Source of the DNA: Desulfobacteraceae bacterium
Lineage (GTDB): Bacteria > Desulfobacterota > Desulfobacteria > Desulfobacterales > JAABSP01
DNA: 64,000 nt
Direction: 5' to 3'
Assembly (NCBI GenBank): GCA_011390135.1
Contig: JAABSZ010000001.1
Span: 13,312 to 77,311, forward strand
Part shown: in pieces, positions 1-64,000 of the stretch
How the letters are laid out: every line of letters begins with the position of its first letter
Numbering within the stretch: position 1 is the stretch's first letter
Position numbers and translations under genes: made by a program
The notes under the pieces: model-generated
Seen by the model: only the letters and a program-made list of their open reading frames with translations
Databases searched by the model: none
What the model was told of the DNA's origin: nothing

Positions 1-188
1 GAAGGCCCCTTCCCAGAAAGCTGCTGCTGGAGGTGGGCTGGGGCTATTCCCGGTTCTCCTCCACCCGGACCGTGGACAACTTCATCGTGCGGCTGCGGAA
101 ATACTTCGAACCGGAGCCGAAAAATCCCCGATACTTCAAGAGCATCCGATCCAGAGGGTATCTCTTCGACCCGGGAGGCGACCTCTAG
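1..188 (+). CDS. 3' end of an OmpR/PhoB-type response regulator (winged-helix DNA-binding domain), cut by the window edge
   Basis: Frame 3 reads ...LLLEVGWGYSRFSSTRTVDNFIVRLRKYFEPEPKNPRYFKSIRSRGYLFDPGGDL, with TAG at 186-188. The 'RTVDxxIxRLRKK...IxTxRGxGYxF' pattern is the trans_reg_C signature. Confidence 0.6.
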   Translation, partial: RPLPRKLLLEVGWGYSRFSSTRTVDNFIVRLRKYFEPEPKNPRYFKSIRSRGYLFDPGGDL

Positions 189-191
189 GGA

Positions 192-1076
192 TCAATCTCC
201 GATAAACCGGCTCGGTATGCAGGCTTTACAGGTTCCGGAGCGAAACCGGGCCGCGTCCGACAGGCTAAGCACGCCCTTGATTTCCAAAGGATCGTCCCCG
301 TGGACGAAAAAGCGCTGGACATCCCTGATCAGCATCTCCCGCAATGCATCCGCAAGCAGATCCTCTCCGTTGCAGGAGAGAACCGGGGAGCCCATGATCT
401 CGGCCGCCGGCCTTTCCGGCCTGCAGCCATGATGAAAGGCAAGGATCAGGTCCGTTTTGGAGATGACGCCGGCCGGTTTTCCGGCGATGTCTGTGAGCAG
501 CACCGCGCCGAAGGTGTGGGCCGAGAGCACCTCGATGGCCTCGGAAATCGGCGCGGCCGCGGCAGAAGATATCACAAAGGGCGTCATGGCTTCTTTCACC
601 CTTGCCCGGTTCTCGTCTGAACCTTCTGCCGATGCCCTGCGGTGCCCTTTTTTGCAGGTGCTGCAGTACCGGTAGAGGAGGCCCACAATATCGGGATAGG
701 AGAAGGTTCCGATCACCGCATCCGATGTGGCCCCCTGCACAAAGAGCCGGTGAACCCGATGCTCCCCCATCCGCTGAAGCCCGGCCTCGATCTCCTCATC
801 CGGATAGCAGAAAAGGGGCGGGGCCGCCATGATTTCCCCCAGTCTCGTCTCGACGGGCAGGCCCCCATAGAAGGCCGCCATGATATCGGTCTTGGAGACC
901 ACGCCGCAGGGAGATTCCTTTTGGTCCGTAACCAGCAGTGCCCCGGCCTTGAATTTGATCAGGTGGTTGATCCCCCGGGCCAGGGTCTGATCCGACGAAA
1001 GCCGAATCACCAGCCGGCGCATCGCCTCCTTCACCCGCATCCCCGACAATACACTTCGCTTTCGAACCGTGGTCAT
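192..1076 (-). CDS. CBS-domain protein (tandem CBS pairs)
   Basis: 294-aa ORF with repeated CBS-type units (VKEAMRR.., GVVSKTDIM, VKEAMTPFVIS, GVISKTDLILAF). Cys-containing linker CSTCKKG and C-terminal CKAC. Confidence 0.75.
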   Translation of the reverse strand: MTTVRKRSVLSGMRVKEAMRRLVIRLSSDQTLARGINHLIKFKAGALLVTDQKESPCGVVSKTDIMAAFYGGLPVETRLGEIMAAPPLFCYPDEEIEAGLQRMGEHRVHRLFVQGATSDAVIGTFSYPDIVGLLYRYCSTCKKGHRRASAEGSDENRARVKEAMTPFVISSAAAAPISEAIEVLSAHTFGAVLLTDIAGKPAGVISKTDLILAFHHGCRPERPAAEIMGSPVLSCNGEDLLADALREMLIRDVQRFFVHGDDPLEIKGVLSLSDAARFRSGTCKACIPSRFIGD

Positions 1077-1081
1077 GGCGG

Positions 1082-1564
1082 CTATTCTCCGATATCGGGC
1101 GCGTCCGTGAATTTCTTCAGCAGACTGTAGAAGACCGATGTCCGGTAGATGATCCCCACCACCTCTTTGTCGTCCACCACCGGAATCCGCCGCATATGCT
1201 GCTTGATCATGATATCCACCACCCGAAAGACATGGGTGTAGGGCGTCACCGTCACCAGATCCGTGGACATGAGATCCTTCACCTGCACCCGCTTGACGCT
1301 CTCCAGCCGCTCGTCAAAGAGATCTCCGGGGTCCAGATCCTCCATCTCGCCCCAGATGTGGATGTGTTTGGGCTGGATAAAGAGCAGAATGTCATACATG
1401 GAGAGCATCCCCACGAGCCGATCCTCTTCATCGGTAACCATCAGGCCGAAGATCTTCTTGCCTTGGGCCTGGCTTGCGGAATATAACTGTTTCACCGCCT
1501 CCAGCACCGTATCGTCGGGCTTCAAGGTGTGAAATCGGTGATCCATGATGTCCCGGGCATACAT
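1082..1564 (-). CDS. CBS-domain pair protein
   Basis: 160-aa ORF with two CBS units (ARDIMDHRFHTL.., VGMLSMYDILLF, VKDLMSTDLVTV, VVGIIYRTSVF). Only 5 nt from the previous CBS gene. Confidence 0.75.
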   Translation of the reverse strand: MYARDIMDHRFHTLKPDDTVLEAVKQLYSASQAQGKKIFGLMVTDEEDRLVGMLSMYDILLFIQPKHIHIWGEMEDLDPGDLFDERLESVKRVQVKDLMSTDLVTVTPYTHVFRVVDIMIKQHMRRIPVVDDKEVVGIIYRTSVFYSLLKKFTDAPDIGE

Positions 1565-1583
1565 AAAGAGCGCCTCCTTTTTT

Positions 1584-3302
1584 CTACGGATTCATCTCAT
1601 AGGCATCCACCAGAGCATAGACATCCTGCCAGATCCTGTCAAAGCGCTCTTTGTCCACGACCGGTTTCCGGATCATCTTCATGCAGAGATCCATCTGCTG
1701 CTGTGTGCTGCTCGGCTTGGAATGGATCTGGAGGGCAAAAGTGGAAAAATCCCGCACCATGAAGTCGAAGATCCGATCCAGAAGATCATCTTTGACGCCC
1801 TCCATCTTCGACTTTTCGATGATGAGCTGCCCGTAGGCCACCAGAGTGAAAAGCTCGCCCAGGCTCAGCAGGAAGTCGATGTCTTTGGCCTGCTCTTTGC
1901 TCGGAGGCGCGGTCATGAGAAATTCCACCAGCACCTGAATCTGCTCCTTGAAGATATCGGCATTGGGCAGGTTTACGCTCTCATACGCGGTCTTGTAATC
2001 GTGGAAACGGATTTTCCCCAGCCCCCGTGTATGACCCTGTTTGAAGAGGAAATCATCGTTTTCGGGCTTGTCTTTTTTTCCGATCTCCGGAAATTCGGCC
2101 GGATTGAAGAAGTAGTTGGCCATGAACTTCACGATGAGCGCCATATTGACATGCACGGTTCCCTCCAGCTTGGGCAGGGCACGGATATCTTTTGCCGCGT
2201 TTTCGAAATAGACATCCTTTTCAAAGCCCCGGGCCGCGATCACATCCCATAGTTCGTTGATCACGGTCTCGCCCTCGGTGGTCACCTTCATCTTCACGAT
2301 GGGGTTGTAGAGGAGATACCGCCGGTCCTCGGAGGAGGCCCCACGCATGTAGTCGATGGCACGGGAAGCGAATATCTTCATGGCCGAAAGCCGGGCATAC
2401 GCATCGGTGAAGAGCCCCCGGATGTGCGGGAAATCGGTGACGAATTTTCCGTAGAGGTTCCGATGCGCGGCATGGTTGACGGCCTCGTAGAAGGCATGGG
2501 TGCAGATGCCGATGGATGCCCAGCCCAGGTTGAACTTGCCCACGTTGACGGTGTTCAGGGCAGAATCCCACGCATCCTGACCTGTGGAGAGGATCTCCTC
2601 ATCGGTGATCGGGTAGCCGTTAAGCGCATACTCGGCCACAAAGCTCTGCCAGTCCACCACGTTTTTGACCAGGTCATAGTTCGGGTGCTTGGGATCGGCC
2701 GCGAAAAAGACATACTCGTCGGTCTCGGAGTTCTTGCCGAAGGTGGAGACGAGCGCGGCCTCATTTGCATTGCCGATGTAGTACTTTCCGCCGTCGGCCA
2801 CATATCTGCCCTCTCCCAGGGGGGTGAGGGCCATCTCCGAAGAGTAGAGATCCGCGCCGTGGGTTTTTTCCGAAAGGCCGAAGGCAAAGATCCCGCCCTC
2901 TTCCAGAAGAGCGGCCGTCTTCTTCTTGATGGCCTCGTTTTCGCTCATCCAGATGGGCCCCAGCCCCAGGATCGTCACCTGCCAGGTGTACCAGTAGGCC
3001 AGGCCGTAGAAGCCGAGGATCTCGTTGAAGTCGCAGATCCGGAAGGTGTCCCACCGGGCATCCTTGTCATCGCTGTACTGAGAAGGGGTGAGAAGCCGGG
3101 AAAAGATTTGGTTCTCCTTTACGAAATCGAGAAAATCTGAGTACCAGACCCTGTCGTGGTAGTCCTTCTTGAGCTTCTCTTTGCCCATATTCTCGAAAAA
3201 CGCGATGGTCTTCTCCATGATCTCGCGGGATGCGCTGTCCAGGTGCTCGAAGCGCTCTTTTTTGGGGTTGAGCAGCATTTTTTTTCCTTTCTGAATGATC
3301 AT
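1584..3302 (-). CDS. Acyl-CoA dehydrogenase family protein (long form)
   Basis: 572-aa ORF. The layout and motifs (..FGLSEKTHGADLYSSE.., GKFNLGWASIGICTHAFYEAVNHA..) fit the acyl-CoA dehydrogenase family. An alternative start is at 3278 (MLLNPKK). Confidence 0.7.
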   Translation of the reverse strand: MIIQKGKKMLLNPKKERFEHLDSASREIMEKTIAFFENMGKEKLKKDYHDRVWYSDFLDFVKENQIFSRLLTPSQYSDDKDARWDTFRICDFNEILGFYGLAYWYTWQVTILGLGPIWMSENEAIKKKTAALLEEGGIFAFGLSEKTHGADLYSSEMALTPLGEGRYVADGGKYYIGNANEAALVSTFGKNSETDEYVFFAADPKHPNYDLVKNVVDWQSFVAEYALNGYPITDEEILSTGQDAWDSALNTVNVGKFNLGWASIGICTHAFYEAVNHAAHRNLYGKFVTDFPHIRGLFTDAYARLSAMKIFASRAIDYMRGASSEDRRYLLYNPIVKMKVTTEGETVINELWDVIAARGFEKDVYFENAAKDIRALPKLEGTVHVNMALIVKFMANYFFNPAEFPEIGKKDKPENDDFLFKQGHTRGLGKIRFHDYKTAYESVNLPNADIFKEQIQVLVEFLMTAPPSKEQAKDIDFLLSLGELFTLVAYGQLIIEKSKMEGVKDDLLDRIFDFMVRDFSTFALQIHSKPSSTQQQMDLCMKMIRKPVVDKERFDRIWQDVYALVDAYEMNP

Positions 3303-3438
3303 TCATTTTTAAAAGTCCTACGAGGGTGTAAAGGGAGAAGCGTCCGGTGTCAAGGAAAAACCGTTGAATGGCTTATTATGGATCGGATTTTCACTGTCAG
3401 TTCATTTCAGGTGGTTTGAAATGTGCTTCATCACATCA

Positions 3439-3756
3439 TCATTTGAAATCAATATTCTCTTTTTTTTGTTCCCAAGACTTTATATTTGCAACTGCGAACT
3501 CCCAGTCCATGAGATCATCTTCCCATTCAAAATTCTCTTCATTTTCCATTGCATCGACCCGGGCCTTGAATTCTTCGAAACTGCAATTGTACTTCTTTAT
3601 GAAATGGCGGTCTTCTGCTCCATATTTATTGATCTTTTCCTGAACCATGTTCAAAGCATAGTTCCGGAGCAGATAAACCGGAGAGACAGCCATGTCTTTA
3701 TAGATGTGTAGCAAAGACTCCGGAATCTCAATTTTGGTATAGAGTTCCTTTTCCAT
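3439..3756 (-). CDS. Hypothetical small acidic protein
   Basis: ORF 3439..3828; the internal ATG at 3754-3756 (MEKELYTKIEIPE...) is preferred. AT-rich local composition and no recognisable domain. Confidence 0.4.
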   Translation of the reverse strand: MEKELYTKIEIPESLLHIYKDMAVSPVYLLRNYALNMVQEKINKYGAEDRHFIKKYNCSFEEFKARVDAMENEENFEWEDDLMDWEFAVANIKSWEQKKENIDFK

Positions 3757-3954
3757 GATGAGCCCTTTCTTTCGGCTTTTCAGTTGATCAATATTTGTCC
3801 GAATCAGTCCGGCCATTGTCTGGTGCAAAGTCGAACTCCCATTTTTTCACGAACTGCACCTGAAAGACATGCCCTGCCTCCCGGAGAAGCAGATCGATTT
3901 CCGGATAACCGCGAACCTCCCGCTGCATCCGCTCGTAAACAAGACCTGCGCCCT

Positions 3955-4691
3955 TCATTCCATCCCATCCAGCAATGCCGAAATCTCCTTCGGAGAAGGC
4001 AGAACCCCCTTCAGCTCTTCCGGCAGGCGTTTCACGACGCGGTAAGTCGCTACTCCAATAGGCTTTCGTGCATCATGCAGCGCATATTCGACGACGGTCC
4101 GATTCTTTTCCTTGCAGAGAATGATGCCGATGGAGGGGTTCTCCTCGGCCTCCCGCACATGCCGGTCCAGCGCGGTCAGGTAAAACTGCATCTTGCCGAA
4201 TTGGTCTGTCCCAGCAGGGTCCTTTCATAGCTCCCGTTTTCGGTCTGATGGATGAGGATGTTTTTGGTCCAGCCGAATTTGCGGGTCATGCGGATGTAGA
4301 ATTCTCTTTCAAGAGCGTCCTTGCAGCGTTCAAGGATGATCAGGTTATGGCTCCAGCCGATTTCTCGCACCATTGGTGCGAGTTTTTCCGAATTTTCATA
4401 TGCGCCGAAAAAAGCCTTCATCCGCCAGAGATTCGACGCTGAAAAGCCCCCGACCCCAGGAAATTCCGATTGCAGATCCGAGGCGAGCTGCTGCACCACA
4501 GATTTTCCCCATCCTTCATCCTTCTGCCGTTCAAGAATCATCCTTCCAATGTCCCAGTACAGTCCCACCAGCTCTTTGTTGACCGATTTGAGCGCCGAAT
4601 ACTGGGCCGAGCGGATGCGAGCTTTGATGTCGGCAAGAACGCCCGGATAATCGTCGGGAAGCTTTTTGAAATCTTTACGCATATCCATCAA
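3955..4691 (-). pseudogene. Disrupted DUF1016/YhcG-type PDDEXK nuclease
   Basis: ORF 4176..4691 matches a DUF1016 N-terminal domain (..LVGLYWDIGRMI..GWGKSVVQQLASDL..FSASNLWRMKAFF..). ORF 3955..4191 matches only the extreme C-terminal PDDEXK part (..FYLTALDRHVREAEENPSIGIILCKEKNRTVVEYAL..). The two are in different frames, and the roughly 100 aa that normally join them are missing. Confidence 0.65.
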
Positions 4692-5025
4692 ACCTGCTCT
4701 TCGTTTTCCATTGCTATATTTCGGGCATTTTCGGTTTTTCCGTTGTCAGGATCGAGTGCTGTGGATATCCTACCACCGCTGCAACTTTTTGCCAATCCTT
4801 AGATGGGCATTGAAATCTCATCAGTTGTAATAGTTTTTCTTGACTTGTGTCCAAATATAATCATAATTCCTCCATCGTAACCGTTTTTCTGCCGTCCAGA
4901 CAAGGGTTGACAAAAACGGCCTTTCAGGGCATGTTGAGCAAAAGATGACCCAATGAACCGGGTCATATGACAAAAATGGAGGGAAGTCCATGAGCCATAT
5001 CCGCCGACTTTTCAGATAGCGAAAA

Positions 5026-5967
5026 ATGAATAAGCATATCTACACCATTATTATCGGCCTGCTTCTCGCCATTCTCCTCGTCCTTTTTGCCTGCAATACC
5101 CAAAAGAAATCCGATGCCGAACAGTCTGATAAGGATGGACAAGGAAACGATATACGGACAAATCCGGTGATAGATCCGATTTCAAATCCTGCCCCAGATT
5201 CATCCCCCATCAGCCAGTACACCGTTCATGTCATCCGCCGGCTCCCCCACAACGGCGACCGAACCTTCACCCAGGGCCTTGAAATCCACGAGGGATACCT
5301 CTACGAAAGCACCGGCAGAACCGCAGAGACCGCGCTGAAGAAGATCGATATCGAGACCGGAGAAATCCTTTTTCAGCAGAACCTCGAGGAATACTTTTCC
5401 CAAGAGATGTACTTCGGAGAGGGGATCACCATCTGGGAGGAGAAGATCATCCACCTCTCCTGGCAGAAAAAGATCGCTTATTTTTATACCCTCGACTTTA
5501 AAAAGACCGGCAGGGAATTCCATTATGATACCGAAGGCTGGGGCCTCACCCACAACGATAAGTTCCTGATCATGAGCGACGGCTCCCGATTCATCCACTT
5601 CAGGGACCCGGAAACCTTTGAAATAAAAAGAACCATCGATGTCGGCGTCGAAAACCTCAACGAGCTGGAGTATGTAAAGGGCAGCATCTATGCCAACATC
5701 TGGTTCGAAGACTTCATCCTGGTCATCGACGAGATCTCCGGAACCGTCACCGGAAAGATCGACGCATCGGAGCTGCTCTGCTCACAGCTCAATAAGCAGA
5801 CAGGCGCGGTACTGAACGGGATCGCCTATGACAGCCGGTCAGATACATTCTACATCACGGGGAAGAAATGTCCCGATATCTACGAGGTGACGTTTGAAAA
5901 GAAGCAGAACGCCCTCATCACCGGCCATCGTCACCAGGATTTCCCAAACCTTTCGGGGTCGTCATAA
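5026..5967 (+). CDS. Glutaminyl-peptide cyclotransferase (beta-propeller, plant/bacterial type), lipoprotein
   Basis: Lipobox LVLFAC. The region ..LPHNGDRTFTQGLEIHEGYLYESTGRTAETALKKIDIETGEI.. ..GEGITIW.. ..EGWGLTHNDKFLIMSDGS.. ..LNELEYVKGSIYANIW.. is typical of the Glu_cyclase_2 family. Confidence 0.8.
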   Translation: MNKHIYTIIIGLLLAILLVLFACNTQKKSDAEQSDKDGQGNDIRTNPVIDPISNPAPDSSPISQYTVHVIRRLPHNGDRTFTQGLEIHEGYLYESTGRTAETALKKIDIETGEILFQQNLEEYFSQEMYFGEGITIWEEKIIHLSWQKKIAYFYTLDFKKTGREFHYDTEGWGLTHNDKFLIMSDGSRFIHFRDPETFEIKRTIDVGVENLNELEYVKGSIYANIWFEDFILVIDEISGTVTGKIDASELLCSQLNKQTGAVLNGIAYDSRSDTFYITGKKCPDIYEVTFEKKQNALITGHRHQDFPNLSGSS

Positions 5968-5988
5968 CTGCCCGAAGTCCTGACTGAT

Positions 5989-7521
5989 TTAAAGCGTAAG
6001 GCCGGATATTTTAGCGGTAAAATCCGGAAGCCCATATCCAGATATATACGAACTCAGTGTAAATTCCTTTGAACCGCTCTTCAGATCACGAAAGACAATT
6101 GTATACGCAAGAGGAATGCCGACAGGGAAAACTTTATATTCTACTAATTCCGAATTTTTAAAACCATATCTGTTTCCATTGTTATCAACAAGATATGACC
6201 TTTCTTTTGGATTGTAAATTTTCATTTGGCCGTTATCGTTTTTGGTTTTATTGACAAATTTTAATTTCAGTACAAGTCCTTCCTCTGTACGGTCGAAAGA
6301 CAATACATCTATTCTGACGGCATCATTCTCATAGAAAAGCTTCTGATTTTGGTCATTTCCTCTACCTGACCCCTGGTTTGAAACCGTAGTCGTCGGCCCA
6401 ACGTTTCCCGGATACTTTGTATTACTGATCATTGCAACGATATCCGGCGTCTTGTTGAAACTCACCTCAGCAGCCGTCAACGCCAATCCTTTCTCCACAT
6501 CGACCATCCGCGCCCGGATGGCAAGGCTGTTGCCCATATCCGATACGCTGCCCAGCAGCACGATCTCACTGCCGAGCAACTTTCCCAGCCGCTGGGCCGT
6601 GGAGATGTCAATAATGCCCGAATGGTTCAATTGCTGCTGCTCCATAACCTGATCCAGTTTGGACCGCTCCACGACCTGGAATCCCTTCTGCACGAGCTGA
6701 ACCGACATGCTTTCGTAGACATTTCGGGTAAAAAGGTTGAACCCGTTTCCATACGGGAATTCGATAAGGGCGATCGTATTGACTTTTTTGACCACAGACG
6801 GCTGAACCGGGGGAGGAACCTGGGGTCTTCGGGCCGGCCGTTCGCTTTCGCCTGTGCCCCCATCTTCCGACTTCATCGGATCATAGAGAATCTTCAGTTT
6901 TGCCCAGGTGGATGCATCCACGGTGCCGGTCTCCGGAAGCCTGGAGAATTTCTGAAACCTTCGAACGGCATCCGACAGTCTCGACAGGTCATCTTCCCGG
7001 TAGGGGCCGGGGGAGAATCCGCCGCTTTCCAGACGCCTGAACACCGACTGCAGATCGATGCCCTCCACCTCGATGACGGTATCCGCATAGGAACGGACAT
7101 CGGGCGTAGGCTGCGGTGTACTCACAGGGGATATGTTGTTCGTCTGATAGACCTTGTCATTTTTTTGGATCGGCTCGAAGATGGCCGTTGCAACGGCATG
7201 CGAAAATTCCTTCCGCACCTTCGTGATCTGGATGATGCCTACGGACCGTTCCTTGTAATAGTGCTTTCCATCCACGATCATCACATCCCCCAGGCGGACC
7301 ACTTCGAATTGCGCCCCTTCATACACCGAATCCTTTTCGCCCAGATTGATGTAGATGATGTCGCCGTCTATGCCGATGACTTTTCCGGATGTCGTGGATG
7401 TCAGTTTGTCTGCCAGTTCCTGAATTTTGGCGGTGAATTCGGGCTGAGCAGCAGCAGTATGAACGAAAATCAGGACAAGCAGAGCCGTAAAGATTAAATA
7501 TCCCCATCTCTCTTTCTTCAT
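5989..7521 (-). CDS. Secreted multidomain protein: N-terminal SH3-like/FlgT-like barrel, PG_binding_1 module, CsgG/FlgO-like domain and a variable C-terminal beta-rich domain
   Basis: Signal peptide ..VHTAAA|QPEF. PG-binding module RRLESGGFSPGPY..AVRRFQKFSRLPETGTVDASTWAKLKILYDP. CsgG/FlgO-like stretch IALIEFPYGN..VQKGFQVVERSKLDQVMEQQQL..STAQRLGKLLGSEIVLLGSVSD..IRARMVDVEKG. RBS aaggagg lies upstream of the ATG at 7521. Confidence 0.7.
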   Translation of the reverse strand: MKKERWGYLIFTALLVLIFVHTAAAQPEFTAKIQELADKLTSTTSGKVIGIDGDIIYINLGEKDSVYEGAQFEVVRLGDVMIVDGKHYYKERSVGIIQITKVRKEFSHAVATAIFEPIQKNDKVYQTNNISPVSTPQPTPDVRSYADTVIEVEGIDLQSVFRRLESGGFSPGPYREDDLSRLSDAVRRFQKFSRLPETGTVDASTWAKLKILYDPMKSEDGGTGESERPARRPQVPPPVQPSVVKKVNTIALIEFPYGNGFNLFTRNVYESMSVQLVQKGFQVVERSKLDQVMEQQQLNHSGIIDISTAQRLGKLLGSEIVLLGSVSDMGNSLAIRARMVDVEKGLALTAAEVSFNKTPDIVAMISNTKYPGNVGPTTTVSNQGSGRGNDQNQKLFYENDAVRIDVLSFDRTEEGLVLKLKFVNKTKNDNGQMKIYNPKERSYLVDNNGNRYGFKNSELVEYKVFPVGIPLAYTIVFRDLKSGSKEFTLSSYISGYGLPDFTAKISGLTL

Positions 7522-7644
7522 CTTTTATCCTCCTTGATTTTTTAATAGATCAAACAGATCAAATGGATTACGACAAGCATCTGCCAAAGCCATCATTATT
7601 ACTTTTTTCTCTCAGAAATTATGAGAAGAATTCATTTAGGCAGA

Positions 7645-7790
7645 ATTACATGTCTCCTTCAGGGTCATAAAGCATCTTCAGCTTTGCCCAGGTTTGCCTG
7701 TCCAAGACGCCGCTCTCATCGAGATTGGCAAATTTCTGAAATCGCTTAATCGCCTACGACAGCCGCGTCAAATCCTCCTTCCGAAGAAAA
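7645..7790 (-). pseudogene. Remnant of a third PG-binding/CsgG-like paralog (PG_binding module only, with an in-frame stop)
   Basis: The reverse strand translates to LRKEDLTRLS*AIKRFQKFANLDESGVLDRQTWAKLKMLYDPEGDM. It aligns with the PG-binding modules of 5989..7521 and 8080..9636. TAG (7754-7756) sits where the paralogs have D/E. Confidence 0.7.
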
Positions 7791-7913
7791 CAAAATAACA
7801 GACAAAAAGTACTGTTCCCAGAATCAATTCAATTCTTTTTAAACCCTATACATCATCTTGGTCTCCATTGAATTCAAAGTCAAAAATCAATAAAGCAATC
7901 TTTTTACTGTGTT

Positions 7914-7994
7914 CAATAGTCCGGTAAAAATTATCAACCCTATCGAATAATTACTGGAGTATTGGCATCACACTGAATTTTTACCGGACTATTG
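7914..7994. repeat. Perfect 19-bp inverted repeat (AATTTTTACCGGACTATTG) flanking a 43-bp spacer
   Basis: CAATAGTCCGGTAAAAATT at 7914-7932 is the exact reverse complement of AATTTTTACCGGACTATTG at 7976-7994. Confidence 0.85.
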
Positions 7995-8066
7995 ACATCA
8001 GGCTGACTTGCAAAAAAATCGAGGCCGCCTCTCATGAGCTGCTTAACTTCGAAAGAATCGCAGCAT

Positions 8067-8085
8067 AATTTTTACCGGACTATTG
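8067..8085. repeat. Third copy of the 19-bp repeat, overlapping the stop codon of 8080..9636
   Basis: AATTTTTACCGGACTATTG at 8067-8085 is identical to 7976-7994. The minus-strand stop TAG is at 8080-8082. Confidence 0.85.
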
Positions 8086-9636
8086 CTGTGTTTTAATTAC
8101 GGGAAAACTACGAAACTGAACAGAAAATCGCTGCTCTCCTTCAGAAGTCCAACAACCGAGATCAAATCTTGGGATAATTTTTGCTTCTGGATGCATATTT
8201 CCAAACCTTAGACTTGCCATCGTTGGTACATCTGTAACCATTAATGCCGTAACATAACCAGGGCTTTTGTTACCAGCAATTTTTTTACCGGCAAGCAAAA
8301 CATGTTCCGGCCAATGTTCAACGCCATTATCATCAACTATCCTTGTTATGGGCCGATTAGTATGATAGTTGTTGTATATTGCTAAATCTTTATCCTTTTC
8401 GTTACTTGTAATATAGATATGTATCATCAATTGCTGCCCGGACAATTCGCAGCTCTGAATCTCAAAAGAGAATCCTTGTGCTTGTTGAACAACAGGAAAA
8501 CCTTTTGACGAAATATTGCCAACGCTGCCGCCGCCGATGACGGCAGTTCCGGAAATCCTTGATTCTTCTCGCATCAATGCTAAAATATCAGGGGCCTTTC
8601 TGATCTCCACCTCTGCGGCAGTCATTGCCACCCCTTTTTCCACATCAACCAGCCGGGCACGAATAACTGCATTATTTCCGACATCGGTTATAGTCCCCAG
8701 AAGTGCCGCCTCGCTTCCCAGCAGTTTACCCAATTTCTGTGCAGTAGAGATGTCCACCAACCCGGAATATGATATATTCTGCTCATTCAATATCTTTTGC
8801 AGTTGGGATCGCTCGACTACCTGATAGCCTTTTTGAATAAAATATACGGAAAGACCCTCGTATACATTTTTTGTGAAATCGTTGAAAGAATTACCGTGGG
8901 GAAACTCCGTAAGGACAATCTTATTGACTTTTAAGACCCCCGGTACTTGGGAGGATGGATTGAAGGGATGAGTTGCTTTCTTATTGTCAGGTCCCAGTGG
9001 GTCATATAGAAATTTCATCTTTGCCCATGTCGCTGCATCCAATTGTCCATTTACCGTCAGGTGTGCAAATTTTTGAAATCGCTTGATCGCTTCCGATAAC
9101 TGAGTCAGATTCCTTTCGTCATAATGACCCGGTGAAAATCCTCCGTTTTTCAGCCGTCGGTGAACCGATTTCAGATCAACACTTGGAACAGCGATAAGTC
9201 CTTGTCCTATTCCTGTCGAATCAGAACGCCCTTCCGGAGAAATGATATTTTGCTGATATACTTTGTCTCCCTTCCGAATCGGCATGAGGGCTGCAATGGG
9301 ATTTGCCAAGGACATATTTCTCCTGACTTTTGAAACCTGAATCTTTCCAACAGGCTCTTCTTCATAATAGGGTTTCCCATCCAGCATCATGACATCCCCC
9401 GGGCGAACGACTTCATAAACAGAGCCTTCAAAAACAGAATCTTTCTCTCCCAGATTGATGTAGACGACATCATCTCTTACATCAATAACTTTACCGGAAA
9501 CAGACGAAGTAAGTTTATCCGCCAATTCTTGAATTTTTTGGGTCAACTCGCTTTGGGCAGCAGAATTTCCAGGAGATATAACCACAAACAAGAAAATTGC
9601 AAAGCTAAGGAATAAAGTTAAAATTCTTTTCTTCAT
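8080..9636 (-). CDS. Paralog of 5989..7521: secreted SH3-like barrel + PG_binding_1 + CsgG/FlgO-like + divergent C-terminal domain
   Basis: ATG at 9634-9636 with RBS aaaggaaagga. Signal peptide ..PGNSAA|QSEL. Collinear with 5989..7521 (QKIQELADKLTS.., RRLKNGGFSPGHY..AIKRFQKFAHL..ATWAKMKFLYDP, ..VERSQLQKILNEQ..STAQKLGKLLGSEAALLG..IRARLVDVEKG). Visibly lower GC than its neighbours. Confidence 0.7.
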   Translation of the reverse strand: MKKRILTLFLSFAIFLFVVISPGNSAAQSELTQKIQELADKLTSSVSGKVIDVRDDVVYINLGEKDSVFEGSVYEVVRPGDVMMLDGKPYYEEEPVGKIQVSKVRRNMSLANPIAALMPIRKGDKVYQQNIISPEGRSDSTGIGQGLIAVPSVDLKSVHRRLKNGGFSPGHYDERNLTQLSEAIKRFQKFAHLTVNGQLDAATWAKMKFLYDPLGPDNKKATHPFNPSSQVPGVLKVNKIVLTEFPHGNSFNDFTKNVYEGLSVYFIQKGYQVVERSQLQKILNEQNISYSGLVDISTAQKLGKLLGSEAALLGTITDVGNNAVIRARLVDVEKGVAMTAAEVEIRKAPDILALMREESRISGTAVIGGGSVGNISSKGFPVVQQAQGFSFEIQSCELSGQQLMIHIYITSNEKDKDLAIYNNYHTNRPITRIVDDNGVEHWPEHVLLAGKKIAGNKSPGYVTALMVTDVPTMASLRFGNMHPEAKIIPRFDLGCWTSEGEQRFSVQFRSFPVIKTQQ

Positions 9637-9659
9637 GTTCCTTTCCTTTCTCGAACAAT

Positions 9660-10706
9660 TCAATTTACCCTCAATGCCAATGAATCGGTATCAAACCCTT
9701 TGATTGAAATCGAAAGATCCTGCGGCGGTGTCCTTAGAATAAGATCGGCCAGAGTTTTGCTTTGTCCGGCAAAACGAACCAGATATCTCGCCTCTCCGCT
9801 GTTGAAGGATTTCAAATCCACCTTTTTGACCCCAAAAAGCCTGCTCAGATGCTTCGTGAATTGTTGCACCGTATCATATGAACCTGTTTTTGCACTTAAG
9901 GAAATGGTTTTTCCGCTTGTCAGCTCCCGGCTCCACTTCTCACTGACCGATCCGATCAACTTCGAAGCAAGGACCTCGGCGGCCTGTTGATACGCCTGTT
10001 TCAAGGCGGCATCCTCATTCAGTCCGGCTCCGTTGGAAACCGCGCTTTCCGCTGCAATCACCTCTTGCGTGCTTCTCCGGATCGCCTTTGCATCCAATTT
10101 TGCAACAACCCCGTGAAAACCCGTGTTTCCAACCACATTTCTGTTCGTGATCCTGCCTTCTGTTTTTACAATGACATCCGGTGGGGTTTCTGCATTCTCA
10201 TCAACGACATAAAAGCCCTTTGCACTGAATATACGCTTGAGGGCAGGGATCGATTCGGAATGCTCCAGCCCCTGATCCTCTCCGCGGATCTCGACCACCG
10301 GATTGCCGACCGCATCCAGCAGTATCCCCAGGGCCGTCAGGTCATCTTTTACCGATTCACCGGAGACCATGACCAGAACCGTGACGCTCAAAATCTCCGG
10401 CTGCTCTCTCAGCTCAAGGATCTTATACTCTTTTACATATCCTCTGGTTTTGCTCAACACGGAGCGATCGATGGAGACATAGTTTTGGGTAAAACTTTCC
10501 GCGGTGATGTAAGCGCCCATCACTTTGGTAATGGCCGTGCTGAAGGCTTCCTGAAGGGCCCGTTCCTTTGCCTGAGGCGTATTTCCCTCATAGATCACGG
10601 CCTCTCCCATCACAGTGACGGATTGATCCTTCTCCGCACAGAGCGCCTTTACAGGAATTGCCGCCATTACCGCCAGAAAAAAGATGATCAGAAGATTGGC
10701 TTTCAT
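9660..10706 (-). CDS. Secreted LPP20/FlgT_N-like domain protein
   Basis: Signal peptide ..VKALCA|EKDQ. The stretch VTVMGEAVIYEGNTPQAKERALQEAFSTAITKVMGAYITAES..YVKEYKILEL..LSVTVLVMVS has the LPP20/FlgT N-terminal-type pattern. ATGA overlap with the upstream TPR gene. Confidence 0.5.
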   Translation of the reverse strand: MKANLLIIFFLAVMAAIPVKALCAEKDQSVTVMGEAVIYEGNTPQAKERALQEAFSTAITKVMGAYITAESFTQNYVSIDRSVLSKTRGYVKEYKILELREQPEILSVTVLVMVSGESVKDDLTALGILLDAVGNPVVEIRGEDQGLEHSESIPALKRIFSAKGFYVVDENAETPPDVIVKTEGRITNRNVVGNTGFHGVVAKLDAKAIRRSTQEVIAAESAVSNGAGLNEDAALKQAYQQAAEVLASKLIGSVSEKWSRELTSGKTISLSAKTGSYDTVQQFTKHLSRLFGVKKVDLKSFNSGEARYLVRFAGQSKTLADLILRTPPQDLSISIKGFDTDSLALRVN

Positions 10707-12379
10707 AGCATTGCATCCTCCAATAAATAGTTGTCAAACAGATCGTTCTTCTCCAGCCGGTCTCCTTTTTGCCGGTACCGGCCCGCGGTTTCAAAATCCC
10801 CTATCCTCTGGTAGATTTCCGCCAGCGCCCGAAACGCATCCATATAATAGGGGCCTTCCGCGGCCGATCGCTTCAACAGGATGACGGCCTGCTCCAGTTT
10901 TCCCGATGCCATGTAGCAGAGGCCCAGATAGTGACGGGCATTTCTGCCTGAGCCCTGATCCTTTGCGAGCCGCTCGAAGATCCCGATCGCCTTTTCCGTA
11001 ATCCCCTTTTTCATGTAAGCCCGTCCCAGACCCAGCAGAGCCCTCCGGTTGCCGGGATCTGATGCCACTATCTGCCGGAAAAGATGCTCGGCGTCATCGT
11101 AACGGTTCAGGGCCAGCCAGGTCTGCCCCAGATTGTTTTGAACTCCGATCTTATCCGCTACAGAGGGCAGGGCAGCCCTGTAAGCTTCCGCGGCTTCTCC
11201 GTACCGGCCCAGCCTGAACAGCGCATTGCCCGTCCAGAAGAAGAATGCCGAAGGATCTTCATCCCTTCGGGCCGATAAAAACGCCGACAGCGCCTGTTCG
11301 TACTTTTTCAGGCCGTAAAAGCTCTTTCCCCGGACAAGGGCGAGATCCGCCCCCTTTCCCCCCAGCGCCTCTGCCTTATCCGTTTCCAGAAGCGCTTCTT
11401 CGAAAAACCCCAGAGAGAGGTATTCTTCGCCCAACAGCCGATGATCCATCTCTGTGACCGCATTCCTCAGCCGAAAATGCATCAGCTCTTTGCGGCCTTC
11501 ATCGATGAGCCAGAGATCTTCCCCCCCGAATGCAAAGCGCTTGGGTGTTTTGAAAAGGCTTTCGTAGAGGGGGAAACGGCCCTTCAGCTCCAGATCGGTT
11601 GAAAGATAGAAGAGATGCCTGCCCAGTGCATCCGTAAGATAAAGGTAGCCTTCGGGCCCCATGTTCATGTCTGCAATCTTGATATAGGTTTTGTCAGCCG
11701 TTTTCAAAAGAGGCCCTTTTGAAATGATCTTCCCTCCCCTGATTTTGATCAGATCCACACGATTTTCATCCAGACAGATCGTGGTTTCCGGCCCCATGGA
11801 GAGGCAATCTGCAATGTCTCCCCCGTAACTCTTTCCAATATCCCTCACAAAGACGGTATTGTCTGCCATAGAGAAGATCAGCAGCTTTTTTTGCCCGCTG
11901 TCCCAGACGGCCGTTTGACCATCCGGCATTTTCGATATGGAGACGAGCCGGTCCAGGGCAAGATGGGTATTGCCGAAAACTCTTACGATCGGGCCGGCCG
12001 GTTGGGTGACGATAATTTCATGCCGATATGGATAGGCGATCCACAACCGTCCTTCTTTATCTGCTTCGATGGATGCCGGACCAATTAAACGCTCTTTTTC
12101 CCGGAGCCTGATGGGAACAGGCGCGAAGGATTTTCTCTCCGCCTGTAGATGCCAGAGATCCGAAGAGGATGGGTCGATGATGAAGATTCTTTGATCCGGC
12201 AGAACCGCAAGATCCGTATCGACGCCGAACCCTTCCATGTCGAAGGCTTCTATCCATTCCAGATAGAGGGTGCCGGCCTCCGATGCCGGGACCCGGGGAA
12301 CAGTTCCCGCAGCAATGACAAAGCATACGGCTGTGACAAGATATAAAATGACAGGATCTGTTTTTCGACGAGGTGACAT
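10703..12379 (-). CDS. Secreted/anchored protein: N-terminal beta-propeller-like region + C-terminal TPR repeats
   Basis: 558-aa ORF with an N-terminal hydrophobic segment. The C-terminal half has multiple TPR units (..YEQALSAFLSA.., ..GRYGEAAEAYRAAL.., ..NRYDDAEHLFRQIVASDPGN.., ..GKLEQAVILLKRSAAEGP..). Confidence 0.65.
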   Translation of the reverse strand: MSPRRKTDPVILYLVTAVCFVIAAGTVPRVPASEAGTLYLEWIEAFDMEGFGVDTDLAVLPDQRIFIIDPSSSDLWHLQAERKSFAPVPIRLREKERLIGPASIEADKEGRLWIAYPYRHEIIVTQPAGPIVRVFGNTHLALDRLVSISKMPDGQTAVWDSGQKKLLIFSMADNTVFVRDIGKSYGGDIADCLSMGPETTICLDENRVDLIKIRGGKIISKGPLLKTADKTYIKIADMNMGPEGYLYLTDALGRHLFYLSTDLELKGRFPLYESLFKTPKRFAFGGEDLWLIDEGRKELMHFRLRNAVTEMDHRLLGEEYLSLGFFEEALLETDKAEALGGKGADLALVRGKSFYGLKKYEQALSAFLSARRDEDPSAFFFWTGNALFRLGRYGEAAEAYRAALPSVADKIGVQNNLGQTWLALNRYDDAEHLFRQIVASDPGNRRALLGLGRAYMKKGITEKAIGIFERLAKDQGSGRNARHYLGLCYMASGKLEQAVILLKRSAAEGPYYMDAFRALAEIYQRIGDFETAGRYRQKGDRLEKNDLFDNYLLEDAML

Positions 12380-12438
12380 GCAAAATTCTCCGGAACCGGG
12401 GTTGTTCGATGCGAATCATGAAAGTACAGACAGGCGGG

Positions 12439-12467
12439 GGGGCTTTTGAAAAGGATTCAAAAGCCCC
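12439..12467. other. Intergenic 12-bp stem / 5-nt loop hairpin without a U-tract
   Basis: GGGGCTTTTGAA-aagga-TTCAAAAGCCCC, between the stop of 12475..13500 and the start of 10703..12379. Confidence 0.6.
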
Positions 12468-12474
12468 TGCCGGC

Positions 12475-13500
12475 TCAGTCGATCACAATTACAACCCGGG
12501 TCTCCTTTAAAAATCCGGTCTGATGATCCGCCTGCAGAATATCTTCGCCGTCTTCCTCTTTCAATACCAGGTCAACCCTGTTTTCTCCATCGACATCGGC
12601 TGCCTTTATCAGAAGCGGATTCTCCCCGATTCGGGACAGCTTTCGTGCCTGGCCTACATCTTTTCTGTAGGCGCAGAGACCGTCGGATACCGCGGCATTG
12701 GGATCTGCGACACCGAGGCTGTAGATGATTTTTCCGCCGGCAGTTTTAATGGTCGGATATATTGCGGCAGAGACTTTCAGGCCTTTTGCATCGATGACAA
12801 GGCCCGTAAACAGGATTTCGGTTTCCGGGGCAGCCTCCGAAGCTCCGGCCGGCTTCTCTTCTCCGGAATCTTCTGTTGTCAGACTTCTATCTGCATCCCG
12901 GCCCTCTGCCCTTTGCTTCATCTTCTGCCCGGCTTGGGGGCGGGTCACTCTGGTGACAATGCCGATTTTATTTACTTTACTCATTTCAAAGGGCAAAAGG
13001 GCGGCGCTGATCCCGTTCTCTCCATGAATCGGCATGCTCATCTTGATCTGATAGCTGCCGTCTGCTGCCTGGCGAAGTTCCTCGACCACCGCATTTTTGA
13101 CCAACCCGGAGACCCGGGTGTTGACCACATGGTTTTCGTTGATGAAGTTGCGCGTGGTGGACTGCGAATCGACGCGCACCTCTTTTATGGTTTCCAGAAG
13201 GCGGGCCATTGCGGTATCGATAGCGGCCCGTTTCGCCCGGACCCGGGCCTGTGCGGGGCTTACCGCGTTCTGAGGCGGCACCCCGTCACCCACAGCATAA
13301 ACGACATTGTTTTCCCAGTCGATATAGCCGATCATTTCATCTTCCAGACTGCTGACCTCCTGGACCACCTGATCACCGCTTTCCATTTCGATTTTCAGCG
13401 GTTTCGGATCCTGGGCAAAAGCAGTTGTGCTGAAGACCATGCCGACAATGGCAGCCATAGCCAAAACGATTCCCGTTCTTTCAGATTTTGCTGTTTTCAT
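12475..13500 (-). CDS. Secreted LPP20/FlgP-like domain protein with an acidic linker and a C-terminal beta-rich domain
   Basis: The internal ATG at 13498-13500 (RBS ggaggaac) gives the signal peptide MKTAKSERTGIVLAMAAIVGMVFSTTAFA|QDP. The stretch ..SPAQARVRAKRAAIDTAMARLLETIKEVRVDSQSTTRNFINE..VSGLVKNAVVEE..DGSYQIKMSMP resembles the LPP20 lipoprotein family. Confidence 0.6.
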   Translation of the reverse strand: MKTAKSERTGIVLAMAAIVGMVFSTTAFAQDPKPLKIEMESGDQVVQEVSSLEDEMIGYIDWENNVVYAVGDGVPPQNAVSPAQARVRAKRAAIDTAMARLLETIKEVRVDSQSTTRNFINENHVVNTRVSGLVKNAVVEELRQAADGSYQIKMSMPIHGENGISAALLPFEMSKVNKIGIVTRVTRPQAGQKMKQRAEGRDADRSLTTEDSGEEKPAGASEAAPETEILFTGLVIDAKGLKVSAAIYPTIKTAGGKIIYSLGVADPNAAVSDGLCAYRKDVGQARKLSRIGENPLLIKAADVDGENRVDLVLKEEDGEDILQADHQTGFLKETRVVIVID

Positions 13501-13923
13501 GAATGTTCCTCCTTTTCCGGTTTGGCGTTCATTTTTTCTCCCCTCCATACCACGGCCGGTGCAGAACTTCAAGGGCGATAATGACCGCGGAAGCGGACTG
13601 ACGATTTTTCTTTGTCCCCGTTCATACTCTATTCGAATTACATACAAATATGATTTGACATCCCATCCTTTCAATGGTAAGAGATTTTCTAATAAGAAAA
13701 ATGAGAAACTGATAAATATCTAAACCCGAGTTTTTTTAAGATGATTTCCGATAAATATGAGCATGAGGAGATGTTGGACATGAAATCAAGGGCCGCATTG
13801 TTTTTGGCTATTTTTGCTTGTCATTTATAGTTTTCGATAAGACAGGAGCCTCAGCAGATTTGGTAGGAAATTTCATAAGGCATAAGGTTGATCAACATCC
13901 AAACAAAGGAAAAAGGAGCTGTC

Positions 13924-15978
13924 ATGATCAAAAAATGTTGTGCGATTCTTGTTTTTCTATTTATCCTTTTGAGCATCAGCCTGACGGCCTTTGCAGAAGA
14001 CAGAAAGCCGGTGGTCATTCCCGGAAAGACCTTTCTTCCCCTGAAGGTTCTCACCCGTCCCTTTGCCAATATCTATCAGAATCCGGATGAGAGCAGCGCT
14101 ATCATCAAGGAGAATGTTAAGGTCTTCCAGTCCTTTTTTGTCTATACCCGCCCCGATGTCAGTATTTCCGAGATCGCGGCCGAAGGATGGTATGAAGTCG
14201 GAGAGAACAACCGCGGCGCGGTGATCGGCTGGATGAAGGCCGATGATGTCATGGAATGGAAGCAGACCATGTGCCTGGCCTACGAACACCCCTCCGGAAG
14301 AAAGCCGGTGCTGATGTTCGAAGATCTTTCCGCACTTAGAGACCTGGTGAAGATGCCGGGCGAGGATCGGATCAGCAAGGCCAATACCTACTATGACCAG
14401 ATCAAGTCGGGCAAAATTCCCTCAGACTTTCCCGTCATCTCCATGGAGCCCGAGGATGCCATAGATATCAGGGATAAATTCTATCTGCTTCCGATCCTCG
14501 AACATGCAGCCATTGAAATCGAAGGCCGGGAGGGCAGACTGCTGAAAATGGCCGCTGCCACCCAAAGCGGCATCGGCGGACAGACATTGAAAGAGAATCC
14601 GGAAGCTTTCACTCCCGAAAAGGATACGTCCGGGGACGCCTCCAACCCCGAAGCGGAGATGTTCAAAAAGCTGAATATGGACATAGTCTATGTGGTTGAT
14701 ATGACCGGCAGCATGGACCCCTATATCAAGGCTACACTGGATGCCATCAAAAACATCTCTTTGAAGGTGTCGAAGGATGCCGAGATCGCAGAGAGCGTCC
14801 GTTTCGGACTGTGGGGCTATCGGGACTCCATGGACATTCCGGGGATCGAGTTCACGACGAAGAATTTCACGCCCGAAATGCAGAAAGTGACGGATTTCGA
14901 AAAGACCCTGGCGGGGGTGGAAGTCGCCAAGGTCGGCAGCAAGGACTATGAAGAGGATGTCTTTGCGGGGATGGACAAGGCCATGCAGGAGACCGAGTGG
15001 ACCGAAAACGCCCTGAAGATGATCATCCTGTTGGGAGATGCGCCTTCCCACGCCCCCGGCCACAAATGGAACCACTCCGGGCAGAGTGCGGAAACCCTGC
15101 GGACATTTGCCGACGACAACAAATACAACATCTTCGCCTTTCATATCAAGGACCCCCGGGCAAAAGACTACTGGGATGCGGCCGAAAGGCAGTTCAGAAC
15201 CCTTTCTTTGAACAGGGGCGTGGATGAAGCGACCTACTGGTCAGTTCTCTCCAATGATATGGATGCCTTTGGAAAGGCTTCCAAAGAGATCGCAGATTCC
15301 TTTGTCACGCTTTTGAAGGATGTCAAAGTCGGCAAGGTGACCTATGACGAGATCAAGGATACGGCCGATTTGGGCACAGCCGGGCCGGAGCCTCAAAAGG
15401 CGGAAGCGGCCGGTGATGCCGGGGAAAAGGCGAAAAAACTGGGGTATGCGGCCCTGGTGGACTGGATCGGAAAGGAGAAAAACACCCCTGCGCCGGCCGA
15501 TATCATTGCATGGGTCACGGACAAGGATCTCATCGATCCGGCCATCCCCTCCATGGATGTCCGGGTGTTGATCAACAAAAAACAGATCGACTCCCTCCGG
15601 ACGATCCTCCAGGAGGTGATGACCGCGGGCCGGCGGGGACTCATCGGCGGCGAGAAGTTCTTTGACGCGCTACAGGCCATTCCCTCGGCAGCGGCCCGGG
15701 GCGGAGAGCAGATCCGCAGCGCCGCATCCCTGGCCGAAACGGGCCTGCTTCCCGAATTCATGACCGATCTGCCCTACCGTAGCCAGGTCATGACCATGAG
15801 CAACGAACTCTGGGGCAGTTGGTCCATGGATCAGCAGGAGGAGTTTTTAAACCATGTGGATGCAAAGATCAAATTGTACGTCGCGATCCACAATGAACCC
15901 GATGGCTGGATTGCTCTTCATCCGGGAGATGATCCGGATGAGCATGTCTATCCGCTGAGCCTGACCGCGCTGCCGTAA
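13924..15978 (+). CDS. Secreted von Willebrand factor A (vWA) domain protein
   Basis: ATG at 13924 after RBS aaaggag. Signal peptide ..SLTAFA|EDRK. MIDAS-type VYVVDMTGSMDPY.. ..FGLWGYRDS.. ..MIILLGDAPSH. Large N- and C-terminal extensions of unknown fold. Confidence 0.75.
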   Translation: MIKKCCAILVFLFILLSISLTAFAEDRKPVVIPGKTFLPLKVLTRPFANIYQNPDESSAIIKENVKVFQSFFVYTRPDVSISEIAAEGWYEVGENNRGAVIGWMKADDVMEWKQTMCLAYEHPSGRKPVLMFEDLSALRDLVKMPGEDRISKANTYYDQIKSGKIPSDFPVISMEPEDAIDIRDKFYLLPILEHAAIEIEGREGRLLKMAAATQSGIGGQTLKENPEAFTPEKDTSGDASNPEAEMFKKLNMDIVYVVDMTGSMDPYIKATLDAIKNISLKVSKDAEIAESVRFGLWGYRDSMDIPGIEFTTKNFTPEMQKVTDFEKTLAGVEVAKVGSKDYEEDVFAGMDKAMQETEWTENALKMIILLGDAPSHAPGHKWNHSGQSAETLRTFADDNKYNIFAFHIKDPRAKDYWDAAERQFRTLSLNRGVDEATYWSVLSNDMDAFGKASKEIADSFVTLLKDVKVGKVTYDEIKDTADLGTAGPEPQKAEAAGDAGEKAKKLGYAALVDWIGKEKNTPAPADIIAWVTDKDLIDPAIPSMDVRVLINKKQIDSLRTILQEVMTAGRRGLIGGEKFFDALQAIPSAAARGGEQIRSAASLAETGLLPEFMTDLPYRSQVMTMSNELWGSWSMDQQEEFLNHVDAKIKLYVAIHNEPDGWIALHPGDDPDEHVYPLSLTALP

Positions 15979-16059
15979 ATCGGTCTTTGCAGGGCGGCAT
16001 TGGGCTGTCCTGCACAATGCCGGTCTGTCTTCATCCATTCAAACAGAGAGTTTCCTGCA

Positions 16060-16803
16060 ATGGCAGTCGAGAATGCTTTTTCCCTTCGAAACGTGGTAAA
16101 GGAAAGAGAGAAGGGCGGCAATCGCTTCGAGCTGATCGTCGAAGAGTTTGAAATCGGTGCAGGGGAGTTCGCGGCCATCATCGGGGCCAGCGGATGCGGG
16201 AAGAGTACCCTGCTGGACATGCTCGGCCTGGCCCTGAACCCGACCCGCGCGGATACCTTCACCATCCGGATTCCGGGCCGGAATATCGAATATGAGATCA
16301 TGGGCCGGAGCGAACCCCGTCTGGCCGATATCCGGAAGAAGCATATCGGCTATGTGCTGCAGACCGGGGGGCTGCTTCCCTTTCTGACGGTTCGGGAGAA
16401 CATCTTTCTGCCCTGTGCCGTCAACGGCATGGCCGGTATGGAAGATCATGTGGACGCGCTGGTGAAGCGGCTGAAGATCGACGATCAGATGCCCAAAAAG
16501 CCCCAGTATCTTTCCGGAGGGCAGCGCCAGCGGGCCGCGATCGCCCGGGCCCTCTCCCACCGGCCGCCCATCGTTCTCGCGGACGAACCCACGGCCGCGG
16601 TGGACAAGCCGACGGCCCAGGAGATCATCGACAATTTCAAGTCCCTGACCCGCGAGATGGGCGTCACCGTCCTGATGGTCACCCATGATCTGCAGCTCGT
16701 GGAAGGGACTGCGGACCGGATGTTCACCTTTGCGGTGGACAAAAAGAGCGATCAATTCACGCGCTCCGTATGTTTCGAGAAAAGGGGCGGAGGAGAGGAA
16801 TGA
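16060..16803 (+). CDS. ABC transporter ATP-binding protein (LolD/MacB-ATPase-like)
   Basis: Walker A GASGCGKST, signature LSGGQRQR, Walker B IVLADEPT, H-loop VTHD. Start chosen at ATG 16060 (MAVENAFSLRN). Confidence 0.85.
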   Translation: MAVENAFSLRNVVKEREKGGNRFELIVEEFEIGAGEFAAIIGASGCGKSTLLDMLGLALNPTRADTFTIRIPGRNIEYEIMGRSEPRLADIRKKHIGYVLQTGGLLPFLTVRENIFLPCAVNGMAGMEDHVDALVKRLKIDDQMPKKPQYLSGGQRQRAAIARALSHRPPIVLADEPTAAVDKPTAQEIIDNFKSLTREMGVTVLMVTHDLQLVEGTADRMFTFAVDKKSDQFTRSVCFEKRGGGEE

Positions 16804-18689
16804 ATATGCGCCGTTCTTCGGGCAGTACCATCGGCGGGATCGTCTTCAAACTCTCGCTGAAGGATCTGAAACACGAGTGGATTCTGACCCTGTGTCTGAT
16901 CATGGCCATCTCGGCCGTGCTGTCGCCGCTGCTGCTCCTCTTCGGCCTCAAGTTCGGCATCATTGCATGGGCCCGGGATTACCTGACCCAGGACCCCCGG
17001 TACCGGGAGATCCGGCCACTGACCAGTAAATCCTTCGCGCCCGAATGGTTCGAGGAGATGGAACAACGGGAGGATGTGGCCTTTATCGTTCCCATGACCC
17101 GGCAGATCTCCGCGACCGTGAAGGCGAACGTCAAGGGAAAGACCGGGAGCGAGCAGTTCAATGTCATTCCGACCCGTCCCGGTGATCCGCTCCTTCTGGA
17201 AAACGGCGCAGCCGTTCCAGAACCGGGAGAGTGTGTGCTGACAAAGTTTGCAGCCGAAGCCTTGGGGGCAGCCGTCGGTGATGTGATCGAGGCCAGTGCC
17301 GGCCGGATCGTCGGAAGCCGCTATGAGTACGGAACCCTGGAGATGCGGGTGGCCGGGATTCTGTCGCTGCGGGCCAGCGAGCTGAAGTCGGTCTATGTGC
17401 AGCTCGACATCCTCGAAGCCATCGAGCAGTACAAGGACGGACAGGCCGTGCCTGAGCTGGGCTGGTCCGGATCGACGCCCAAAGCCTATCCCCTGTATGA
17501 CGGTTTGATCATCGCGATGCGGGCCCCGTTGAGCAAGGTGGAGGAGTACAGCCTCTTCAACCGGACCGGATTTACAAAGATCGAGACCCTGGACAACGCC
17601 GAGCTGAAGGCCAGGGCCGGCTTTACCGTCTCATCGGAGATGACGGTCTATCGCCTCTATACCCAGACCAAACCGGCAGGAGAGGAGAGCATCCGAAATG
17701 TGGAGAACCGGTTGAGGGGGGAGAATGCGGTCATTTTCCCCTGGATCGCCCCCATCGGAGCCGAGCTGACCGACGGGGCCGGAAACCGGATCTCGGAAAT
17801 TTTTCTGCAGGGCCTTTCGACCGCGGGCAAAAGGCCTCATGCCGTCGGCCTTTCCCCCGCGCCCGACTGGAAAGGGGCCGATGCATCCGACGGAATGCCC
17901 CTGGCGGTGATGCTGCCCGAGGGAATCGACGTTCCTGATGAAGAGGTCTTCATTCGGGTGGCCGGCGAGGAGAATCTTTTGACCTTCCCGGTATCCATCC
18001 TGCCGCAGCGGACCGACGCGGAGATCGCCTTCGTTCCAGAGCGGCTCGCGGGGATTTTGCGACTCTTCGGAACCCGAAACATCCGGTATGATGAAACCAT
18101 AGGGGAATTCGTCCTCTTTCGGAAGGGGTATGCCGGCTTTCGCCTCTATGCCCGAAGCATCTTCGACGTGGACCCGCTGCGCAGATTTTTCGACGCACAG
18201 GCCCTGCCGGTGCATACGGAGATCAACGAGATCCGGAAGGTCATCGAGCTGGACCGGGGGATGACGCTGATCTTCTGGCTGCTGGCCCTGGTGGGGATCG
18301 CGGGAAGTGTGGCCTCCCTGGTGGCAAGCCTCTACGCTTCAGTGGAGCGGAAGAAGCGGGAGATGAGCGTGCTGCGGCTGATCGGTCTGTCGGGGCCCAA
18401 GCTCTTCCGGTTTCCCATCTATCAGGGAATGCTGATCGGAACCGGGGGCTTTCTGGCGTCGCTGGTTCTTTTTTCTATCTTCTCCAGGATGATCAACAGT
18501 TGGTTCCGGCCCTATGTGGACAAGCTGCTCGGTTTTCCCATGGAGGCCGGGGTCAACTTCTGCCGGCTGCCGCTGCTCCATATGAGCATAGCGCTTATGG
18601 GAACAATTGCCATCTCGGCGCTGGCTGCGATGATCGCGGCCATGCGGGTGACGAGAATCGAGCCGGCCGAAGCCCTGAGAGATGAGTGA
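16800..18689 (+). CDS. FtsX/MacB-type (type VII) ABC permease with a large periplasmic domain
   Basis: ATGA overlap with the ATPase gene. One N-terminal TM, a hydrophilic loop of about 420 aa, then three C-terminal TMs forming an FtsX-type domain (..SVERKKREMSVLRLIGLSGPKLF.., ..MRVTRIEPAEALRDE). Confidence 0.8.
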   Translation: MNMRRSSGSTIGGIVFKLSLKDLKHEWILTLCLIMAISAVLSPLLLLFGLKFGIIAWARDYLTQDPRYREIRPLTSKSFAPEWFEEMEQREDVAFIVPMTRQISATVKANVKGKTGSEQFNVIPTRPGDPLLLENGAAVPEPGECVLTKFAAEALGAAVGDVIEASAGRIVGSRYEYGTLEMRVAGILSLRASELKSVYVQLDILEAIEQYKDGQAVPELGWSGSTPKAYPLYDGLIIAMRAPLSKVEEYSLFNRTGFTKIETLDNAELKARAGFTVSSEMTVYRLYTQTKPAGEESIRNVENRLRGENAVIFPWIAPIGAELTDGAGNRISEIFLQGLSTAGKRPHAVGLSPAPDWKGADASDGMPLAVMLPEGIDVPDEEVFIRVAGEENLLTFPVSILPQRTDAEIAFVPERLAGILRLFGTRNIRYDETIGEFVLFRKGYAGFRLYARSIFDVDPLRRFFDAQALPVHTEINEIRKVIELDRGMTLIFWLLALVGIAGSVASLVASLYASVERKKREMSVLRLIGLSGPKLFRFPIYQGMLIGTGGFLASLVLFSIFSRMINSWFRPYVDKLLGFPMEAGVNFCRLPLLHMSIALMGTIAISALAAMIAAMRVTRIEPAEALRDE

Positions 18690-18730
18690 GGCATTTGGTT
18701 GAAATATTCGGATCTGCGAGGAAAAACAAC

Positions 18731-20299
18731 ATGAAAAGAATTCTTCTGACCGCCGTTTTCCTGCTGTCTGCCGCGGGTATCTGCATGGCGGACATCCACA
18801 ACCCCAAGCCCGCAGACGGCGATTTCATTCTTCCCATGCCCGGCGGCGGAAATATGGTCTTCCGGCCAGTCTTCATCGGCGAGGGAAACAAGCCCTTTGC
18901 CCTGAAGCAGTACAGAATGGGAGATCCGGGGGGCGGTTTCAAAGAGTACCCGACCGATGTGAGCGTTGGCGGTGCATTTGTGGCGGCCCCGCCGACGGGG
19001 CCGCCGGACTGGGTCTATTATATGGGAAAGTATGAGGTCACGGAGGCCCAGTATGCCGCGGTCATGGAGCCGGGAAGCCGGAACGAGAGCCGGGAGCCGA
19101 TCTCCGATATCTCCTGGTTCGACGCACAGGACTTCACCCGGAAATACAATCTCTGGCTCTTTGAAAACGCGGGGGACAAGCTGCCGAAAAACGAGGAGAC
19201 GCCGGGGTTTCTGCGGCTGCCCACCGAAGTGGAGTGGGAGTTTGCCGCACGGGGAGGAAGTGCGGTGGAACCGAACCAGTTCGCAAAAAAATACTCCTAT
19301 CCGGGCCCCCTGACCAAATATGAGTGGTTTGCGGGTCCGTCATCATCCCACGGCAAGAAAAAAAATATCGGGATTCTCGAGCCCAATCCCCTGGGGATTC
19401 ACGACATGCTCGGCAATGTCGCGGAGATGACTCACTCCTTCTATCGGATCGAATACTACCAGGGCCGGGTGGGCGGCTTCGTCTCCCGGGGCGGACACAG
19501 CTATACTGCCGAAGGGAGTGTCCGTTCCTCCCTCAGAGAGGAGATCCCCTTTTACAAGCGCATCAGCGGAAAGACCGTCGCGACCCGGCAGCCGACATTG
19601 GGATTCCGGCTGGTGATCTCCTCTCCCATCTATGCAAGCCGAAGCACTTCAAAGGATCTGGAAACGGCATGGGATGAATATGTGAAGACCACGAGACAGC
19701 CGCCCACTCCCCGGCCCATCTATAAGACCCTGCCCCTTTCGGCCAGAACCGATGTCCGCCTGGCGGAGGCAATGGAGAATCTGAAGCGCCTTGTGGACAC
19801 CCTCAACACGATTCCCGATGCCCCACAGGACGCTTTTGAGCAGTTGGGGCTTTTGAATGCTTCCTTTCAGAACATCGAGTCCCTGGTGAAAAAGGCCGAG
19901 CACGATTCGGCATTTGCATGGGTCAAGGTGGCGTCGGAGACGGCCTATCTCATCGCGGTCCGGGAGATGAAGGAGCTGCCCGGAAAGCGAAAAGCCCTGG
20001 AGATCGCAACCAATATGGGCAAGACCGGGCTGATCGACAATATTTCAAAACAGATCCGGGACAAGGAGCAGAACATCAAGGAGGGGCTGAACAGCTACGG
20101 CTTTGCCTTCATGCAGTTGGAGAAAATCGCCGAAGAAAGCGTGAACAGGGGATTTGACCGATACCGGGATTTTCTGCTGCGCAGGGATGCGCCGGAGCAG
20201 ATCCGGATGTCCAATATCGTTCGTCAACATTACCGGGATTATATGGACAGCCGGCGGTTGAACGCGGAGAAGTGGGAGGCGGATCTGATGGGTTTCTGA
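18731..20299 (+). CDS. Secreted FGE/SUMF1 (formylglycine-generating-enzyme fold) domain protein with a helical C-terminal extension
   Basis: Signal peptide MKRILLTAVFLLSAAGICMA. FGE-sulfatase motifs: WFDAQDFTRKYN, LRLPTEVEWEFAARGG, NPLGIHDMLGNVAEM, SRGGHSY, PTLGFRLV. Confidence 0.75.
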   Translation: MKRILLTAVFLLSAAGICMADIHNPKPADGDFILPMPGGGNMVFRPVFIGEGNKPFALKQYRMGDPGGGFKEYPTDVSVGGAFVAAPPTGPPDWVYYMGKYEVTEAQYAAVMEPGSRNESREPISDISWFDAQDFTRKYNLWLFENAGDKLPKNEETPGFLRLPTEVEWEFAARGGSAVEPNQFAKKYSYPGPLTKYEWFAGPSSSHGKKKNIGILEPNPLGIHDMLGNVAEMTHSFYRIEYYQGRVGGFVSRGGHSYTAEGSVRSSLREEIPFYKRISGKTVATRQPTLGFRLVISSPIYASRSTSKDLETAWDEYVKTTRQPPTPRPIYKTLPLSARTDVRLAEAMENLKRLVDTLNTIPDAPQDAFEQLGLLNASFQNIESLVKKAEHDSAFAWVKVASETAYLIAVREMKELPGKRKALEIATNMGKTGLIDNISKQIRDKEQNIKEGLNSYGFAFMQLEKIAEESVNRGFDRYRDFLLRRDAPEQIRMSNIVRQHYRDYMDSRRLNAEKWEADLMGF

Positions 20300-20342
20300 T
20301 CCGTTTGTATGAATGATTGAATGGTTTGGAAAGGAGGATGTT

Positions 20343-21002
20343 ATGCGGAAAGAATTTGTCACTGTTTTGATGATCGCAGCTTTTGTTGCGGGCTGTGCGG
20401 GGATGTCGGACAGCCGGCGGACAAAGACCGAGGGAACGGCAGCGGGCGCGGGGATCGGTGCTGTTGTCGGTGCTGCCGCAGGGCAGATATTCGGTAGAGA
20501 TACAGAGAGTACTGTGATCGGTGCTGCTCTTGGTGCTGCGATTGGCGGCGGTGCAGGATGGGTCTACGGCAACCATGTCGCGAATAAAAAGGCACAATAT
20601 GCAAGCCAGGAGGATTATCTGAATGCCTGCATCGCCTCCGCACGCCAAGTGAATAACGAAACTCGGCAATACAACGCTTCCTTACGGACGGAGATCAGCC
20701 GGCTGAACCAGGAAATCGACCTGCTGGTGGCCAAAAACCGGCAAAACCGATCCTATCGAAACCAACTGGCCAGAAAGCGGGAGGAGGTTCAGCAGAAACA
20801 AACGGATGCGAATAACCGGTTGCAGAGAGCCCAGGATGAGGTGGCCATCCAGAAAGAAGTCCTCTCCAGAGAGAAGGGAGGGGGATCATCCAATGAAGTG
20901 AGGGCCCTCGATCAGGAAATCGCAAGGCTGGAGCAGACCGCACGGGAACTGGAGAGCCAGACCCAGGCCCTTGCCGCGATCGATCAGAAAGCCAGAATCT
21001 AA
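20343..21002 (+). CDS. Glycine-zipper lipoprotein with a coiled-coil C-terminal half
   Basis: Lipobox FVAGC. Glycine zipper GTAAGAGIGAVVGAAAGQ..GAALGAAIGGGAGWVYG. Heptad-rich Q/R/E tail. Confidence 0.7.
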   Translation: MRKEFVTVLMIAAFVAGCAGMSDSRRTKTEGTAAGAGIGAVVGAAAGQIFGRDTESTVIGAALGAAIGGGAGWVYGNHVANKKAQYASQEDYLNACIASARQVNNETRQYNASLRTEISRLNQEIDLLVAKNRQNRSYRNQLARKREEVQQKQTDANNRLQRAQDEVAIQKEVLSREKGGGSSNEVRALDQEIARLEQTARELESQTQALAAIDQKARI

Positions 21003-21032
21003 CCCTTTTCATCGAAAAAAGAGGAGGTCTTC

Positions 21033-21506
21033 ATGAAAAAGCTTTTCTTCTTCCTTCTGCTTCTGCTGCTGTTCGGGTGCGAGACCACAGGAGATCCACG
21101 CCAGGGCGGGTTTTTCGGATGGAATGAGGGCAAGGCGCAACAGCGGCAGGGCAGCCTGAGAGGAACCCTTTCGGAGGAGGAGGACGCGGGGAGGAGGGAT
21201 AAAGCCGCTTCCGGAGAACTGGAAAGGGAGCGGCAGGCCCGGACCGCAGAGGAGGCGAGCCTGAGAAGTGATCTCGCTACGCTCGATGCGGATCTGAACC
21301 GGATTCAGCAGCAGATCCAAAGTGCGGAGGCCGGCACGGTTCAACAGCAGAGAAAGAAACAGAAGGCGCAGCAGGAACTGGCGAGGTTAAAGAAGCAGAA
21401 GGGGCAGATCCAGAAGAGCAGCCTTGCGGTTCAGCAGAAGAAGGAGAAAATCGAAATGCTCAACCGGGAGATCGAAAGCCTTCTACAGATGGTTTCAAAC
21501 CTATGA
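21033..21506 (+). CDS. Small coiled-coil lipoprotein
   Basis: Lipobox LLFGC followed by an E/Q/R/K-rich helical sequence. RBS gaggagg. Confidence 0.6.
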   Translation: MKKLFFFLLLLLLFGCETTGDPRQGGFFGWNEGKAQQRQGSLRGTLSEEEDAGRRDKAASGELERERQARTAEEASLRSDLATLDADLNRIQQQIQSAEAGTVQQQRKKQKAQQELARLKKQKGQIQKSSLAVQQKKEKIEMLNREIESLLQMVSNL

Positions 21507-22924
21507 GAAATCTTCCCGGCGCAAATTGCCGGAGCAGGGAGGGCTTCCGCGGCGGCGGGATTTGGCGTACCGGGATTCTGTGGGTGCTGATCTCGCTTCT
21601 GATCGTTTTCATTCCCTCCTGCGTCTACTCCGATCTTCAGCAGAAATCGAATCCGATTCAGGTCCGGGGCGTGGACCCGCTCTCTGTGCATCGCCGGCTC
21701 GAATCTGCCGGATTCGAGCCCGGCCCCTATTCCGAAACCGATACTGCGGAATTGTCCGAAGCCGTCAGGCGATTTCAGCGGTTTGCGAAACTCGATCCCA
21801 CCGGAAAAGTTGACGGGGCCACATGGAAAAAGATGCAGCTTCTGTATGATCCCCGCTCCGCATCGGGGCAGCCGGCCCGTGTATCGGCGGAATCTCCGGG
21901 AACTGCCGCCCGAAGCGGTGGAAAGAATCGCTCACCGGGGGGCCGGAAGGTCTCCATCGGCCCGGCATGGCCCCCCATCATCGTGCAGATCACTCAGGAG
22001 ATCCTGAACCGGCTCGACTATAATCCGGGGAGAGCCGATGGGGTTTGGGATTCGAAGACCGCCGCGGCCATCGGACGTTATCAGAAGGAGAGCGGCATGG
22101 CTGCGACAGATTCCATTGACAGGAAGACCCTTGCCGCGCTGATCGAATCCGATTGCAGGGACGGCTGTGAGTTCCGGCTCTTCATGACACCGGCGGATAT
22201 GGCCGTTCTTTCGGCCCTCTGGTTTGCCGATGCCGAACCCGTCGAGGGGACAACCCTCGAAGGCTTTCTGATCCAGGCCCTCCAGATCATGCTGCAGAGA
22301 AGCGGATATGAAACCGATCCCCCCGGCGATATGGGCACTGAAACCCGAAGGGCCGTCCGGGAATTTCAAAGCACCCTTCCCGGAGGGAAAAGGGGAGTGG
22401 TGAACGCCGAAACCGTCCATGCGCTTTTCTCCCGGCTGTGCGCCGGCGGATGCCAGTTCATCGTATCTAATCAGTTGGGTTCCCCTGCATCCCGCCAACA
22501 GTCGTCCCCACTGGCCGGAGCCGGACTGGAGCCTATTCCCCCGAACCGAAGTTACGAAAACTATCCCCTGAACGTCGGCGACAATGCCTTTGCCGTGGAA
22601 AAATCGGAATGTTCGGATATCTCGGGGGACTGGATCATCTTCTACGAAGGAATCGTGGCGGAAAAGGAGAGGGATTCGGTTTCCGTCCGTCTGGAGAAGC
22701 GGTTCGGCTACCGTTTCCATCCCGGCAGCGAGGGGCTCGACAAGACGGACTGGTGGTGCATTCCCCGAAGACGGCACTGCTATTCGACCATCGACTTCAA
22801 GGACTGGGGAGGAGCCTATGCGCCGGGACAGGTGATCAGTTTTCCGGCAGACCGGGTCTTCAACGCCCGGATCACCATAATCAACGGCATCTCCCAATAT
22901 CTTCGAACCTATTGCAGACGATGA
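21503..22924 (+). CDS. Membrane-anchored protein with three PG_binding_1-like modules and a Cys-containing C-terminal domain
   Basis: ATGA overlap with the upstream gene and an N-terminal TM. The first module, HRRLESAGFEPGPYSETDTAELSEAVRRFQRFAKLDPTGKVDGATWKKMQLLYDP, is nearly identical in pattern to the modules in 5989..7521 and 8080..9636. Two further modules are more divergent (..GRADGVWDSKTAAAIGRYQKESGM.., ..TRRAVREFQSTLPG..). Confidence 0.7.
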   Translation: MRNLPGANCRSREGFRGGGIWRTGILWVLISLLIVFIPSCVYSDLQQKSNPIQVRGVDPLSVHRRLESAGFEPGPYSETDTAELSEAVRRFQRFAKLDPTGKVDGATWKKMQLLYDPRSASGQPARVSAESPGTAARSGGKNRSPGGRKVSIGPAWPPIIVQITQEILNRLDYNPGRADGVWDSKTAAAIGRYQKESGMAATDSIDRKTLAALIESDCRDGCEFRLFMTPADMAVLSALWFADAEPVEGTTLEGFLIQALQIMLQRSGYETDPPGDMGTETRRAVREFQSTLPGGKRGVVNAETVHALFSRLCAGGCQFIVSNQLGSPASRQQSSPLAGAGLEPIPPNRSYENYPLNVGDNAFAVEKSECSDISGDWIIFYEGIVAEKERDSVSVRLEKRFGYRFHPGSEGLDKTDWWCIPRRRHCYSTIDFKDWGGAYAPGQVISFPADRVFNARITIINGISQYLRTYCRR

Positions 22925-22934
22925 AAAATCCCTT

Positions 22935-24851
22935 ATGAAAAAGCCGACAGCCCGATTCCTCTGTTTTGTCCTTTCCGCGATCCTGACGGCCCTTCTCCTT
23001 GCGGCTCGACTCCCTGCCCGCGCTTACGGAGAAAGCTGGACCGACGCGCCGGAGATGCTTCTGTATTATGAAGCCATGACCAAAATCGCCTCGCGCGCGC
23101 TGGATCAGCCTTCCCGACGGGAGGTGGTGCAGAAATCCCTGAACGCCTATCTGCAGAGCATCGATCCTTTCTCCAACTATCTGACACCGGAAGCGTATAC
23201 AGCTTTCAAGGCATCCATGAAGGGCGACTTTGTCGGCATCGGTATGGAGATCGAAAAGAACGGGGCCGGTAAGATCATCTGTCTGCCCTATCCGGATCAA
23301 CCGGCCTATGGGGCCGGAATCCGGGCCGGGGATATCCTGGAAAAAGTGGAAGGGGTTTCGGTTTCGGGAAAATCCGTCTTTGAAGTCGCTGCCATGACAA
23401 AGGGGGAGGAGGGAACATCGGTGCTGTTGACGATCCGCTCCGGAATGGGGGGGCGGCAGAAGGATCTTCGCATCAGTCGAACATCGGTTCATGTAAAGTC
23501 CGTTGAAGTGAACCGGATGGAGGGAATTCCGGTGATCCGGATCAAATATTTCGGAACCGGAACCCAGCGGGAGCTGAAACTCGCCCTTTCGGGGCTGGGC
23601 CCGTCCGCGCCCCTGGTGATCGATCTTCGGGACAATCCCGGGGGGGATCTCAATGCCGGCATCGATTCGGCCATGCTGTTCCTGGAAAAGGGCAAGACCA
23701 TCGTGACAGTTGAAAAGACCGATGAAAGCTTTCCCTATATGAGTTTGGGGAACATCATCAACGCAGCATCTCCGCTCTACCTGTGGCAGAACCGGGGAAC
23801 CGCGAGCGCCGGGGAGGTTTTTATCGCAGCCCTCACCGACAACGATCGGGCCGTCTCCGTCGGGGAGAGAACCTATGGAAAGGGCACTATCCAGGAGATC
23901 ATTCCCTTAAGCGACAGTTCCGCCATATTCCTGACCACGGGCCGGCTCGTAATTCCAAACGGTGAAAAGTATCACGGCAGGGGGCTGGCTCCGACCCATC
24001 CCCTGGGGCCTTCAGAACTGGGGGATGCGGATTATCTGTCACGGGTAAAGGAACTGATGGGCGGGAATAAGGAAAAGCCGAATGCTTCGGCGGGCGAGGG
24101 ACGCCGGGATTTACAGAAAAGCGTATCGCTCAGAACCGTTTCCAAAAGAGAGACCGTTGAAAAAGCGGTTCCTGAAATCGTTGTGGCCGTTAATCCGAAG
24201 CAAAATTATCTGATATGCTTTAAAAAGCGCCATGCTGCAAAAGAGGAGGCCGAGATCTGGGCCTCGGTGGTCCGGAATTCCCTAAGCGATGCCGGCCGCC
24301 AATTCCTGATGCGTACCGCCGGAGCAGACGGCGACGGCCAAGGGTTTATGGTCTGTCTGGGCCCCTATGAAACGGCCCGGGATGCCCGGAAACGGGGGGA
24401 TACCGTGGCCCATGCCATGAAGGAGAAGGTGTTCGTAAGACAGATTGCGCCGGGAGAAAACGACCGAATCCGGAAGCATCGGGATGCTTCGTTCCCATCG
24501 AACAACGACGACAGGGAGCAGTGGTATATCCAGATTCTTTCCTCGACCCATAGAGATCCGATGATCGATCGATTCAAAAGCCTTTCAGATGTTTTGCGGG
24601 AAAGGGGAATCGACACGGTTCTTCAGATATCGACGGAAAAGGTGAATCAGGAGACGCTGCTGGACAGGAGATACATCGAAGAGCAGGGGATTGCGGCCAT
24701 TCTGGTGGAAGAGGGTGATGCGGATTTGACCCGATATAAGATACTGGTGGGCCCCTATGTTCACAAGGATGATGATCTTCTGCAGAAACTGGTGAAGGAT
24801 GGCCTGATCGATGCCGAATCCTTCTGGGTTAAGCCGATTTCAATGAAGTGA
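22935..24851 (+). CDS. S41 family C-terminal processing peptidase (PDZ + S41) fused to two SPOR-like repeats
   Basis: PDZ GIGMEIEKNG..GIRAGDILEKVEG. S41 motifs DLRDNPGG, NRGTASAGE, TYGKGT. The C-terminal ~200 aa contains two units with a SPOR-like pattern (..FMVCLGPYETARDARK.., ..YKILVGPYVHKDD..); the SPOR call is tentative. Confidence 0.75.
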   Translation: MKKPTARFLCFVLSAILTALLLAARLPARAYGESWTDAPEMLLYYEAMTKIASRALDQPSRREVVQKSLNAYLQSIDPFSNYLTPEAYTAFKASMKGDFVGIGMEIEKNGAGKIICLPYPDQPAYGAGIRAGDILEKVEGVSVSGKSVFEVAAMTKGEEGTSVLLTIRSGMGGRQKDLRISRTSVHVKSVEVNRMEGIPVIRIKYFGTGTQRELKLALSGLGPSAPLVIDLRDNPGGDLNAGIDSAMLFLEKGKTIVTVEKTDESFPYMSLGNIINAASPLYLWQNRGTASAGEVFIAALTDNDRAVSVGERTYGKGTIQEIIPLSDSSAIFLTTGRLVIPNGEKYHGRGLAPTHPLGPSELGDADYLSRVKELMGGNKEKPNASAGEGRRDLQKSVSLRTVSKRETVEKAVPEIVVAVNPKQNYLICFKKRHAAKEEAEIWASVVRNSLSDAGRQFLMRTAGADGDGQGFMVCLGPYETARDARKRGDTVAHAMKEKVFVRQIAPGENDRIRKHRDASFPSNNDDREQWYIQILSSTHRDPMIDRFKSLSDVLRERGIDTVLQISTEKVNQETLLDRRYIEEQGIAAILVEEGDADLTRYKILVGPYVHKDDDLLQKLVKDGLIDAESFWVKPISMK

Positions 24852-24867
24852 TTCGGGTGGGATCGGA

Positions 24868-26079
24868 TTATTTGAAATCAAAGCTCTTTTTGACCAACTG
24901 ATCCGGTAGAATGGTAAAAGTTCTGGTCTCGTCGATTCCCAGCTCCCGATTGACGAACCGGACAATAATGTTTCCAGCGGGCAGTTTCAGCTTGGCTTTC
25001 GGGGTTCTTCCGTATGCTTTGCCGTTGATGTATATCTCGGTCCAGGGCTTTGAAACGATATTGAGATAACCGTCTCCTTTCGGTTTGGGCCGAGGAACAC
25101 TTATCTGACGAATCTCGGCCGGTCGAGCAATGGCAAAGGTTCCTTCATAATCCCGGGTATTGTCCCTTTCATCCCATACCCGAACCCGATACCGGTGAAT
25201 GCCGTCGGCCAATCCCTCTGTTGACAGGGCTTCCTCCACTGTTTCCGACTTTCCTTCAACCGCCCATTCCCTCGTGATATCCGTTCCTTCCAAGATGAAG
25301 TAGAGCGCCTTCAGCCCCCGGTCATCCATTGCTTTGATTTTGAAGCGAATCTTCTCCCCCTGCTGATATTCGGGCGCTATACCGATGACCTCGGCCGTCG
25401 GCTTTACGGCATCGACCGGCGGGACCACGGCAAGGGTGCCTTCGTAGTCCCGGAAATTGCCGGTTTCATCCGATACCCGAACCTGATACCGATAGACCCC
25501 CTCAGCCCATTCCCGGGTTGAAAAAGAGTCTTCCACGGATGCCGATTTTCCTTCCAATACCCATTCTGCTTTTATATCCGTTTTTTCCACGGAAAAGGAG
25601 AGGCTTTTCAATGCCCGATTGTCCTGGGCAGTAATCTTGATCCGGGCCATCTCTCCTTGCGGATAACGCCCCTGTATCCGGCTCATTTCCGCAGATGGGG
25701 GAAGGGGATCGGCCGATATCAGGGCATTGTTGAATCGCTCTGTGAAAGCGGGGGGGAGATCTTCTGCAATGGCGCGGATATCCTCGATGCCTGCGGCCGG
25801 ATATATCGAGATCAGATTCCGGATATAGGCATCGGCCCCGCCGAAATTCCGGTATGCGATCTCGATCAGGGCCAGGTAGACGAGCGCCTTTTGAATGACG
25901 GCATCTTCATGCTTTTCCGCCGACAGCAGAACCAGGATCTCTTTGGCCTTTTCAAATCGTGCGGACTGATAATGTTCGACCGCATCGGCAAGAGATGCCT
26001 CTCCGTCCGAAGCTGGGCTGTACCCAGTTGAAATCAGAAGGAAAATCGTGGCAACAGCAAGAATAGGGGCTCGTTTCAA
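24868..26079 (-). CDS. Secreted protein: TPR-like N-domain + two Ig-like repeats + C-terminal PEGA domain
   Basis: Signal peptide present. Two ~90-aa repeats (..ITAQDNRALKSLSFSVE..GVYRYQVRVSDETGN.. and ..IKAMDDRGLKALYFILE..GIHRYRVRVWDERDN..). PEGA-like GYLNIVSKPWTEIYINGKAYGRTPKAKLKLPAGNIIVRFV. Confidence 0.65.
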   Translation of the reverse strand: MKRAPILAVATIFLLISTGYSPASDGEASLADAVEHYQSARFEKAKEILVLLSAEKHEDAVIQKALVYLALIEIAYRNFGGADAYIRNLISIYPAAGIEDIRAIAEDLPPAFTERFNNALISADPLPPSAEMSRIQGRYPQGEMARIKITAQDNRALKSLSFSVEKTDIKAEWVLEGKSASVEDSFSTREWAEGVYRYQVRVSDETGNFRDYEGTLAVVPPVDAVKPTAEVIGIAPEYQQGEKIRFKIKAMDDRGLKALYFILEGTDITREWAVEGKSETVEEALSTEGLADGIHRYRVRVWDERDNTRDYEGTFAIARPAEIRQISVPRPKPKGDGYLNIVSKPWTEIYINGKAYGRTPKAKLKLPAGNIIVRFVNRELGIDETRTFTILPDQLVKKSFDFK

Positions 26080-26095
26080 TGTGCATTCCTGTTCC

Positions 26096-27856
26096 TTACC
26101 GGTTCCATTTGAAGCTGACGCGCGTCAACTGGTCCGGTTCAACGGTTACGATCTTGGTCTCGTCGATACCATGCTGATTGTTTACGAATCTAATTCGAAT
26201 CTTTCCGGCCTTGAGCTTCAGATTGGCCAGGGGTGTACTTCCCACCGATTTTTCGTCGATATAGACCTGGGTCCAGGGGCTCGTAAAGATATTGACCTGG
26301 CCGTAGGCAGAATCCTTAAGAACGAAACTGCCCATATATTCCTTGGTATTTTTCGCCCCGTCCTCCAGGGTGAGGTAGTAGGGATAGACGCCCGGACGCC
26401 ACCCGTCGGTGGAAAAGGAGTCCTCGAATTCGGCGGAAGGCCCGCTGATCTGCCAGGATTTCCGGATTTCCGAATTCCTGACATTGAAAACGATCCGGCT
26501 AAGATCCTTGTCATCTTCGGCGGTGATCTGGTATTCTACGGTTTCGCCCGCAACATAGCTCTCCCTGATTTGCCGGATGCTTCCGGTGGGCGGTTGGGTA
26601 TCGGCAGGTGATGGCCTCCGATCGATGGGCTTCCGGATGCTGAAGCTTCCTTCGGAGATGGCGGTATTTCCGGCTTTATCGGCCACTTTCAGGATATAGC
26701 TGTAATCGCCGGGGGGCCAGCCGTCCGTTGAAACCGTATATTCTATATCTTCGAAGGTGCCGAAGAGCTGCAGGGGCTTTTCCACAGGCCTGCCCTCGAT
26801 CTCCAGAAGGAGACTTTCCAGGGCCTGATCGTCTTGGGCAAAGATGGAAAAATGGATCGATTGACCCGGCGAATAGGAAGCCTCGACGCCCCTGACCGAG
26901 ATTTCGGGCCTTCTGGTATCGGCTTCCGGCTGATCGGGGGGCGCGGTTGGAGGCGGTTGGTGAGTAAGGCGTGACGGCTCTTTTCTTTCAAATAGAAGAT
27001 AGGCGCCGGCCGCCAAAAAGAGCAGCAGCAAAAGGATGGCCGCGATGAAAAGGCCGGCGCGGGATTTTCGGGGCGTATCCTTTTCCGTGATCTCCTCCCC
27101 GGTATTTCCGCCGATGAAGCGGGGATGATCCCGGTCCGGCGCAGGGGTATCGGGAGGAACCCCGAAGGTGCCCCCTGATACGGAGATGATTCGTTTGAGA
27201 TAGGTGGAACGGATGTCGATCTCTCCGAAGAGGATCATCTTCTCCTTGAGCCCGTCAACCTCGAGATGAACGATATTCGATCCGGGATTCAGGCCGGGGG
27301 TGATGATGCTCAACCCATCGATATCCGTTTCCAGGGCGCAGGAGACCGGAACCGCCATCTCGAAGGCAAAGCAGTTTTTCCGGTGCGGAACCACAGGCCA
27401 GAGGTTGAGTACATCCGGGTAGTCCCAGATCCCGCCCTCGTTGATCAGCCCTTCCACGGTCCCCTTTACGATGATGTTCTCCAGCTCGACCCGGATACCC
27501 TTTTTGACCTGTAGTGCCAGAGATTGCGCGCCCTTTCCCCCGCGGGAAACCGTAACGGTGCCGGAAACATCTGCCTGATCGACGATCAGCGCCAGGTTTC
27601 CGGCCTCCTTCTCTTTTTCCGTGGGAGATGTGACCTCGATCCGCAAATTCCGGATTCTGACCCGGGGAGCATTGACGGTAAGAACCGGCCCGGCCGTCGC
27701 CCATAATGTGCTGCCGTTTCCGTCGATGATCAAAGGCTTGTCGATCACTACCGGCCCCATATATTCATTGAACTCGAGCGAAAGGGTTTCAAACTCGTTC
27801 AGCTCGTCGATTCCGGCCTGGAGGGATAGATTTTGATTCATTGTTTTTTCGGTCAT
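26096..27856 (-). CDS. Bitopic membrane protein: cytoplasmic beta-rich domain of about 280 aa, TM, Pro-rich linker, two Ig-like repeats and a PEGA domain
   Basis: TM LFIAAILLLLLFLAAGAYLLF. Periplasmic repeats are paralogous to those of 24868..26079. PEGA GQVNIFTSPWTQVYIDEKSVGSTPLANLKLKAGKIRIRFV. ATGA overlap with the kinase gene. Confidence 0.65.
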   Translation of the reverse strand: MTEKTMNQNLSLQAGIDELNEFETLSLEFNEYMGPVVIDKPLIIDGNGSTLWATAGPVLTVNAPRVRIRNLRIEVTSPTEKEKEAGNLALIVDQADVSGTVTVSRGGKGAQSLALQVKKGIRVELENIIVKGTVEGLINEGGIWDYPDVLNLWPVVPHRKNCFAFEMAVPVSCALETDIDGLSIITPGLNPGSNIVHLEVDGLKEKMILFGEIDIRSTYLKRIISVSGGTFGVPPDTPAPDRDHPRFIGGNTGEEITEKDTPRKSRAGLFIAAILLLLLFLAAGAYLLFERKEPSRLTHQPPPTAPPDQPEADTRRPEISVRGVEASYSPGQSIHFSIFAQDDQALESLLLEIEGRPVEKPLQLFGTFEDIEYTVSTDGWPPGDYSYILKVADKAGNTAISEGSFSIRKPIDRRPSPADTQPPTGSIRQIRESYVAGETVEYQITAEDDKDLSRIVFNVRNSEIRKSWQISGPSAEFEDSFSTDGWRPGVYPYYLTLEDGAKNTKEYMGSFVLKDSAYGQVNIFTSPWTQVYIDEKSVGSTPLANLKLKAGKIRIRFVNNQHGIDETKIVTVEPDQLTRVSFKWNR

Positions 27857-29292
27857 TTCGGATCGTGAAAATCAGTGGGTAAAAATTGAAACAGAGCCAG
27901 CCGGCCCTGGGGCGGATCATGGAGCTGCATGGATGTTCCCTCGACGATTTCGGCTCTACGGCCGGGGAGGATCGATTTCCCGGAGGAAGAGCGCATCTTC
28001 TCTCTTCCCCTGTTTTCAAATCGCCATTTTCCGTTCTCCAGAAAAAAGGCGCCGACCGCCTCGCTGCCGCCGGAGAGTCCCTGGGGCGGGGAGACGTCCA
28101 GCCGTCCATGCCATTCATGGAGTTCTCTTCGATCCCAGAGCGTCAGGTAGCGTTCGTCCGATATGTACTGCCCCTGCTTGAATCCCCTGAAAAGATGCAT
28201 GAGCAGGATCGGATCTTCAGGCTTCCAGCCGCAGAAAGGGCACATGAGGGAAAGGCCCCTCCGGCAGGCGAACCATTGGTGCCAGCAGTCGGGATTCCTG
28301 CAGGGATGGAGGATGTCCAGCGTCAATGTCAGGGCATCCACCCATTCATAGGCCGTCGGTCGAAGATAGGGATCTGTCAGCCCTTCGGTAAAGGCTCTTG
28401 TAAAGAGGGGGGAGAGGTAAGGGCCCAGCCGGTCCAGCCGAACATCGAGATCATCGGGGCGGTTGGACGCGTCATGGGGATGTTCGATGAACAGAGCCTT
28501 TTCTCCGAACATGAGCCGGTCATCCTCTTCGGGATCATCGGAGTGGATCTTCTTTCCCTCCAGAGGATGGCGCATCAGCAGCAGTTGGTATAGAATTACC
28601 GTCAGAGAGTGGAGGTCTGTTCGAATATCGGGCAGTTGCTTCTCCCTGTGGCCCAGGGGCAGCAAGGATGTGGCCATGACCTCCGGTGCGATATAGCCCC
28701 GGGTTCCCAGAACCTTGGGGGGAAAGATTCCCCGGACCACCAGGGAGTCGATGTCGATGAGAATGCAGGCCGAGCTGCGGGGGGCCATGAGGATGTTGTT
28801 TCCGGAAAGATCCGAATGGGCAAGCCCTGCCGCATGCATCCGGCCCACGGCCCGGGCAAGGTGCCGGCCGATCTGAATCCGGGTGCGCAGGTCTCCCCTT
28901 TCATCGGCAGGCAGGGTCAGGGTCAGCCTTTTACTGGTGAACCACCGCCCCTTCTTCTCTCCCCTGCTGTCAGAGAAATAGTACTTGTCCGGAAACCTGG
29001 GGCAGAGAATCCCCATCTCCGGGGAGGTGACGATAGCGATGGGCCAGCAGAAATGGTCTTTCCAGAAATCACCGTTCTTCGGGTCCAGCGTCGGGTTATA
29101 CTGGTCGAGGATCAGCCGAAGCCGTTTGAGCCGCTCCGGATCCCTGATCCCCTCCTCATCCCGATAGAATCCGATGACCAGATCCTCTCTTTCCGTGGGA
29201 AAGAAGATCTTTTCGGTTCCCTCGCCGATCTTCTGATCGCAGCGGTATCGAATCTTTTTGCCGTTGTCGAGATGTGCCTGGGCCAGGGTCAT
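27853..29292 (-). CDS. Atypical Ser/Thr protein-kinase-like protein with a C-terminal zinc ribbon and an unknown domain
   Basis: KIGEGTEKIFF (degenerate G-loop), catalytic loop LAHSDLSGNNIL, LIDIDSL (DFG-equivalent), GTRGYIAPEV (APE motif), then CRNPDC...CPFC. No TM segment. Confidence 0.7.
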   Translation of the reverse strand: MTLAQAHLDNGKKIRYRCDQKIGEGTEKIFFPTEREDLVIGFYRDEEGIRDPERLKRLRLILDQYNPTLDPKNGDFWKDHFCWPIAIVTSPEMGILCPRFPDKYYFSDSRGEKKGRWFTSKRLTLTLPADERGDLRTRIQIGRHLARAVGRMHAAGLAHSDLSGNNILMAPRSSACILIDIDSLVVRGIFPPKVLGTRGYIAPEVMATSLLPLGHREKQLPDIRTDLHSLTVILYQLLLMRHPLEGKKIHSDDPEEDDRLMFGEKALFIEHPHDASNRPDDLDVRLDRLGPYLSPLFTRAFTEGLTDPYLRPTAYEWVDALTLTLDILHPCRNPDCWHQWFACRRGLSLMCPFCGWKPEDPILLMHLFRGFKQGQYISDERYLTLWDRRELHEWHGRLDVSPPQGLSGGSEAVGAFFLENGKWRFENRGREKMRSSSGKSILPGRRAEIVEGTSMQLHDPPQGRLALFQFLPTDFHDPK

Positions 29293-29308
29293 CGGAAAAA
29301 GCGTACCT

Positions 29309-30013
29309 TCAGGAAAGAATGATTTTGATGTTGGAGTAACAAGAATCCATGTTCGACAGGCCGTCGCTCTGGCTGTCGCTTCGATGGCTTGCCGTGGTCA
29401 TGGTCGCACCGAGAAAATCGATGAACTGGTTGAAGGTCTCCTGGGTGAGGTCCTTCATCAGCACCACGGTCCGGGTGACTTTCTTCAACATGTCGATGTT
29501 GACATCGATTCCCACCCCGCAGGCCACAAAGTTCATCTCCTTTGATACGGCTGCGGCGACGGCTTCCCAGTTGTCGGTGGGCCTGCCGTCGGACATCAGA
29601 AAGACCAGGGGACGCCAGTCTCCCTTCTCTCCACGCTCTGCGGATTGCTTGCGCACCTCCTGATCAACGCACTCCCTGAGAAAGATAAGGGCTCGTCCCA
29701 GGTTGGAGCTGCCCCCGATCTTGAAGGGAGCGCCCCGGTATTCGCCGAGGGGACAGAGAGGGATCATCTGGCGGGGAATCGAATCGAAGGAGATGATGCT
29801 GAACCAGACGATGTCGCTGGTATATGGATTGGTGCGAAGCTTGACCGTCAGGTTCTTGAACCCCTGGTCCACCGCTTCGATGGCGTCGCCGTTCATGGAA
29901 CTGGAGCAATCCACGAGCATGTAAACGGGCAGCCGTCGGATGTTAGGGTCGATTTCCGGTCTGATCACTTCACTCCTTCCTTTGTTCTTTATGCATACTT
30001 TCGTTTCAGCCAT
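29309..30013 (-). CDS. Cytoplasmic vWA domain protein (TerY-like)
   Basis: MIDAS VYMLVDCSSSMNG, ..WFSIISFDS.., ..VFLMSDGRPTD... No signal peptide. The start lies 25 nt inside the upstream ABC gene. Confidence 0.75.
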   Translation of the reverse strand: MAETKVCIKNKGRSEVIRPEIDPNIRRLPVYMLVDCSSSMNGDAIEAVDQGFKNLTVKLRTNPYTSDIVWFSIISFDSIPRQMIPLCPLGEYRGAPFKIGGSSNLGRALIFLRECVDQEVRKQSAERGEKGDWRPLVFLMSDGRPTDNWEAVAAAVSKEMNFVACGVGIDVNIDMLKKVTRTVVLMKDLTQETFNQFIDFLGATMTTASHRSDSQSDGLSNMDSCYSNIKIILS

Positions 30014-32277
30014 ATATAGGCCAGCAAAAACGGGATGAAGCCGTGCAGCAGGATCATCAGCAGGGCGTGTGCGTCGCCCGGAAAAGCGGAAAAGAAGGTG
30101 GATGACCGGCCGAAAAAGACCTCGGCAATGCTCTGTTGATCAAACCGGACATAGGAGAAGGGGTCCCGGTTTGCCAGGTCGGTGACCTGTAACAAAACCT
30201 TGCCGCCGTTCATGGCATCGTAGCTTAGCATGGCCTTGAATGCCCATTTCTGGAGGATGAAATCGGTAAAAAAACGGGTTATGTCCCCGGTTAAGTACTT
30301 GACCGGCCGGATGAGGCCGCCGAGAAAGAGCTGGGGAATTATGATGATCGGAACCAGGATCAGCGATGCCTGTTCGGTTCTGACCATCGCCGATATCATC
30401 AGGCTCAATGCCGATGCTGCTGCGGAGGTGATGATCAGGACCCCCCAGAACTGCATAAAGGTTTTGGGCGGAACGATGATCAGAAACGAGCAGATGATGG
30501 CCAGCAGAATGCCGGTCTGAAGGATCGCGATAAGGATGAGAACGGCGAGTTTTGAGCAGAGATAGGGAAAGATGTGCAGCGCACTTCTCGTCTCCCGTTT
30601 GAGGATGTACTTTTCCGAGACGATCTCCCTGGATCCGTTGACTACGCCGAACCAGACGGCCGATGCGATCATCAGAAAGAGGATGGATACCCGTCTCTGG
30701 GCTGCGTTTTCCGCGATGAGATCGGCTTTCTCCTCCTGGTCCGCCCGTTCAAGGCTCCTTTCGAAGGCCGGCTCGATAATGAAGGTCTGCCGCTCTGCAA
30801 CGGCTTCATCATACAGTCCGGTAAAATGAAACCAGGTTCTGGCCAGCCGGTCCATGCCCGTATAGTCCCCGGAGTATCCCCTGAAGGTCGCGACGAGCAG
30901 CAGTGAGATGATCAGAACCTGTAGCAGCAGAAGGGCGAGGCTCATTTTGTCGGCCAGCTTGATACGGAGGTTCCGCTGCAGCAGCAGGCCGAACTGGTGG
31001 AGCCGATGGCCGCGCTTTTTTTGAGATCTCCCCGTGGATGCGGTTTCCATTTCCGCTGGATCCTCCTCTGCCGGTTCGGTCTCAGCCCGTCTTGCAGCCT
31101 CCTCCTGATATATCTCTTCGGGGGGACGAGGCACCTCCCACTTATCCAGGACGCGCAGAACATATTCGGCCGGATTTCCGCCGGTCGGTTCGGACGAATA
31201 CCGGTTGAAATAGGAGAAGACCTCATCGACGGGGCCGAAATAGGCGACCTTTCCCCCGCGGTTGAGCAGCAGCAGTTCGTCCAGAAGATAGAAGACCGCC
31301 TCGCTGGGCTGATGGATCGTCATGAGCATTGTCACCTTCCGGTCCCTGCACATCTCCTTGAGCAGTCCGACAACATGCTCCGAGTCGACGGAGGAGAGAC
31401 CGGATGTCGGTTCATCCAAGAAGAGGAGCAGCGGGTTGCGGACAAGTTCATGGGCAATGTTGGCCCGGCGCCGTTCCCCGCCGCTCAACCCTCTTTTTTC
31501 CGGAGAGCCGATGGGGGTTTTCAGGAAGCCGTCAAGCCGTTCTTCGGGAAAGCCCATTCTTTCGAGAACGCTCCGGATCTGATTTTCCCGGACATCGGCT
31601 CTCATGTCCGGATAGTTGAGCCGCAGACAGTAGTGAAGGGATTGGCGGACGGTCAGCTCCGGGATCAGGGTATCGTCCTGGGGCACATCCCCGATGATGT
31701 CCTTGATGAGGCCGAAGCTTTTATGCACATTGAAACTGCCGATCATAACCCGACCCTCGTCGGGTACGAGATAGCCGCTCAGCAGGTTGAGCAGAACGGT
31801 TTTGCCCGCGCCGCTGGGGCCCATGACGCCGATAAATGACCCGGCTTTTGCTCTCAGAGATACATTTTCCGTCAGAACCTTCAGGGGAGGAAAGAGCCGG
31901 CGTTCTTTTCGGTTCGGAATAGCGTAACGGAGATTTTCGGCATAAAGCCCCACCCGGTCTCTTCCCAGCAGAAGCCGCGGCTTGATCTCCATGGGAATCT
32001 TGCCCAGTCGGACATCATCATTCAATGTGATCTCGTGCCATGCTCTGGAGCCGATCTTATGGCCGTTTACGAAGGTTCCCTGACGGGACCTGAGATCCTT
32101 GAGAAAGAGCCGGTCTTCCACGCGTTTCAAAACGGCATGCCGGGGGGAGATCAACTCTGCAAGATCCGGAAATGTCTGGTCGCATTCCGGGCTTGCACCA
32201 AATACGATCTCAAAATCTCCCTTCCGTCGAATTTTTCGTTCAATGGCCTGATTTTTATCTGAAGACATCTTCACCAT
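29989..32277 (-). CDS. FHA domain-fused ABC transporter (ATPase + ABC-2/ABCG-type permease in one polypeptide)
   Basis: N-terminal FHA (..ISPRHAVLKRVEDRLFLKDLRSRQGTFVNGHKI..DDVRLG). Walker A GPSGAGKT, signature LSGGERRR, Walker B LLFLDEPTSGL. C-terminal region with 5-6 TMs. Confidence 0.85.
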   Translation of the reverse strand: MVKMSSDKNQAIERKIRRKGDFEIVFGASPECDQTFPDLAELISPRHAVLKRVEDRLFLKDLRSRQGTFVNGHKIGSRAWHEITLNDDVRLGKIPMEIKPRLLLGRDRVGLYAENLRYAIPNRKERRLFPPLKVLTENVSLRAKAGSFIGVMGPSGAGKTVLLNLLSGYLVPDEGRVMIGSFNVHKSFGLIKDIIGDVPQDDTLIPELTVRQSLHYCLRLNYPDMRADVRENQIRSVLERMGFPEERLDGFLKTPIGSPEKRGLSGGERRRANIAHELVRNPLLLFLDEPTSGLSSVDSEHVVGLLKEMCRDRKVTMLMTIHQPSEAVFYLLDELLLLNRGGKVAYFGPVDEVFSYFNRYSSEPTGGNPAEYVLRVLDKWEVPRPPEEIYQEEAARRAETEPAEEDPAEMETASTGRSQKKRGHRLHQFGLLLQRNLRIKLADKMSLALLLLQVLIISLLLVATFRGYSGDYTGMDRLARTWFHFTGLYDEAVAERQTFIIEPAFERSLERADQEEKADLIAENAAQRRVSILFLMIASAVWFGVVNGSREIVSEKYILKRETRSALHIFPYLCSKLAVLILIAILQTGILLAIICSFLIIVPPKTFMQFWGVLIITSAAASALSLMISAMVRTEQASLILVPIIIIPQLFLGGLIRPVKYLTGDITRFFTDFILQKWAFKAMLSYDAMNGGKVLLQVTDLANRDPFSYVRFDQQSIAEVFFGRSSTFFSAFPGDAHALLMILLHGFIPFLLAYIWLKRKYA

Positions 32278-32936
32278 CCTACAAAGAGCGCTTCGGATTG
32301 AACTTTCGGAGCATAGTACAGCTCGAATCGAATATCTACAGGGAAAAATGACCAGCCATCATTCTTTTCGATGCCCGCTCTCACCTGTCCGATCAGGGCG
32401 GTCTTTTTCCGGGAGCCCGGAAGCCCCAGATAATTGATCAGTTTGAAGATGACATGATCTCTCATGTTCCGCAGCCTCGGTAGGGGAATCACGGCTCGAA
32501 CCGAGGCCTCCCCCGGTTTTCTGCATCCGCCGGCCCCGGTCTTCAGGCATCCCGGAATCTTGAAATCGATAGGTTCCGTCGTACCCAGATCAAGGCTTGT
32601 ATAGGGCAGGATACCCATGTCCGGATGATCGATATCGACATTATCCGCCGTTCCATCCGTTTCCTCCCCAAGCGAACCGATGGGGATCGGAGGACGCTCT
32701 TCGGGATTGATGATCACATGGAAGCGGCCACTTTCGACCTTGATCCCTTTGTCGTCATCATTGATGAGGGTCAGTGATATCTCTATGGAATTGGTCGATT
32801 CAAGAATTCGAATCGCATCGATCGATCGGATGGAGATATTGTCGGCAAGCCTCATGAAATTGGGTTGCGCCCACAGGTAACCCTCCTGTATCAAAAGGAA
32901 GCTCAATGCCGTCATAAGAATTTGAACTATTTTCAT
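32271..32936 (-). CDS. Secreted protein, member 1 of a four-member paralog family (LEA_2/WHy-like, tentative)
   Basis: ATG at 32934-36 gives the signal peptide MKIVQILMTALSFLLIQEGYLWA|QPN. Shares DNISIRSI..IEISLTLINDDD.. and ..GQVRAGIEKNDGWSFFPVDIRFELYYAP with 33180, 34508 and 35316. The stop overlaps the ABC gene start (ATGGTGA). Confidence 0.6.
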   Translation of the reverse strand: MKIVQILMTALSFLLIQEGYLWAQPNFMRLADNISIRSIDAIRILESTNSIEISLTLINDDDKGIKVESGRFHVIINPEERPPIPIGSLGEETDGTADNVDIDHPDMGILPYTSLDLGTTEPIDFKIPGCLKTGAGGCRKPGEASVRAVIPLPRLRNMRDHVIFKLINYLGLPGSRKKTALIGQVRAGIEKNDGWSFFPVDIRFELYYAPKVQSEALFVGW

Positions 32937-33179
32937 GCCTGTACCCGCTGCAAAATTATAAAGGAGAAACGATGTCCGTGCCGAAAAAGGGCACAAATGA
33001 TAATGTTGTCGATCTTTCTTTCATTGACAGAAAAAAAGAGGTTTGTCAAATTTTTGTTCCCCTTGTCGGTTTCTATTCCAAAAAACGAAAATGTCTATTG
33101 AAAAATCTTTCTAATGTTGATAAGAGATGTCAAAAGGATTCTTTTCCCATAACCGTTTTAGCCATGGGGACAGGTAAAG

Positions 33180-34505
33180 ATGAAAAAAACAGCGTCAATA
33201 GGGATCGTTTTCATAGTTTTGTCTGCTATAGGGTTTTCTGCCCCTGCGGCAGGGCAGACGCCCGAGACGGATTTGATCGACAATATCAAAATTACCGCCA
33301 TAGAGCGGATGGCCGTGACGGACGAAAAGGAGGGAACCTTTCTGGACCTGACCGTCTATATCGAAAACAGAAATGACCGGCTTGTCCGATTCGGCAGGGG
33401 AATGTTCACCTTTTACCTTCGCATAGATAAGAAAAATGAAACCGATCCTGTAACAACGGCGGAGATGCTGGGGACCGACAACCGTTCCCGCAGGATCGTT
33501 TTATATCCGGTGGCGGATTTTAAAGGTCCGGGAGAGCCGGGGGACAACAGCGTCGATTTCAAGGTGGACCTTGGGAATGAGCAGGAAAAAATTCTTCGCT
33601 CCCTCAAGCGGATTGTAAACGCAATGGGAGACCCTCCGGACACTCGGCCGATCTTTTTCATCGATGGCAGGTTCCATCTGGGGGTCAAATCGGACAAGGG
33701 ATGGAGTTCGATTCCGGCTCGTATCAATTGGGCGTTCAAGCCTGTTTTTCTGGAAGAGGCGATTCTGACGGATGCAAAAGTGCCGATCTCCTTTCCGGAT
33801 AAGAATGAGGATATCATTAAAGCCTTTATAGACACTAGATCTGAATTCCCTTCATCTACAACGAATACCTACGATATCAATACAACGGGAGACGCAAATG
33901 CGGATACGGCCTCCGCTGCGGCTTCATCTACAACGAATACCTACGCTAGGACTACAACCCTTCCAAAAGGAGACTCAACTTCAACAACAATTGAAACAGA
34001 CACTACGACGACCACTTTTCCGGAAGACTTGCCGCCGGAAGCACCATTTACAACAACAATTGCCACAACGACGACCACCACCACCCTTCCCGGAGACTTG
34101 CCGCCGGTATCACCGCCTGCAACAACAATTGATATCAATTATGAAGCCGCACCAAAGATCGGAGCCCTGATCAACTTCGATTATAACTCCGACGTCATTC
34201 GGGATGAATCTTATCCCCTGCTCAATGAATACGGCCAGGCATTGAACGATAAAAGACTCTCCAACGTGGTCATCATCATTGCCGGCCATGCCAGCGACGA
34301 GGGCTCTGATGTCTATAATCAGGACCTTTCGGAAAGAAGAGCCGCATCGGTAAAGAGATATCTTGTGGAAAAGCAGAAAATCGATCCTAATAGACTCATT
34401 TCGACCGGATACGGGGAATCAAAACCCCTTGTCTCCAATGCTGATCCGGATGGACGGAAATTGAACCGTCGGGTCGAGTTCATCCCTTACCATTGGCTAA
34501 ATTAA
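33180..34505 (+). CDS. Paralog family member 2 fused through a Thr/Pro-rich linker to an OmpA C-terminal peptidoglycan-binding domain
   Basis: Signal peptide ..APAAG|QTPE. N-domain DNIKITAIERMAV..LDLTVYIENRNDRLVRF.. ..IDGRFHLGVKSDKGWSSIPARINWAFKP. OmpA motifs FDYNSDVI, GHASDEGSDVYNQDLSERRA, NRRVEF. Confidence 0.8.
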   Translation: MKKTASIGIVFIVLSAIGFSAPAAGQTPETDLIDNIKITAIERMAVTDEKEGTFLDLTVYIENRNDRLVRFGRGMFTFYLRIDKKNETDPVTTAEMLGTDNRSRRIVLYPVADFKGPGEPGDNSVDFKVDLGNEQEKILRSLKRIVNAMGDPPDTRPIFFIDGRFHLGVKSDKGWSSIPARINWAFKPVFLEEAILTDAKVPISFPDKNEDIIKAFIDTRSEFPSSTTNTYDINTTGDANADTASAAASSTTNTYARTTTLPKGDSTSTTIETDTTTTTFPEDLPPEAPFTTTIATTTTTTTLPGDLPPVSPPATTIDINYEAAPKIGALINFDYNSDVIRDESYPLLNEYGQALNDKRLSNVVIIIAGHASDEGSDVYNQDLSERRAASVKRYLVEKQKIDPNRLISTGYGESKPLVSNADPDGRKLNRRVEFIPYHWLN

Positions 34506-34507
34506 AA

Positions 34508-35230
34508 ATGAAGGATGCAATGGAACCTGTATATAGAACTGTTTGCAAGAAATGTTATACCTGTCTTTTTTTTCTTCCAGTGATGCTGCTGTCCGTTCTT
34601 TTTTCCGGATATGCGAATGCCTACGGCAATACGATTATGGATGACATCGATATCCTGATGATCAAAGATATGACCCTTCGACAGGAGAAGAACGATTTCT
34701 TTCTCGATGTTGTTTTCGCCGTGCGGAATAGGGGAAATACTGTCAGATTTCAGCAGAGTCGGTTTGATATTTCCTTTGTTCAGGAAGATTCAAAGGAAAT
34801 TCCGCTGGGAACAACAGCAAAAGAAGATCTCCTTCTTTCTGCCGAAACCGATGATCCGACGGATGTCCGTTTTACGGCAGCGATCGGTGATATCGAATCG
34901 CTCCGACTTCATCTGATCTCATCGGATGAAATGTCGGAGCTGATGATGGCCTCGAACCCGAAGGTCAATATGCACATCCGGGGAGGCTTTGATCTCAAGC
35001 TCAGGGCCGGACAGGGATGGATGTCTCAGCCGGGCTATAGAATCGACTGGATTCTGCCGTTGGAGATTCCAAGGGAGATCTTCGTCCAGACATATAAGGC
35101 AATCGAAGATGCAGCCGATCGAAAGGAAGATCCTTCCATCCAGAGAAAGGGAGACTGGCTCGATGATACGGCCTTTGAGACCGAAGAAAAACCGGTTCGG
35201 TTGGAAAAGGATTCGAATAGCGTAGAATAG
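34508..35230 (+). CDS. Paralog family member 3 (secreted)
   Basis: ATG at 34508 (a TTG at 34493 is also possible). DDIDILMIKDMTL..LDVVFAVRNRGNTVRF.. ..IRGGFDLKLRAGQGWMSQPGYRIDWILP. Confidence 0.6.
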   Translation: MKDAMEPVYRTVCKKCYTCLFFLPVMLLSVLFSGYANAYGNTIMDDIDILMIKDMTLRQEKNDFFLDVVFAVRNRGNTVRFQQSRFDISFVQEDSKEIPLGTTAKEDLLLSAETDDPTDVRFTAAIGDIESLRLHLISSDEMSELMMASNPKVNMHIRGGFDLKLRAGQGWMSQPGYRIDWILPLEIPREIFVQTYKAIEDAADRKEDPSIQRKGDWLDDTAFETEEKPVRLEKDSNSVE

Positions 35231-35315
35231 TGAAGGGAGGAGGTGGTGAGGCGCTTTTGCAGGTATTGGCCGGTATTTTTAATTACGATTTAGATTTCCA
35301 AAGAAAGGAAAAAAA

Positions 35316-35999
35316 ATGACAAAAGGGCTGATGGCAACCGGAATGATTTTTTGCCTGATTTTGGGGCTGGCTACAGGGGCAGCAGCTCAACAGAATGTTA
35401 TCGACAATCTCAAGATCGAGTCAATCAAAAGTGTTCAGGTAAGAGAGGAGGCCGATAATTTCTATCTGGACATCAAGGTCAATATCACCAACAGCAATGA
35501 TCGGTTGATCCGCCTCAGAAACGGCGATTTCATCTTCTCTATCCAGTCCGAATACATTGGAAAGGTCACCATCGGTGAACTCTCACACAAGGCTGTTGAA
35601 GGCGGATCTAGCTGCAATGTCGTGGTCAAGCAGGAGGGAGATGAGGCCGATAAGGAGAAGGAGATCGGTGTGGCCGACCCTCCCTTTTTCGTTGCCGAAG
35701 ACTGCCATACTGACAACGAGGAGATCTTTCTGAAGCCGGGCGGAGACGGTCAGCCCAATATCGTGATGTTTCATGTCAATATCGGCAAGAGCCATCAGCA
35801 GGCATCCAGTGTCTTGATGCATATCATGAACTGCATCGGCTATCCGGCCATCAAAAAACCCAATATCAACATCAAGGGGAAATTTGAACTCGGGATCAAG
35901 TCCGACAAGGGCTGGAGCATGGTGAGAGACGTCATCATCGAATGGATCTTCATCCCGGAGATCCAGGATAAGGTCAACTTCATGACCGCTGAAAACTGA
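35316..35999 (+). CDS. Paralog family member 4 (secreted)
   Basis: Signal peptide ..ATGAAA|QQNV. DNLKIESIKSVQV..LDIKVNITNSNDRLIRL.. ..IKGKFELGIKSDKGWSMVRDVIIEWIFIP. Confidence 0.65.
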   Translation: MTKGLMATGMIFCLILGLATGAAAQQNVIDNLKIESIKSVQVREEADNFYLDIKVNITNSNDRLIRLRNGDFIFSIQSEYIGKVTIGELSHKAVEGGSSCNVVVKQEGDEADKEKEIGVADPPFFVAEDCHTDNEEIFLKPGGDGQPNIVMFHVNIGKSHQQASSVLMHIMNCIGYPAIKKPNINIKGKFELGIKSDKGWSMVRDVIIEWIFIPEIQDKVNFMTAEN

Positions 36000-36026
36000 T
36001 GACGCCCTTCATTAAATAGAGGTTTT

Positions 36027-36079
36027 ACAGGCGGCTGTTACCGATTTCTTGGATTTCCGGCCGGCCGCCTGTTTTATTT
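36027..36079 (+). terminator. Putative intrinsic terminator between convergent genes
   Basis: ACAGGCGGC (36027-35) pairs with GCCGCCTGT (36064-72) and is followed by TTTATTT. The loop is long (28 nt), hence moderate confidence. Confidence 0.4.
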
Positions 36080-37155
36080 CAGCGGATGTTCTGGAATCTC
36101 CTTCTCAGATCCGGAGTGATGTCATCCATCAGACCTGGAGCGAATTTTCGGATATCCTCGATTTCGAAATCCGGGGAGATGACCAGAATCCGCCGCAGAT
36201 GTCCGTCCGCTCCCTGCAAATTCCCATAGGCAATATCGATCATGGCCAGATAGACAAGGGATACCTGGCGGGTTTCCAGCGCGCCGTCCCTGGCGGTCTT
36301 CAGCAGGATCTCCCGCGCCTTTTCAAACTCCGCATCATGATAGAGTTGAATCCCCTTCCGGACCGCATCGGGAATGGCATACGGCTTTTTTTCAAGCGGA
36401 GGCGGTGGAGGCTGTTCCGATTTCGGACTTTTTTCAGGTTTTTTCCGGGGAGGAGGTCTTCGAACACTGCTTCTTCTGCTGTCATCCTGACTGGATATAG
36501 AGACTTTCGGCTCCTCGTAATGCAGAAATGGGAGCCCCTCGATCTCGGGAATCAGTATCCGGCTGCCGACAACCAGGTCTTTTGCTTTGGTTCCATTGAT
36601 TTTTTCCAGAAGATCGGCAACATTGCCGACCCTGAACTTTTTCGTGTTCGATATCCCATAATTCTCTTCCATAAGCTGAAGCGTCATATAGCGCCCCGAG
36701 TCCGGTTCATGATAAACCTTTGTCATATAGGTATCATAATAATACATGGCAATCTGGGAGAGGGTTTCGCTGCGTTTGACGGTATGCTGGATCTCCGAAG
36801 GCATAAGCGGTAGTGCCGGTTCCGGGGGAGGGGGCTTAGGTTCTGTCAGAGGGGCAGGGGGAGATTTCGGTGGGTCCGGAGGCAGGATCTCTCTTATCTC
36901 TACGGCTTTTTTACGGGCAGCCTCGGCACAGGTCGGCGCATCGGTCTTTTCAGATGCAGCCGCATAGATCTCCAGGGCCTTGGCCAGATATCCTTTCTCT
37001 TCGAATTCCTGCCCTCTGCGCATAAGGTCTTCGCAGTTCTCCGACAAGGATGGGAAGTTTGGCATCTGGATTTTCTTACAGCCGACAACGATGGCCAGGA
37101 AAAGGAGGGGAACAAGAGATAGAAAAAGCCGCTTGGGATCTGCTCTGTCAATCAT
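36079..37155 (-). CDS. Lipoprotein: TPR-like N-region, Pro-rich linkers, LysM-like segment and a C-terminal TPR-like module shared with 24868..26079
   Basis: ATG at 37153-55 gives ..LFLAIVVGC (lipobox). HTVKRSETLSQIAMYY...GSRILIPE is LysM-like (tentative). The C-terminal YHDAEFEKAREILL..LVYLAMIDIAYGNLQGADGHLRRILVISPDFEIEDIRKFAP matches the N-domain of 24868..26079. Confidence 0.6.
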   Translation of the reverse strand: MIDRADPKRLFLSLVPLLFLAIVVGCKKIQMPNFPSLSENCEDLMRRGQEFEEKGYLAKALEIYAAASEKTDAPTCAEAARKKAVEIREILPPDPPKSPPAPLTEPKPPPPEPALPLMPSEIQHTVKRSETLSQIAMYYYDTYMTKVYHEPDSGRYMTLQLMEENYGISNTKKFRVGNVADLLEKINGTKAKDLVVGSRILIPEIEGLPFLHYEEPKVSISSQDDSRRSSVRRPPPRKKPEKSPKSEQPPPPPLEKKPYAIPDAVRKGIQLYHDAEFEKAREILLKTARDGALETRQVSLVYLAMIDIAYGNLQGADGHLRRILVISPDFEIEDIRKFAPGLMDDITPDLRRRFQNIR

Positions 37156-37303
37156 GACCAAAAGTTTTCCTTTGAAGTTTTTGCCGGAAGCGCCCATAAG
37201 TCCTGCACCGGCAGTCTCTCTATCTATACGACAATTTACCGATCTTTTCAAACAATTTCAAAAAAGAAGGTTCGGTCGAAAGGGAGATGATCTTTGCCGC
37301 CTC

Positions 37304-37340
37304 AATAAAAAAAGCCCGGCCATTTCTGACCGGGCTTTGA
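37304..37340 (-). terminator. Rho-independent terminator downstream of tRNA-Asn
   Basis: The minus strand reads AAAGCCCGG-tcagaaatgg-CCGGGCTTT followed by TTTTTTT. Confidence 0.8.
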
Positions 37341-37345
37341 TATTT

Positions 37346-37421
37346 TGGCTCCCCAGCGCGGACTCGAACCACGGACACGGTGGTTAACAGCCACCTGCTC
37401 TGCCGACTGAGCTACTGGGGA
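37346..37421 (-). tRNA. tRNA-Asn (anticodon GTT), CCA encoded
   Basis: The reverse complement TCCCCAGTAGCTCAGTCGGCAGAGCAGGTGGCTGTTAACCACCGTGTCCGTGGTTCGAGTCCGCGCTGGGGAGCCA folds as a cloverleaf: 7-bp acceptor stem, anticodon loop CTGTTAA and a TTCGAGT T-loop. Confidence 0.95.
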
Positions 37422-37495
37422 TCAATCAGCGTTCAACAAGAACTATATTTATACCCACATTCGGGCTGTTTGTCAAGAAAAAAACATGATTTTTC

Positions 37496-39280
37496 TCAAT
37501 CCATCATCCGTACCCGGATGGAGAGTTCGTCGAGCTGCTTTTTATCCGCATCCGAAGGCGCGTCGGTCATGAGGCAGGCCGCCTTCTGGGTCTTGGGAAA
37601 GGCGATCACGTCCCGGATGGAACTCTCCCGGCAGAGCAGCATAATGAGCCGGTCGAAGCCGAGCGCGATGCCGCCGTGGGGCGGGGCTCCGGAATCGAGG
37701 GCCGACAGGAGAAAGCCGAATTTCTCCTCGGATTCTTCGGGCTTCAGGCCGATCGCGGCAAAGATCTTCCGCTGGATGTCGGTCCGGTGGACGCGGATGC
37801 TGCCGCCGCCCAGCTCGAATCCGTTCAGAACCAAATCGTAGGCCTTGGCACGGACCGCGCCGGTGTCGGTCTCCAGCATCTCCATGTCCTCATCCATGGG
37901 CGCGGTAAAGGGATGGTGGAGCGGGTCGTACCGCTTCTCCGCGGGGTCGTATTCGGCCAGGGGGAACTCTGTGACCCAGGTGAAGGCGAAAGCGTTCTCG
38001 TCGATCAGGCCGAGGCGTTTGCCGAGATTGTTCCGCAGATGGCCCAGGCTTTCGTTGACCACTTTTTCCGAATCCGCGCCAAAGAGGATCAGATCGCCCG
38101 GTTCGATGTCAAGGCGTTCGGTTATGGCTGCCTTTTCAGCATCGGAGAAGAACTTTGCGATGGGAGACTGCCACGCATCCTCCCGGACCTTGATCCAGGC
38201 CATCCCCTTTGCCTTGTAGATGGAGACGAATTCGGTCAGATCGTCCAGCTCTTTTCTGGAGAAGTCGATGCACCCCTTGGCGTTGATCGCTTTTACCACG
38301 CCGCCGCTTTTGACCGCGCCGGCAAAGACTTTGAATCCCACATCCTTCATGATGTCGGAGAGGTCGGTCAGCTCCAGGTCGAAGCGGATGTCGGGCTTGT
38401 CCAGGCCGTATCGCGCGACCGATTCGGCGTAGGTGAGCCGGGGGAATGGCCGGGTAAGCTCGATCCCGCAGATCTCGTCGAAGAGTTGGGCCATCATCCC
38501 CTCGGTCATCTCCATGATCTCCTCTTCGCCCACAAAGGACATCTCCACATCGATCTGGGTGAACTCCGGCTGCCGGTCCGCGCGCAGGTCTTCGTCTCTG
38601 AAGCAGCGGACGATCTGGTAGTATTTGTCGAAGCCTGCGATCATGAAGAGCTGCTTGAAGAGCTGGGGGGACTGGGGCAGCGCGTAGAACTTGCCCGGGT
38701 TGACCCGGCTCGGGACAAGATAGTCTCTGGCCCCTTCCGGGGTGGCCTTGGTGAGCATGGGGGTCTCCAGCTCCAGGAATCCGCTCTTGTTGAGATAGCT
38801 TCTCACGTTTTGGGCGGCCCGGTGGCGGGTGATCAGGTTCTTCTGGAGACGGGACCGGCGCAGGTCCACATGGCGGTATTTGAGCCTTACGTTTTCCGAA
38901 ACGTCGATCCGGTCCTCGATGAGAAAGGGCGGGGTCTCCGCGGCGTTGAAGATCCGAAGCTCATTGACCATCACCTCGATGGTTCCGGTGGGGAGATTGG
39001 GATTGATCATCCCCTCGGGCCGGGGCTGAACCGTGCCGCGTACTCCAAGGACATATTCGTTTCGAAGGTCGTGCGCCTTTTCATGCACTTGGGGCTCGAT
39101 CTCGGGATTGAAGACCACCTGGGTGAGCCCCTCCCGGTCCCGAAGATCCACAAAGATCACGCCGCCATGATCCCGCCGGCGCTGAACCCATCCCATCAGC
39201 ACCACCTCTTTTCCCACATCCGCCGTTCCCAACTGGCTGCAGGTATGGGTCCGCCGCATTTCGCCTAGCTTGTCAGACAC
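37496..39280 (-). CDS. aspS: Aspartate--tRNA ligase
   Basis: 594-aa ORF. ..[27 protein letters not shown].., ..[18 protein letters not shown].., ..GGGSIRVH.., ..[13 protein letters not shown].. are class IIb AspRS motifs. Confidence 0.95.
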
Positions 39281-39327
39281 TGCCTATACTCCTTATTTAA
39301 AACCTGTAGAATTTAAACCTGTAGAAA

Positions 39328-40584
39328 TTACGCCCGTATGATGTCGGCAAGGGTCTTTGGAAGGTTTTCCAAAGAGATCTCCTGCTGATCGCTGGTCTTC
39401 ATGTTCCTCAGAACCGCAGCCCCATTTTCGATCTCCTGCTCTCCGACGATCAATGTGTAGGCCGCATCGAGCTTGTCAGCCCGCTTCATCTGGCTCTTCA
39501 GGCTCTTTCCCGAATAATCGGTCTCGGCCCGGATGCCGGAGATGGCCAAAGTGCAGATCCATTGGAAGGCCAGCCCAAGGCTCTTTTCCCCCAGCGCCGC
39601 GATGTAAATGTCCGGATGGCGCACAAGACTTTCCGCCTTTGTCGGAACCAGTTCGGCCAGCCGGTCCAATCCTATGGCAAATCCGGTGGCCGGAAGATCG
39701 GGGCCGCCGAGCAGTTTGATCAGGCCGTCATACCGACCCCCGCCGGCCACCGCGTTCTGCGCGCCCAGCGCACCGGTCAGGATCTCGAAGGTGGAGCGGG
39801 TGTAATAATCGAGCCCCCGAACGAGCCGTTTGTCCACCAGAAAGGGGACATCGAGTTTTCCAAGGGAGGTCTTCAGGGCTTCGAAATGATCCGCGCACCC
39901 GGTACAGAGGTGATCGGTGATGGCCGGCGCACCGGTTACGGCATCCCGGCATCCCGGGACCTTGCAGTCGAGAACCCGCAGGGGGTTTTTGTCCATGCGC
40001 CGCGTGCAGTCCGCGCAGAGGGCTTCGGCCCTGTCTGATAGAAAGGCGATCAGCTTGTTTCTGAAAGTCGGCCGGCATTCTGGGCAGCCCAGTGAGTTGA
40101 CATGGGCTTCGATATCCGTCACCTGAAGCCGTTTCAACAGCGTCATGAGCATGAAGATGAGCAGCGCATCCGCACTGGCCTCGGCCACGCCGAAGATCTC
40201 CGCGTTGATCTGGTAGAACTGCCGGTATCTCCCCTTCTGGGGCCGCTCCCTTCGGAACATGGGGCCGATGGTGTAAAACTTCCGTACCGGGTCCGCGGCA
40301 TACAGCTTCTGCTGGATATAGGAACGGACTATGGATGCGGTGGCCTCGGGCCGCAGGGTCAGCAGATCGCCCTTCCGGTCCGGGAAGGTGTACATCTCCT
40401 TTTCCACGATGTCCGTATCCTCGCCGATGCTTCTGGCAAAGAGTTCGGTCTTCTCGATGATCGGAATCCGGATCTCCTTGAATCCGAAATCGGAGAAGAG
40501 GGAGATGGCCTCCTGTTCTATGTGCTGCCACAGCTCGGTCTCGCCGGGCAGGATGTCTTTGAATCCTCTGATGGATTGAATCAT
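39328..40584 (-). CDS. hisS: Histidine--tRNA ligase
   Basis: 418-aa ORF. MIQSIRGFKDILPGE.., ..LRPEATASIVR.., ..MFRRERPQKGRYRQFYQ.., ..GGGRYDGL.., ..ATGFAIGLDRL.. are class IIa HisRS motifs. Confidence 0.95.
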   Translation of the reverse strand: MIQSIRGFKDILPGETELWQHIEQEAISLFSDFGFKEIRIPIIEKTELFARSIGEDTDIVEKEMYTFPDRKGDLLTLRPEATASIVRSYIQQKLYAADPVRKFYTIGPMFRRERPQKGRYRQFYQINAEIFGVAEASADALLIFMLMTLLKRLQVTDIEAHVNSLGCPECRPTFRNKLIAFLSDRAEALCADCTRRMDKNPLRVLDCKVPGCRDAVTGAPAITDHLCTGCADHFEALKTSLGKLDVPFLVDKRLVRGLDYYTRSTFEILTGALGAQNAVAGGGRYDGLIKLLGGPDLPATGFAIGLDRLAELVPTKAESLVRHPDIYIAALGEKSLGLAFQWICTLAISGIRAETDYSGKSLKSQMKRADKLDAAYTLIVGEQEIENGAAVLRNMKTSDQQEISLENLPKTLADIIRA

Positions 40585-40609
40585 CTCTTCTTCTGGTTTC
40601 CTTACTGTA

Positions 40610-40644
40610 AGGCGCTGCGGAATCCTGCGGGTTCCGCAGCGCCT
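40610..40644 (-). promoter_or_regulatory. 13-bp perfect stem-loop in the hisS leader
   Basis: AGGCGCTGCGGAA (40610-22) and TTCCGCAGCGCCT (40632-44) with a 9-nt loop, 26 nt upstream of the hisS ATG. No U-tract on either strand. Confidence 0.45.
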
Positions 40645-40852
40645 GATTCGATCGATAAAATTGAATTCTCATGCCTTCACCCATCGATTGCGGTCCATAG
40701 TTACCGGTCCGATTGACAGGAAAATGGCATAAACGGTATTAATAGCCCAAGGCGAGGCTGCAAGTCAATATCAATTATTTTCCGTCGCTGGATTCTGAAC
40801 CATCTGTTTGAATTTATGAATCTGTCCCGGGGATAAACCCGCTATAGAGCAA

Positions 40853-40915
40853 TAGAGCTATAAACCAGCAATAAAGCTATAAATATAAAAAAGCTATAAA
40901 TATAAATATAAAAAG
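40853..40915. repeat. AT-rich reiterated AGCTATAAA motif directly upstream of the RBS of 40925..41341
   Basis: ..agAGCTATAAAccagcaataaAGCTATAAAtataaaaaAGCTATAAAtataaatataaaaaggagg. Confidence 0.6.
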
Positions 40916-40924
40916 GAGGTCCGA

Positions 40925-41341
40925 TTGCTCTGCATAGGCCATTTTTCATTCGATGAGATCGGCGCCAAAGGGGAATCCCGCCACGGTTATTTCACCTGTA
41001 TCGTCGATGCCGGGGATGCCCAGGCCGCACTGCAGAAGTTCAAGGCGTGCATCGAGAAACTCAAAGAGAAGGGGGATCTCTTTGAAGGGGTTGCGGCGGT
41101 CTACCTGGAGGACATCATCGAGGCCCGAAAAGTCCATCGTGATGCCCTGATCACCCGGTTCCAGTCGTCGGCCGGGGCCTTTCCGAGATCGGTGAGCTGC
41201 TGCCTCCCCCACGGGAATACCGATGGGCTTGCGGCATTTGGCTGGTCCGGGGAAGAAAGGTCGGATGCCGACGGGGAAGAGTATGCCGAGGCACAGGCAT
41301 TCCTCCGGTTTGACGAAACCGAGGATGTCAGATCCGGGTGA
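40925..41341 (+). CDS. Hypothetical protein (TTG start)
   Basis: 138-aa ORF. TTG at 40925 lies 6 nt after aaaaggagg. No recognisable domain. The 3' end overlaps the 3' end of the convergent kinase gene by 14 nt. Confidence 0.4.
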   Translation: MLCIGHFSFDEIGAKGESRHGYFTCIVDAGDAQAALQKFKACIEKLKEKGDLFEGVAAVYLEDIIEARKVHRDALITRFQSSAGAFPRSVSCCLPHGNTDGLAAFGWSGEERSDADGEEYAEAQAFLRFDETEDVRSG

Positions 41342-42668
41342 CGGCCCGGACGCTGTAGAACCCGCTGAAATCCTGCCACCAGACAAATCCGAGATCCATA
41401 CTCACATACCAGGCCGCGATAAAAGACTTGCGGTCGCAGCTCCAGAGCCATTGCTGGCGCCGGTCAAAGACCGGCTCGATGCAGAAATCCCCCCGGGGAT
41501 GTTCTGTCACTAAAGAGAGGAGTTCGTCCACCGTGGGCAGACGCCAGTTGCTCCGGCCCCCGAAGCGGCCTCGATTCAATCCTTCGATATAATCCCGGGC
41601 AGCACGCCAGTTCATGGGGTAATCGGAGCCGGACTGCTGCCACAGCAGACCCGTAGCCCGGTCCGCCACGGTTTGGGATTTCGGGTCAGGATCAAAGTCA
41701 TTTCGGATGAAGGTGATGGGCCGCCAGAGTTCATCCGCGGCAAAGGTCTCCCGGGCATCTTTCGCGGATACCTTCAGGCACTCCATCCGGTGGAGGATCG
41801 GCTCTTTTTGCTCCCGGGGGAGGGAGACCGGATAGACCTGGCAGATCTTCTCCCGATCGGCCTCCCACTGGGCATTGAGGTTCTCCAGGACTTCGAGCAT
41901 CTCCGATGCCGAGGGAAAGCGTCGATAGGGGTTGGTGGAGATGGCCTGTCCTATAAAACGGTCCCACTGCCAGTCCAGGCTGGGGTTGAAGCGGCTCGGG
42001 GGGAGATAGGGGGCGGCCGGCAGATTCCCGGTGAGCATCCGGTAGAGCATGACGCCGACCGAGTAGAGATCTGCCGAAGCATCCACCCGGTCCGGATCAT
42101 CAGACTGTTCCGGGGCCGAATACCAGGGAGAGCCGACCTTGAGGTTCTGAGGGCCGCCAAAGGTCTCCCCCCGCAGCTTGGAAAGGCCGAAGTCGCAGAT
42201 CTTGACGGTATCGTAGGCTGTCATGAGGATGTTGAAGGGCTTGATGTCCCGGTGGATGATTCCGAAATGGTGGAGACAGGCCAGGCCCGAGAGGATCTGT
42301 CGGGTGTACGCAACGGCCCGTTCCATCCGGATGATCCGGGAGGGCTGTTCGGTCCTGTAGGTCTCTCCGATGGTGGTTCCCAGGTTATTGAAATAGTAGT
42401 CCATCAGATAGAAGGGATTACCTGCTTCCTCGTCGAAATCGAGGATCTCGACGATGTTGGGATGTCTCAGTTTGGCCAGGGTGACGGCCTCGGAGATGAA
42501 CCGCTCGCGGATGCGTTCCTTTCCCAGCAGGGAGACGAGATGGGGGTTGGGCTGCAGAAGCTTCAGCGCGGAGATCTTGCCCACCACCGGTATCCGCACC
42601 TTATAGACTTTGCCCATGCCGCCCCGGCCCAGCATGCCCCGGACCTCGTATTTGCCGATTGTTTTCAT
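41328..42668 (-). CDS. Ser/Thr protein kinase fused to a C-terminal DUF1566 (Lcl C-terminal-like) domain, with no TM segment
   Basis: GRGGMGKVYK, ..ALKLL.., HRDIKPFNIL, DFGLSK, SPWYSAPE. C-terminal ..TGLLWQQSGSDYPMNWRAARDYIEGLN..RSNWRLPTVDELLSLV.. is the DUF1566 signature. Confidence 0.8.
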   Translation of the reverse strand: MKTIGKYEVRGMLGRGGMGKVYKVRIPVVGKISALKLLQPNPHLVSLLGKERIRERFISEAVTLAKLRHPNIVEILDFDEEAGNPFYLMDYYFNNLGTTIGETYRTEQPSRIIRMERAVAYTRQILSGLACLHHFGIIHRDIKPFNILMTAYDTVKICDFGLSKLRGETFGGPQNLKVGSPWYSAPEQSDDPDRVDASADLYSVGVMLYRMLTGNLPAAPYLPPSRFNPSLDWQWDRFIGQAISTNPYRRFPSASEMLEVLENLNAQWEADREKICQVYPVSLPREQKEPILHRMECLKVSAKDARETFAADELWRPITFIRNDFDPDPKSQTVADRATGLLWQQSGSDYPMNWRAARDYIEGLNRGRFGGRSNWRLPTVDELLSLVTEHPRGDFCIEPVFDRRQQWLWSCDRKSFIAAWYVSMDLGFVWWQDFSGFYSVRAVTRI

Positions 42669-42706
42669 CCTGTTTCGCTTTTCATCTTCTGTTTCTCTGC
42701 GGAGGG

Positions 42707-43447
42707 CTATCGGAGCCGCTCCCCATGAATCCGGGGAAGCCCCGCGTCGTTGATTTTCTGAACGACCCGCTCGATGTCATAGGCGACGTATCGGACCCGG
42801 ATCGAATGCTCTTCGGTCTCCCAGATCAGATATTTGGCCTTGTTGTTCCCGTCTCTGGGCTGGCCCACGCTTCCGGCGTTGATGATGTAGGCCCTATGAT
42901 CGTCGAGCTGGATCAGCGGATCGGAGATCGGCTCGTAGAGGACATCTCCGTCATCCAGACAGACCCGGGAGAGTTCATGGGTGTGGCCCACAAAGCAGAT
43001 GGGCGTCTCCATGGTCTCCTCCATCATCGCCAATGTCCGGATCAGGTTGACTTCCTTGACCTGGAACAGATAGGTGGACGGGGAGTTCGGGGGATAACCG
43101 TGGACGAACCGGGCTCCGTGGCGGACCAGAAACGGGGGAAGATCCCGAAGAAATGCGCGGGTTTGTGGCCGGATCATCTCGATGGTTTTCATCAAAGATG
43201 TCTTGGCAATGGGATTGAACCAGTTGAGATGGCGTGTGGGGCTTCCCACGGCCCTGTCGTGATTTCCCTGAACCGATGGGATTCCCCGTTCCCGAAGCAG
43301 AGAGACCGCGGCTTCCGGGTCCGGTCCGTATCCGACATTGTCTCCCAGGGAGATGATCCCATCGACGACCTGCTTTTCGATATCGGAAAGAACCGCCCCA
43401 AAGGCCTCCAGGTTCGCGTGAACGTCGGAGATTACCGCTATTTTCAT
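42707..43447 (-). CDS. Metallophosphoesterase (calcineurin-like fold)
   Basis: MKIAVISDVHAN, SLGDNVGYG, GNHD, ..VHGYPP.., ..CFVGHTH.. are the canonical metallophosphatase motifs. Start at 43447; an upstream ATG at 43483 is also possible. Confidence 0.75.
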   Translation of the reverse strand: MKIAVISDVHANLEAFGAVLSDIEKQVVDGIISLGDNVGYGPDPEAAVSLLRERGIPSVQGNHDRAVGSPTRHLNWFNPIAKTSLMKTIEMIRPQTRAFLRDLPPFLVRHGARFVHGYPPNSPSTYLFQVKEVNLIRTLAMMEETMETPICFVGHTHELSRVCLDDGDVLYEPISDPLIQLDDHRAYIINAGSVGQPRDGNNKAKYLIWETEEHSIRVRYVAYDIERVVQKINDAGLPRIHGERLR

Positions 43448-43612
43448 TTGTTCCCCGTTTCTGTTCTCATCACTCTTATCCATACCATAACTGAACCCAA
43501 TTCACAATGGAGGGCAGCAATGTCGATGTGAATTGCCGCGAAATCTTTCCAGCGGAATGAATATAGCCGATTTTTCTTGATCTTCCCGGCGCCCTTGGGT
43601 AAGGATGGAGGC

Positions 43613-44419
43613 ATGGAAACGAAAACAGACAGCCAAACCCAGAAACAGAAGCGCCTCCGGGTCTGCGTGCTCGCCAGCGGCAGCAAGGGCAACGCCATCT
43701 ATGTCTCGGACGGGACCGCGTCGATTCTCATCGATGCGGGGCTTTCGGGAATCGAGATCGAACGGCGCATGGGGGCCCATCATCTCTGTCCGGAATCCCT
43801 CACGGCAATCCTTGTCTCCCATGAACATGCGGACCATGTCCGGGGGGTGGGGGTTCTCTCCCGGAGATACGGGCTGCCGGTCTACATGACAAAGCGGACA
43901 CTTGCCGCTGCCGAGCCCCAGGTCCGAAAGCTCCATATGGCCTGTTCAATGGAGTGCGGCGCCCCTTTCAAAGTGGGTGCATTGACCATTCACCCCTTCT
44001 CCACCTCCCATGATGCAGACGATCCGGCCGGATTTACGGTGGGCCTCAACGGAACCAAAATCGGGATTGCCACCGATCTGGGGATCGCGACCGCGATGGT
44101 GAAGACCCACCTCTCCGGCTGCTCGCTTCTGGTGCTGGAGAGCAATCATGATCCTGAGATGCTGATGAACGGCCCCTATCCCTGGCATCTGAAACAGCGG
44201 ATCAAGGGCCGAAAGGGGCATCTTTCCAACTTCGATACGCGGGATCTGCTGGGAAGTCTTCTCCACGACGGTCTCTCCCATGTGGTGCTAGCCCATCTGA
44301 GCGAGGAGAACAACACGCCGGAAAAGGCTTTGGCTGCGGTGGGGCCCTCCCTGAAGGATCGAAATGTCCAACTGGTTCCCGCGCTGCAAAGCCGGTGCGG
44401 AGATCTGATCCGCCTGTAG
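43613..44419 (+). CDS. MBL-fold metallo-hydrolase
   Basis: RBS aaggatggagg. ..ASGSKGNAIYV..ILIDAG.., HxHxDH motif SHEHADHVRG, ..ESNHD.., ..GHLSN... Confidence 0.8.
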   Translation: METKTDSQTQKQKRLRVCVLASGSKGNAIYVSDGTASILIDAGLSGIEIERRMGAHHLCPESLTAILVSHEHADHVRGVGVLSRRYGLPVYMTKRTLAAAEPQVRKLHMACSMECGAPFKVGALTIHPFSTSHDADDPAGFTVGLNGTKIGIATDLGIATAMVKTHLSGCSLLVLESNHDPEMLMNGPYPWHLKQRIKGRKGHLSNFDTRDLLGSLLHDGLSHVVLAHLSEENNTPEKALAAVGPSLKDRNVQLVPALQSRCGDLIRL

Positions 44420-44504
44420 CCCCTTGTGCCGCGTTTTTCCGGCTCGGGTGAAACGGGGTTGAAACATTTTCCACCCAAAAAAAACAAAATGGAATATTTT
44501 TTTG

Positions 44505-44533
44505 TTGACGAAATCGATTCCTCCGGATATCTA
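44505..44533 (+). promoter_or_regulatory. Possible sigma-70 promoter for the TauE/DUF1634 genes
   Basis: TTGACG (44505-10), 17-nt spacer, TATCTA (44528-33), about 85 nt upstream of the ATG at 44618. Pattern match only. Confidence 0.3.
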
Positions 44534-44617
44534 TAGAAAAGTTATGAGAAGGTTGCAAATTGTAGCGGCGCCCTTTTTGGGGCCAAACCAATTTTTTTCA
44601 AGATCAAGGAGGAACAG

Positions 44618-45562
44618 ATGGGAAAAAACGGCAGATACGCAATGGGGCTCTTTCTCTGCTGTACAGCGATCCTGCTGACGGCCGCCCCTGCCATCGCGCA
44701 GAACGGAATTGACAACGGGGGACATTCCTGGTGGTTCTGGCCGCTGCTGCTCTTTATCGTAACCTTTGTGATGGGCATCCTCGCGGTGCTCGGCGGCGTC
44801 GGCGGCGGCGTTCTCTTCGTGCCCATCATCAGCGGTTTCTTTCCGTTTCATCTTGATTTCGTCCGCGGCACCGGCCTCCTGGTGGCCCTCTCCGGAGCCC
44901 TGGCCGCAGGTCCGGGCCTTTTAAAGGCCAACCTGGCAAGCCTCCGCCTGGCCATCCCCGTTGCCCTGATCGCATCCTCCTGCGCGATCGTCGGGGCCAT
45001 GATCGGCCTTGCCCTTCCCACCAATGTCGTGCAGATCGCGCTGGGGGTAACCATCCTCGGCATCTGCATCCTGATGCTCAGCGCAAAGAAATCGACCATC
45101 CCCGATGTTCAGGAGGCGGACAAACTCTCCTCCGCGCTGCGGATCTACGGCGTCTATTACGAGCCGAGCCTCAAGCAGAACATCAACTGGAAGGTGCATC
45201 GGACCCCGCTGGGGCTCTGCCTCTTCGTCATCATCGGCGTGATGGCCGGGATGTTCGGCCTCGGCGCAGGGTGGGCAAACGTACCGGTCCTGAACCTGCT
45301 CATGGGCGCGCCGTTGAAGATCAGTGTGGCCACCAGCAAATTTCTCCTCTCCATCACCGACACCTCGGCCGCCTGGATCTACATGAACAAGGGGTGCGTC
45401 ATCCCGTTGATGGTGGTTCCGTCCCTCGTGGGGATCATGCTCGGCTCCTTTGTGGGGGTGCGGCTGCTGAAGGTGGCAAAGCCGACCTTCATCCGGTGGA
45501 TGGTGATCGGTATTCTGGCGTTTGCGGGCCTGAAGGCCCTTCAGAAAGGGATCTTCGGATAA
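44618..45562 (+). CDS. TauE/SafE family anion exporter (sulfite exporter-like membrane protein)
   Basis: 314 aa with about 8 TMs. GGVGGGVLFVPI and a duplicated 4-TM architecture. Confidence 0.7.
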   Translation: MGKNGRYAMGLFLCCTAILLTAAPAIAQNGIDNGGHSWWFWPLLLFIVTFVMGILAVLGGVGGGVLFVPIISGFFPFHLDFVRGTGLLVALSGALAAGPGLLKANLASLRLAIPVALIASSCAIVGAMIGLALPTNVVQIALGVTILGICILMLSAKKSTIPDVQEADKLSSALRIYGVYYEPSLKQNINWKVHRTPLGLCLFVIIGVMAGMFGLGAGWANVPVLNLLMGAPLKISVATSKFLLSITDTSAAWIYMNKGCVIPLMVVPSLVGIMLGSFVGVRLLKVAKPTFIRWMVIGILAFAGLKALQKGIFG

Positions 45563-45671
45563 AAAATTCCCGCGGGAACAGACTACCGGGAAAAAGTACG
45601 ATCCGAATCATCAGATCAGATTATAAGACCGGATCATAAAGACCAGATCATAAAGATAATGGAGGCGTGAC

Positions 45672-46097
45672 ATGGAAAACAAGACGGATGTCTCCCTGGA
45701 GGCGAGCGAAGAGCAGTTGCTCTATGCGAAATTTCTGGAAGTCGGGATGTATGTGGGGCTGGCCATTCTGCTTATAACCTATTTTCTCTATATTTTCGGC
45801 ATTATGGAGCCGTATATCCCTTTGTCGGAGGTCTCTCATTACTGGTCCCTGAATGTGGGGGAGTATCTGCATGAGGCCAACATCCATGCGGGATGGTCCT
45901 GGGTGCGGATGGTCGGCTACGGCGATTTTATCAACTTCATCGGCATCGCGATGCTGGCCGGTGTCACCATCTTCTGCTATATTGCCATTATCCCGCTGCT
46001 CATCAGAACCGGAGACACGGTCTATGCCGTGATTGCCGCTCTGGAAGCGCTGGTTTTGATTCTGGCGGCCAGCGGCCTGATCACGGGCGGACACTAA
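45672..46097 (+). CDS. DUF1634-like small membrane protein
   Basis: 141 aa with 3-4 TMs, placed directly after a TauE gene, as is typical for DUF1634. Confidence 0.5.
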   Translation: MENKTDVSLEASEEQLLYAKFLEVGMYVGLAILLITYFLYIFGIMEPYIPLSEVSHYWSLNVGEYLHEANIHAGWSWVRMVGYGDFINFIGIAMLAGVTIFCYIAIIPLLIRTGDTVYAVIAALEALVLILAASGLITGGH

Positions 46098-46129
46098 CCG
46101 GAACCCGGAGGACAAAGGAGGGAATAGAA

Positions 46130-46684
46130 ATGGCGCTGAAAGCAAAAGTCAAAGATCGGATGATCCCCCTGTCGAACTACTCGACGGTCTCCAAGGATGC
46201 GACACTGGAGGAGGCGGTGATGGCGCTGCGGGGTTCCTTCTGTGAACTGGACAGCCAGTCCTGCACCGAAGCGGGCCACCGGACAGTCCTCGCGATGGGT
46301 GAGAGCGGAAAACTCGCCGGTATCCTCGATTTTGCCTCAATACTGAGAACCCTGGTTCCCGAGGTGGCCGGAGGCTGGTATAAGCGCCTCTCCTCTGCCG
46401 GCGTAACGGCCGCCTTTGCCGAGGCCGACGCGGAGGGGCTCGACGAGACCCATCTCGATCTCTACGAACGGGTGCGGAAGAATGCCCGGGTCAAGGTGAG
46501 CGATATCATGCTCAAGGTCCGGGGGACCATCGAAGCCGATGCCAGCCTGATGGACGCGCTGAAAATGATCTTCAAAAACCGGATCACCAAGCTGCCGGTG
46601 GTGGAAAACGGCAGGCTTGTTGGGGTGCTGCGGGATACGGATCTTTTTCTGGCAGTCGTTGAAATCCTTGAAGAGAAGCACTGA
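46130..46684 (+). CDS. CBS-domain pair protein with an inserted AAFAEA-containing linker
   Basis: ATG at 46130 after aaaggaggg. CBS units (VKDRMIPLSNY.., ..LAGILDFASIL.., VKVSDIMLKV.., ..LVGVLRDTDLFL). The longer ORF from 45893 overlaps the previous gene and was rejected. Confidence 0.7.
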   Translation: MALKAKVKDRMIPLSNYSTVSKDATLEEAVMALRGSFCELDSQSCTEAGHRTVLAMGESGKLAGILDFASILRTLVPEVAGGWYKRLSSAGVTAAFAEADAEGLDETHLDLYERVRKNARVKVSDIMLKVRGTIEADASLMDALKMIFKNRITKLPVVENGRLVGVLRDTDLFLAVVEILEEKH

Positions 46685-46693
46685 CCCGATTAC

Positions 46694-48163
46694 GTGGAAC
46701 GGCCCGAAACCCCACATGTCCGAGATCTCTTCGATGGTCATCGTCTTGTTCCTCTGGATGAACTCATGGACGAGATTCCGATGGGGATCGTTCTGCTGGA
46801 CGATTCCCGCCGGACCCTCCGGATGAACCGGTTCCTGGCGGCCCTCACCGGCTTTCCTCCCGAGGAGATCCACCGGTATCGGATTCCCTGCCGCCAGGTC
46901 ATCAGAAGCCGCCTCTGCGTGACCGGTTGCCCGGCAAAAGGGATGAATGCCGATTCTGAGCCCGTCACGGTGGAGAGCGATCTCATCGACCGGAACCGGC
47001 AGCTCATCCCGGTGAGGATCACCCTGTCGCCCATCCGGGATACAGCCGGCGAGCTTGCCGGATTCATGGAGTCGGTGGAGGATCTCAGACCCATCCGGCA
47101 TTTGGATGCCCGACAGGAGGGCGGATACCGGCTTTCGGGGATGATCGGCAAGAGCCCGCCCATGGAGAAGGTCTTCCGCCTGATCCCGGCCATCGCGCAG
47201 AGCGACTCGTCGGTGCTGATCACCGGGGAGACCGGAACCGGAAAGGATATGGCCGCAGAGGCGATTCACATGGCCTCCCCCCGATCCAAGGGCACTTTCG
47301 TAAAGGTCAACTGCGGAGCCCTGCCCGAAACCCTGCTGGAGTCGGAAATCTTCGGCCACCGAAAAGGGGCATTCACAGGCGCGGTTGAGAACAAGCCGGG
47401 CCGGTTCCGGATGGCCCACAACGGAACCCTCTTTTTAACGGAGATCGGGGACTTCCCCCTGCCCCTGCAGGTGAAGCTGCTCACCTTTCTCGACGACCAT
47501 GTGGTCTATCCCCTGGGGGGCACAAAGGGCTTCGAGGCCGATGTCCGGGTGGTGGCCGGCACCCATCGGGACCTGGCCGGGATGGTTCGGGAGGGGCGGT
47601 TCCGGGAGGATCTTCTCTTCCGGCTCAACGTGGTCCGGATTCACCTGCCGCCCCTGCGGGAGCGGGGGGAGGACGTCCGTCTGCTGCTCGATCATTTTTT
47701 AAACACCTTTGTCGAACGGTTCGGCAAGCCGATCAGCGGCTTCTCCGCGGATGCCCTTGCCCTGTTGAGCCGCTATCCGTACCCCGGAAACGTCCGTGAG
47801 CTGAGAAACATCGTGGAATATGCCGTCAATGTCTGCAATGAGGCGAAGATCCGGCCCAGACACCTGCCAACCTATCTCTCGGAGCCGGCCGGAACCGAGT
47901 CCTTTTTTTCGGGCCCATCTCGTCAGTCCGGTCTATCGAGCCCCTTGGAAACCGGCCAGTCCGATCCCTCCGGAGACCTTTCCCCTGAACCCGGCGGCCC
48001 CATCGCTGAAGAGGGAAAAACCTGGACCGAAGTGGAAAGAGAGATGATCATGGATGCGCTGATTCGGGCCAAGGGAAAAAGGGGCCAGGCCGCAGATATC
48101 CTCGGCTGGGGCCGTAGCACTCTGTGGCGGAAGATGAAGCAGCACGGCCTCGACGGAACATAA
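46694..48163 (+). CDS. Sigma-54-dependent transcriptional activator (PAS + AAA+ + Fis-type HTH)
   Basis: Walker A GETGTGKD, ESEIFGHRKGAFTGA (GAFTGA loop), ..LFLTEIG.., ..RFREDLLFRLNV.., C-terminal HTH QAADILGWGRSTLWRKMKQHGL. The start is uncertain (GTG 46694 or ATG 46766). Confidence 0.85.
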   Translation: MERPETPHVRDLFDGHRLVPLDELMDEIPMGIVLLDDSRRTLRMNRFLAALTGFPPEEIHRYRIPCRQVIRSRLCVTGCPAKGMNADSEPVTVESDLIDRNRQLIPVRITLSPIRDTAGELAGFMESVEDLRPIRHLDARQEGGYRLSGMIGKSPPMEKVFRLIPAIAQSDSSVLITGETGTGKDMAAEAIHMASPRSKGTFVKVNCGALPETLLESEIFGHRKGAFTGAVENKPGRFRMAHNGTLFLTEIGDFPLPLQVKLLTFLDDHVVYPLGGTKGFEADVRVVAGTHRDLAGMVREGRFREDLLFRLNVVRIHLPPLRERGEDVRLLLDHFLNTFVERFGKPISGFSADALALLSRYPYPGNVRELRNIVEYAVNVCNEAKIRPRHLPTYLSEPAGTESFFSGPSRQSGLSSPLETGQSDPSGDLSPEPGGPIAEEGKTWTEVEREMIMDALIRAKGKRGQAADILGWGRSTLWRKMKQHGLDGT

Positions 48164-48192
48164 AATAGACAGCACATGAAACCCAACAACAC

Positions 48193-48537
48193 ATGAAAAA
48201 GATTTTGGTTCCCTTATACGGCGCGGAGATCGCCCCCCGCTTCGATCTGGCCACCGAAGTCCTCCTTCTCTTTCCAAAGCCGGAAGGCCGAGCCTGGGAG
48301 GAGCGGATTCTCGTGGTCTCCCACCCTTCGGCCGAAGAACTCTGCCGTCTTATCCTGAAAGAGGAGGTGGAGACGGTGATCTGCGGCGGCATCGAAGATG
48401 AGTATTACCAGTACCTGAACTGGAAGGGGATTTTTGTTTTAGATTCGGTGGCCGGCCTCTGGAACCGGATTCCTGACCGGCTGCAAAAGGATGATCTCAA
48501 AGCCGGAGAACTGCTCTATGACCAGATCCAACAATGA
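48193..48537 (+). CDS. NifB/NifX-like (dinitrogenase FeMo-cofactor-binding fold) small protein
   Basis: MKKILVPLYGAEIAPRFDLATEVLL.. ..VETVICGGIEDEYYQYLNWKGIFVL fits the NifX/NifB C-terminal family pattern. Confidence 0.55.
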   Translation: MKKILVPLYGAEIAPRFDLATEVLLLFPKPEGRAWEERILVVSHPSAEELCRLILKEEVETVICGGIEDEYYQYLNWKGIFVLDSVAGLWNRIPDRLQKDDLKAGELLYDQIQQ

Positions 48538-48550
48538 TTGGGAGGCGCCA

Positions 48551-50293
48551 ATGATGACCCGGGCCAAAAGCTGGCTGTACACCACTATCCGCCATTTTCT
48601 GTCGATCCACAAGATTAGCGACGTGTCCTCGCGATATATCATCCTTCGGCGGAATATCACCCTGATCATGCTCTTTGTAACCATCGTCCCCCTGACGGTC
48701 ATGGGGGCCATCAACCATTTCCAGTACCGGGAGAGCCTCAAAAACGAGGTGATCGAGCCTCTACGGGTGCTCCTCAACAAGACCCGCCACTCCTTTCATC
48801 TCTTTTTAGAGGAGCGGCTCTCCATGATCCGATTCATCTCCTCGGCCTACACCTTTGAACAGCTTTCGGACCCGGCGACCCTGAACCGGCTCTATCGGGT
48901 CCTGAAGAATGAGTTCGCGGGGTTTGTCGATATCGGCCTCATCAACGGCAAGGGGCTTCAGGTCGGATACGCCGGCCCCTACTCTCTCGAGAACAAGGAC
49001 TATTCCCAGCAGGCCTGGTTCCAGGAGGTGCTCATCCGGGACTCCTTCATCAGCGAGGTCTTCATGGGGTATCGGAAATTTCCCCATATCGCGATCGCGG
49101 TGCAGCGGGTAGAGCATGACGGGACATACTGGATGCTGCGGGCCACCATCGATACGAACAAGTTCGACGAGATCATCTCAACAATGGAGATCGATGCCAA
49201 GAGCGACGCCTTCATCGTCAACCGGGAGGGGATCTTTCAGACCCATTCCCGATATTACGGCGATGTTCTGGAAAAAAGCCCCTTCGATATCCTGCAGGGG
49301 GCATATGAGACCACCATCGATGAGACCATCGATCCCCTTGGCCGGGAGGTGATCGTCGCGTACGCAAGCTTTGACAAGCCCAGCTTCTCCCTGGTAGTGG
49401 TCAAGCCAAGGGACATCATCTTGAGAACCTGGATCACCCTGCAGGGGGAGATGTTCTTCATCTTCTTCGCCAGCGTCTTTGTGATCATTGTGATCGTCAT
49501 CAAGCTTTCGGATGTGATGGTCATGAACATCAAGGAGGCCGAGGAGCGGCGGGAGAACGCGATCCACGAGCTGGAGCAGAACCAGAAGCTCTCGGCCATC
49601 GGCCGGCTGGCGGCCGGGGTGGCCCACGAGATCAACAATCCCCTGGCTATCATCAATGAAAAGGCCGGCCTTATGAAGGATCTGGTTACCTATTCTCCGG
49701 ATTTTGAAAAGAAGCAGCGGTTTCTGGATCTGCTCACCAGCATCATCAATTCCGTGGGCCGGTGCAAGACCATCACCCACCGGCTGCTCGGGTTTGCCCG
49801 GCACAAGGAGCCGAGGCTCGAGCCGCTGGACATCAACCATCTGGTGCAGGAGGTGGTCGGCTTCGTCAACAAGGAGATGGTCTACCGGAACATCGATCTG
49901 CGCACCGAATTTGCAGAAGATCTTCCCCGGGTTCTTGCGGATCAGGGGCAGGTACAGCAGGTCTTTTTGAACATTTTAAGCAATGCCCTGGCCGCGGTTC
50001 ACGACAACGGCAGGGTCTCCATCACCAGTTGGGAGGAGGACAAGCTGAGTGTCGGCGTCTCCATCCAGGACAACGGCTCCGGAATGACCGAGAAGACGAT
50101 CCAGCGGATCTTCGACCCCTTCTTCACCACCAAGAAGGCCGGCGGCACCGGACTGGGCCTTTTCATCACCTACGGGATCGTCAAGAAGCTGGGCGGAGAC
50201 ATCAAGGTCCACAGCCGGGAGAACGAAGGCTCCACCTTTACGATCTATCTGCCCAAAGTCAACGGGGAGACGGATAAGGAGAAAGCGGAATGA
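48551..50293 (+). CDS. Sensor histidine kinase (two TMs flanking a Cache-like periplasmic domain, HisKA, HATPase_c)
   Basis: RBS ggagg. H-box AAGVAHEINNPLAII, N-box NILSNAL, DNGSGM, GTGLGL. Confidence 0.85.
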   Translation: MMTRAKSWLYTTIRHFLSIHKISDVSSRYIILRRNITLIMLFVTIVPLTVMGAINHFQYRESLKNEVIEPLRVLLNKTRHSFHLFLEERLSMIRFISSAYTFEQLSDPATLNRLYRVLKNEFAGFVDIGLINGKGLQVGYAGPYSLENKDYSQQAWFQEVLIRDSFISEVFMGYRKFPHIAIAVQRVEHDGTYWMLRATIDTNKFDEIISTMEIDAKSDAFIVNREGIFQTHSRYYGDVLEKSPFDILQGAYETTIDETIDPLGREVIVAYASFDKPSFSLVVVKPRDIILRTWITLQGEMFFIFFASVFVIIVIVIKLSDVMVMNIKEAEERRENAIHELEQNQKLSAIGRLAAGVAHEINNPLAIINEKAGLMKDLVTYSPDFEKKQRFLDLLTSIINSVGRCKTITHRLLGFARHKEPRLEPLDINHLVQEVVGFVNKEMVYRNIDLRTEFAEDLPRVLADQGQVQQVFLNILSNALAAVHDNGRVSITSWEEDKLSVGVSIQDNGSGMTEKTIQRIFDPFFTTKKAGGTGLGLFITYGIVKKLGGDIKVHSRENEGSTFTIYLPKVNGETDKEKAE

Positions 50294-50652
50294 AATCGAT
50301 CAGCGTAATGCTTGTGGACGATGAGAAGGAGTTTGTCGATACCCTTGCCGAGCGGCTGGAACTGCGCGGGATCGGCGTCCGGGTGGCCAACGACGGCGAG
50401 ACAGCGCTGCCCATGATCGACGACGATCCGCCGGATCTGGTGTTTCTGGACATGATGATGCCCGGCATCGGTGGCCTGGAGACCCTGAAGCGGATCAAGG
50501 AGCGCCATCCCGCGGTTCAGGTGATCCTCCTGACCGGCAGGGGATCTGATCAGGATGGTATGGATGGGATGAATATGGGGGCTGCCGATTACATCATGAA
50601 ACCGATCGAGATCGACCAGCTCATGGAGAAGCTGGAGAAATTCAATAAATGA
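50290..50652 (+). CDS. Single-domain response regulator (receiver)
   Basis: ATGA overlap with the kinase gene. VDDE, DLVFLDMMMPG, LLTG and YIMKP are all present. Confidence 0.85.
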   Translation: MKSISVMLVDDEKEFVDTLAERLELRGIGVRVANDGETALPMIDDDPPDLVFLDMMMPGIGGLETLKRIKERHPAVQVILLTGRGSDQDGMDGMNMGAADYIMKPIEIDQLMEKLEKFNK

Positions 50653-50773
50653 TTCATAATGTTTCAGATTGTATTAAGTCCATTGTTTTAATATGTTTCA
50701 AAAGGATTTATATCCTCCACCGGCATTGAGCAACAAAGTGTAAAAGCCTTTGATCCAGGGCGTTTTCACTTTT

Positions 50774-50789
50774 TGGCATCATGGTTGCA
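50774..50789 (+). promoter_or_regulatory. Sigma-54 (-24/-12) promoter
   Basis: TGGCATcatggTTGCA has exact GG-N10-GC spacing and a near-consensus TGGCAC-N5-TTGCW. It lies 98 nt upstream of the ATG at 50887, with a sigma-54 activator encoded 2.6 kb upstream. Confidence 0.7.
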
Positions 50790-50886
50790 TATATTAAAGT
50801 GTCAATAGAATGAGCCAATGGGAAACCATCCTCACTAAAAGAGGGAGGAGCTTTCCCGCCAAACCTGATCTGAAAGGAGTGCAACC

Positions 50887-51078
50887 ATGAGAAAACTGAT
50901 GGAGAAGATCGAAAAGACCTTTATGGCGGCCGCATTTGCAGAGGCCGATTGCCATGATACCGCGCTGGAGATCCTCGATACCCCGGCGACCCGAAGGAGC
51001 AGCCGCAGCCTCGATGATTTTTTAAGAGATGTGGGCCTGGATGAAGTCCGCTACAGCTATGTGCTGGCGCGGGTCTGA
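50887..51078 (+). CDS. Small protein (63 aa) carrying the AAFAEA motif
   Basis: RBS aaaggag. ..KTFMAAAFAEADCHDTALEIL... First ORF downstream of the sigma-54 promoter. Confidence 0.55.
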   Translation: MRKLMEKIEKTFMAAAFAEADCHDTALEILDTPATRRSSRSLDDFLRDVGLDEVRYSYVLARV

Positions 51079-51106
51079 TCCTATAGAACGGTAAGGGATC
51101 GGTTTC

Positions 51107-51628
51107 ATGGGAATCAACCTTCTGATAGTCGACCCGGACACCGGCTTCCGGCAGAGCCTTTGCCGGCATCTGGTGGCCGCGCCTTTTGAGGTCTTTGAAT
51201 CCGATGGGCGATGGGGATTGAAAAAACACATCAAAAAGCATAACATCGATGTGGTACTGCTCAGCCTCAACGAACTTCGGGAGGAAGGACTTGCCCTGCT
51301 CGAGCGGATCAAGCGGTTTCGGCCCCTGGTGGAGGTGATCCTCATCAATGGAACGGGGCAGCTTTCCTATTCCATCGAGGGGATGAAACTGGGGGCCTTT
51401 GATGACATCCTGGTGCCCTTTGACCTGAGCCGCCTAACCCGGCGGATCAGGGACGCATGGGAGCGGAAGCGGGAGAAGGAGAAGACCGAAAAGTCGCTCT
51501 TTGCCCGGTATCAGGATATGATGACGGCCGCGGCCTTTGCCGAGGCCGGTGAGCCGGACATGGCCCTCGAGATTCTGGAAAAGGAAGCTGTCGAGGCCGA
51601 AAAGAGGAGAGGCCCGAAAGACGAGTGA
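51107..51628 (+). CDS. Pseudo-receiver domain protein with a C-terminal AAFAEAGE tail
   Basis: Receiver fold, but the acceptor position reads LLSL (Ser instead of Asp), LTG is replaced by ING, and the conserved Lys is replaced (DILVPF). The tail is ..MMTAAAFAEAGEPDMALEILEKE... Confidence 0.7.
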   Translation: MGINLLIVDPDTGFRQSLCRHLVAAPFEVFESDGRWGLKKHIKKHNIDVVLLSLNELREEGLALLERIKRFRPLVEVILINGTGQLSYSIEGMKLGAFDDILVPFDLSRLTRRIRDAWERKREKEKTEKSLFARYQDMMTAAAFAEAGEPDMALEILEKEAVEAEKRRGPKDE

Positions 51629-51667
51629 TCCATAAAAGAAGCGATCGACGATCGTAAGGAGAGACCT

Positions 51668-52144
51668 ATGGATAAGATCAAAGTTCTGCTGGTAGATGAT
51701 GAAGAGGAGTTCGTAAAGACTTTGGCCGAGCGGATCGAGATGCGCAACCTCGGCTCCGACATCGCCTACAACGGCGAGCAGGCCCTGAAGGTGGTCAAGG
51801 ATGAGGTTCCGGACGTGATGATTCTGGACCTGAAAATGCCCGGCATCGACGGGATGGAGGTTTTGCGCCGGGTCAGGAAAGCCTATCCGGATGTGCAGGT
51901 GATCATGCTTACGGGCCACGGCTCCGACAAGGACGAAAACGAGGCCCGTCAGCTCGGCGCCTTTGACTACCTCCAGAAGCCGGCCGACATCGACAAGATC
52001 GTTTCGACCATCAAGAATGCGTACCAGAACAAGGTGCAGAAGTCGATCATGGCCGCCACCTTTGCCGAGGCCGGGGAGTTCGACACGGCCCGGGAGATGA
52101 TGAAAGAGGATGACCCGAAGAAGAAGGGTTCCGGCAAAGACTGA
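51668..52144 (+). CDS. Response regulator receiver with a C-terminal AATFAEAGE tail
   Basis: VDDEE, DVMILDLKMPG, MLTG and YLQKP are intact. The tail is ..IMAATFAEAGEFDTAREMMKED... Confidence 0.8.
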   Translation: MDKIKVLLVDDEEEFVKTLAERIEMRNLGSDIAYNGEQALKVVKDEVPDVMILDLKMPGIDGMEVLRRVRKAYPDVQVIMLTGHGSDKDENEARQLGAFDYLQKPADIDKIVSTIKNAYQNKVQKSIMAATFAEAGEFDTAREMMKEDDPKKKGSGKD

Positions 52145-52167
52145 AAAGGGTGATAAGGAGTACGCAA

Positions 52168-52809
52168 ATGGAACAAAAGCCCGATGGCCTCGGCTGGAAC
52201 GGCCTTCAGTTCTTCGGCAGAATCTCTGCATCCATCTCCCACGAGATCAAGAATGTCCTTGCCATCATCAATGAGAATGCGGGGCTTCTGGAGGACTACT
52301 GCTTTATGGCGGAAAAGGGAAAGCCGATCGATCCGGCCCGCCTGAAAGGCATCAGCGAAAAGATTGCAAAGCATGTCATACGGGGCGACGGGATCATCCG
52401 GAACATGAACCGGTTTGCCCACAGCGTGGACGAGCCGAATCACCAGGTTGACATCGCGGATCTTCTGGAGCTGATGATCGCGCTGAACAGCCGATTTGCC
52501 GCGAACAAAAATGTTCAGGTCGCGCATAAATCTCCGGCCGAGCCCCTGGCCATCCCGGCCAATCCCTTTTATCTGGAGAACCTGCTCTTTTTGTGCCTTC
52601 AATATGCAATGGATGCGGCCGGCAGCCGCGGGGCAGTCACCCTCATCCCGAAAAAAGAGGCCGACGGGATTGCCATCGTCATGACCGGCCTTGCCGATCT
52701 TTCTGCCCCCTTTCCAGGGCCGCCGGAAACTGCGCTGGCGGAGGCCATTGGCGCAACCCTTACAACGGATTCGACAGCAAAGAGCCTGACCATTGCCCTG
52801 AAAAAATAA
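52168..52809 (+). CDS. Soluble HisKA-containing protein with a degenerate ATPase domain
   Basis: RBS aaggag. H-box SASISHEIKNVLAIINENAGLL. The C-terminal region has no recognisable DxGxG or GxGxG ATP-lid boxes. Confidence 0.6.
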   Translation: MEQKPDGLGWNGLQFFGRISASISHEIKNVLAIINENAGLLEDYCFMAEKGKPIDPARLKGISEKIAKHVIRGDGIIRNMNRFAHSVDEPNHQVDIADLLELMIALNSRFAANKNVQVAHKSPAEPLAIPANPFYLENLLFLCLQYAMDAAGSRGAVTLIPKKEADGIAIVMTGLADLSAPFPGPPETALAEAIGATLTTDSTAKSLTIALKK

Positions 52810-52907
52810 GGTAAAGATGGGATTGATTTTCCCGGGAGAATAGGCTACCATTAAAAGATGAAGATAATTCAACTTTTAAATGCAACTAAAACGAAAAGGA
52901 GGGGAAG

Positions 52908-53336
52908 ATGACAGAAAAAGTGCTGCTGGTAGATGATGAGATCGATTTTGTCGATACCCTTGCCGAGCGGATGAAGACCCGGGGGATGAACGTCTCCACC
53001 TCCACCTCTGCAAAAGAGGCCATCAAACGGGTCGAAGAAGAAGGTTTCGATGCGGTCGTGCTGGACCTGATGATGCCGGAGATGGATGGTCTGGAGGCTC
53101 TGGCCGCGATGAAGGAGAAGAACCCCGATCTTCAGGTGATCCTGCTCACCGGCTACGGCTCTGTCGAGAAAGGGGTCGAGGCCATGAAGCTGGGTGCGAT
53201 GGATTTTCTGGAGAAGCCCATCGATACCGCAAATTTAGCTGAAAGAATCCAGAAGGCCCAGGCCAACCGGATGATCCTCGTGGAGAAGAAGACCGAGGAA
53301 AAGATCCGGAAGATCATTACCGGGAAGGGCTGGTAA
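52908..53336 (+). CDS. Single-domain response regulator (receiver)
   Basis: VDDE, DAVVLDLMMPE, LLTG, FLEKP. Confidence 0.85.
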   Translation: MTEKVLLVDDEIDFVDTLAERMKTRGMNVSTSTSAKEAIKRVEEEGFDAVVLDLMMPEMDGLEALAAMKEKNPDLQVILLTGYGSVEKGVEAMKLGAMDFLEKPIDTANLAERIQKAQANRMILVEKKTEEKIRKIITGKGW

Positions 53337-53392
53337 GGCATCCCTCTCCCTTTATAGTAAGTCTCATTTATAGTGAGTCCCATTCCGCCCAT

Positions 53393-53455
53393 CGCCTCAT
53401 CATGGCATCCCCTCCGGATCGATTCTCTTCATGATGAGGCGTTTCCCCTTTTTCT
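53393..53455 (+). terminator. Putative intrinsic terminator after the two-component operon
   Basis: CGCCTCATCAT (53393-403) pairs with ATGATGAGGCG (53431-41), followed by TTTCCCCTTTTTCT. The 27-nt loop lowers confidence. Confidence 0.4.
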
Positions 53456-53656
53456 GCGTCCGCAGATCCTGCAGCATTTCAGCCATTGCAGAAGAACCTG
53501 AAAACCGGCAAACCCTTTTCGCACCCTATATCCAAAAGAAATTATCTTGAAATCGTTTCACTCCCTGTTATAAGATATATTTAAGGCGGAAATCTTTTTC
53601 TGCTGACGGAGAATGAACTCTTATTAAATGAACTCTTATCAAAGGAGAAAAGAAGA

Positions 53657-54217
53657 ATGAAACGATTTTTGAGATTGCTGAAGGCGGGAACTTTGCTTGC
53701 GGCGCTGTTGGTGGCGGCGCCCGGAACCGGATACGCCCAGATGGAAGCCCGTACCCTGGACATGACCGGCATGGTAGGGGTGTTCTATTTCGACAATGAC
53801 GATGTCTATGAAGATGACAGCCCCATTTATACCTTCGGCCTTGGCTATCATTTCACTGAGAGCCTGGGCGCGGAATTCACGGCCAACTTCGTGGACACCA
53901 AGAAGTATGAAAAGGGTGAGGTCTACGATAATATTGTGGAGTTCATCTACAAAATCGATCTCCTCTACCATTTCATGCCGGACAACCAGTGGGTTCCCTA
54001 TGTGGCGCTCGGCGGTGGCGCAACCACCATCAATGAGGAGAGAGAAGACAAGACCGGCGGCCTTGCAGATGCGGGCTTCGGCGTGAAGTACTTCTTTTCC
54101 GAAGGATTCGCCTTCCGGATCGATGCCCGGTACAACTATGCCTTTGAAGATGAAGCGCACAACTTCAATGTCTCTGCCGGCCTCACCTATGTATTGGGAG
54201 TTCCCTTCATGAAGTAG
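53657..54217 (+). CDS. Small outer-membrane beta-barrel protein (OmpA-like/OMP_b-brl family)
   Basis: Signal peptide ..GTGYA|QME. Alternating-hydrophobicity strands and a C-terminal aromatic residue (..YVLGVPFMK). Confidence 0.65.
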   Translation: MKRFLRLLKAGTLLAALLVAAPGTGYAQMEARTLDMTGMVGVFYFDNDDVYEDDSPIYTFGLGYHFTESLGAEFTANFVDTKKYEKGEVYDNIVEFIYKIDLLYHFMPDNQWVPYVALGGGATTINEEREDKTGGLADAGFGVKYFFSEGFAFRIDARYNYAFEDEAHNFNVSAGLTYVLGVPFMK

Positions 54218-54254
54218 AGAGAGAAACCTTTTTTCCCGGGGATTTCGGCCGCTT

Positions 54255-55784
54255 CTACCGTTTTCTGATGGAAAGGCTCCTGGAAAAGAAGAGCTGAGGA
54301 CGATGGTTTCGAATGGTCCGGGCAAACTCTTCTGTCCGGAAGGCCAGAGGATCGTCCGAATCGGCTTTTCCGTTTGAAAACGAGCCGATTTCCCCGGGAA
54401 AGAGACTCTCTCCGCCCCCTGCACCCTGTCGGTGAAGCCGATGGCCATCCACATGGATCACCGCATAATCCTCTCCTGAATCCCTCGCTTTTTCCATGAT
54501 CGCTGTGATATTTTCAGCCGTGGGTGGAATCACCTGCGTCACCTCTCCGAAGGCTTGGGCCGGCCCCAGGGGCTCCAAAACAGGCTGAGCCGGCATCTCA
54601 TCCGGAAGTGGGGCGGAACTGTCCGGATCGTCCGGTTGGGGGCTGAGCAGAAGCACCCGGGTGGAGGATTTGGACCGGGATGGATCTCCCATTCCCCGGG
54701 GGATTCTCAGGGGCAGATGGCGCCGGGCCCGGACCGATTTGGCCCCCTGCAGCAGATACCGCTCTCCGTCATGAAGCAGCTCCCAGGGTAAAGAGAGAAG
54801 AAGAAACGCGGCCCGATTGGCCTCCTGCTGCTGAACCACCGAAGAGCCCCGCACCAGTTGCGCGTCGATAAAGACCGTCAATCGGCGCTCCTGTCCCTCT
54901 TCAGCCGAAAGCCAGCTCGACAGCACCTCGGAGCAACTGTATTTCGGCATGACATTCAAATAGAGTTCCCGGCCCCACTCCGGCAGGCGCTCTTCGACCT
55001 CCTGGGCTCTCTGTTTCTCGGCACCGCTGGGCCAGAGGTAATACTGATCAAGATACCACTTCAGCTCCTCGATCTCCGGGTAGCCGATGGGCGCAGTAAA
55101 GAGATAGGGCTCCCGGCATTCGGCTATCACTGTCTGGCGTTTTGCCGAGATGTAGTTGAGTTCCGCGGTCGCGGCCGCATAGGTTCTGCCGTCCCGGTTT
55201 TCGATATAGGGGGAGCGCAGCTCCAGCAGCAGTTCATCGGACGGTGCCGCATTGACCATTTCGATGGCCGGAGGGGATTCGGGGGGAGGTGCATCGAGGG
55301 TTTCCACTTCAATCGGATCTGTTCTTTCCGGGGCAGGCGGGCCATCGGACTTTCCGATCCGGTGATCTTTTCCGCGGTCCAGTCCCGACAGAATCTGGGG
55401 AAGGGCCCGTTTGATTCCGGCCGCGCCCTTGATCACCCGGATGGCAAGAGGCTTTTGAACAAAGAGCCATTTCAATGCCCCCAGTTCCACCCCCTCCCGC
55501 AGCAGCGGGATGATTGCGAAATCGTCCGGCCGCTGCTCTTTGACCTGGGAGGCATGTCGGGTCTCTTCCGCGACCCATGCGGAGTTGAAGGCATCGGGGC
55601 TGACCACCACGATGAATGCCCTGGCGTTTTCGAGGGTCTTGAAGATCCGGTCGAGGGGAATGTTTCTTCCCCGCAGCTCCCGGGAATCGACCAGACTGTA
55701 TATCCCCTTGGCTTCAAGGCTCTGGCGGAGCTTATCGACAAAATCGCTGTCCCGGCTGCTGTGAGAGATAAAGATCGTGCTCAT
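54255..55784 (-). CDS. TIR-domain protein with a C-terminal CHAT-like (caspase-fold) region that ends before the catalytic Cys position
   Basis: ATG at 55782-84. TIR: IFISHSSRDSDFVDKL..AFIVVVSPDAFNSAWVAEE. C-terminal: ..LSLPWELLHD.. ..TRVLLLSPQP.. ..YAVIHVDGH.. The ORF then stops at ..RPQLFFSRSLSIRKR, where CHAT proteins normally have the xLVxLxxCxS Cys strand. Confidence 0.6.
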   Translation of the reverse strand: MSTIFISHSSRDSDFVDKLRQSLEAKGIYSLVDSRELRGRNIPLDRIFKTLENARAFIVVVSPDAFNSAWVAEETRHASQVKEQRPDDFAIIPLLREGVELGALKWLFVQKPLAIRVIKGAAGIKRALPQILSGLDRGKDHRIGKSDGPPAPERTDPIEVETLDAPPPESPPAIEMVNAAPSDELLLELRSPYIENRDGRTYAAATAELNYISAKRQTVIAECREPYLFTAPIGYPEIEELKWYLDQYYLWPSGAEKQRAQEVEERLPEWGRELYLNVMPKYSCSEVLSSWLSAEEGQERRLTVFIDAQLVRGSSVVQQQEANRAAFLLLSLPWELLHDGERYLLQGAKSVRARRHLPLRIPRGMGDPSRSKSSTRVLLLSPQPDDPDSSAPLPDEMPAQPVLEPLGPAQAFGEVTQVIPPTAENITAIMEKARDSGEDYAVIHVDGHRLHRQGAGGGESLFPGEIGSFSNGKADSDDPLAFRTEEFARTIRNHRPQLFFSRSLSIRKR

Positions 55785-55874
55785 TATGGAAATCCTTAAA
55801 GGCCGTTTTAATTCTGACTCTTTTTCATACCCTATTTTTCCGCGCAAGGCAACATCCCCTTTCCCCGGGAGGGT

Positions 55875-56813
55875 TTATTTCCAAAAGATCCGGGTTCCCG
55901 AGATTCCTTCAACGGCTCCGGTCAGATCGTTAACAGAGCCGATCGCAGCTCTGCCCCGGCTGTGGCGGACGTAGTCTACTGCCGCTGCCACCTTGGGGCC
56001 CATGGAGCCTGCCGGGAAATGGCCTGCAGCCAGATGCGCTTCAGCTTCTTCAGGTGTCAGTTGGGTCAGGAGCCGCTCTTCCGGGCCGCCGTAATCGAGC
56101 ATTGCACCGGGTACATCAGTGAGAATCACAAATAGATCGACCCCCACCTCCTGAGCCAGCTTCGCGCTGGCAAGATCCTTGTCGATCACCGCATCCACCC
56201 CGGCAAAGGATCTCCCCTCCCGGATCACCGGAATCCCGCCGCCCCCGCAGCAGATCACAATGAAATTCTGACGGATAAGGGCTTTTATCTCCCGCTTCTC
56301 CACGATGGTTACGGGTACAGGGGAGGCGACCACCCGGCGGAAGCCTTTGGGCGTTTTGATTGTGGGATAGGGGAGGCGTGCAGCCTCGGCCTCGGTAAAG
56401 GCAGGGCCGATCGGCTTTGTGGGGGCTGAAAAGGCCGGATCATTTTCATTCACCACCACATAGCTGATGAGGCTGACTATCCGCTGATGCTCATGGATGC
56501 CCAAAGCCATCAGTTCACTGTCCAGGGTCGATTCGATCATATAGCCGATCTGCCCCTGGGTCTGGGCCACCAGGATCTCAAGGGGCAGGGGCAAAAGATT
56601 CGGGCAGCACTCCTGCTGGAGCATAAGGTTTCCCACCTGAGGGCCGTTGCCGTGGGTGATGATGATCCGGAAGCGCCGGGACAGCCTGGCTATCTCGCGG
56701 ATCGGCCTCCGCAGGTTCTCGAACTGCTCCTCGATGCTCCCTTTCTCCCCTTTTCGGATCAGGGCATTCCCCCCGAGGGCCACCAGCAGAACTGGTCTGT
56801 CATCCCTTTTCAT
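55875..56813 (-). CDS. Carbamate kinase
   Basis: ATG at 56811-13 (ATGA overlap with the upstream gene). VALGGNAL, THGNGPQVG, CCGGGGIPV. Confidence 0.85.
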   Translation of the reverse strand: MKRDDRPVLLVALGGNALIRKGEKGSIEEQFENLRRPIREIARLSRRFRIIITHGNGPQVGNLMLQQECCPNLLPLPLEILVAQTQGQIGYMIESTLDSELMALGIHEHQRIVSLISYVVVNENDPAFSAPTKPIGPAFTEAEAARLPYPTIKTPKGFRRVVASPVPVTIVEKREIKALIRQNFIVICCGGGGIPVIREGRSFAGVDAVIDKDLASAKLAQEVGVDLFVILTDVPGAMLDYGGPEERLLTQLTPEEAEAHLAAGHFPAGSMGPKVAAAVDYVRHSRGRAAIGSVNDLTGAVEGISGTRIFWK

Positions 56814-58144
56814 GAAGTCTCTCCCAGAAGACCTCCCAACCGCTTCTGCAGGATCGAAGAAAGGAGGGGCTCGCTGTGATCCTTGTATTCGTAGCGCACC
56901 CGCTGGGAGGGAATGCGGATATCGAGAAGTGCGGAGAGGTTGATGGGGGTGGCAAAGAGGACCAGGTCGCACTCTGCGGCATTGATGGTGGCCTCCAGAT
57001 CCTTTGCCTGTTTTGTGCTGTAACCCATTGCCGGCAGCACCGGGCCTATGTGAGAATATTTCTCATAGATGTTTCGGATCGCGCCGGCCGCGCAGGATCT
57101 CGGATCGACTATCTCGGCTGCGCCATATTTCCGTGCGGCAATGATTCCTGCACCGTAGGCCATCTCTCCGTGCGTCAGGGTAGGGCCGTCCTCGACCACC
57201 ATGACCCGCTTTCCCCGGATCGCCTCCGGATCATCGACCAGAATGGCCGACTCGGCCATGACGATCCTGGCTTTTGGCGCATGGGCTTCGATATTGACCT
57301 TGACCTGACTCACCCCCTCGGGCGGCGCGGAATCGACCTTGTTGATGATCGCGATATCGGCCATGATCATATTGGTCTCGCCGGGATAGTAGAGGAGTTC
57401 ATGGCCCGGCCGGTGAGGATCGAAGACCACGATGTGAAGATCGGGGGTGTAGAAGGGCGTGTCGTTGTTGCCGCCGTCCCAGACGATCAGATCGGCCTCC
57501 TTTTCGGCCGCTTTGAGAATCTTCTCGTAATCGATGCCGGCATAGACCGTGATCCCTTTTTCCACCAGGGACTCATACTCTTCCCTCTCTTCAATGGTAC
57601 ACTGATGCCGGTCGAAATCGGCAAATTCCGAGAAGCGCTGCACCTCCTGGGCCAGAAGATCGCCGTAGGGCATGGGATGGCGGATCACCACCGGATTTTT
57701 CCCCATCCCCTTGATAATCCGGCAGACCTCCCGGGTGGTCTGGGATTTTCCGCATCCGGTTCTCACCGCGCAGACCGCGACCAGGGGCTTTTTCGGCTTC
57801 AGCATGGTATATGTGGCCCCCAGAAGAATGAAATCCGCGCCATTGGCCATCGCGATGGCCCCCTGGTGCATCACGTGTGTGTGGCGAACATCGCTGTAGG
57901 AGAAGGCGACCAGATCGACCGAATGCTTTCGGATGAGATCGGCCAGCTCCTCCTCGGCATAGATGGAGATGCCTTGGGGATATCCATCTCCGGCCAGTTG
58001 GGGAGGGTAGCAGCGTCCTTCGATATCCGGGATCTGGGCTGCGGTGAACCCCACCACCCGGTATCGGGGATTGCCCCGGAAGTAGAGGTTGAAATTGTGG
58101 AAATCCCGGCCGGCCGCCCCCATGATGAGCACCTTTTCGATCAT
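56810..58144 (-). CDS. P-loop NTPase of the 'predicted GTPase / cyclic 2,3-diphosphoglycerate-synthetase-like' family
   Basis: 444 aa. N-terminal Rossmann-like MIEKVLIMGAAGRDFHNF and a P-loop VRTGCGKSQTT. The family assignment is from memory of similar annotations and is not verified. Confidence 0.5.
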   Translation of the reverse strand: MIEKVLIMGAAGRDFHNFNLYFRGNPRYRVVGFTAAQIPDIEGRCYPPQLAGDGYPQGISIYAEEELADLIRKHSVDLVAFSYSDVRHTHVMHQGAIAMANGADFILLGATYTMLKPKKPLVAVCAVRTGCGKSQTTREVCRIIKGMGKNPVVIRHPMPYGDLLAQEVQRFSEFADFDRHQCTIEEREEYESLVEKGITVYAGIDYEKILKAAEKEADLIVWDGGNNDTPFYTPDLHIVVFDPHRPGHELLYYPGETNMIMADIAIINKVDSAPPEGVSQVKVNIEAHAPKARIVMAESAILVDDPEAIRGKRVMVVEDGPTLTHGEMAYGAGIIAARKYGAAEIVDPRSCAAGAIRNIYEKYSHIGPVLPAMGYSTKQAKDLEATINAAECDLVLFATPINLSALLDIRIPSQRVRYEYKDHSEPLLSSILQKRLGGLLGETS

Positions 58145-58378
58145 AAGCTCTCCCCTTTTCTCGATTTAAAAGCGGTTTTCCTGCATCGGATCATGTGCGA
58201 TCTGCGGTATCTTTTTGATGATGGCCTGTTCGATGATGCTCTGTTAAAAACTGATCCTGTCTATTCTATCCGACACTTCAACCAAATACAACTTCAGATT
58301 CGATTCTCTTCGATTCGGTTGATCCTGCTTGACGGTTTGGCCGGGAAAGGGTATATGTGATCAAAAAAGGAGGAAAAG

Positions 58379-58906
58379 ATGAAGCAAAATGATCTTATAA
58401 AATCTTTACGAACACTGACCATCGGGATTTTTTCCGCACTCCTGCTCTTTGTGCTGGCCGCATACGGCGATGAAAAGGCATCGCCCGATGATGTGATGGA
58501 GCGGGTGAAGGCGGCTGCACTCTATCTTCAGGAGAAGGGGGAGGCGGGACTGGAAGACTTCAATGATCCTGATAGCGGCTGGGCCTTCAAAGATACCTAT
58601 GTCTGGGTACTCGACTGCAAAAATGGCACCGATGCGGCCCATCCCTTCAAGCCGAAGCTGGTGGGAATGGCTCTGATGGGGCTTCGGGACACCACCGGAA
58701 AGCTCTTCTTTGCAGAGATGTGCGATGGGGTCAAACAGCCCGGGGGGGATTGGATCGAATACCAGTGGCCCAAGGTGGGGGAGGATACCCCCTCCCGAAA
58801 GTTGACCTATGTTCTCGATGTTCCGGGACAACCGTATGAAGTTGCAGCAGGTATCTATGATGAGGATATTCCGCTGGAGCAGCTCAAAGGCATGATCCGC
58901 AGATAG
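58379..58906 (+). CDS. Secreted single-Cache (sCache_2-like) domain protein
   Basis: RBS aaggagg and a signal/anchor sequence. ..VKAAALYLQEKGEAGLEDFNDPDSGW..DTYVWVLDCKNGTDAAHPFKPKLVG.. ..WIEYQWPK... Confidence 0.6.
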   Translation: MKQNDLIKSLRTLTIGIFSALLLFVLAAYGDEKASPDDVMERVKAAALYLQEKGEAGLEDFNDPDSGWAFKDTYVWVLDCKNGTDAAHPFKPKLVGMALMGLRDTTGKLFFAEMCDGVKQPGGDWIEYQWPKVGEDTPSRKLTYVLDVPGQPYEVAAGIYDEDIPLEQLKGMIRR

Positions 58907-58916
58907 GGAGAATCGT

Positions 58917-59936
58917 ATGACAGCAAACGGTGAAAACTGGAACCCCGGAAAGATTCTGGAGACCTCCGGATACTACTGGCGCACCTGTACCCTCCATGCC
59001 GGGGTGAAGCTGGATATCTTCACGGCCATTGGAGAGGGGGAAAAGGAAACCGCCGATGTTGCCGCATCCATAGGCACGGAACCGAGGGCAACGGGAATGC
59101 TGCTCGATGCCCTCTCCGCAATGGGGCTTATTCAAAAGGAGGGGGAAAAATATCGGAACAGCGATGCGGCACTCCGGTTTCTTTCAAAGGATTCCGATGG
59201 ATATATCGGCTATATGATCATGCACCACCACCATCTGGTGGAATCCTGGTCCCGTCTGGACGAGGCGGTCGTCCGGGGCGAGGCGGTGCGGGGCAGATCC
59301 TCCTTTTCCGATGAGAGCCGGCGGGAGAGCTTTCTGATGGGGATGTTCAACCTTGCCAATCTAATTGCCCCGTCCATCGCGGAGAAGATCGATCTTTCGG
59401 GCCGAAAAAGCCTGCTCGACCTGGGCGGGGGCCCCGGAACCTATGCGATCCACTTCTGCCGGAAAAACCCGCAGCTTGGGGCAACGGTCTTTGACCTGCC
59501 CACCACAAAGCCCTTTGCCGAAAAGACCATCGAGCGGTTCGGCCTTTTGGACCGGATCGATTTTTCGCCCGGGGATTTCACTGTAGAGGATCTTCCCAAA
59601 GGGCCAAAAGGGGAGGGATATGACGCGGCATGGCTCTCCCACATCCTCCACGGAGAGAATCCCCAGGACTGCCTCAAGATCGTCTCCAAGGCCGCTGCAG
59701 CCCTGAACCCGGGTGGCCTTCTGCTCATCCACGAGTTCATCCTGGACGACAACCGGGATCGGCCCCTCTTTCCCGCGCTCTTCTCCCTCAACATGCTGCT
59801 GGGCACAGATGGGGGGCAGGCCTATTCCGAGGGGGAATTGTTGGAGATGATGGCCCGTGCAGGACTCTCGAAGATCCAGAGGGTTCCCTTTGTAGGGCCA
59901 AATGATTCGGGGATCATGGCCGGAACCAGATCCTGA
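58917..59936 (+). CDS. Class I SAM-dependent O-methyltransferase (Methyltransf_2-like, with an N-terminal winged-helix dimerisation domain)
   Basis: SAM motif I LLDLGGGPGTY, ..VFDLP.., ..GDFT.., ..LSHILHG.., ..LLIHEFIL... Confidence 0.75.
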   Translation: MTANGENWNPGKILETSGYYWRTCTLHAGVKLDIFTAIGEGEKETADVAASIGTEPRATGMLLDALSAMGLIQKEGEKYRNSDAALRFLSKDSDGYIGYMIMHHHHLVESWSRLDEAVVRGEAVRGRSSFSDESRRESFLMGMFNLANLIAPSIAEKIDLSGRKSLLDLGGGPGTYAIHFCRKNPQLGATVFDLPTTKPFAEKTIERFGLLDRIDFSPGDFTVEDLPKGPKGEGYDAAWLSHILHGENPQDCLKIVSKAAAALNPGGLLLIHEFILDDNRDRPLFPALFSLNMLLGTDGGQAYSEGELLEMMARAGLSKIQRVPFVGPNDSGIMAGTRS

Positions 59937-60002
59937 TTCTGATCTGAAACCTGGTCCGAAACCTGGTCCGGATTCTGATCCAGAGTGATCCGGAGTGATC
60001 CG
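59935..60002. repeat. Cluster of short tandem and direct repeats between convergent genes
   Basis: GATTCTGATC (x2, 59935 and 59971), GAAACCTGGTCC x2 tandem (59946-69), AGTGATCCGG x2 tandem (59983-60002). Confidence 0.7.
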
Positions 60003-60019
60003 GGACCCGGGAGCGGTCT

Positions 60020-60919
60020 TTAATCGTTCTTCTGGTTTTTTTGCAGAATCCCGATGATCTTTTCCAGCACCTCGTCGGCATCGGTCTTGGGAACCGTGCA
60101 GGAGCCGGCACCGGCATGGCCCCCGCCGCCGAATAGAGAAAGCATCAGCCCCACATTGACATTGCAGTTCCGGTTGAAGATGCTGTGGCCCACACTGATG
60201 ATGACCATTTCCGGCCGCTCCCGGTCATTGCGGACCCGCACCTGAACCACGGACTCGGGGTAGAGAGAGTAGATCAGGAAACGGTTGCCGGAGGGGGCAT
60301 CGACAAAGGAGCGGAAGTCGGAAACCGCCACATGATCGATTTGCCGGGTCTGCTCCTTCAAGATGGCCTCATACTCGCGGTTTCGTTCAATTACCGCCTG
60401 GCAGCGCTCCTGCACCTCCGGATCATCCATGATCCGATCCATCTTCTGCGATCCCAGCAGATCAACAAGCCGGTTCCAGTACGGCTCATCATCCCTGTCT
60501 GCGCTCGACAGGGTCATGGAGAGGAGGATATAAGGATAATTCTCCGGATGCTTCACCTCCTCGACCGTCAGCTCGGCCGCGTCGATCTTGTCGGCCTGAT
60601 CCACCAGTTCCCGGTAATCGCCTTTGAATCGACCCGCATAATGTTCAAAAATGACCCGGGCTGCAGAGGGGGCCATGGAAAAGGCCCCTTTAAAGGGTTT
60701 TTGAGGCCGATTCGTATAATGGTGATCGAACCAGAGTTCGCAGTCAGGATCATAGGGGAGATTGGCCATAATATCGCCGGGCCGGATTCCGGCCATCCCT
60801 TTTTGCACCTGATTCGGCTCCACCCAATTGACCGGACCCTCGACATCCTCGACTTCATAGAGCAGCACAGCACAGACTACACCGTCGAAATCGGCTCGGG
60901 TTACGATTCTCATAGACAT
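60020..60919 (-). CDS. DHH/DHHA1-like phosphoesterase (exopolyphosphatase-related)
   Basis: N-terminal RADFDGVVCAVLL (DxD), ..WFDHH.., C-terminal LFGGGGHAGAGSC (GGGH motif of DHHA1). Confidence 0.55.
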   Translation of the reverse strand: MSMRIVTRADFDGVVCAVLLYEVEDVEGPVNWVEPNQVQKGMAGIRPGDIMANLPYDPDCELWFDHHYTNRPQKPFKGAFSMAPSAARVIFEHYAGRFKGDYRELVDQADKIDAAELTVEEVKHPENYPYILLSMTLSSADRDDEPYWNRLVDLLGSQKMDRIMDDPEVQERCQAVIERNREYEAILKEQTRQIDHVAVSDFRSFVDAPSGNRFLIYSLYPESVVQVRVRNDRERPEMVIISVGHSIFNRNCNVNVGLMLSLFGGGGHAGAGSCTVPKTDADEVLEKIIGILQKNQKND

Positions 60920-60958
60920 CTTCCTCCGGAAAAATTTGATATGAGGCTTTTGCCTCTT

Positions 60959-61019
60959 TATAATAAAAAATCTGTATAATAAAAATCAGGATAATAAAAA
61001 TCAGGATAATAAAAAAAGG
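60959..61019. repeat. About four tandem copies of a 15-bp AT-rich unit (ATAATAAAAATCAGG) in a divergent promoter region
   Basis: tATAATAAAAAATCTGT ATAATAAAAATCAGG ATAATAAAAATCAGG ATAATAAAAAAAGG. There are two perfect copies at 60976-90 and 60991-61005. Confidence 0.8.
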
Positions 61020-61224
61020 TAACACTATATATCTTTCAATCCTAAATATCAAGCTAAGGAGGCAAATCATTCCGATATTTCCCGTACCAGAGGGAGAGAA
61101 TCGGAGCCATTGGAACAATTTAAAGCAAAATTATTTAAAGGGGAGGGCGGCTTGAGTCTTGAAAGCCCCCTGCATTTGTGATAACTCAACCTGCTGCCGA
61201 AAAGGCTGTAAAAAAAGGAGTTCC

Positions 61225-62337
61225 ATGCACCGTAAGTTCATTCTTTCGATACTCTTTGCAATGCTCTGCTGGACCCCGGGAATCGTTACGGGGCAAAGCA
61301 TTCCCGAATCCGCACCCATCCCGTCGCTGATCGAGAGCCTCCGCTTCGATACTCCGGTCGATTTCTGCGGAGAGAAGGTCCCCCTCGATGATCCGGACAT
61401 TCGGGAGCGGTTGGAGAAGGAGTTTTTGCTGATCCTCTGGGATCGGGCACAGATCGTTCTCTGGATGAAGCGGGCCGGCCGGTATATGCCCTATTTCGAG
61501 AAGACCCTGCGCCAGAACGGGCTGCCGGACGATCTCAAATATGTGGCCGTCATCGAAAGCTCGCTTCTGCCCGCTATCGGCTCCTCTATGGGCGCGGTGG
61601 GATACTGGCAGTTCATCCGGTCAACGGGCCAGAGGTACAACCTCACCATCGACCGGAATCTGGACGAGCGCAGAAGCCTGGAGGATTCAACTATCGCGGC
61701 CATTCGCTATTTCAAGGATCTCCATGCAGAGTTCAGGAACTGGACCCTTTCCGTGGCCGCATACAATATGGGGGAGGCCGGGCTCCGCTCACGTATCCAA
61801 CGCCAGAAGGTGAACAACTACTACCATCTCGATCTGCCCACGGAGACCGAACGCCACCTCTTCAAGATCATTTCTGTCAAACTCATCTTTGAAAATCCCC
61901 GGCGGTACGGCTTTCACTTCGAAGCATCGGATCTCTATTCCTCCCGTCCCCATGACCGGGTGGTGGTGAATTGCTACCGTGATATCCCTTTGACTCTGAT
62001 AGCGGAGGCCGCGGGAACCTACTACAAAAAGATCAAAGACCTCAATCCCCATATTCTGGGAAGCGATTTGGCCAAGGGAAATCATACCATCAAGATTCCA
62101 AAGGGGGCCGGGGAGGGATTTCAGAAGCGTTATCTCTCACTTCTGGAGAAATGGAATGCCGAAAAACAACAACAAAGCTCGGTCAGAAAGATTGTTTACC
62201 GGGTGAAGCGAGGCGACAGCCTGGGACGGATCGCAGAGCGCCACGGCGTGTCGATTGCAAAGCTCGCGAAGTGGAACGGGCTGAACTACAAAAAGCCGAT
62301 CTATCCGGGACAGCAGATCATCATCTACAAAGATTGA
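61225..62337 (+). CDS. Lytic transglycosylase (SLT domain, MltD-like) with a C-terminal LysM
   Basis: RBS aaggag at ATG 61225. Signal peptide ..GIVTG|QSIP. ..AVIESSLLP.. (catalytic Glu-Ser), GYWQF, AAYNMGEAG. LysM YRVKRGDSLGRIAERHGVSIAKLAKWNGL..PGQQIIIY. Confidence 0.8.
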   Translation: MHRKFILSILFAMLCWTPGIVTGQSIPESAPIPSLIESLRFDTPVDFCGEKVPLDDPDIRERLEKEFLLILWDRAQIVLWMKRAGRYMPYFEKTLRQNGLPDDLKYVAVIESSLLPAIGSSMGAVGYWQFIRSTGQRYNLTIDRNLDERRSLEDSTIAAIRYFKDLHAEFRNWTLSVAAYNMGEAGLRSRIQRQKVNNYYHLDLPTETERHLFKIISVKLIFENPRRYGFHFEASDLYSSRPHDRVVVNCYRDIPLTLIAEAAGTYYKKIKDLNPHILGSDLAKGNHTIKIPKGAGEGFQKRYLSLLEKWNAEKQQQSSVRKIVYRVKRGDSLGRIAERHGVSIAKLAKWNGLNYKKPIYPGQQIIIYKD

Positions 62338-62379
62338 CAAAAATTGACAATTCAATAAACAGGAGAAACAGCAGAAAAG

Positions 62380-63147
62380 ATGGATTACGAATGTATTCTC
62401 TATGAGAAAAAGGACTGGGTCGCCATCATAAAGCTCAACCGGCCCAAGGTGCTCAACGCCATGAACAAGCAGCTCTGGCTCGATGTCCAGAGTGCCTTGG
62501 CCGATGCCGGCGCGGACCAGGCCGTCAAGGCGGTCATCTTCACTGGCGAGGGCCGGGCATTTTCCACGGGCGCGGATCTGAAGGAATCTAAGACCCGTTC
62601 GGCCGAGGATTACCGGGATTATCTGACAGAGCTTCAGGAGGCATCGAAAAAGATCATCCGGTATCCCAAGCCGACCATAGCGGCCGTCAACGGCTACGCG
62701 CTCGGCTCCGGCTACGAGCTGGCCCTGGCCTGTGATATCCGGATCGCAGCCGTTGACGCGCAGATCGGCTCCCCCGAGGCAAGGGTGACATCATCGGTGA
62801 CGGGCGGGGCCATGCGGCTCATCCAGGATCTGGTGGGGCCCGGCAAGGCCCGGGAGCTGCTCTTCACTGCCGAAAACATCGACGGGAAAGAGGCCGAACG
62901 GATCGGACTGGTCAACAGAGCGGTCCCCGCAGCGGAACTGATGGATGTCGCGATCGCGATGGCAGAGAAGATCGCGGCCAACTCGGCCTTCTCCATCGGG
63001 ATGATCAAGAAGGGGCTGATCATGGCCAAAGAGGGCGCAAGCCTCGACGCGCTCATGGATTTCGAGATCGAAGGATGCCTGGCCTGCGTCTCCACCAAGG
63101 AGCGGCAGCACTCCCTCGAGAATTTTGAAGAGCGGAAAAGACAATAA
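62380..63147 (+). CDS. Enoyl-CoA hydratase/isomerase (crotonase) family protein
   Basis: ..LNRPKVLNAM.., FSTGADL, AAVNGYALGSGYELALACDIRIA. Confidence 0.85.
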   Translation: MDYECILYEKKDWVAIIKLNRPKVLNAMNKQLWLDVQSALADAGADQAVKAVIFTGEGRAFSTGADLKESKTRSAEDYRDYLTELQEASKKIIRYPKPTIAAVNGYALGSGYELALACDIRIAAVDAQIGSPEARVTSSVTGGAMRLIQDLVGPGKARELLFTAENIDGKEAERIGLVNRAVPAAELMDVAIAMAEKIAANSAFSIGMIKKGLIMAKEGASLDALMDFEIEGCLACVSTKERQHSLENFEERKRQ

Positions 63148-63176
63148 CCTTATTGAAGGAGCAATAGAAGCAGATC

Positions 63177-64000
63177 ATGTCTTTGGATAAGATATTGAAG
63201 GCCAGGTCCGTCGCGATCGTCGGCGCATCCAGAAATGAGACCAAGCGGGGGTATCAGGCCATCCGCACCCTTATCGACGAGCGGTTCGAGGGGGTCATTT
63301 ACCCGGTCAACCCCAAAGAGGAGAGCATCCTCGGTTACAAATGCTATGCCAGGGTCGCGGATATCGAGGGGCCTGTGGATATGGCCCTGATCACCACCCC
63401 GGCCAGGAGCCTTCTCACAGTGCTGCGGGACTGCGGCAAAAAGGGGGTATCGGGCGCGGTGATCATCGCGGGCGGCTTCGGCGAGACCGGCGTGGACGGC
63501 CGGGAGCTGGAGCAGAAGGTGGTGGAGGTGGCCCAGAAGAACGATATCCGTCTCATCGGCCCCAACACCTCCGGCATGATGAACCTGAAGGATCACCTCA
63601 ACCTCGTGGGGCTGCGCAATGCCCCGGAGGGTAACATCGCGCTCCTCTCCCAGAGCGGCAACATGGCCCTCACCCTCATAACCGAGGCCAAGCTCAAAAG
63701 CCAGAAAGGCTTCTCCTACTATGTCGGGGTGGGCAACGAGGCTGACCTGAGGTTCCACGAATACCTGGAGTTTTTCCGAAAGGATAAGGATACCCGGGCC
63801 ATCCTCATGTATGTGGAGGGGATGCGCGACGGCCGGAAGTTTCTCCAGCAGGCATACAAGACCACCCTGGAAAAGCCGGTGATCCTGCTGAAAAGCGGCC
63901 GCTCCTCCATCGGCAAGCGTTCGGCCGGCTCCCACACCGGTGCTCTTGCGGGGATCTCGGAAGTGGCCAGAACCGCATTCAAAAGGGCCGGGATCGTGGT
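63177..64000 (+). CDS. ADP-forming acyl-CoA synthetase / CoA-binding protein (N-terminal part, continues past the window)
   Basis: Not in the ORF track because there is no stop in the window. ATG at 63177 reads MSLDKILKARSVAIVGASRNETKRGYQAIRTL..IYPVNPKE..ALITTPA..AVIIAGGFGETG..IGPNTSGMMN..LLSQSGNMA..YVGVGNEAD..GSHTGALAG. The listed antisense ORF 63150..63935(-) is therefore spurious. Confidence 0.8.
   Translation, partial: MSLDKILKARSVAIVGASRNETKRGYQAIRTLIDERFEGVIYPVNPKEESILGYKCYARVADIEGPVDMALITTPARSLLTVLRDCGKKGVSGAVIIAGGFGETGVDGRELEQKVVEVAQKNDIRLIGPNTSGMMNLKDHLNLVGLRNAPEGNIALLSQSGNMALTLITEAKLKSQKGFSYYVGVGNEADLRFHEYLEFFRKDKDTRAILMYVEGMRDGRKFLQQAYKTTLEKPVILLKSGRSSIGKRSAGSHTGALAGISEVARTAFKRAGIV

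What the first reader, a model, noticed from the sequence alone, without database searches (positions are those of the whole stretch)
24868..32936. Six-gene operon coupling an atypical kinase and a TerY-like vWA protein to an FHA-gated ABCG-type exporter and Ig/PEGA envelope proteins
Seen: minus-strand genes with overlaps or tiny gaps. The order is LEA_2-like secreted protein (32271..32936), FHA+ABC ATPase+ABC-2 permease fusion (29989..32277), cytoplasmic vWA with an intact DxSxS MIDAS (29309..30013), and a soluble kinase-like protein (27853..29292). These are followed by a bitopic membrane protein with periplasmic Ig x2 + PEGA (26096..27856, ATGA-coupled to the kinase) and a secreted TPR-like + Ig x2 + PEGA paralog (24868..26079). 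Established: FHA domains bind pThr. The mycobacterial exporter Rv1747 is an FHA-bearing ABCG-type transporter regulated by the kinase PknF. vWA(TerY)+kinase+PP2C triads have been noted in comparative genomics of Ter systems. Inference: this is a phospho-switch controlling an exporter. The soluble kinase would be tethered to the envelope through its translationally coupled PEGA membrane partner. No PP2C phosphatase is present, so the off-switch is unknown. The combination FHA-ABC + TerY-vWA + PEGA partner is unusual.
Basis: partly seen in the sequence, partly recalled or inferred. Interest (0 to 1): 0.8.

Follow-up and report, generated by a model that had tools for sequence, protein, structure and literature searches.

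The report
TerY-P signalling module wired to exporter
This is a real six-gene operon in which a known but poorly understood bacterial signalling trio (TerY vWA protein, phosphatase, zinc-ribbon kinase) has lost its phosphatase and sits next to an FHA-tagged ABC exporter and cell-envelope proteins, which points to a first testable output for that signalling trio.

Summary
The six minus-strand genes are real, tightly packed and conserved. The vWA protein and the kinase belong to the known TerY-P triad. The vWA is 39% identical to plasmid TerY. The kinase is a full-length homolog (36% identity, Zn ribbon included) of the kinase in enterobacterial ter clusters. In relatives a PP2C gene lies between vWA and kinase: 76 of 80 genome loci, and all seven syntenic Desulfobacterales loci that cover the junction. 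Here only 16 nt lie there and no PP2C is found in 64 kb, so the phosphatase was lost secondarily. The FHA-ABCG exporter is followed by the vWA gene in all nine syntenic loci, named sources all Desulfobacterales; ~40%-identical FHA-ABC relatives lack the module. The cytoplasmic N-terminal ~230 aa of the Ig/PEGA membrane protein is an unannotated domain found downstream of the kinase in 62 of 80 loci across phyla, fused elsewhere to TerD, vWA, WD40 or beta-helix. This supports a kinase-partner link. Two weaknesses: the FHA subfamily lacks the canonical phosphate-binding Arg and usually the Asn, and the "LEA_2" label failed every test. That protein belongs to a small unannotated family, often fused to OmpA-C, with three paralogs in a conserved divergent operon (33180-35999). 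Verdict: a new variant of a known kind; the regulatory mechanism is plausible but unproven.

The parts
32271..32936 (-). Secreted ~220-aa protein, first gene of the operon. It belongs to a small unannotated family and is not demonstrably LEA_2.
   Evidence: ORF with signal-peptide-like N-terminus. No Pfam, NCBIfam or PDB-profile hit. The family has 195 representative clusters among 1.84 billion proteins, and 23 of 80 scanned members carry OmpA-C. One or two copies lie upstream of the FHA-ABC gene in L002, L005, L082 (fragment only), L083 and L086 by tblastn. A similar-sized gene sits there in L087 (weak alignment) and L089 (position only).
32955..32984 (-). Promoter-like site (TCGGCA-18-TATAAT, 10/12) upstream of the ATG at 32936
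   Evidence: Consensus scan only. It lies in the divergent intergenic region 32937-33179.
29989..32277 (-). FHA + ABC ATPase + ABC-2 permease fusion (ABCG-type half transporter)
   Evidence: Pfam FHA, ABC_tran and ABC2_membrane. TIGR00955 at 2e-70. Top solved relatives are Cdr1, Pdr5, ABCG25 and ABCG2. About six TM segments. Orthologs at >=48% identity come from Desulfobacterales sources. The FHA lacks the canonical Arg and Asn.
29309..29968 (-). Cytoplasmic TerY-type vWA protein with intact MIDAS. The ORF runs up to 30013, but the likely start is GTG 29968.
   Evidence: Pfam VWA. 39% identity over 86% of its length to plasmid genes annotated TerY. MIDAS residues invariant in A8. Shine-Dalgarno sequence and GTG start. 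Immediately follows the FHA-ABC gene in all nine syntenic loci, window included.
29293..29308 (-). 16-nt vWA-kinase spacer, at the position where relatives carry a ~300-aa PP2C gene
   Evidence: Sequence. PP2C_2 genes sit at this position in L002, L005, L082, L083, L086, L088 and L089. No PP2C similarity anywhere in the window. A separately assembled Logan contig (L001) shows the same 16-nt junction.
27853..29292 (-). Soluble TerY-P-type Ser/Thr kinase with a C-terminal Cys4 zinc ribbon and a ~120-aa tail
   Evidence: Pfam Pkinase. Family invariants K28, H159-S-D161, N166, D180/D182, A-P-E204 and C331/C336/C351/C354 are all present. The ribbon matches the COX5B-type ribbon at E 0.01. 36% identity over 98% of its length to the kinase of enterobacterial ter clusters.
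26096..27856 (-). Bitopic membrane protein: cytoplasmic TerY-P-associated N-domain (~1-250), one TM segment (~263-292), then periplasmic Ig-like x2 + PEGA
   Evidence: ATGA coupling to the kinase. TM scan. PEGA at 23.5 bits, above the 20.8 cut-off. N-domain homologs lie downstream of the kinase in 62 of 80 loci. AF2 model pLDDT 78.6: beta-rich, with an Ig/PapD-like C-terminal half.
24868..26079 (-). Secreted paralog: helical (TPR-like) N-terminal region + Ig-like x2 + PEGA-like C-terminus
   Evidence: Big_13 at 2e-5 and PEGA at 20.3 bits, just under the cut-off. 33% identical to the periplasmic part of 26096-27856. Expanded to ~950 aa with more Ig repeats in L002.
33180..34505 (+). Divergently transcribed paralog of the first gene, fused to an OmpA-C peptidoglycan-binding domain
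   Evidence: Pfam OmpA at residues 333-430. The N-terminal ~220 aa aligns with the family. Conserved on the divergent strand in L002, L082, L086 and L087.
34493..35230 (+). Second paralog of the same secreted family
   Evidence: Alignment A3/A4. Orthologs in L082, L086 and L087.
35316..35999 (+). Third paralog of the same secreted family
   Evidence: Alignment A3/A4. 45-49% identical orthologs in L082 and L086.

Best explanation
This is an envelope-directed derivative of the TerY-P phospho-signalling module.

Shown:
- The vWA (TerY) and the zinc-ribbon Ser/Thr kinase are orthologs of the TerY-P triad.
- In this Desulfobacterales lineage the triad is embedded in one operon. The order is: secreted paralog(s), FHA-ABCG exporter, TerY, PP2C, kinase, N-domain-TM-Ig-PEGA protein, secreted Ig/PEGA protein. 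A divergent operon of OmpA-linked paralogs sits opposite.
- This genome has lost PP2C.

Inferred:
- The bitopic protein is the kinase's membrane partner. Its cytoplasmic N-domain is the conserved fourth component of most TerY-P loci and docks or is phosphorylated by the kinase. Its periplasmic Ig/PEGA part reports on, or anchors to, the envelope.
- The kinase phosphorylates TerY and/or the exporter.
- TerY is always encoded directly after the exporter gene. It acts as the adaptor that the exporter's N-terminal FHA-like domain engages, and this tunes export of an unknown lipid or glycopolymer-type substrate. That substrate would be handled in the periplasm by the secreted or OmpA-anchored paralog family.
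- Without PP2C the switch here is either constitutively on or reset by a phosphatase encoded elsewhere.
For: - TerY identity.
- Kinase identity, Zn ribbon and intact family invariants. This matches the published definition of the triad: vWA + PP2C + STK fused to a zinc ribbon (PMC10542128).
- Operon tightness.
- Gene order conserved in eight further loci, with FHA-ABC followed by vWA every time.
- The N-domain lies downstream on the same strand in 62 of 80 loci. It is adjacent in 27. It is fused to TerD, vWA, TM+WD40, beta-helix or TM+Ig/PEGA.
- In 42 loci a P-type cation ATPase follows the kinase, so pairing of the triad with a membrane transporter recurs.
- Precedents exist for FHA + vWA + kinase (+PP2C) modules and for an FHA-bearing ABC exporter regulated by an operon kinase: ArnA/ArnB (PMC6509490), DRA0331-0334 (10.64898/2026.01.23.701218) and Rv1747/PknF (PMC3138270).
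Against: - The FHA subfamily lacks the phosphate-binding Arg (Gly-Ser/Ala instead of Gly-Arg) and mostly has Gln for the NGT Asn. Canonical pThr recognition is therefore doubtful.
- No PP2C is present here.
- FHA domains are not general partners of the triad: 6 of 81 loci, window included.
- The N-domain is absent from the enterobacterial ter plasmids.
- No substrate, phospho-site or interaction has been shown.
- All functional links rest on synteny and domain logic.
Confidence: 0.45

Rival explanations
1. A cytoplasmic metal-sensing and homeostasis module. TerY's MIDAS site senses a divalent cation, as proposed for Ter systems. The kinase relays this to a transporter, and the ABC exporter (a P-type cation ATPase in Firmicutes) removes a metal or metal chelate. 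The Ig/PEGA proteins are accessory.
For: - The MIDAS site is intact and invariant.
- The triad is described as a predicted metal-sensing switch (PMC10542128).
- In Firmicutes loci it sits with a P-type cation ATPase, TerD, TelA and the Ter biosynthetic genes.
- The N-domain is fused to Ca-binding-type TerD domains.
Against: - ABCG/ABC-2 exporters typically move lipids, polymers or drugs, not ions (family knowledge).
- No TerD, TerC or TelA gene was seen among the window genes scanned (18686-39280).
- The lineage-specific additions are all envelope proteins: OmpA-C, PEGA and Ig.
Confidence: 0.2
2. An anti-phage or conflict system. As in other TerY-P contexts (ter clusters, CoCoNuT, stand-alone TerY-P-like defence), the triad senses infection. 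The exporter and envelope proteins are then the effector, for example by membrane perturbation or receptor masking.
For: - TerY-P modules are linked to restriction and defence systems, and TerY-P-like modules protect against phage (PMC10542128; PMC4978471).
- The kinase hits PADLOC kinase models PD-T4-6, mad6 and MkoA.
- L089 has an nSTAND2 NTPase nearby.
Against: - No nuclease, restriction or mobile-element genes lie beside the operon.
- PADLOC finds nothing for the vWA, and the kinase hits cover the generic kinase core.
- Stable synteny with envelope genes across several Desulfobacterales genera looks like vertical, housekeeping-type inheritance.
Confidence: 0.12
3. Co-location without coupling. 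The FHA-like domain is a phospho-independent protein-protein module, like the YscD/EssC-type FHA folds. The exporter works independently of the TerY-kinase genes, which happen to share an operon.
For: - The canonical Arg and Asn are missing family-wide.
- The domain also scores near the cut-off for Yop-YscD_cpl (32.4 bits against 33.2).
- FHA-ABC relatives at ~40% identity have no TerY-P neighbours.
Against: - The vWA gene follows the FHA-ABC gene in 9 of 9 syntenic loci, window included, with 20-40 nt spacers in most. This includes a locus where the other genes are frameshifted.
- Such strict pairing over ~50% sequence divergence is hard to explain without a functional link.
Confidence: 0.13
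4. A decaying locus. Loss of PP2C marks an inactivated system on its way to pseudogenisation.
For: - PP2C is missing here.
- PP2C is split in L082, and several genes are fragmented in L088.
- An orphan kinase without partners exists in L090.
Against: - All six window ORFs are full length relative to orthologs.
- They keep every family-invariant catalytic or MIDAS residue.
- The deletion is clean at gene boundaries.
- The L088 fragmentation may be long-read frameshift error.
Confidence: 0.05

Closest known systems
TerY-P (TerY-phosphorylation) triad of Ter stress-response/defence clusters (Anantharaman, Iyer & Aravind 2012, as summarised in PMC10542128 and PMC4978471). Example: the Klebsiella plasmid NZ_LR890236.1 cluster VWA-TerD-VWA-TerY-C-PP2C-kinase (L091).
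   Same: - TerY-type vWA with MIDAS (39% identity).
- Kinase homologous over its full length, C-terminal zinc ribbon included (36% identity, 98% coverage).
- Same gene order: vWA upstream of the kinase.
- The syntenic relatives that cover the junction keep PP2C between them.
   Different: - No PP2C in this window.
- No TerD, TerC, TelA or DNA-processing partners.
- Instead there is an FHA-ABCG exporter, a membrane N-domain-Ig-PEGA protein and secreted envelope proteins.
- There is a single vWA rather than two to four.
Mycobacterium tuberculosis Rv1747 / PknF (an FHA-bearing ABC exporter positively regulated by its operon kinase; PMC3138270, PMC8339232)
   Same: - N-terminal FHA, then NBD, then ABC-2-type permease in one polypeptide.
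- A Ser/Thr kinase gene in the same operon.
   Different: - One FHA instead of two, and no long phospho-acceptor linker.
- The FHA lacks the canonical Arg and Asn.
- The kinase is a soluble TerY-P zinc-ribbon type, not a Hanks receptor kinase.
- A vWA adaptor gene is interposed.
- FHA similarity to Rv1747 is weak (E 0.024).
FHA + vWA phospho-modules: Sulfolobus ArnA/ArnB (PMC6509490) and the Deinococcus DRA0331-0334 operon vWA-STPK-FHA-PP2C (10.64898/2026.01.23.701218)
   Same: - Co-encoded vWA protein, FHA domain and Ser/Thr kinase (and PP2C in relatives).
- In the Arn system the FHA protein binds the phosphorylated C-terminus of the vWA protein. This is the model proposed here for FHA-TerY.
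   Different: - There the FHA is a stand-alone regulator of transcription or of kinases. Here it is fused to a transporter.
- No sequence orthology was shown.
- Those FHA domains are canonical.
Firmicutes Ter neighbourhoods found here: vWA-PP2C-kinase-P-type cation ATPase-(N-domain+TerD)-TelA-PRTase/TRSP-StiP-C-C lyase-YceG
   Same: - Same kinase family and same N-domain partner.
- A membrane transporter gene lies next to the triad.
   Different: - The transporter is a P-type ATPase directly after the kinase.
- The N-domain is fused to TerD and is cytosolic.
- A full Ter metabolite-biosynthesis gene set is present.

Membership tests
TerY-P triad | TerY-like vWA protein with MIDAS motif | tested here: met
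   Pfam VWA. 39% identity over 86% of its length to plasmid genes annotated TerY, in 2268 records. DxSxS and the downstream Asp are invariant.
TerY-P triad | Ser/Thr kinase fused C-terminally to a zinc ribbon | tested here: met
   Pkinase hit. Invariant Cys4. Ribbon matches COX5B-type Zn ribbon at E 0.01. Full-length homolog of the ter-plasmid kinase.
TerY-P triad | PP2C-family phosphatase encoded with the vWA and kinase | tested here: not met
   Only 16 nt separate the vWA and kinase genes. tblastn with 69 PP2C queries finds nothing in the 64-kb window. PP2C is present in the seven syntenic loci that cover the junction. The rest of the genome is not available.
TerY-P triad | Genes adjacent and co-oriented (operon) | tested here: met
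   Same strand, with a 16-nt gap.
Rv1747-type FHA-regulated ABC exporter | FHA domain(s) fused N-terminally to an NBD and an ABC-2 permease | tested here: met
   Pfam FHA at residues 24-92, ABC_tran at 137-292 and ABC2_membrane at 428-685. There is one FHA only.
Rv1747-type FHA-regulated ABC exporter | FHA with canonical pThr-binding residues (Gly-Arg, Ser-x-x-His, Asn of NGT) | tested here: not met
   Alignment to Rad53 FHA1: R70->Ala, N86->Pro, T106->Arg, N107->Gln; G69, S85 and H88 are kept. The subfamily consensus is LGS...ISPxH...SxQGT.
Rv1747-type FHA-regulated ABC exporter | Cognate kinase phosphorylates Thr residues that the FHA binds | not testable with these tools
   Needs kinase assays or phosphoproteomics. 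A partly conserved T-T-A-S stretch in the TerY tail (only the Ser is invariant) is a candidate only.
ABCG (ABC type V exporter) family | NBD-first order and closest similarity to ABCG/PDR/White transporters | tested here: met
   TIGR00955 at 2e-70. The top PDB hits are Cdr1, Pdr5, ABCG25, ABCG2 and ABCG1.
LEA_2 / WHy domain (PF03168) | Match to the family model or fold | tested here: not met
   No Pfam or NCBIfam hit for the protein. None for 17 paralogs and orthologs, and none for 80 distant family members. The PDB profile search gave nothing. The fold could not be tested because the AF2 model had pLDDT 38.
PEGA domain (PF08308) | Score above Pfam's gathering threshold | tested here: met
   26096-27856 scores 23.5 bits against 20.8. 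24868-26079 scores 20.3 bits, just below, but it is paralogous.
Stand-alone anti-phage TerY-P-like system / PADLOC defence models | Match to defence-system protein models beyond the generic kinase core | tested here: not met
   PADLOC gives no hit for the vWA, the Ig/PEGA proteins or the first gene. Kinase hits (PD-T4-6, mad6, MkoA) cover only the catalytic core, and ABC hits are generic ATPase matches.

The most novel reading that the evidence does not exclude
The unannotated ~230-aa N-domain is a general fourth subunit of TerY-P systems. It physically couples the zinc-ribbon kinase to interchangeable sensor or effector modules: TerD, vWA, WD40, beta-helix, or a transmembrane Ig/PEGA ectodomain. 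In Desulfobacterales this turns TerY-P into a transmembrane envelope-sensing pathway whose output is an ABCG exporter. The exporter would be engaged through a non-canonical FHA domain that reads TerY rather than a classical pThr peptide. That would be the first defined input-output wiring for the TerY-P triad.
Probability: 0.25. Interest if true: 0.72.

Novelty: new variant of a known kind. Interest (0 to 1): 0.55.

Why it matters
TerY-P triads occur in thousands of plasmids and genomes. The plasmid collection alone holds 2268 records with the vWA and 2341 with the kinase. Yet their signal, substrates and output are unknown. This lineage offers an unusually legible version. The likely output (an ABC exporter) and the likely membrane partner are encoded in the same operon. 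There is also a natural phosphatase-less variant to compare with relatives that keep PP2C. The conserved, unannotated N-domain next to the kinase across phyla is a concrete candidate for the kinase's partner or substrate. It can be tested biochemically in any of these organisms.

Tried and rejected
- LEA_2 identity of the first gene. Pfam, NCBIfam, a PDB profile search, and a Pfam scan of 17 paralogs and of 80 distant members were all negative. AF2 on the four window paralogs failed (pLDDT 38), so the fold is unknown.
- Concatenated query. I joined the first gene and the N-domain into one query to recover homologs of both in the last word-indexed search. It returned only six N-domain proteins and no relatives of the first gene. 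This limited the depth of both structure-prediction alignments.
- Foldseek of the N-domain model. It found only generic Ig/PapD/ASH-like sandwiches for the C-terminal half (TM ~0.27). No functional lead came from it.
- PP2C elsewhere in the window. Nothing was found.
- Defence-system membership. PADLOC gives only generic kinase and ATPase matches.
- FHA as a general TerY-P partner. It is not: only 6 of 81 loci, window included.
- N-domain on enterobacterial ter plasmids. It is absent.
- FHA-like fold in the kinase tail. A weak similarity to Rad53 FHA1 (E 1.2) is not significant, and I did not rely on it.
- The 2012 Ter-systems paper could not be retrieved. What it says about extra partners of the triad is taken only from later papers.
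- Orthology to E. coli YegI. The JGI name 'HhH protein with kinase domain' on some homologs is only a lead. This was not tested.

Full report
**1.

The six minus-strand ORFs are at the stated coordinates.

Domain results:
- 29989-32277: FHA, ABC_tran and ABC2_membrane.
- 29309-30013: VWA.
- 27853-29292: a Pkinase C-lobe.
- 26096-27856: PEGA above threshold.
- 24868-26079: Big_13 and PEGA just below threshold.
- The ABC part is closest to ABCG/PDR transporters (TIGR00955 at 2e-70; PDB top hits Cdr1, Pdr5, ABCG25 and ABCG2).
- A hydropathy scan gives one TM segment in 26096-27856, about six in the ABC protein, and none in the kinase or vWA.

Junctions are tight:
- ATGA overlap between the kinase and the next gene.
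- 16 nt between vWA and kinase.
- 16 nt between the last two genes.
- A promoter-like site (TCGGCA-18-TATAAT) lies just upstream of the ATG at 32936. This is a consensus match only.

One correction concerns the vWA start. It probably begins at GTG 29968, behind AAGGAAGGAG. This matches the N-termini of all orthologs, so the 25-nt overlap with the ABC gene is likely an ORF-calling artefact.

**2. The kinase and vWA are the known TerY-P triad, minus its phosphatase**

The kinase belongs to a large family of ~475-aa proteins conserved over their full length. 3195 proteins scored E <= 1e-3. The source names given for the listed hits include Desulfococcaceae, cyanobacteria, Planctomycetes, Abditibacterium and Parabeggiatoa.

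The family has these invariant features:
- H-S-D161 and N166.
- D180-x-D182.
- A-P-E204.
- A Cys4 motif that matches COX5B-type zinc ribbons.

The window protein keeps every invariant.

Against annotated plasmids:
- The kinase aligns over 98% of its length (36% identity) to the kinase of enterobacterial ter clusters, in 2341 records.
- The vWA aligns at 39% identity to genes annotated TerY, in 2268 records.
- One such cluster reads VWA-TerD-VWA-TerY-C-PP2C-kinase.

This is the arrangement published as the TerY-P triad: a TerY vWA, a PP2C, and an STK fused to a zinc ribbon (PMC10542128; PMC4978471).

I fetched 80 genome loci around relatives of the kinase.
- A PP2C_2 gene lies directly upstream of the kinase in all but a few.
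- Only L017 and L051 lack it despite having enough flanking sequence.

The window has no PP2C similarity anywhere in 64 kb. A separately assembled Logan contig shows the same 16-nt junction.

**3. The exporter association is conserved but specific to one lineage**

FHA-ABC proteins at >=48% identity form about 20 clusters. All named sources are Desulfobacterales.

Eight further loci share the window's gene order: L002, L005, L082, L083, L086, L087, L088 and L089. The order is:
1. one or two copies of the secreted first gene;
2. FHA-ABC;
3. vWA;
4. PP2C;
5. kinase;
6. an N-domain protein;
7. Ig/PEGA/TPR proteins.

Details:
- The vWA directly follows the exporter gene in all nine loci, window included.
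- PP2C is present in all seven loci that cover the vWA-kinase junction. It is split in L082.
- The contig of L087 ends after an SNase gene that follows the vWA.
- L089, which encodes the closest kinase relative (59% identity), keeps PP2C.

The missing PP2C in the window is therefore a clean secondary deletion. All other genes are intact. FHA-ABC relatives at about 40% identity (L084, L085) have no TerY-P neighbours.

**4. A conserved fourth component**

The N-terminal ~230 aa of the 26096-27856 protein has no Pfam model. Its only hit is a weak NCBIfam match to the NosD N-terminus.

Distribution among the 80 loci:
- Homologs are found downstream of the kinase, on the same strand, in 62.
- They are adjacent in 27 and lie 0.7-9 kb away in 35. 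In Firmicutes they typically come after a P-type ATPase.
- Of the 18 loci without one, 12 have at most ~4 kb of sequence downstream of the kinase.

The domain is fused to different partners in different lineages:
- TerD (L025, L043, L053, L006).
- vWA (L060).
- TM + WD40 (L027, L041).
- Right-handed beta-helix repeats (L010, L034).
- TM + Ig x2 + PEGA (the window).

An AF2 model built from a six-sequence alignment (pLDDT 78.6) is all-beta. Foldseek recognises only an Ig/PapD-like sandwich in its C-terminal half. The domain is absent from enterobacterial ter plasmids.

It does not show whether that partner is an anchor, a sensor or a substrate.

**5.

*The FHA domain.* HMMER aligns it to Rad53 FHA1 as follows:
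- G27 = G69.
- A28 = R70.
- S-P-R-H = S85-N86-K87-H88.
- S-R-Q-G-T = S105-T106-N107-G108-T109.

Across 25 orthologs and relatives the consensus is LGS...ISPxHAALKR...SxQGT. Arg70 and Ser85 are the phosphate ligands in canonical FHA domains (established knowledge). Family-wide loss of the Arg, and frequent loss of the Asn, therefore make classical pThr binding doubtful. The domain also scores just under the cut-off for the phospho-independent YscD-type family.

*The first gene.* It is not demonstrably LEA_2.
- Pfam and NCBIfam give no hit.
- A PDB profile search gives no hit.
- Pfam scans of 17 paralogs and 80 distant members show no LEA_2.
- The AF2 model failed.

It belongs to a small family of 195 representative clusters among 1.84 billion proteins. 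23 of the 80 scanned members carry an OmpA C-terminal domain.

Three paralogs lie in a divergent operon in the window:
- 33180-34505, with OmpA-C.
- 34493-35230.
- 35316-35999.

That divergent operon is conserved in L002, L082, L086 and L087.

**6. Most likely mechanism (inference)**

This is a TerY-P phospho-signalling module recruited to the cell envelope.
- The bitopic N-domain-Ig-PEGA protein links the soluble kinase to the membrane and periplasm.
- TerY is strictly paired with the exporter gene. It is the probable adaptor read by the exporter's FHA-like domain.
- The output is modulation of an ABCG-type exporter. Its substrate is unknown, possibly a lipid or glycopolymer handled by the secreted or OmpA-anchored paralog family.

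Published precedents:
- Rv1747/PknF (PMC3138270).
- ArnA(FHA)/ArnB(vWA), where the FHA protein binds the phosphorylated vWA C-terminus (PMC6509490).
- The Deinococcus vWA-STPK-FHA-PP2C operon.

In 42 of the 80 loci a P-type cation ATPase follows the kinase. Pairing of the triad with a membrane transporter therefore recurs.

Rival readings are set out separately with their weights: metal sensing and efflux, a defence system, co-location without coupling, and a decaying locus.

**7. Novelty and score**

The triad, FHA-ABC fusions and FHA/vWA/kinase modules are each known. Four things appear new:
- Their conserved combination with envelope proteins in Desulfobacterales.
- The natural variant that lacks PP2C.
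- The non-canonical FHA subfamily.
- The widespread unannotated N-domain partner.

I could not read the 2012 Ter-systems paper, so I cannot exclude prior mention of the N-domain. I rate the finding a new variant of a known kind, with interest 0.55. The locus still gives a testable handle on what TerY-P triads do, which remains an open question.

Noticed in passing
window 33180-35999 (+): A divergent three-gene operon encodes paralogs of the operon's first gene. One is fused to an OmpA-C peptidoglycan-binding domain. The operon is conserved opposite the FHA-ABC operon in L002, L082, L086 and L087.
   Followed up: yes
window 36049-36813 (+) versus 36079-37251 (-): Two long ORFs overlap on opposite strands. 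The minus-strand 390-aa ORF has homologs of its C-terminal ~100 aa in the TPR-like region of Ig/PEGA proteins of L002, L003, L082 and L086. It is therefore probably the real gene, and the 254-aa plus-strand ORF is probably spurious. A strong terminator-like hairpin at 37338-37311 (-) follows the AspRS gene.
   Followed up: partly
window 18686-20299 (+); L005 2890-3438; L083 4173-7502 and 18459-19319; L088 20259-end; L089 243-1079: Proteins with an FGE-sulfatase (SUMF1-like) domain recur next to the operon in several relatives. In L083 and L088 the domain is fused to PGAP1-like hydrolase and VWA domains. This may be another conserved neighbour.
   Followed up: no
window 20313-24851 (+): A convergent envelope gene set ends 16 nt from the stop of 24868-26079. 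It comprises a glycine-zipper protein, a protein with three PG_binding_1 repeats, and an S41 (PDZ) peptidase with a long C-terminal extension.
   Followed up: no
window 27853-29292 (-), residues 25-45: The family-invariant lysine is K28, in the glycine-rich loop/beta2 (GEGxxK). The usual beta3 'VAIK' position is variable (K/R/H/L; R in the window). This resembles WNK-type placement of the catalytic lysine. It is inferred from the alignment only.
   Followed up: partly
window 27853-28230 (-), kinase residues ~355-479: The ~120-aa tail after the zinc ribbon is conserved (W..N....G..V..G...L..G....LS..P.GRLA). It gives only a non-significant match to Rad53 FHA1 (E 1.2). Its fold is unknown.
   Followed up: partly
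L082 12143-13097; L088 11342-14300: PP2C is split into two ORFs in L082. The vWA and kinase are fragmented in L088. This may be real decay or long-read frameshift errors.
   Followed up: no
L089 9022-17544: The closest relative's locus continues beyond the shared genes. It has a second ABC-2 exporter (915 aa), an nSTAND2 NTPase, and a 1029-aa protein combining FHA with Ig-like repeats.
   Followed up: no
L090 3168-5763: An orphan member of the same kinase clade (58% identity) lies next to a small PAS protein and RNase J, with no vWA, PP2C or exporter.
   Followed up: no
L017 5282-7357; L051: These are two other loci that lack PP2C among the 80. In L017 (Clostridiales) the vWA directly abuts the kinase, as in the window. 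L051 lacks both vWA and PP2C within +/-10 kb.
   Followed up: partly
L087 3908-4477 (-): A 189-aa ORF beside the divergent paralogs has a TerD-like sequence pattern (DFDLAAVYEDRKGNPGIVYFGDTGNP...). This was not checked against Pfam.
   Followed up: no
window 6001-10000: GC content drops to 0.43-0.46, against about 0.55 for the rest of the window. This region was not examined.
   Followed up: no
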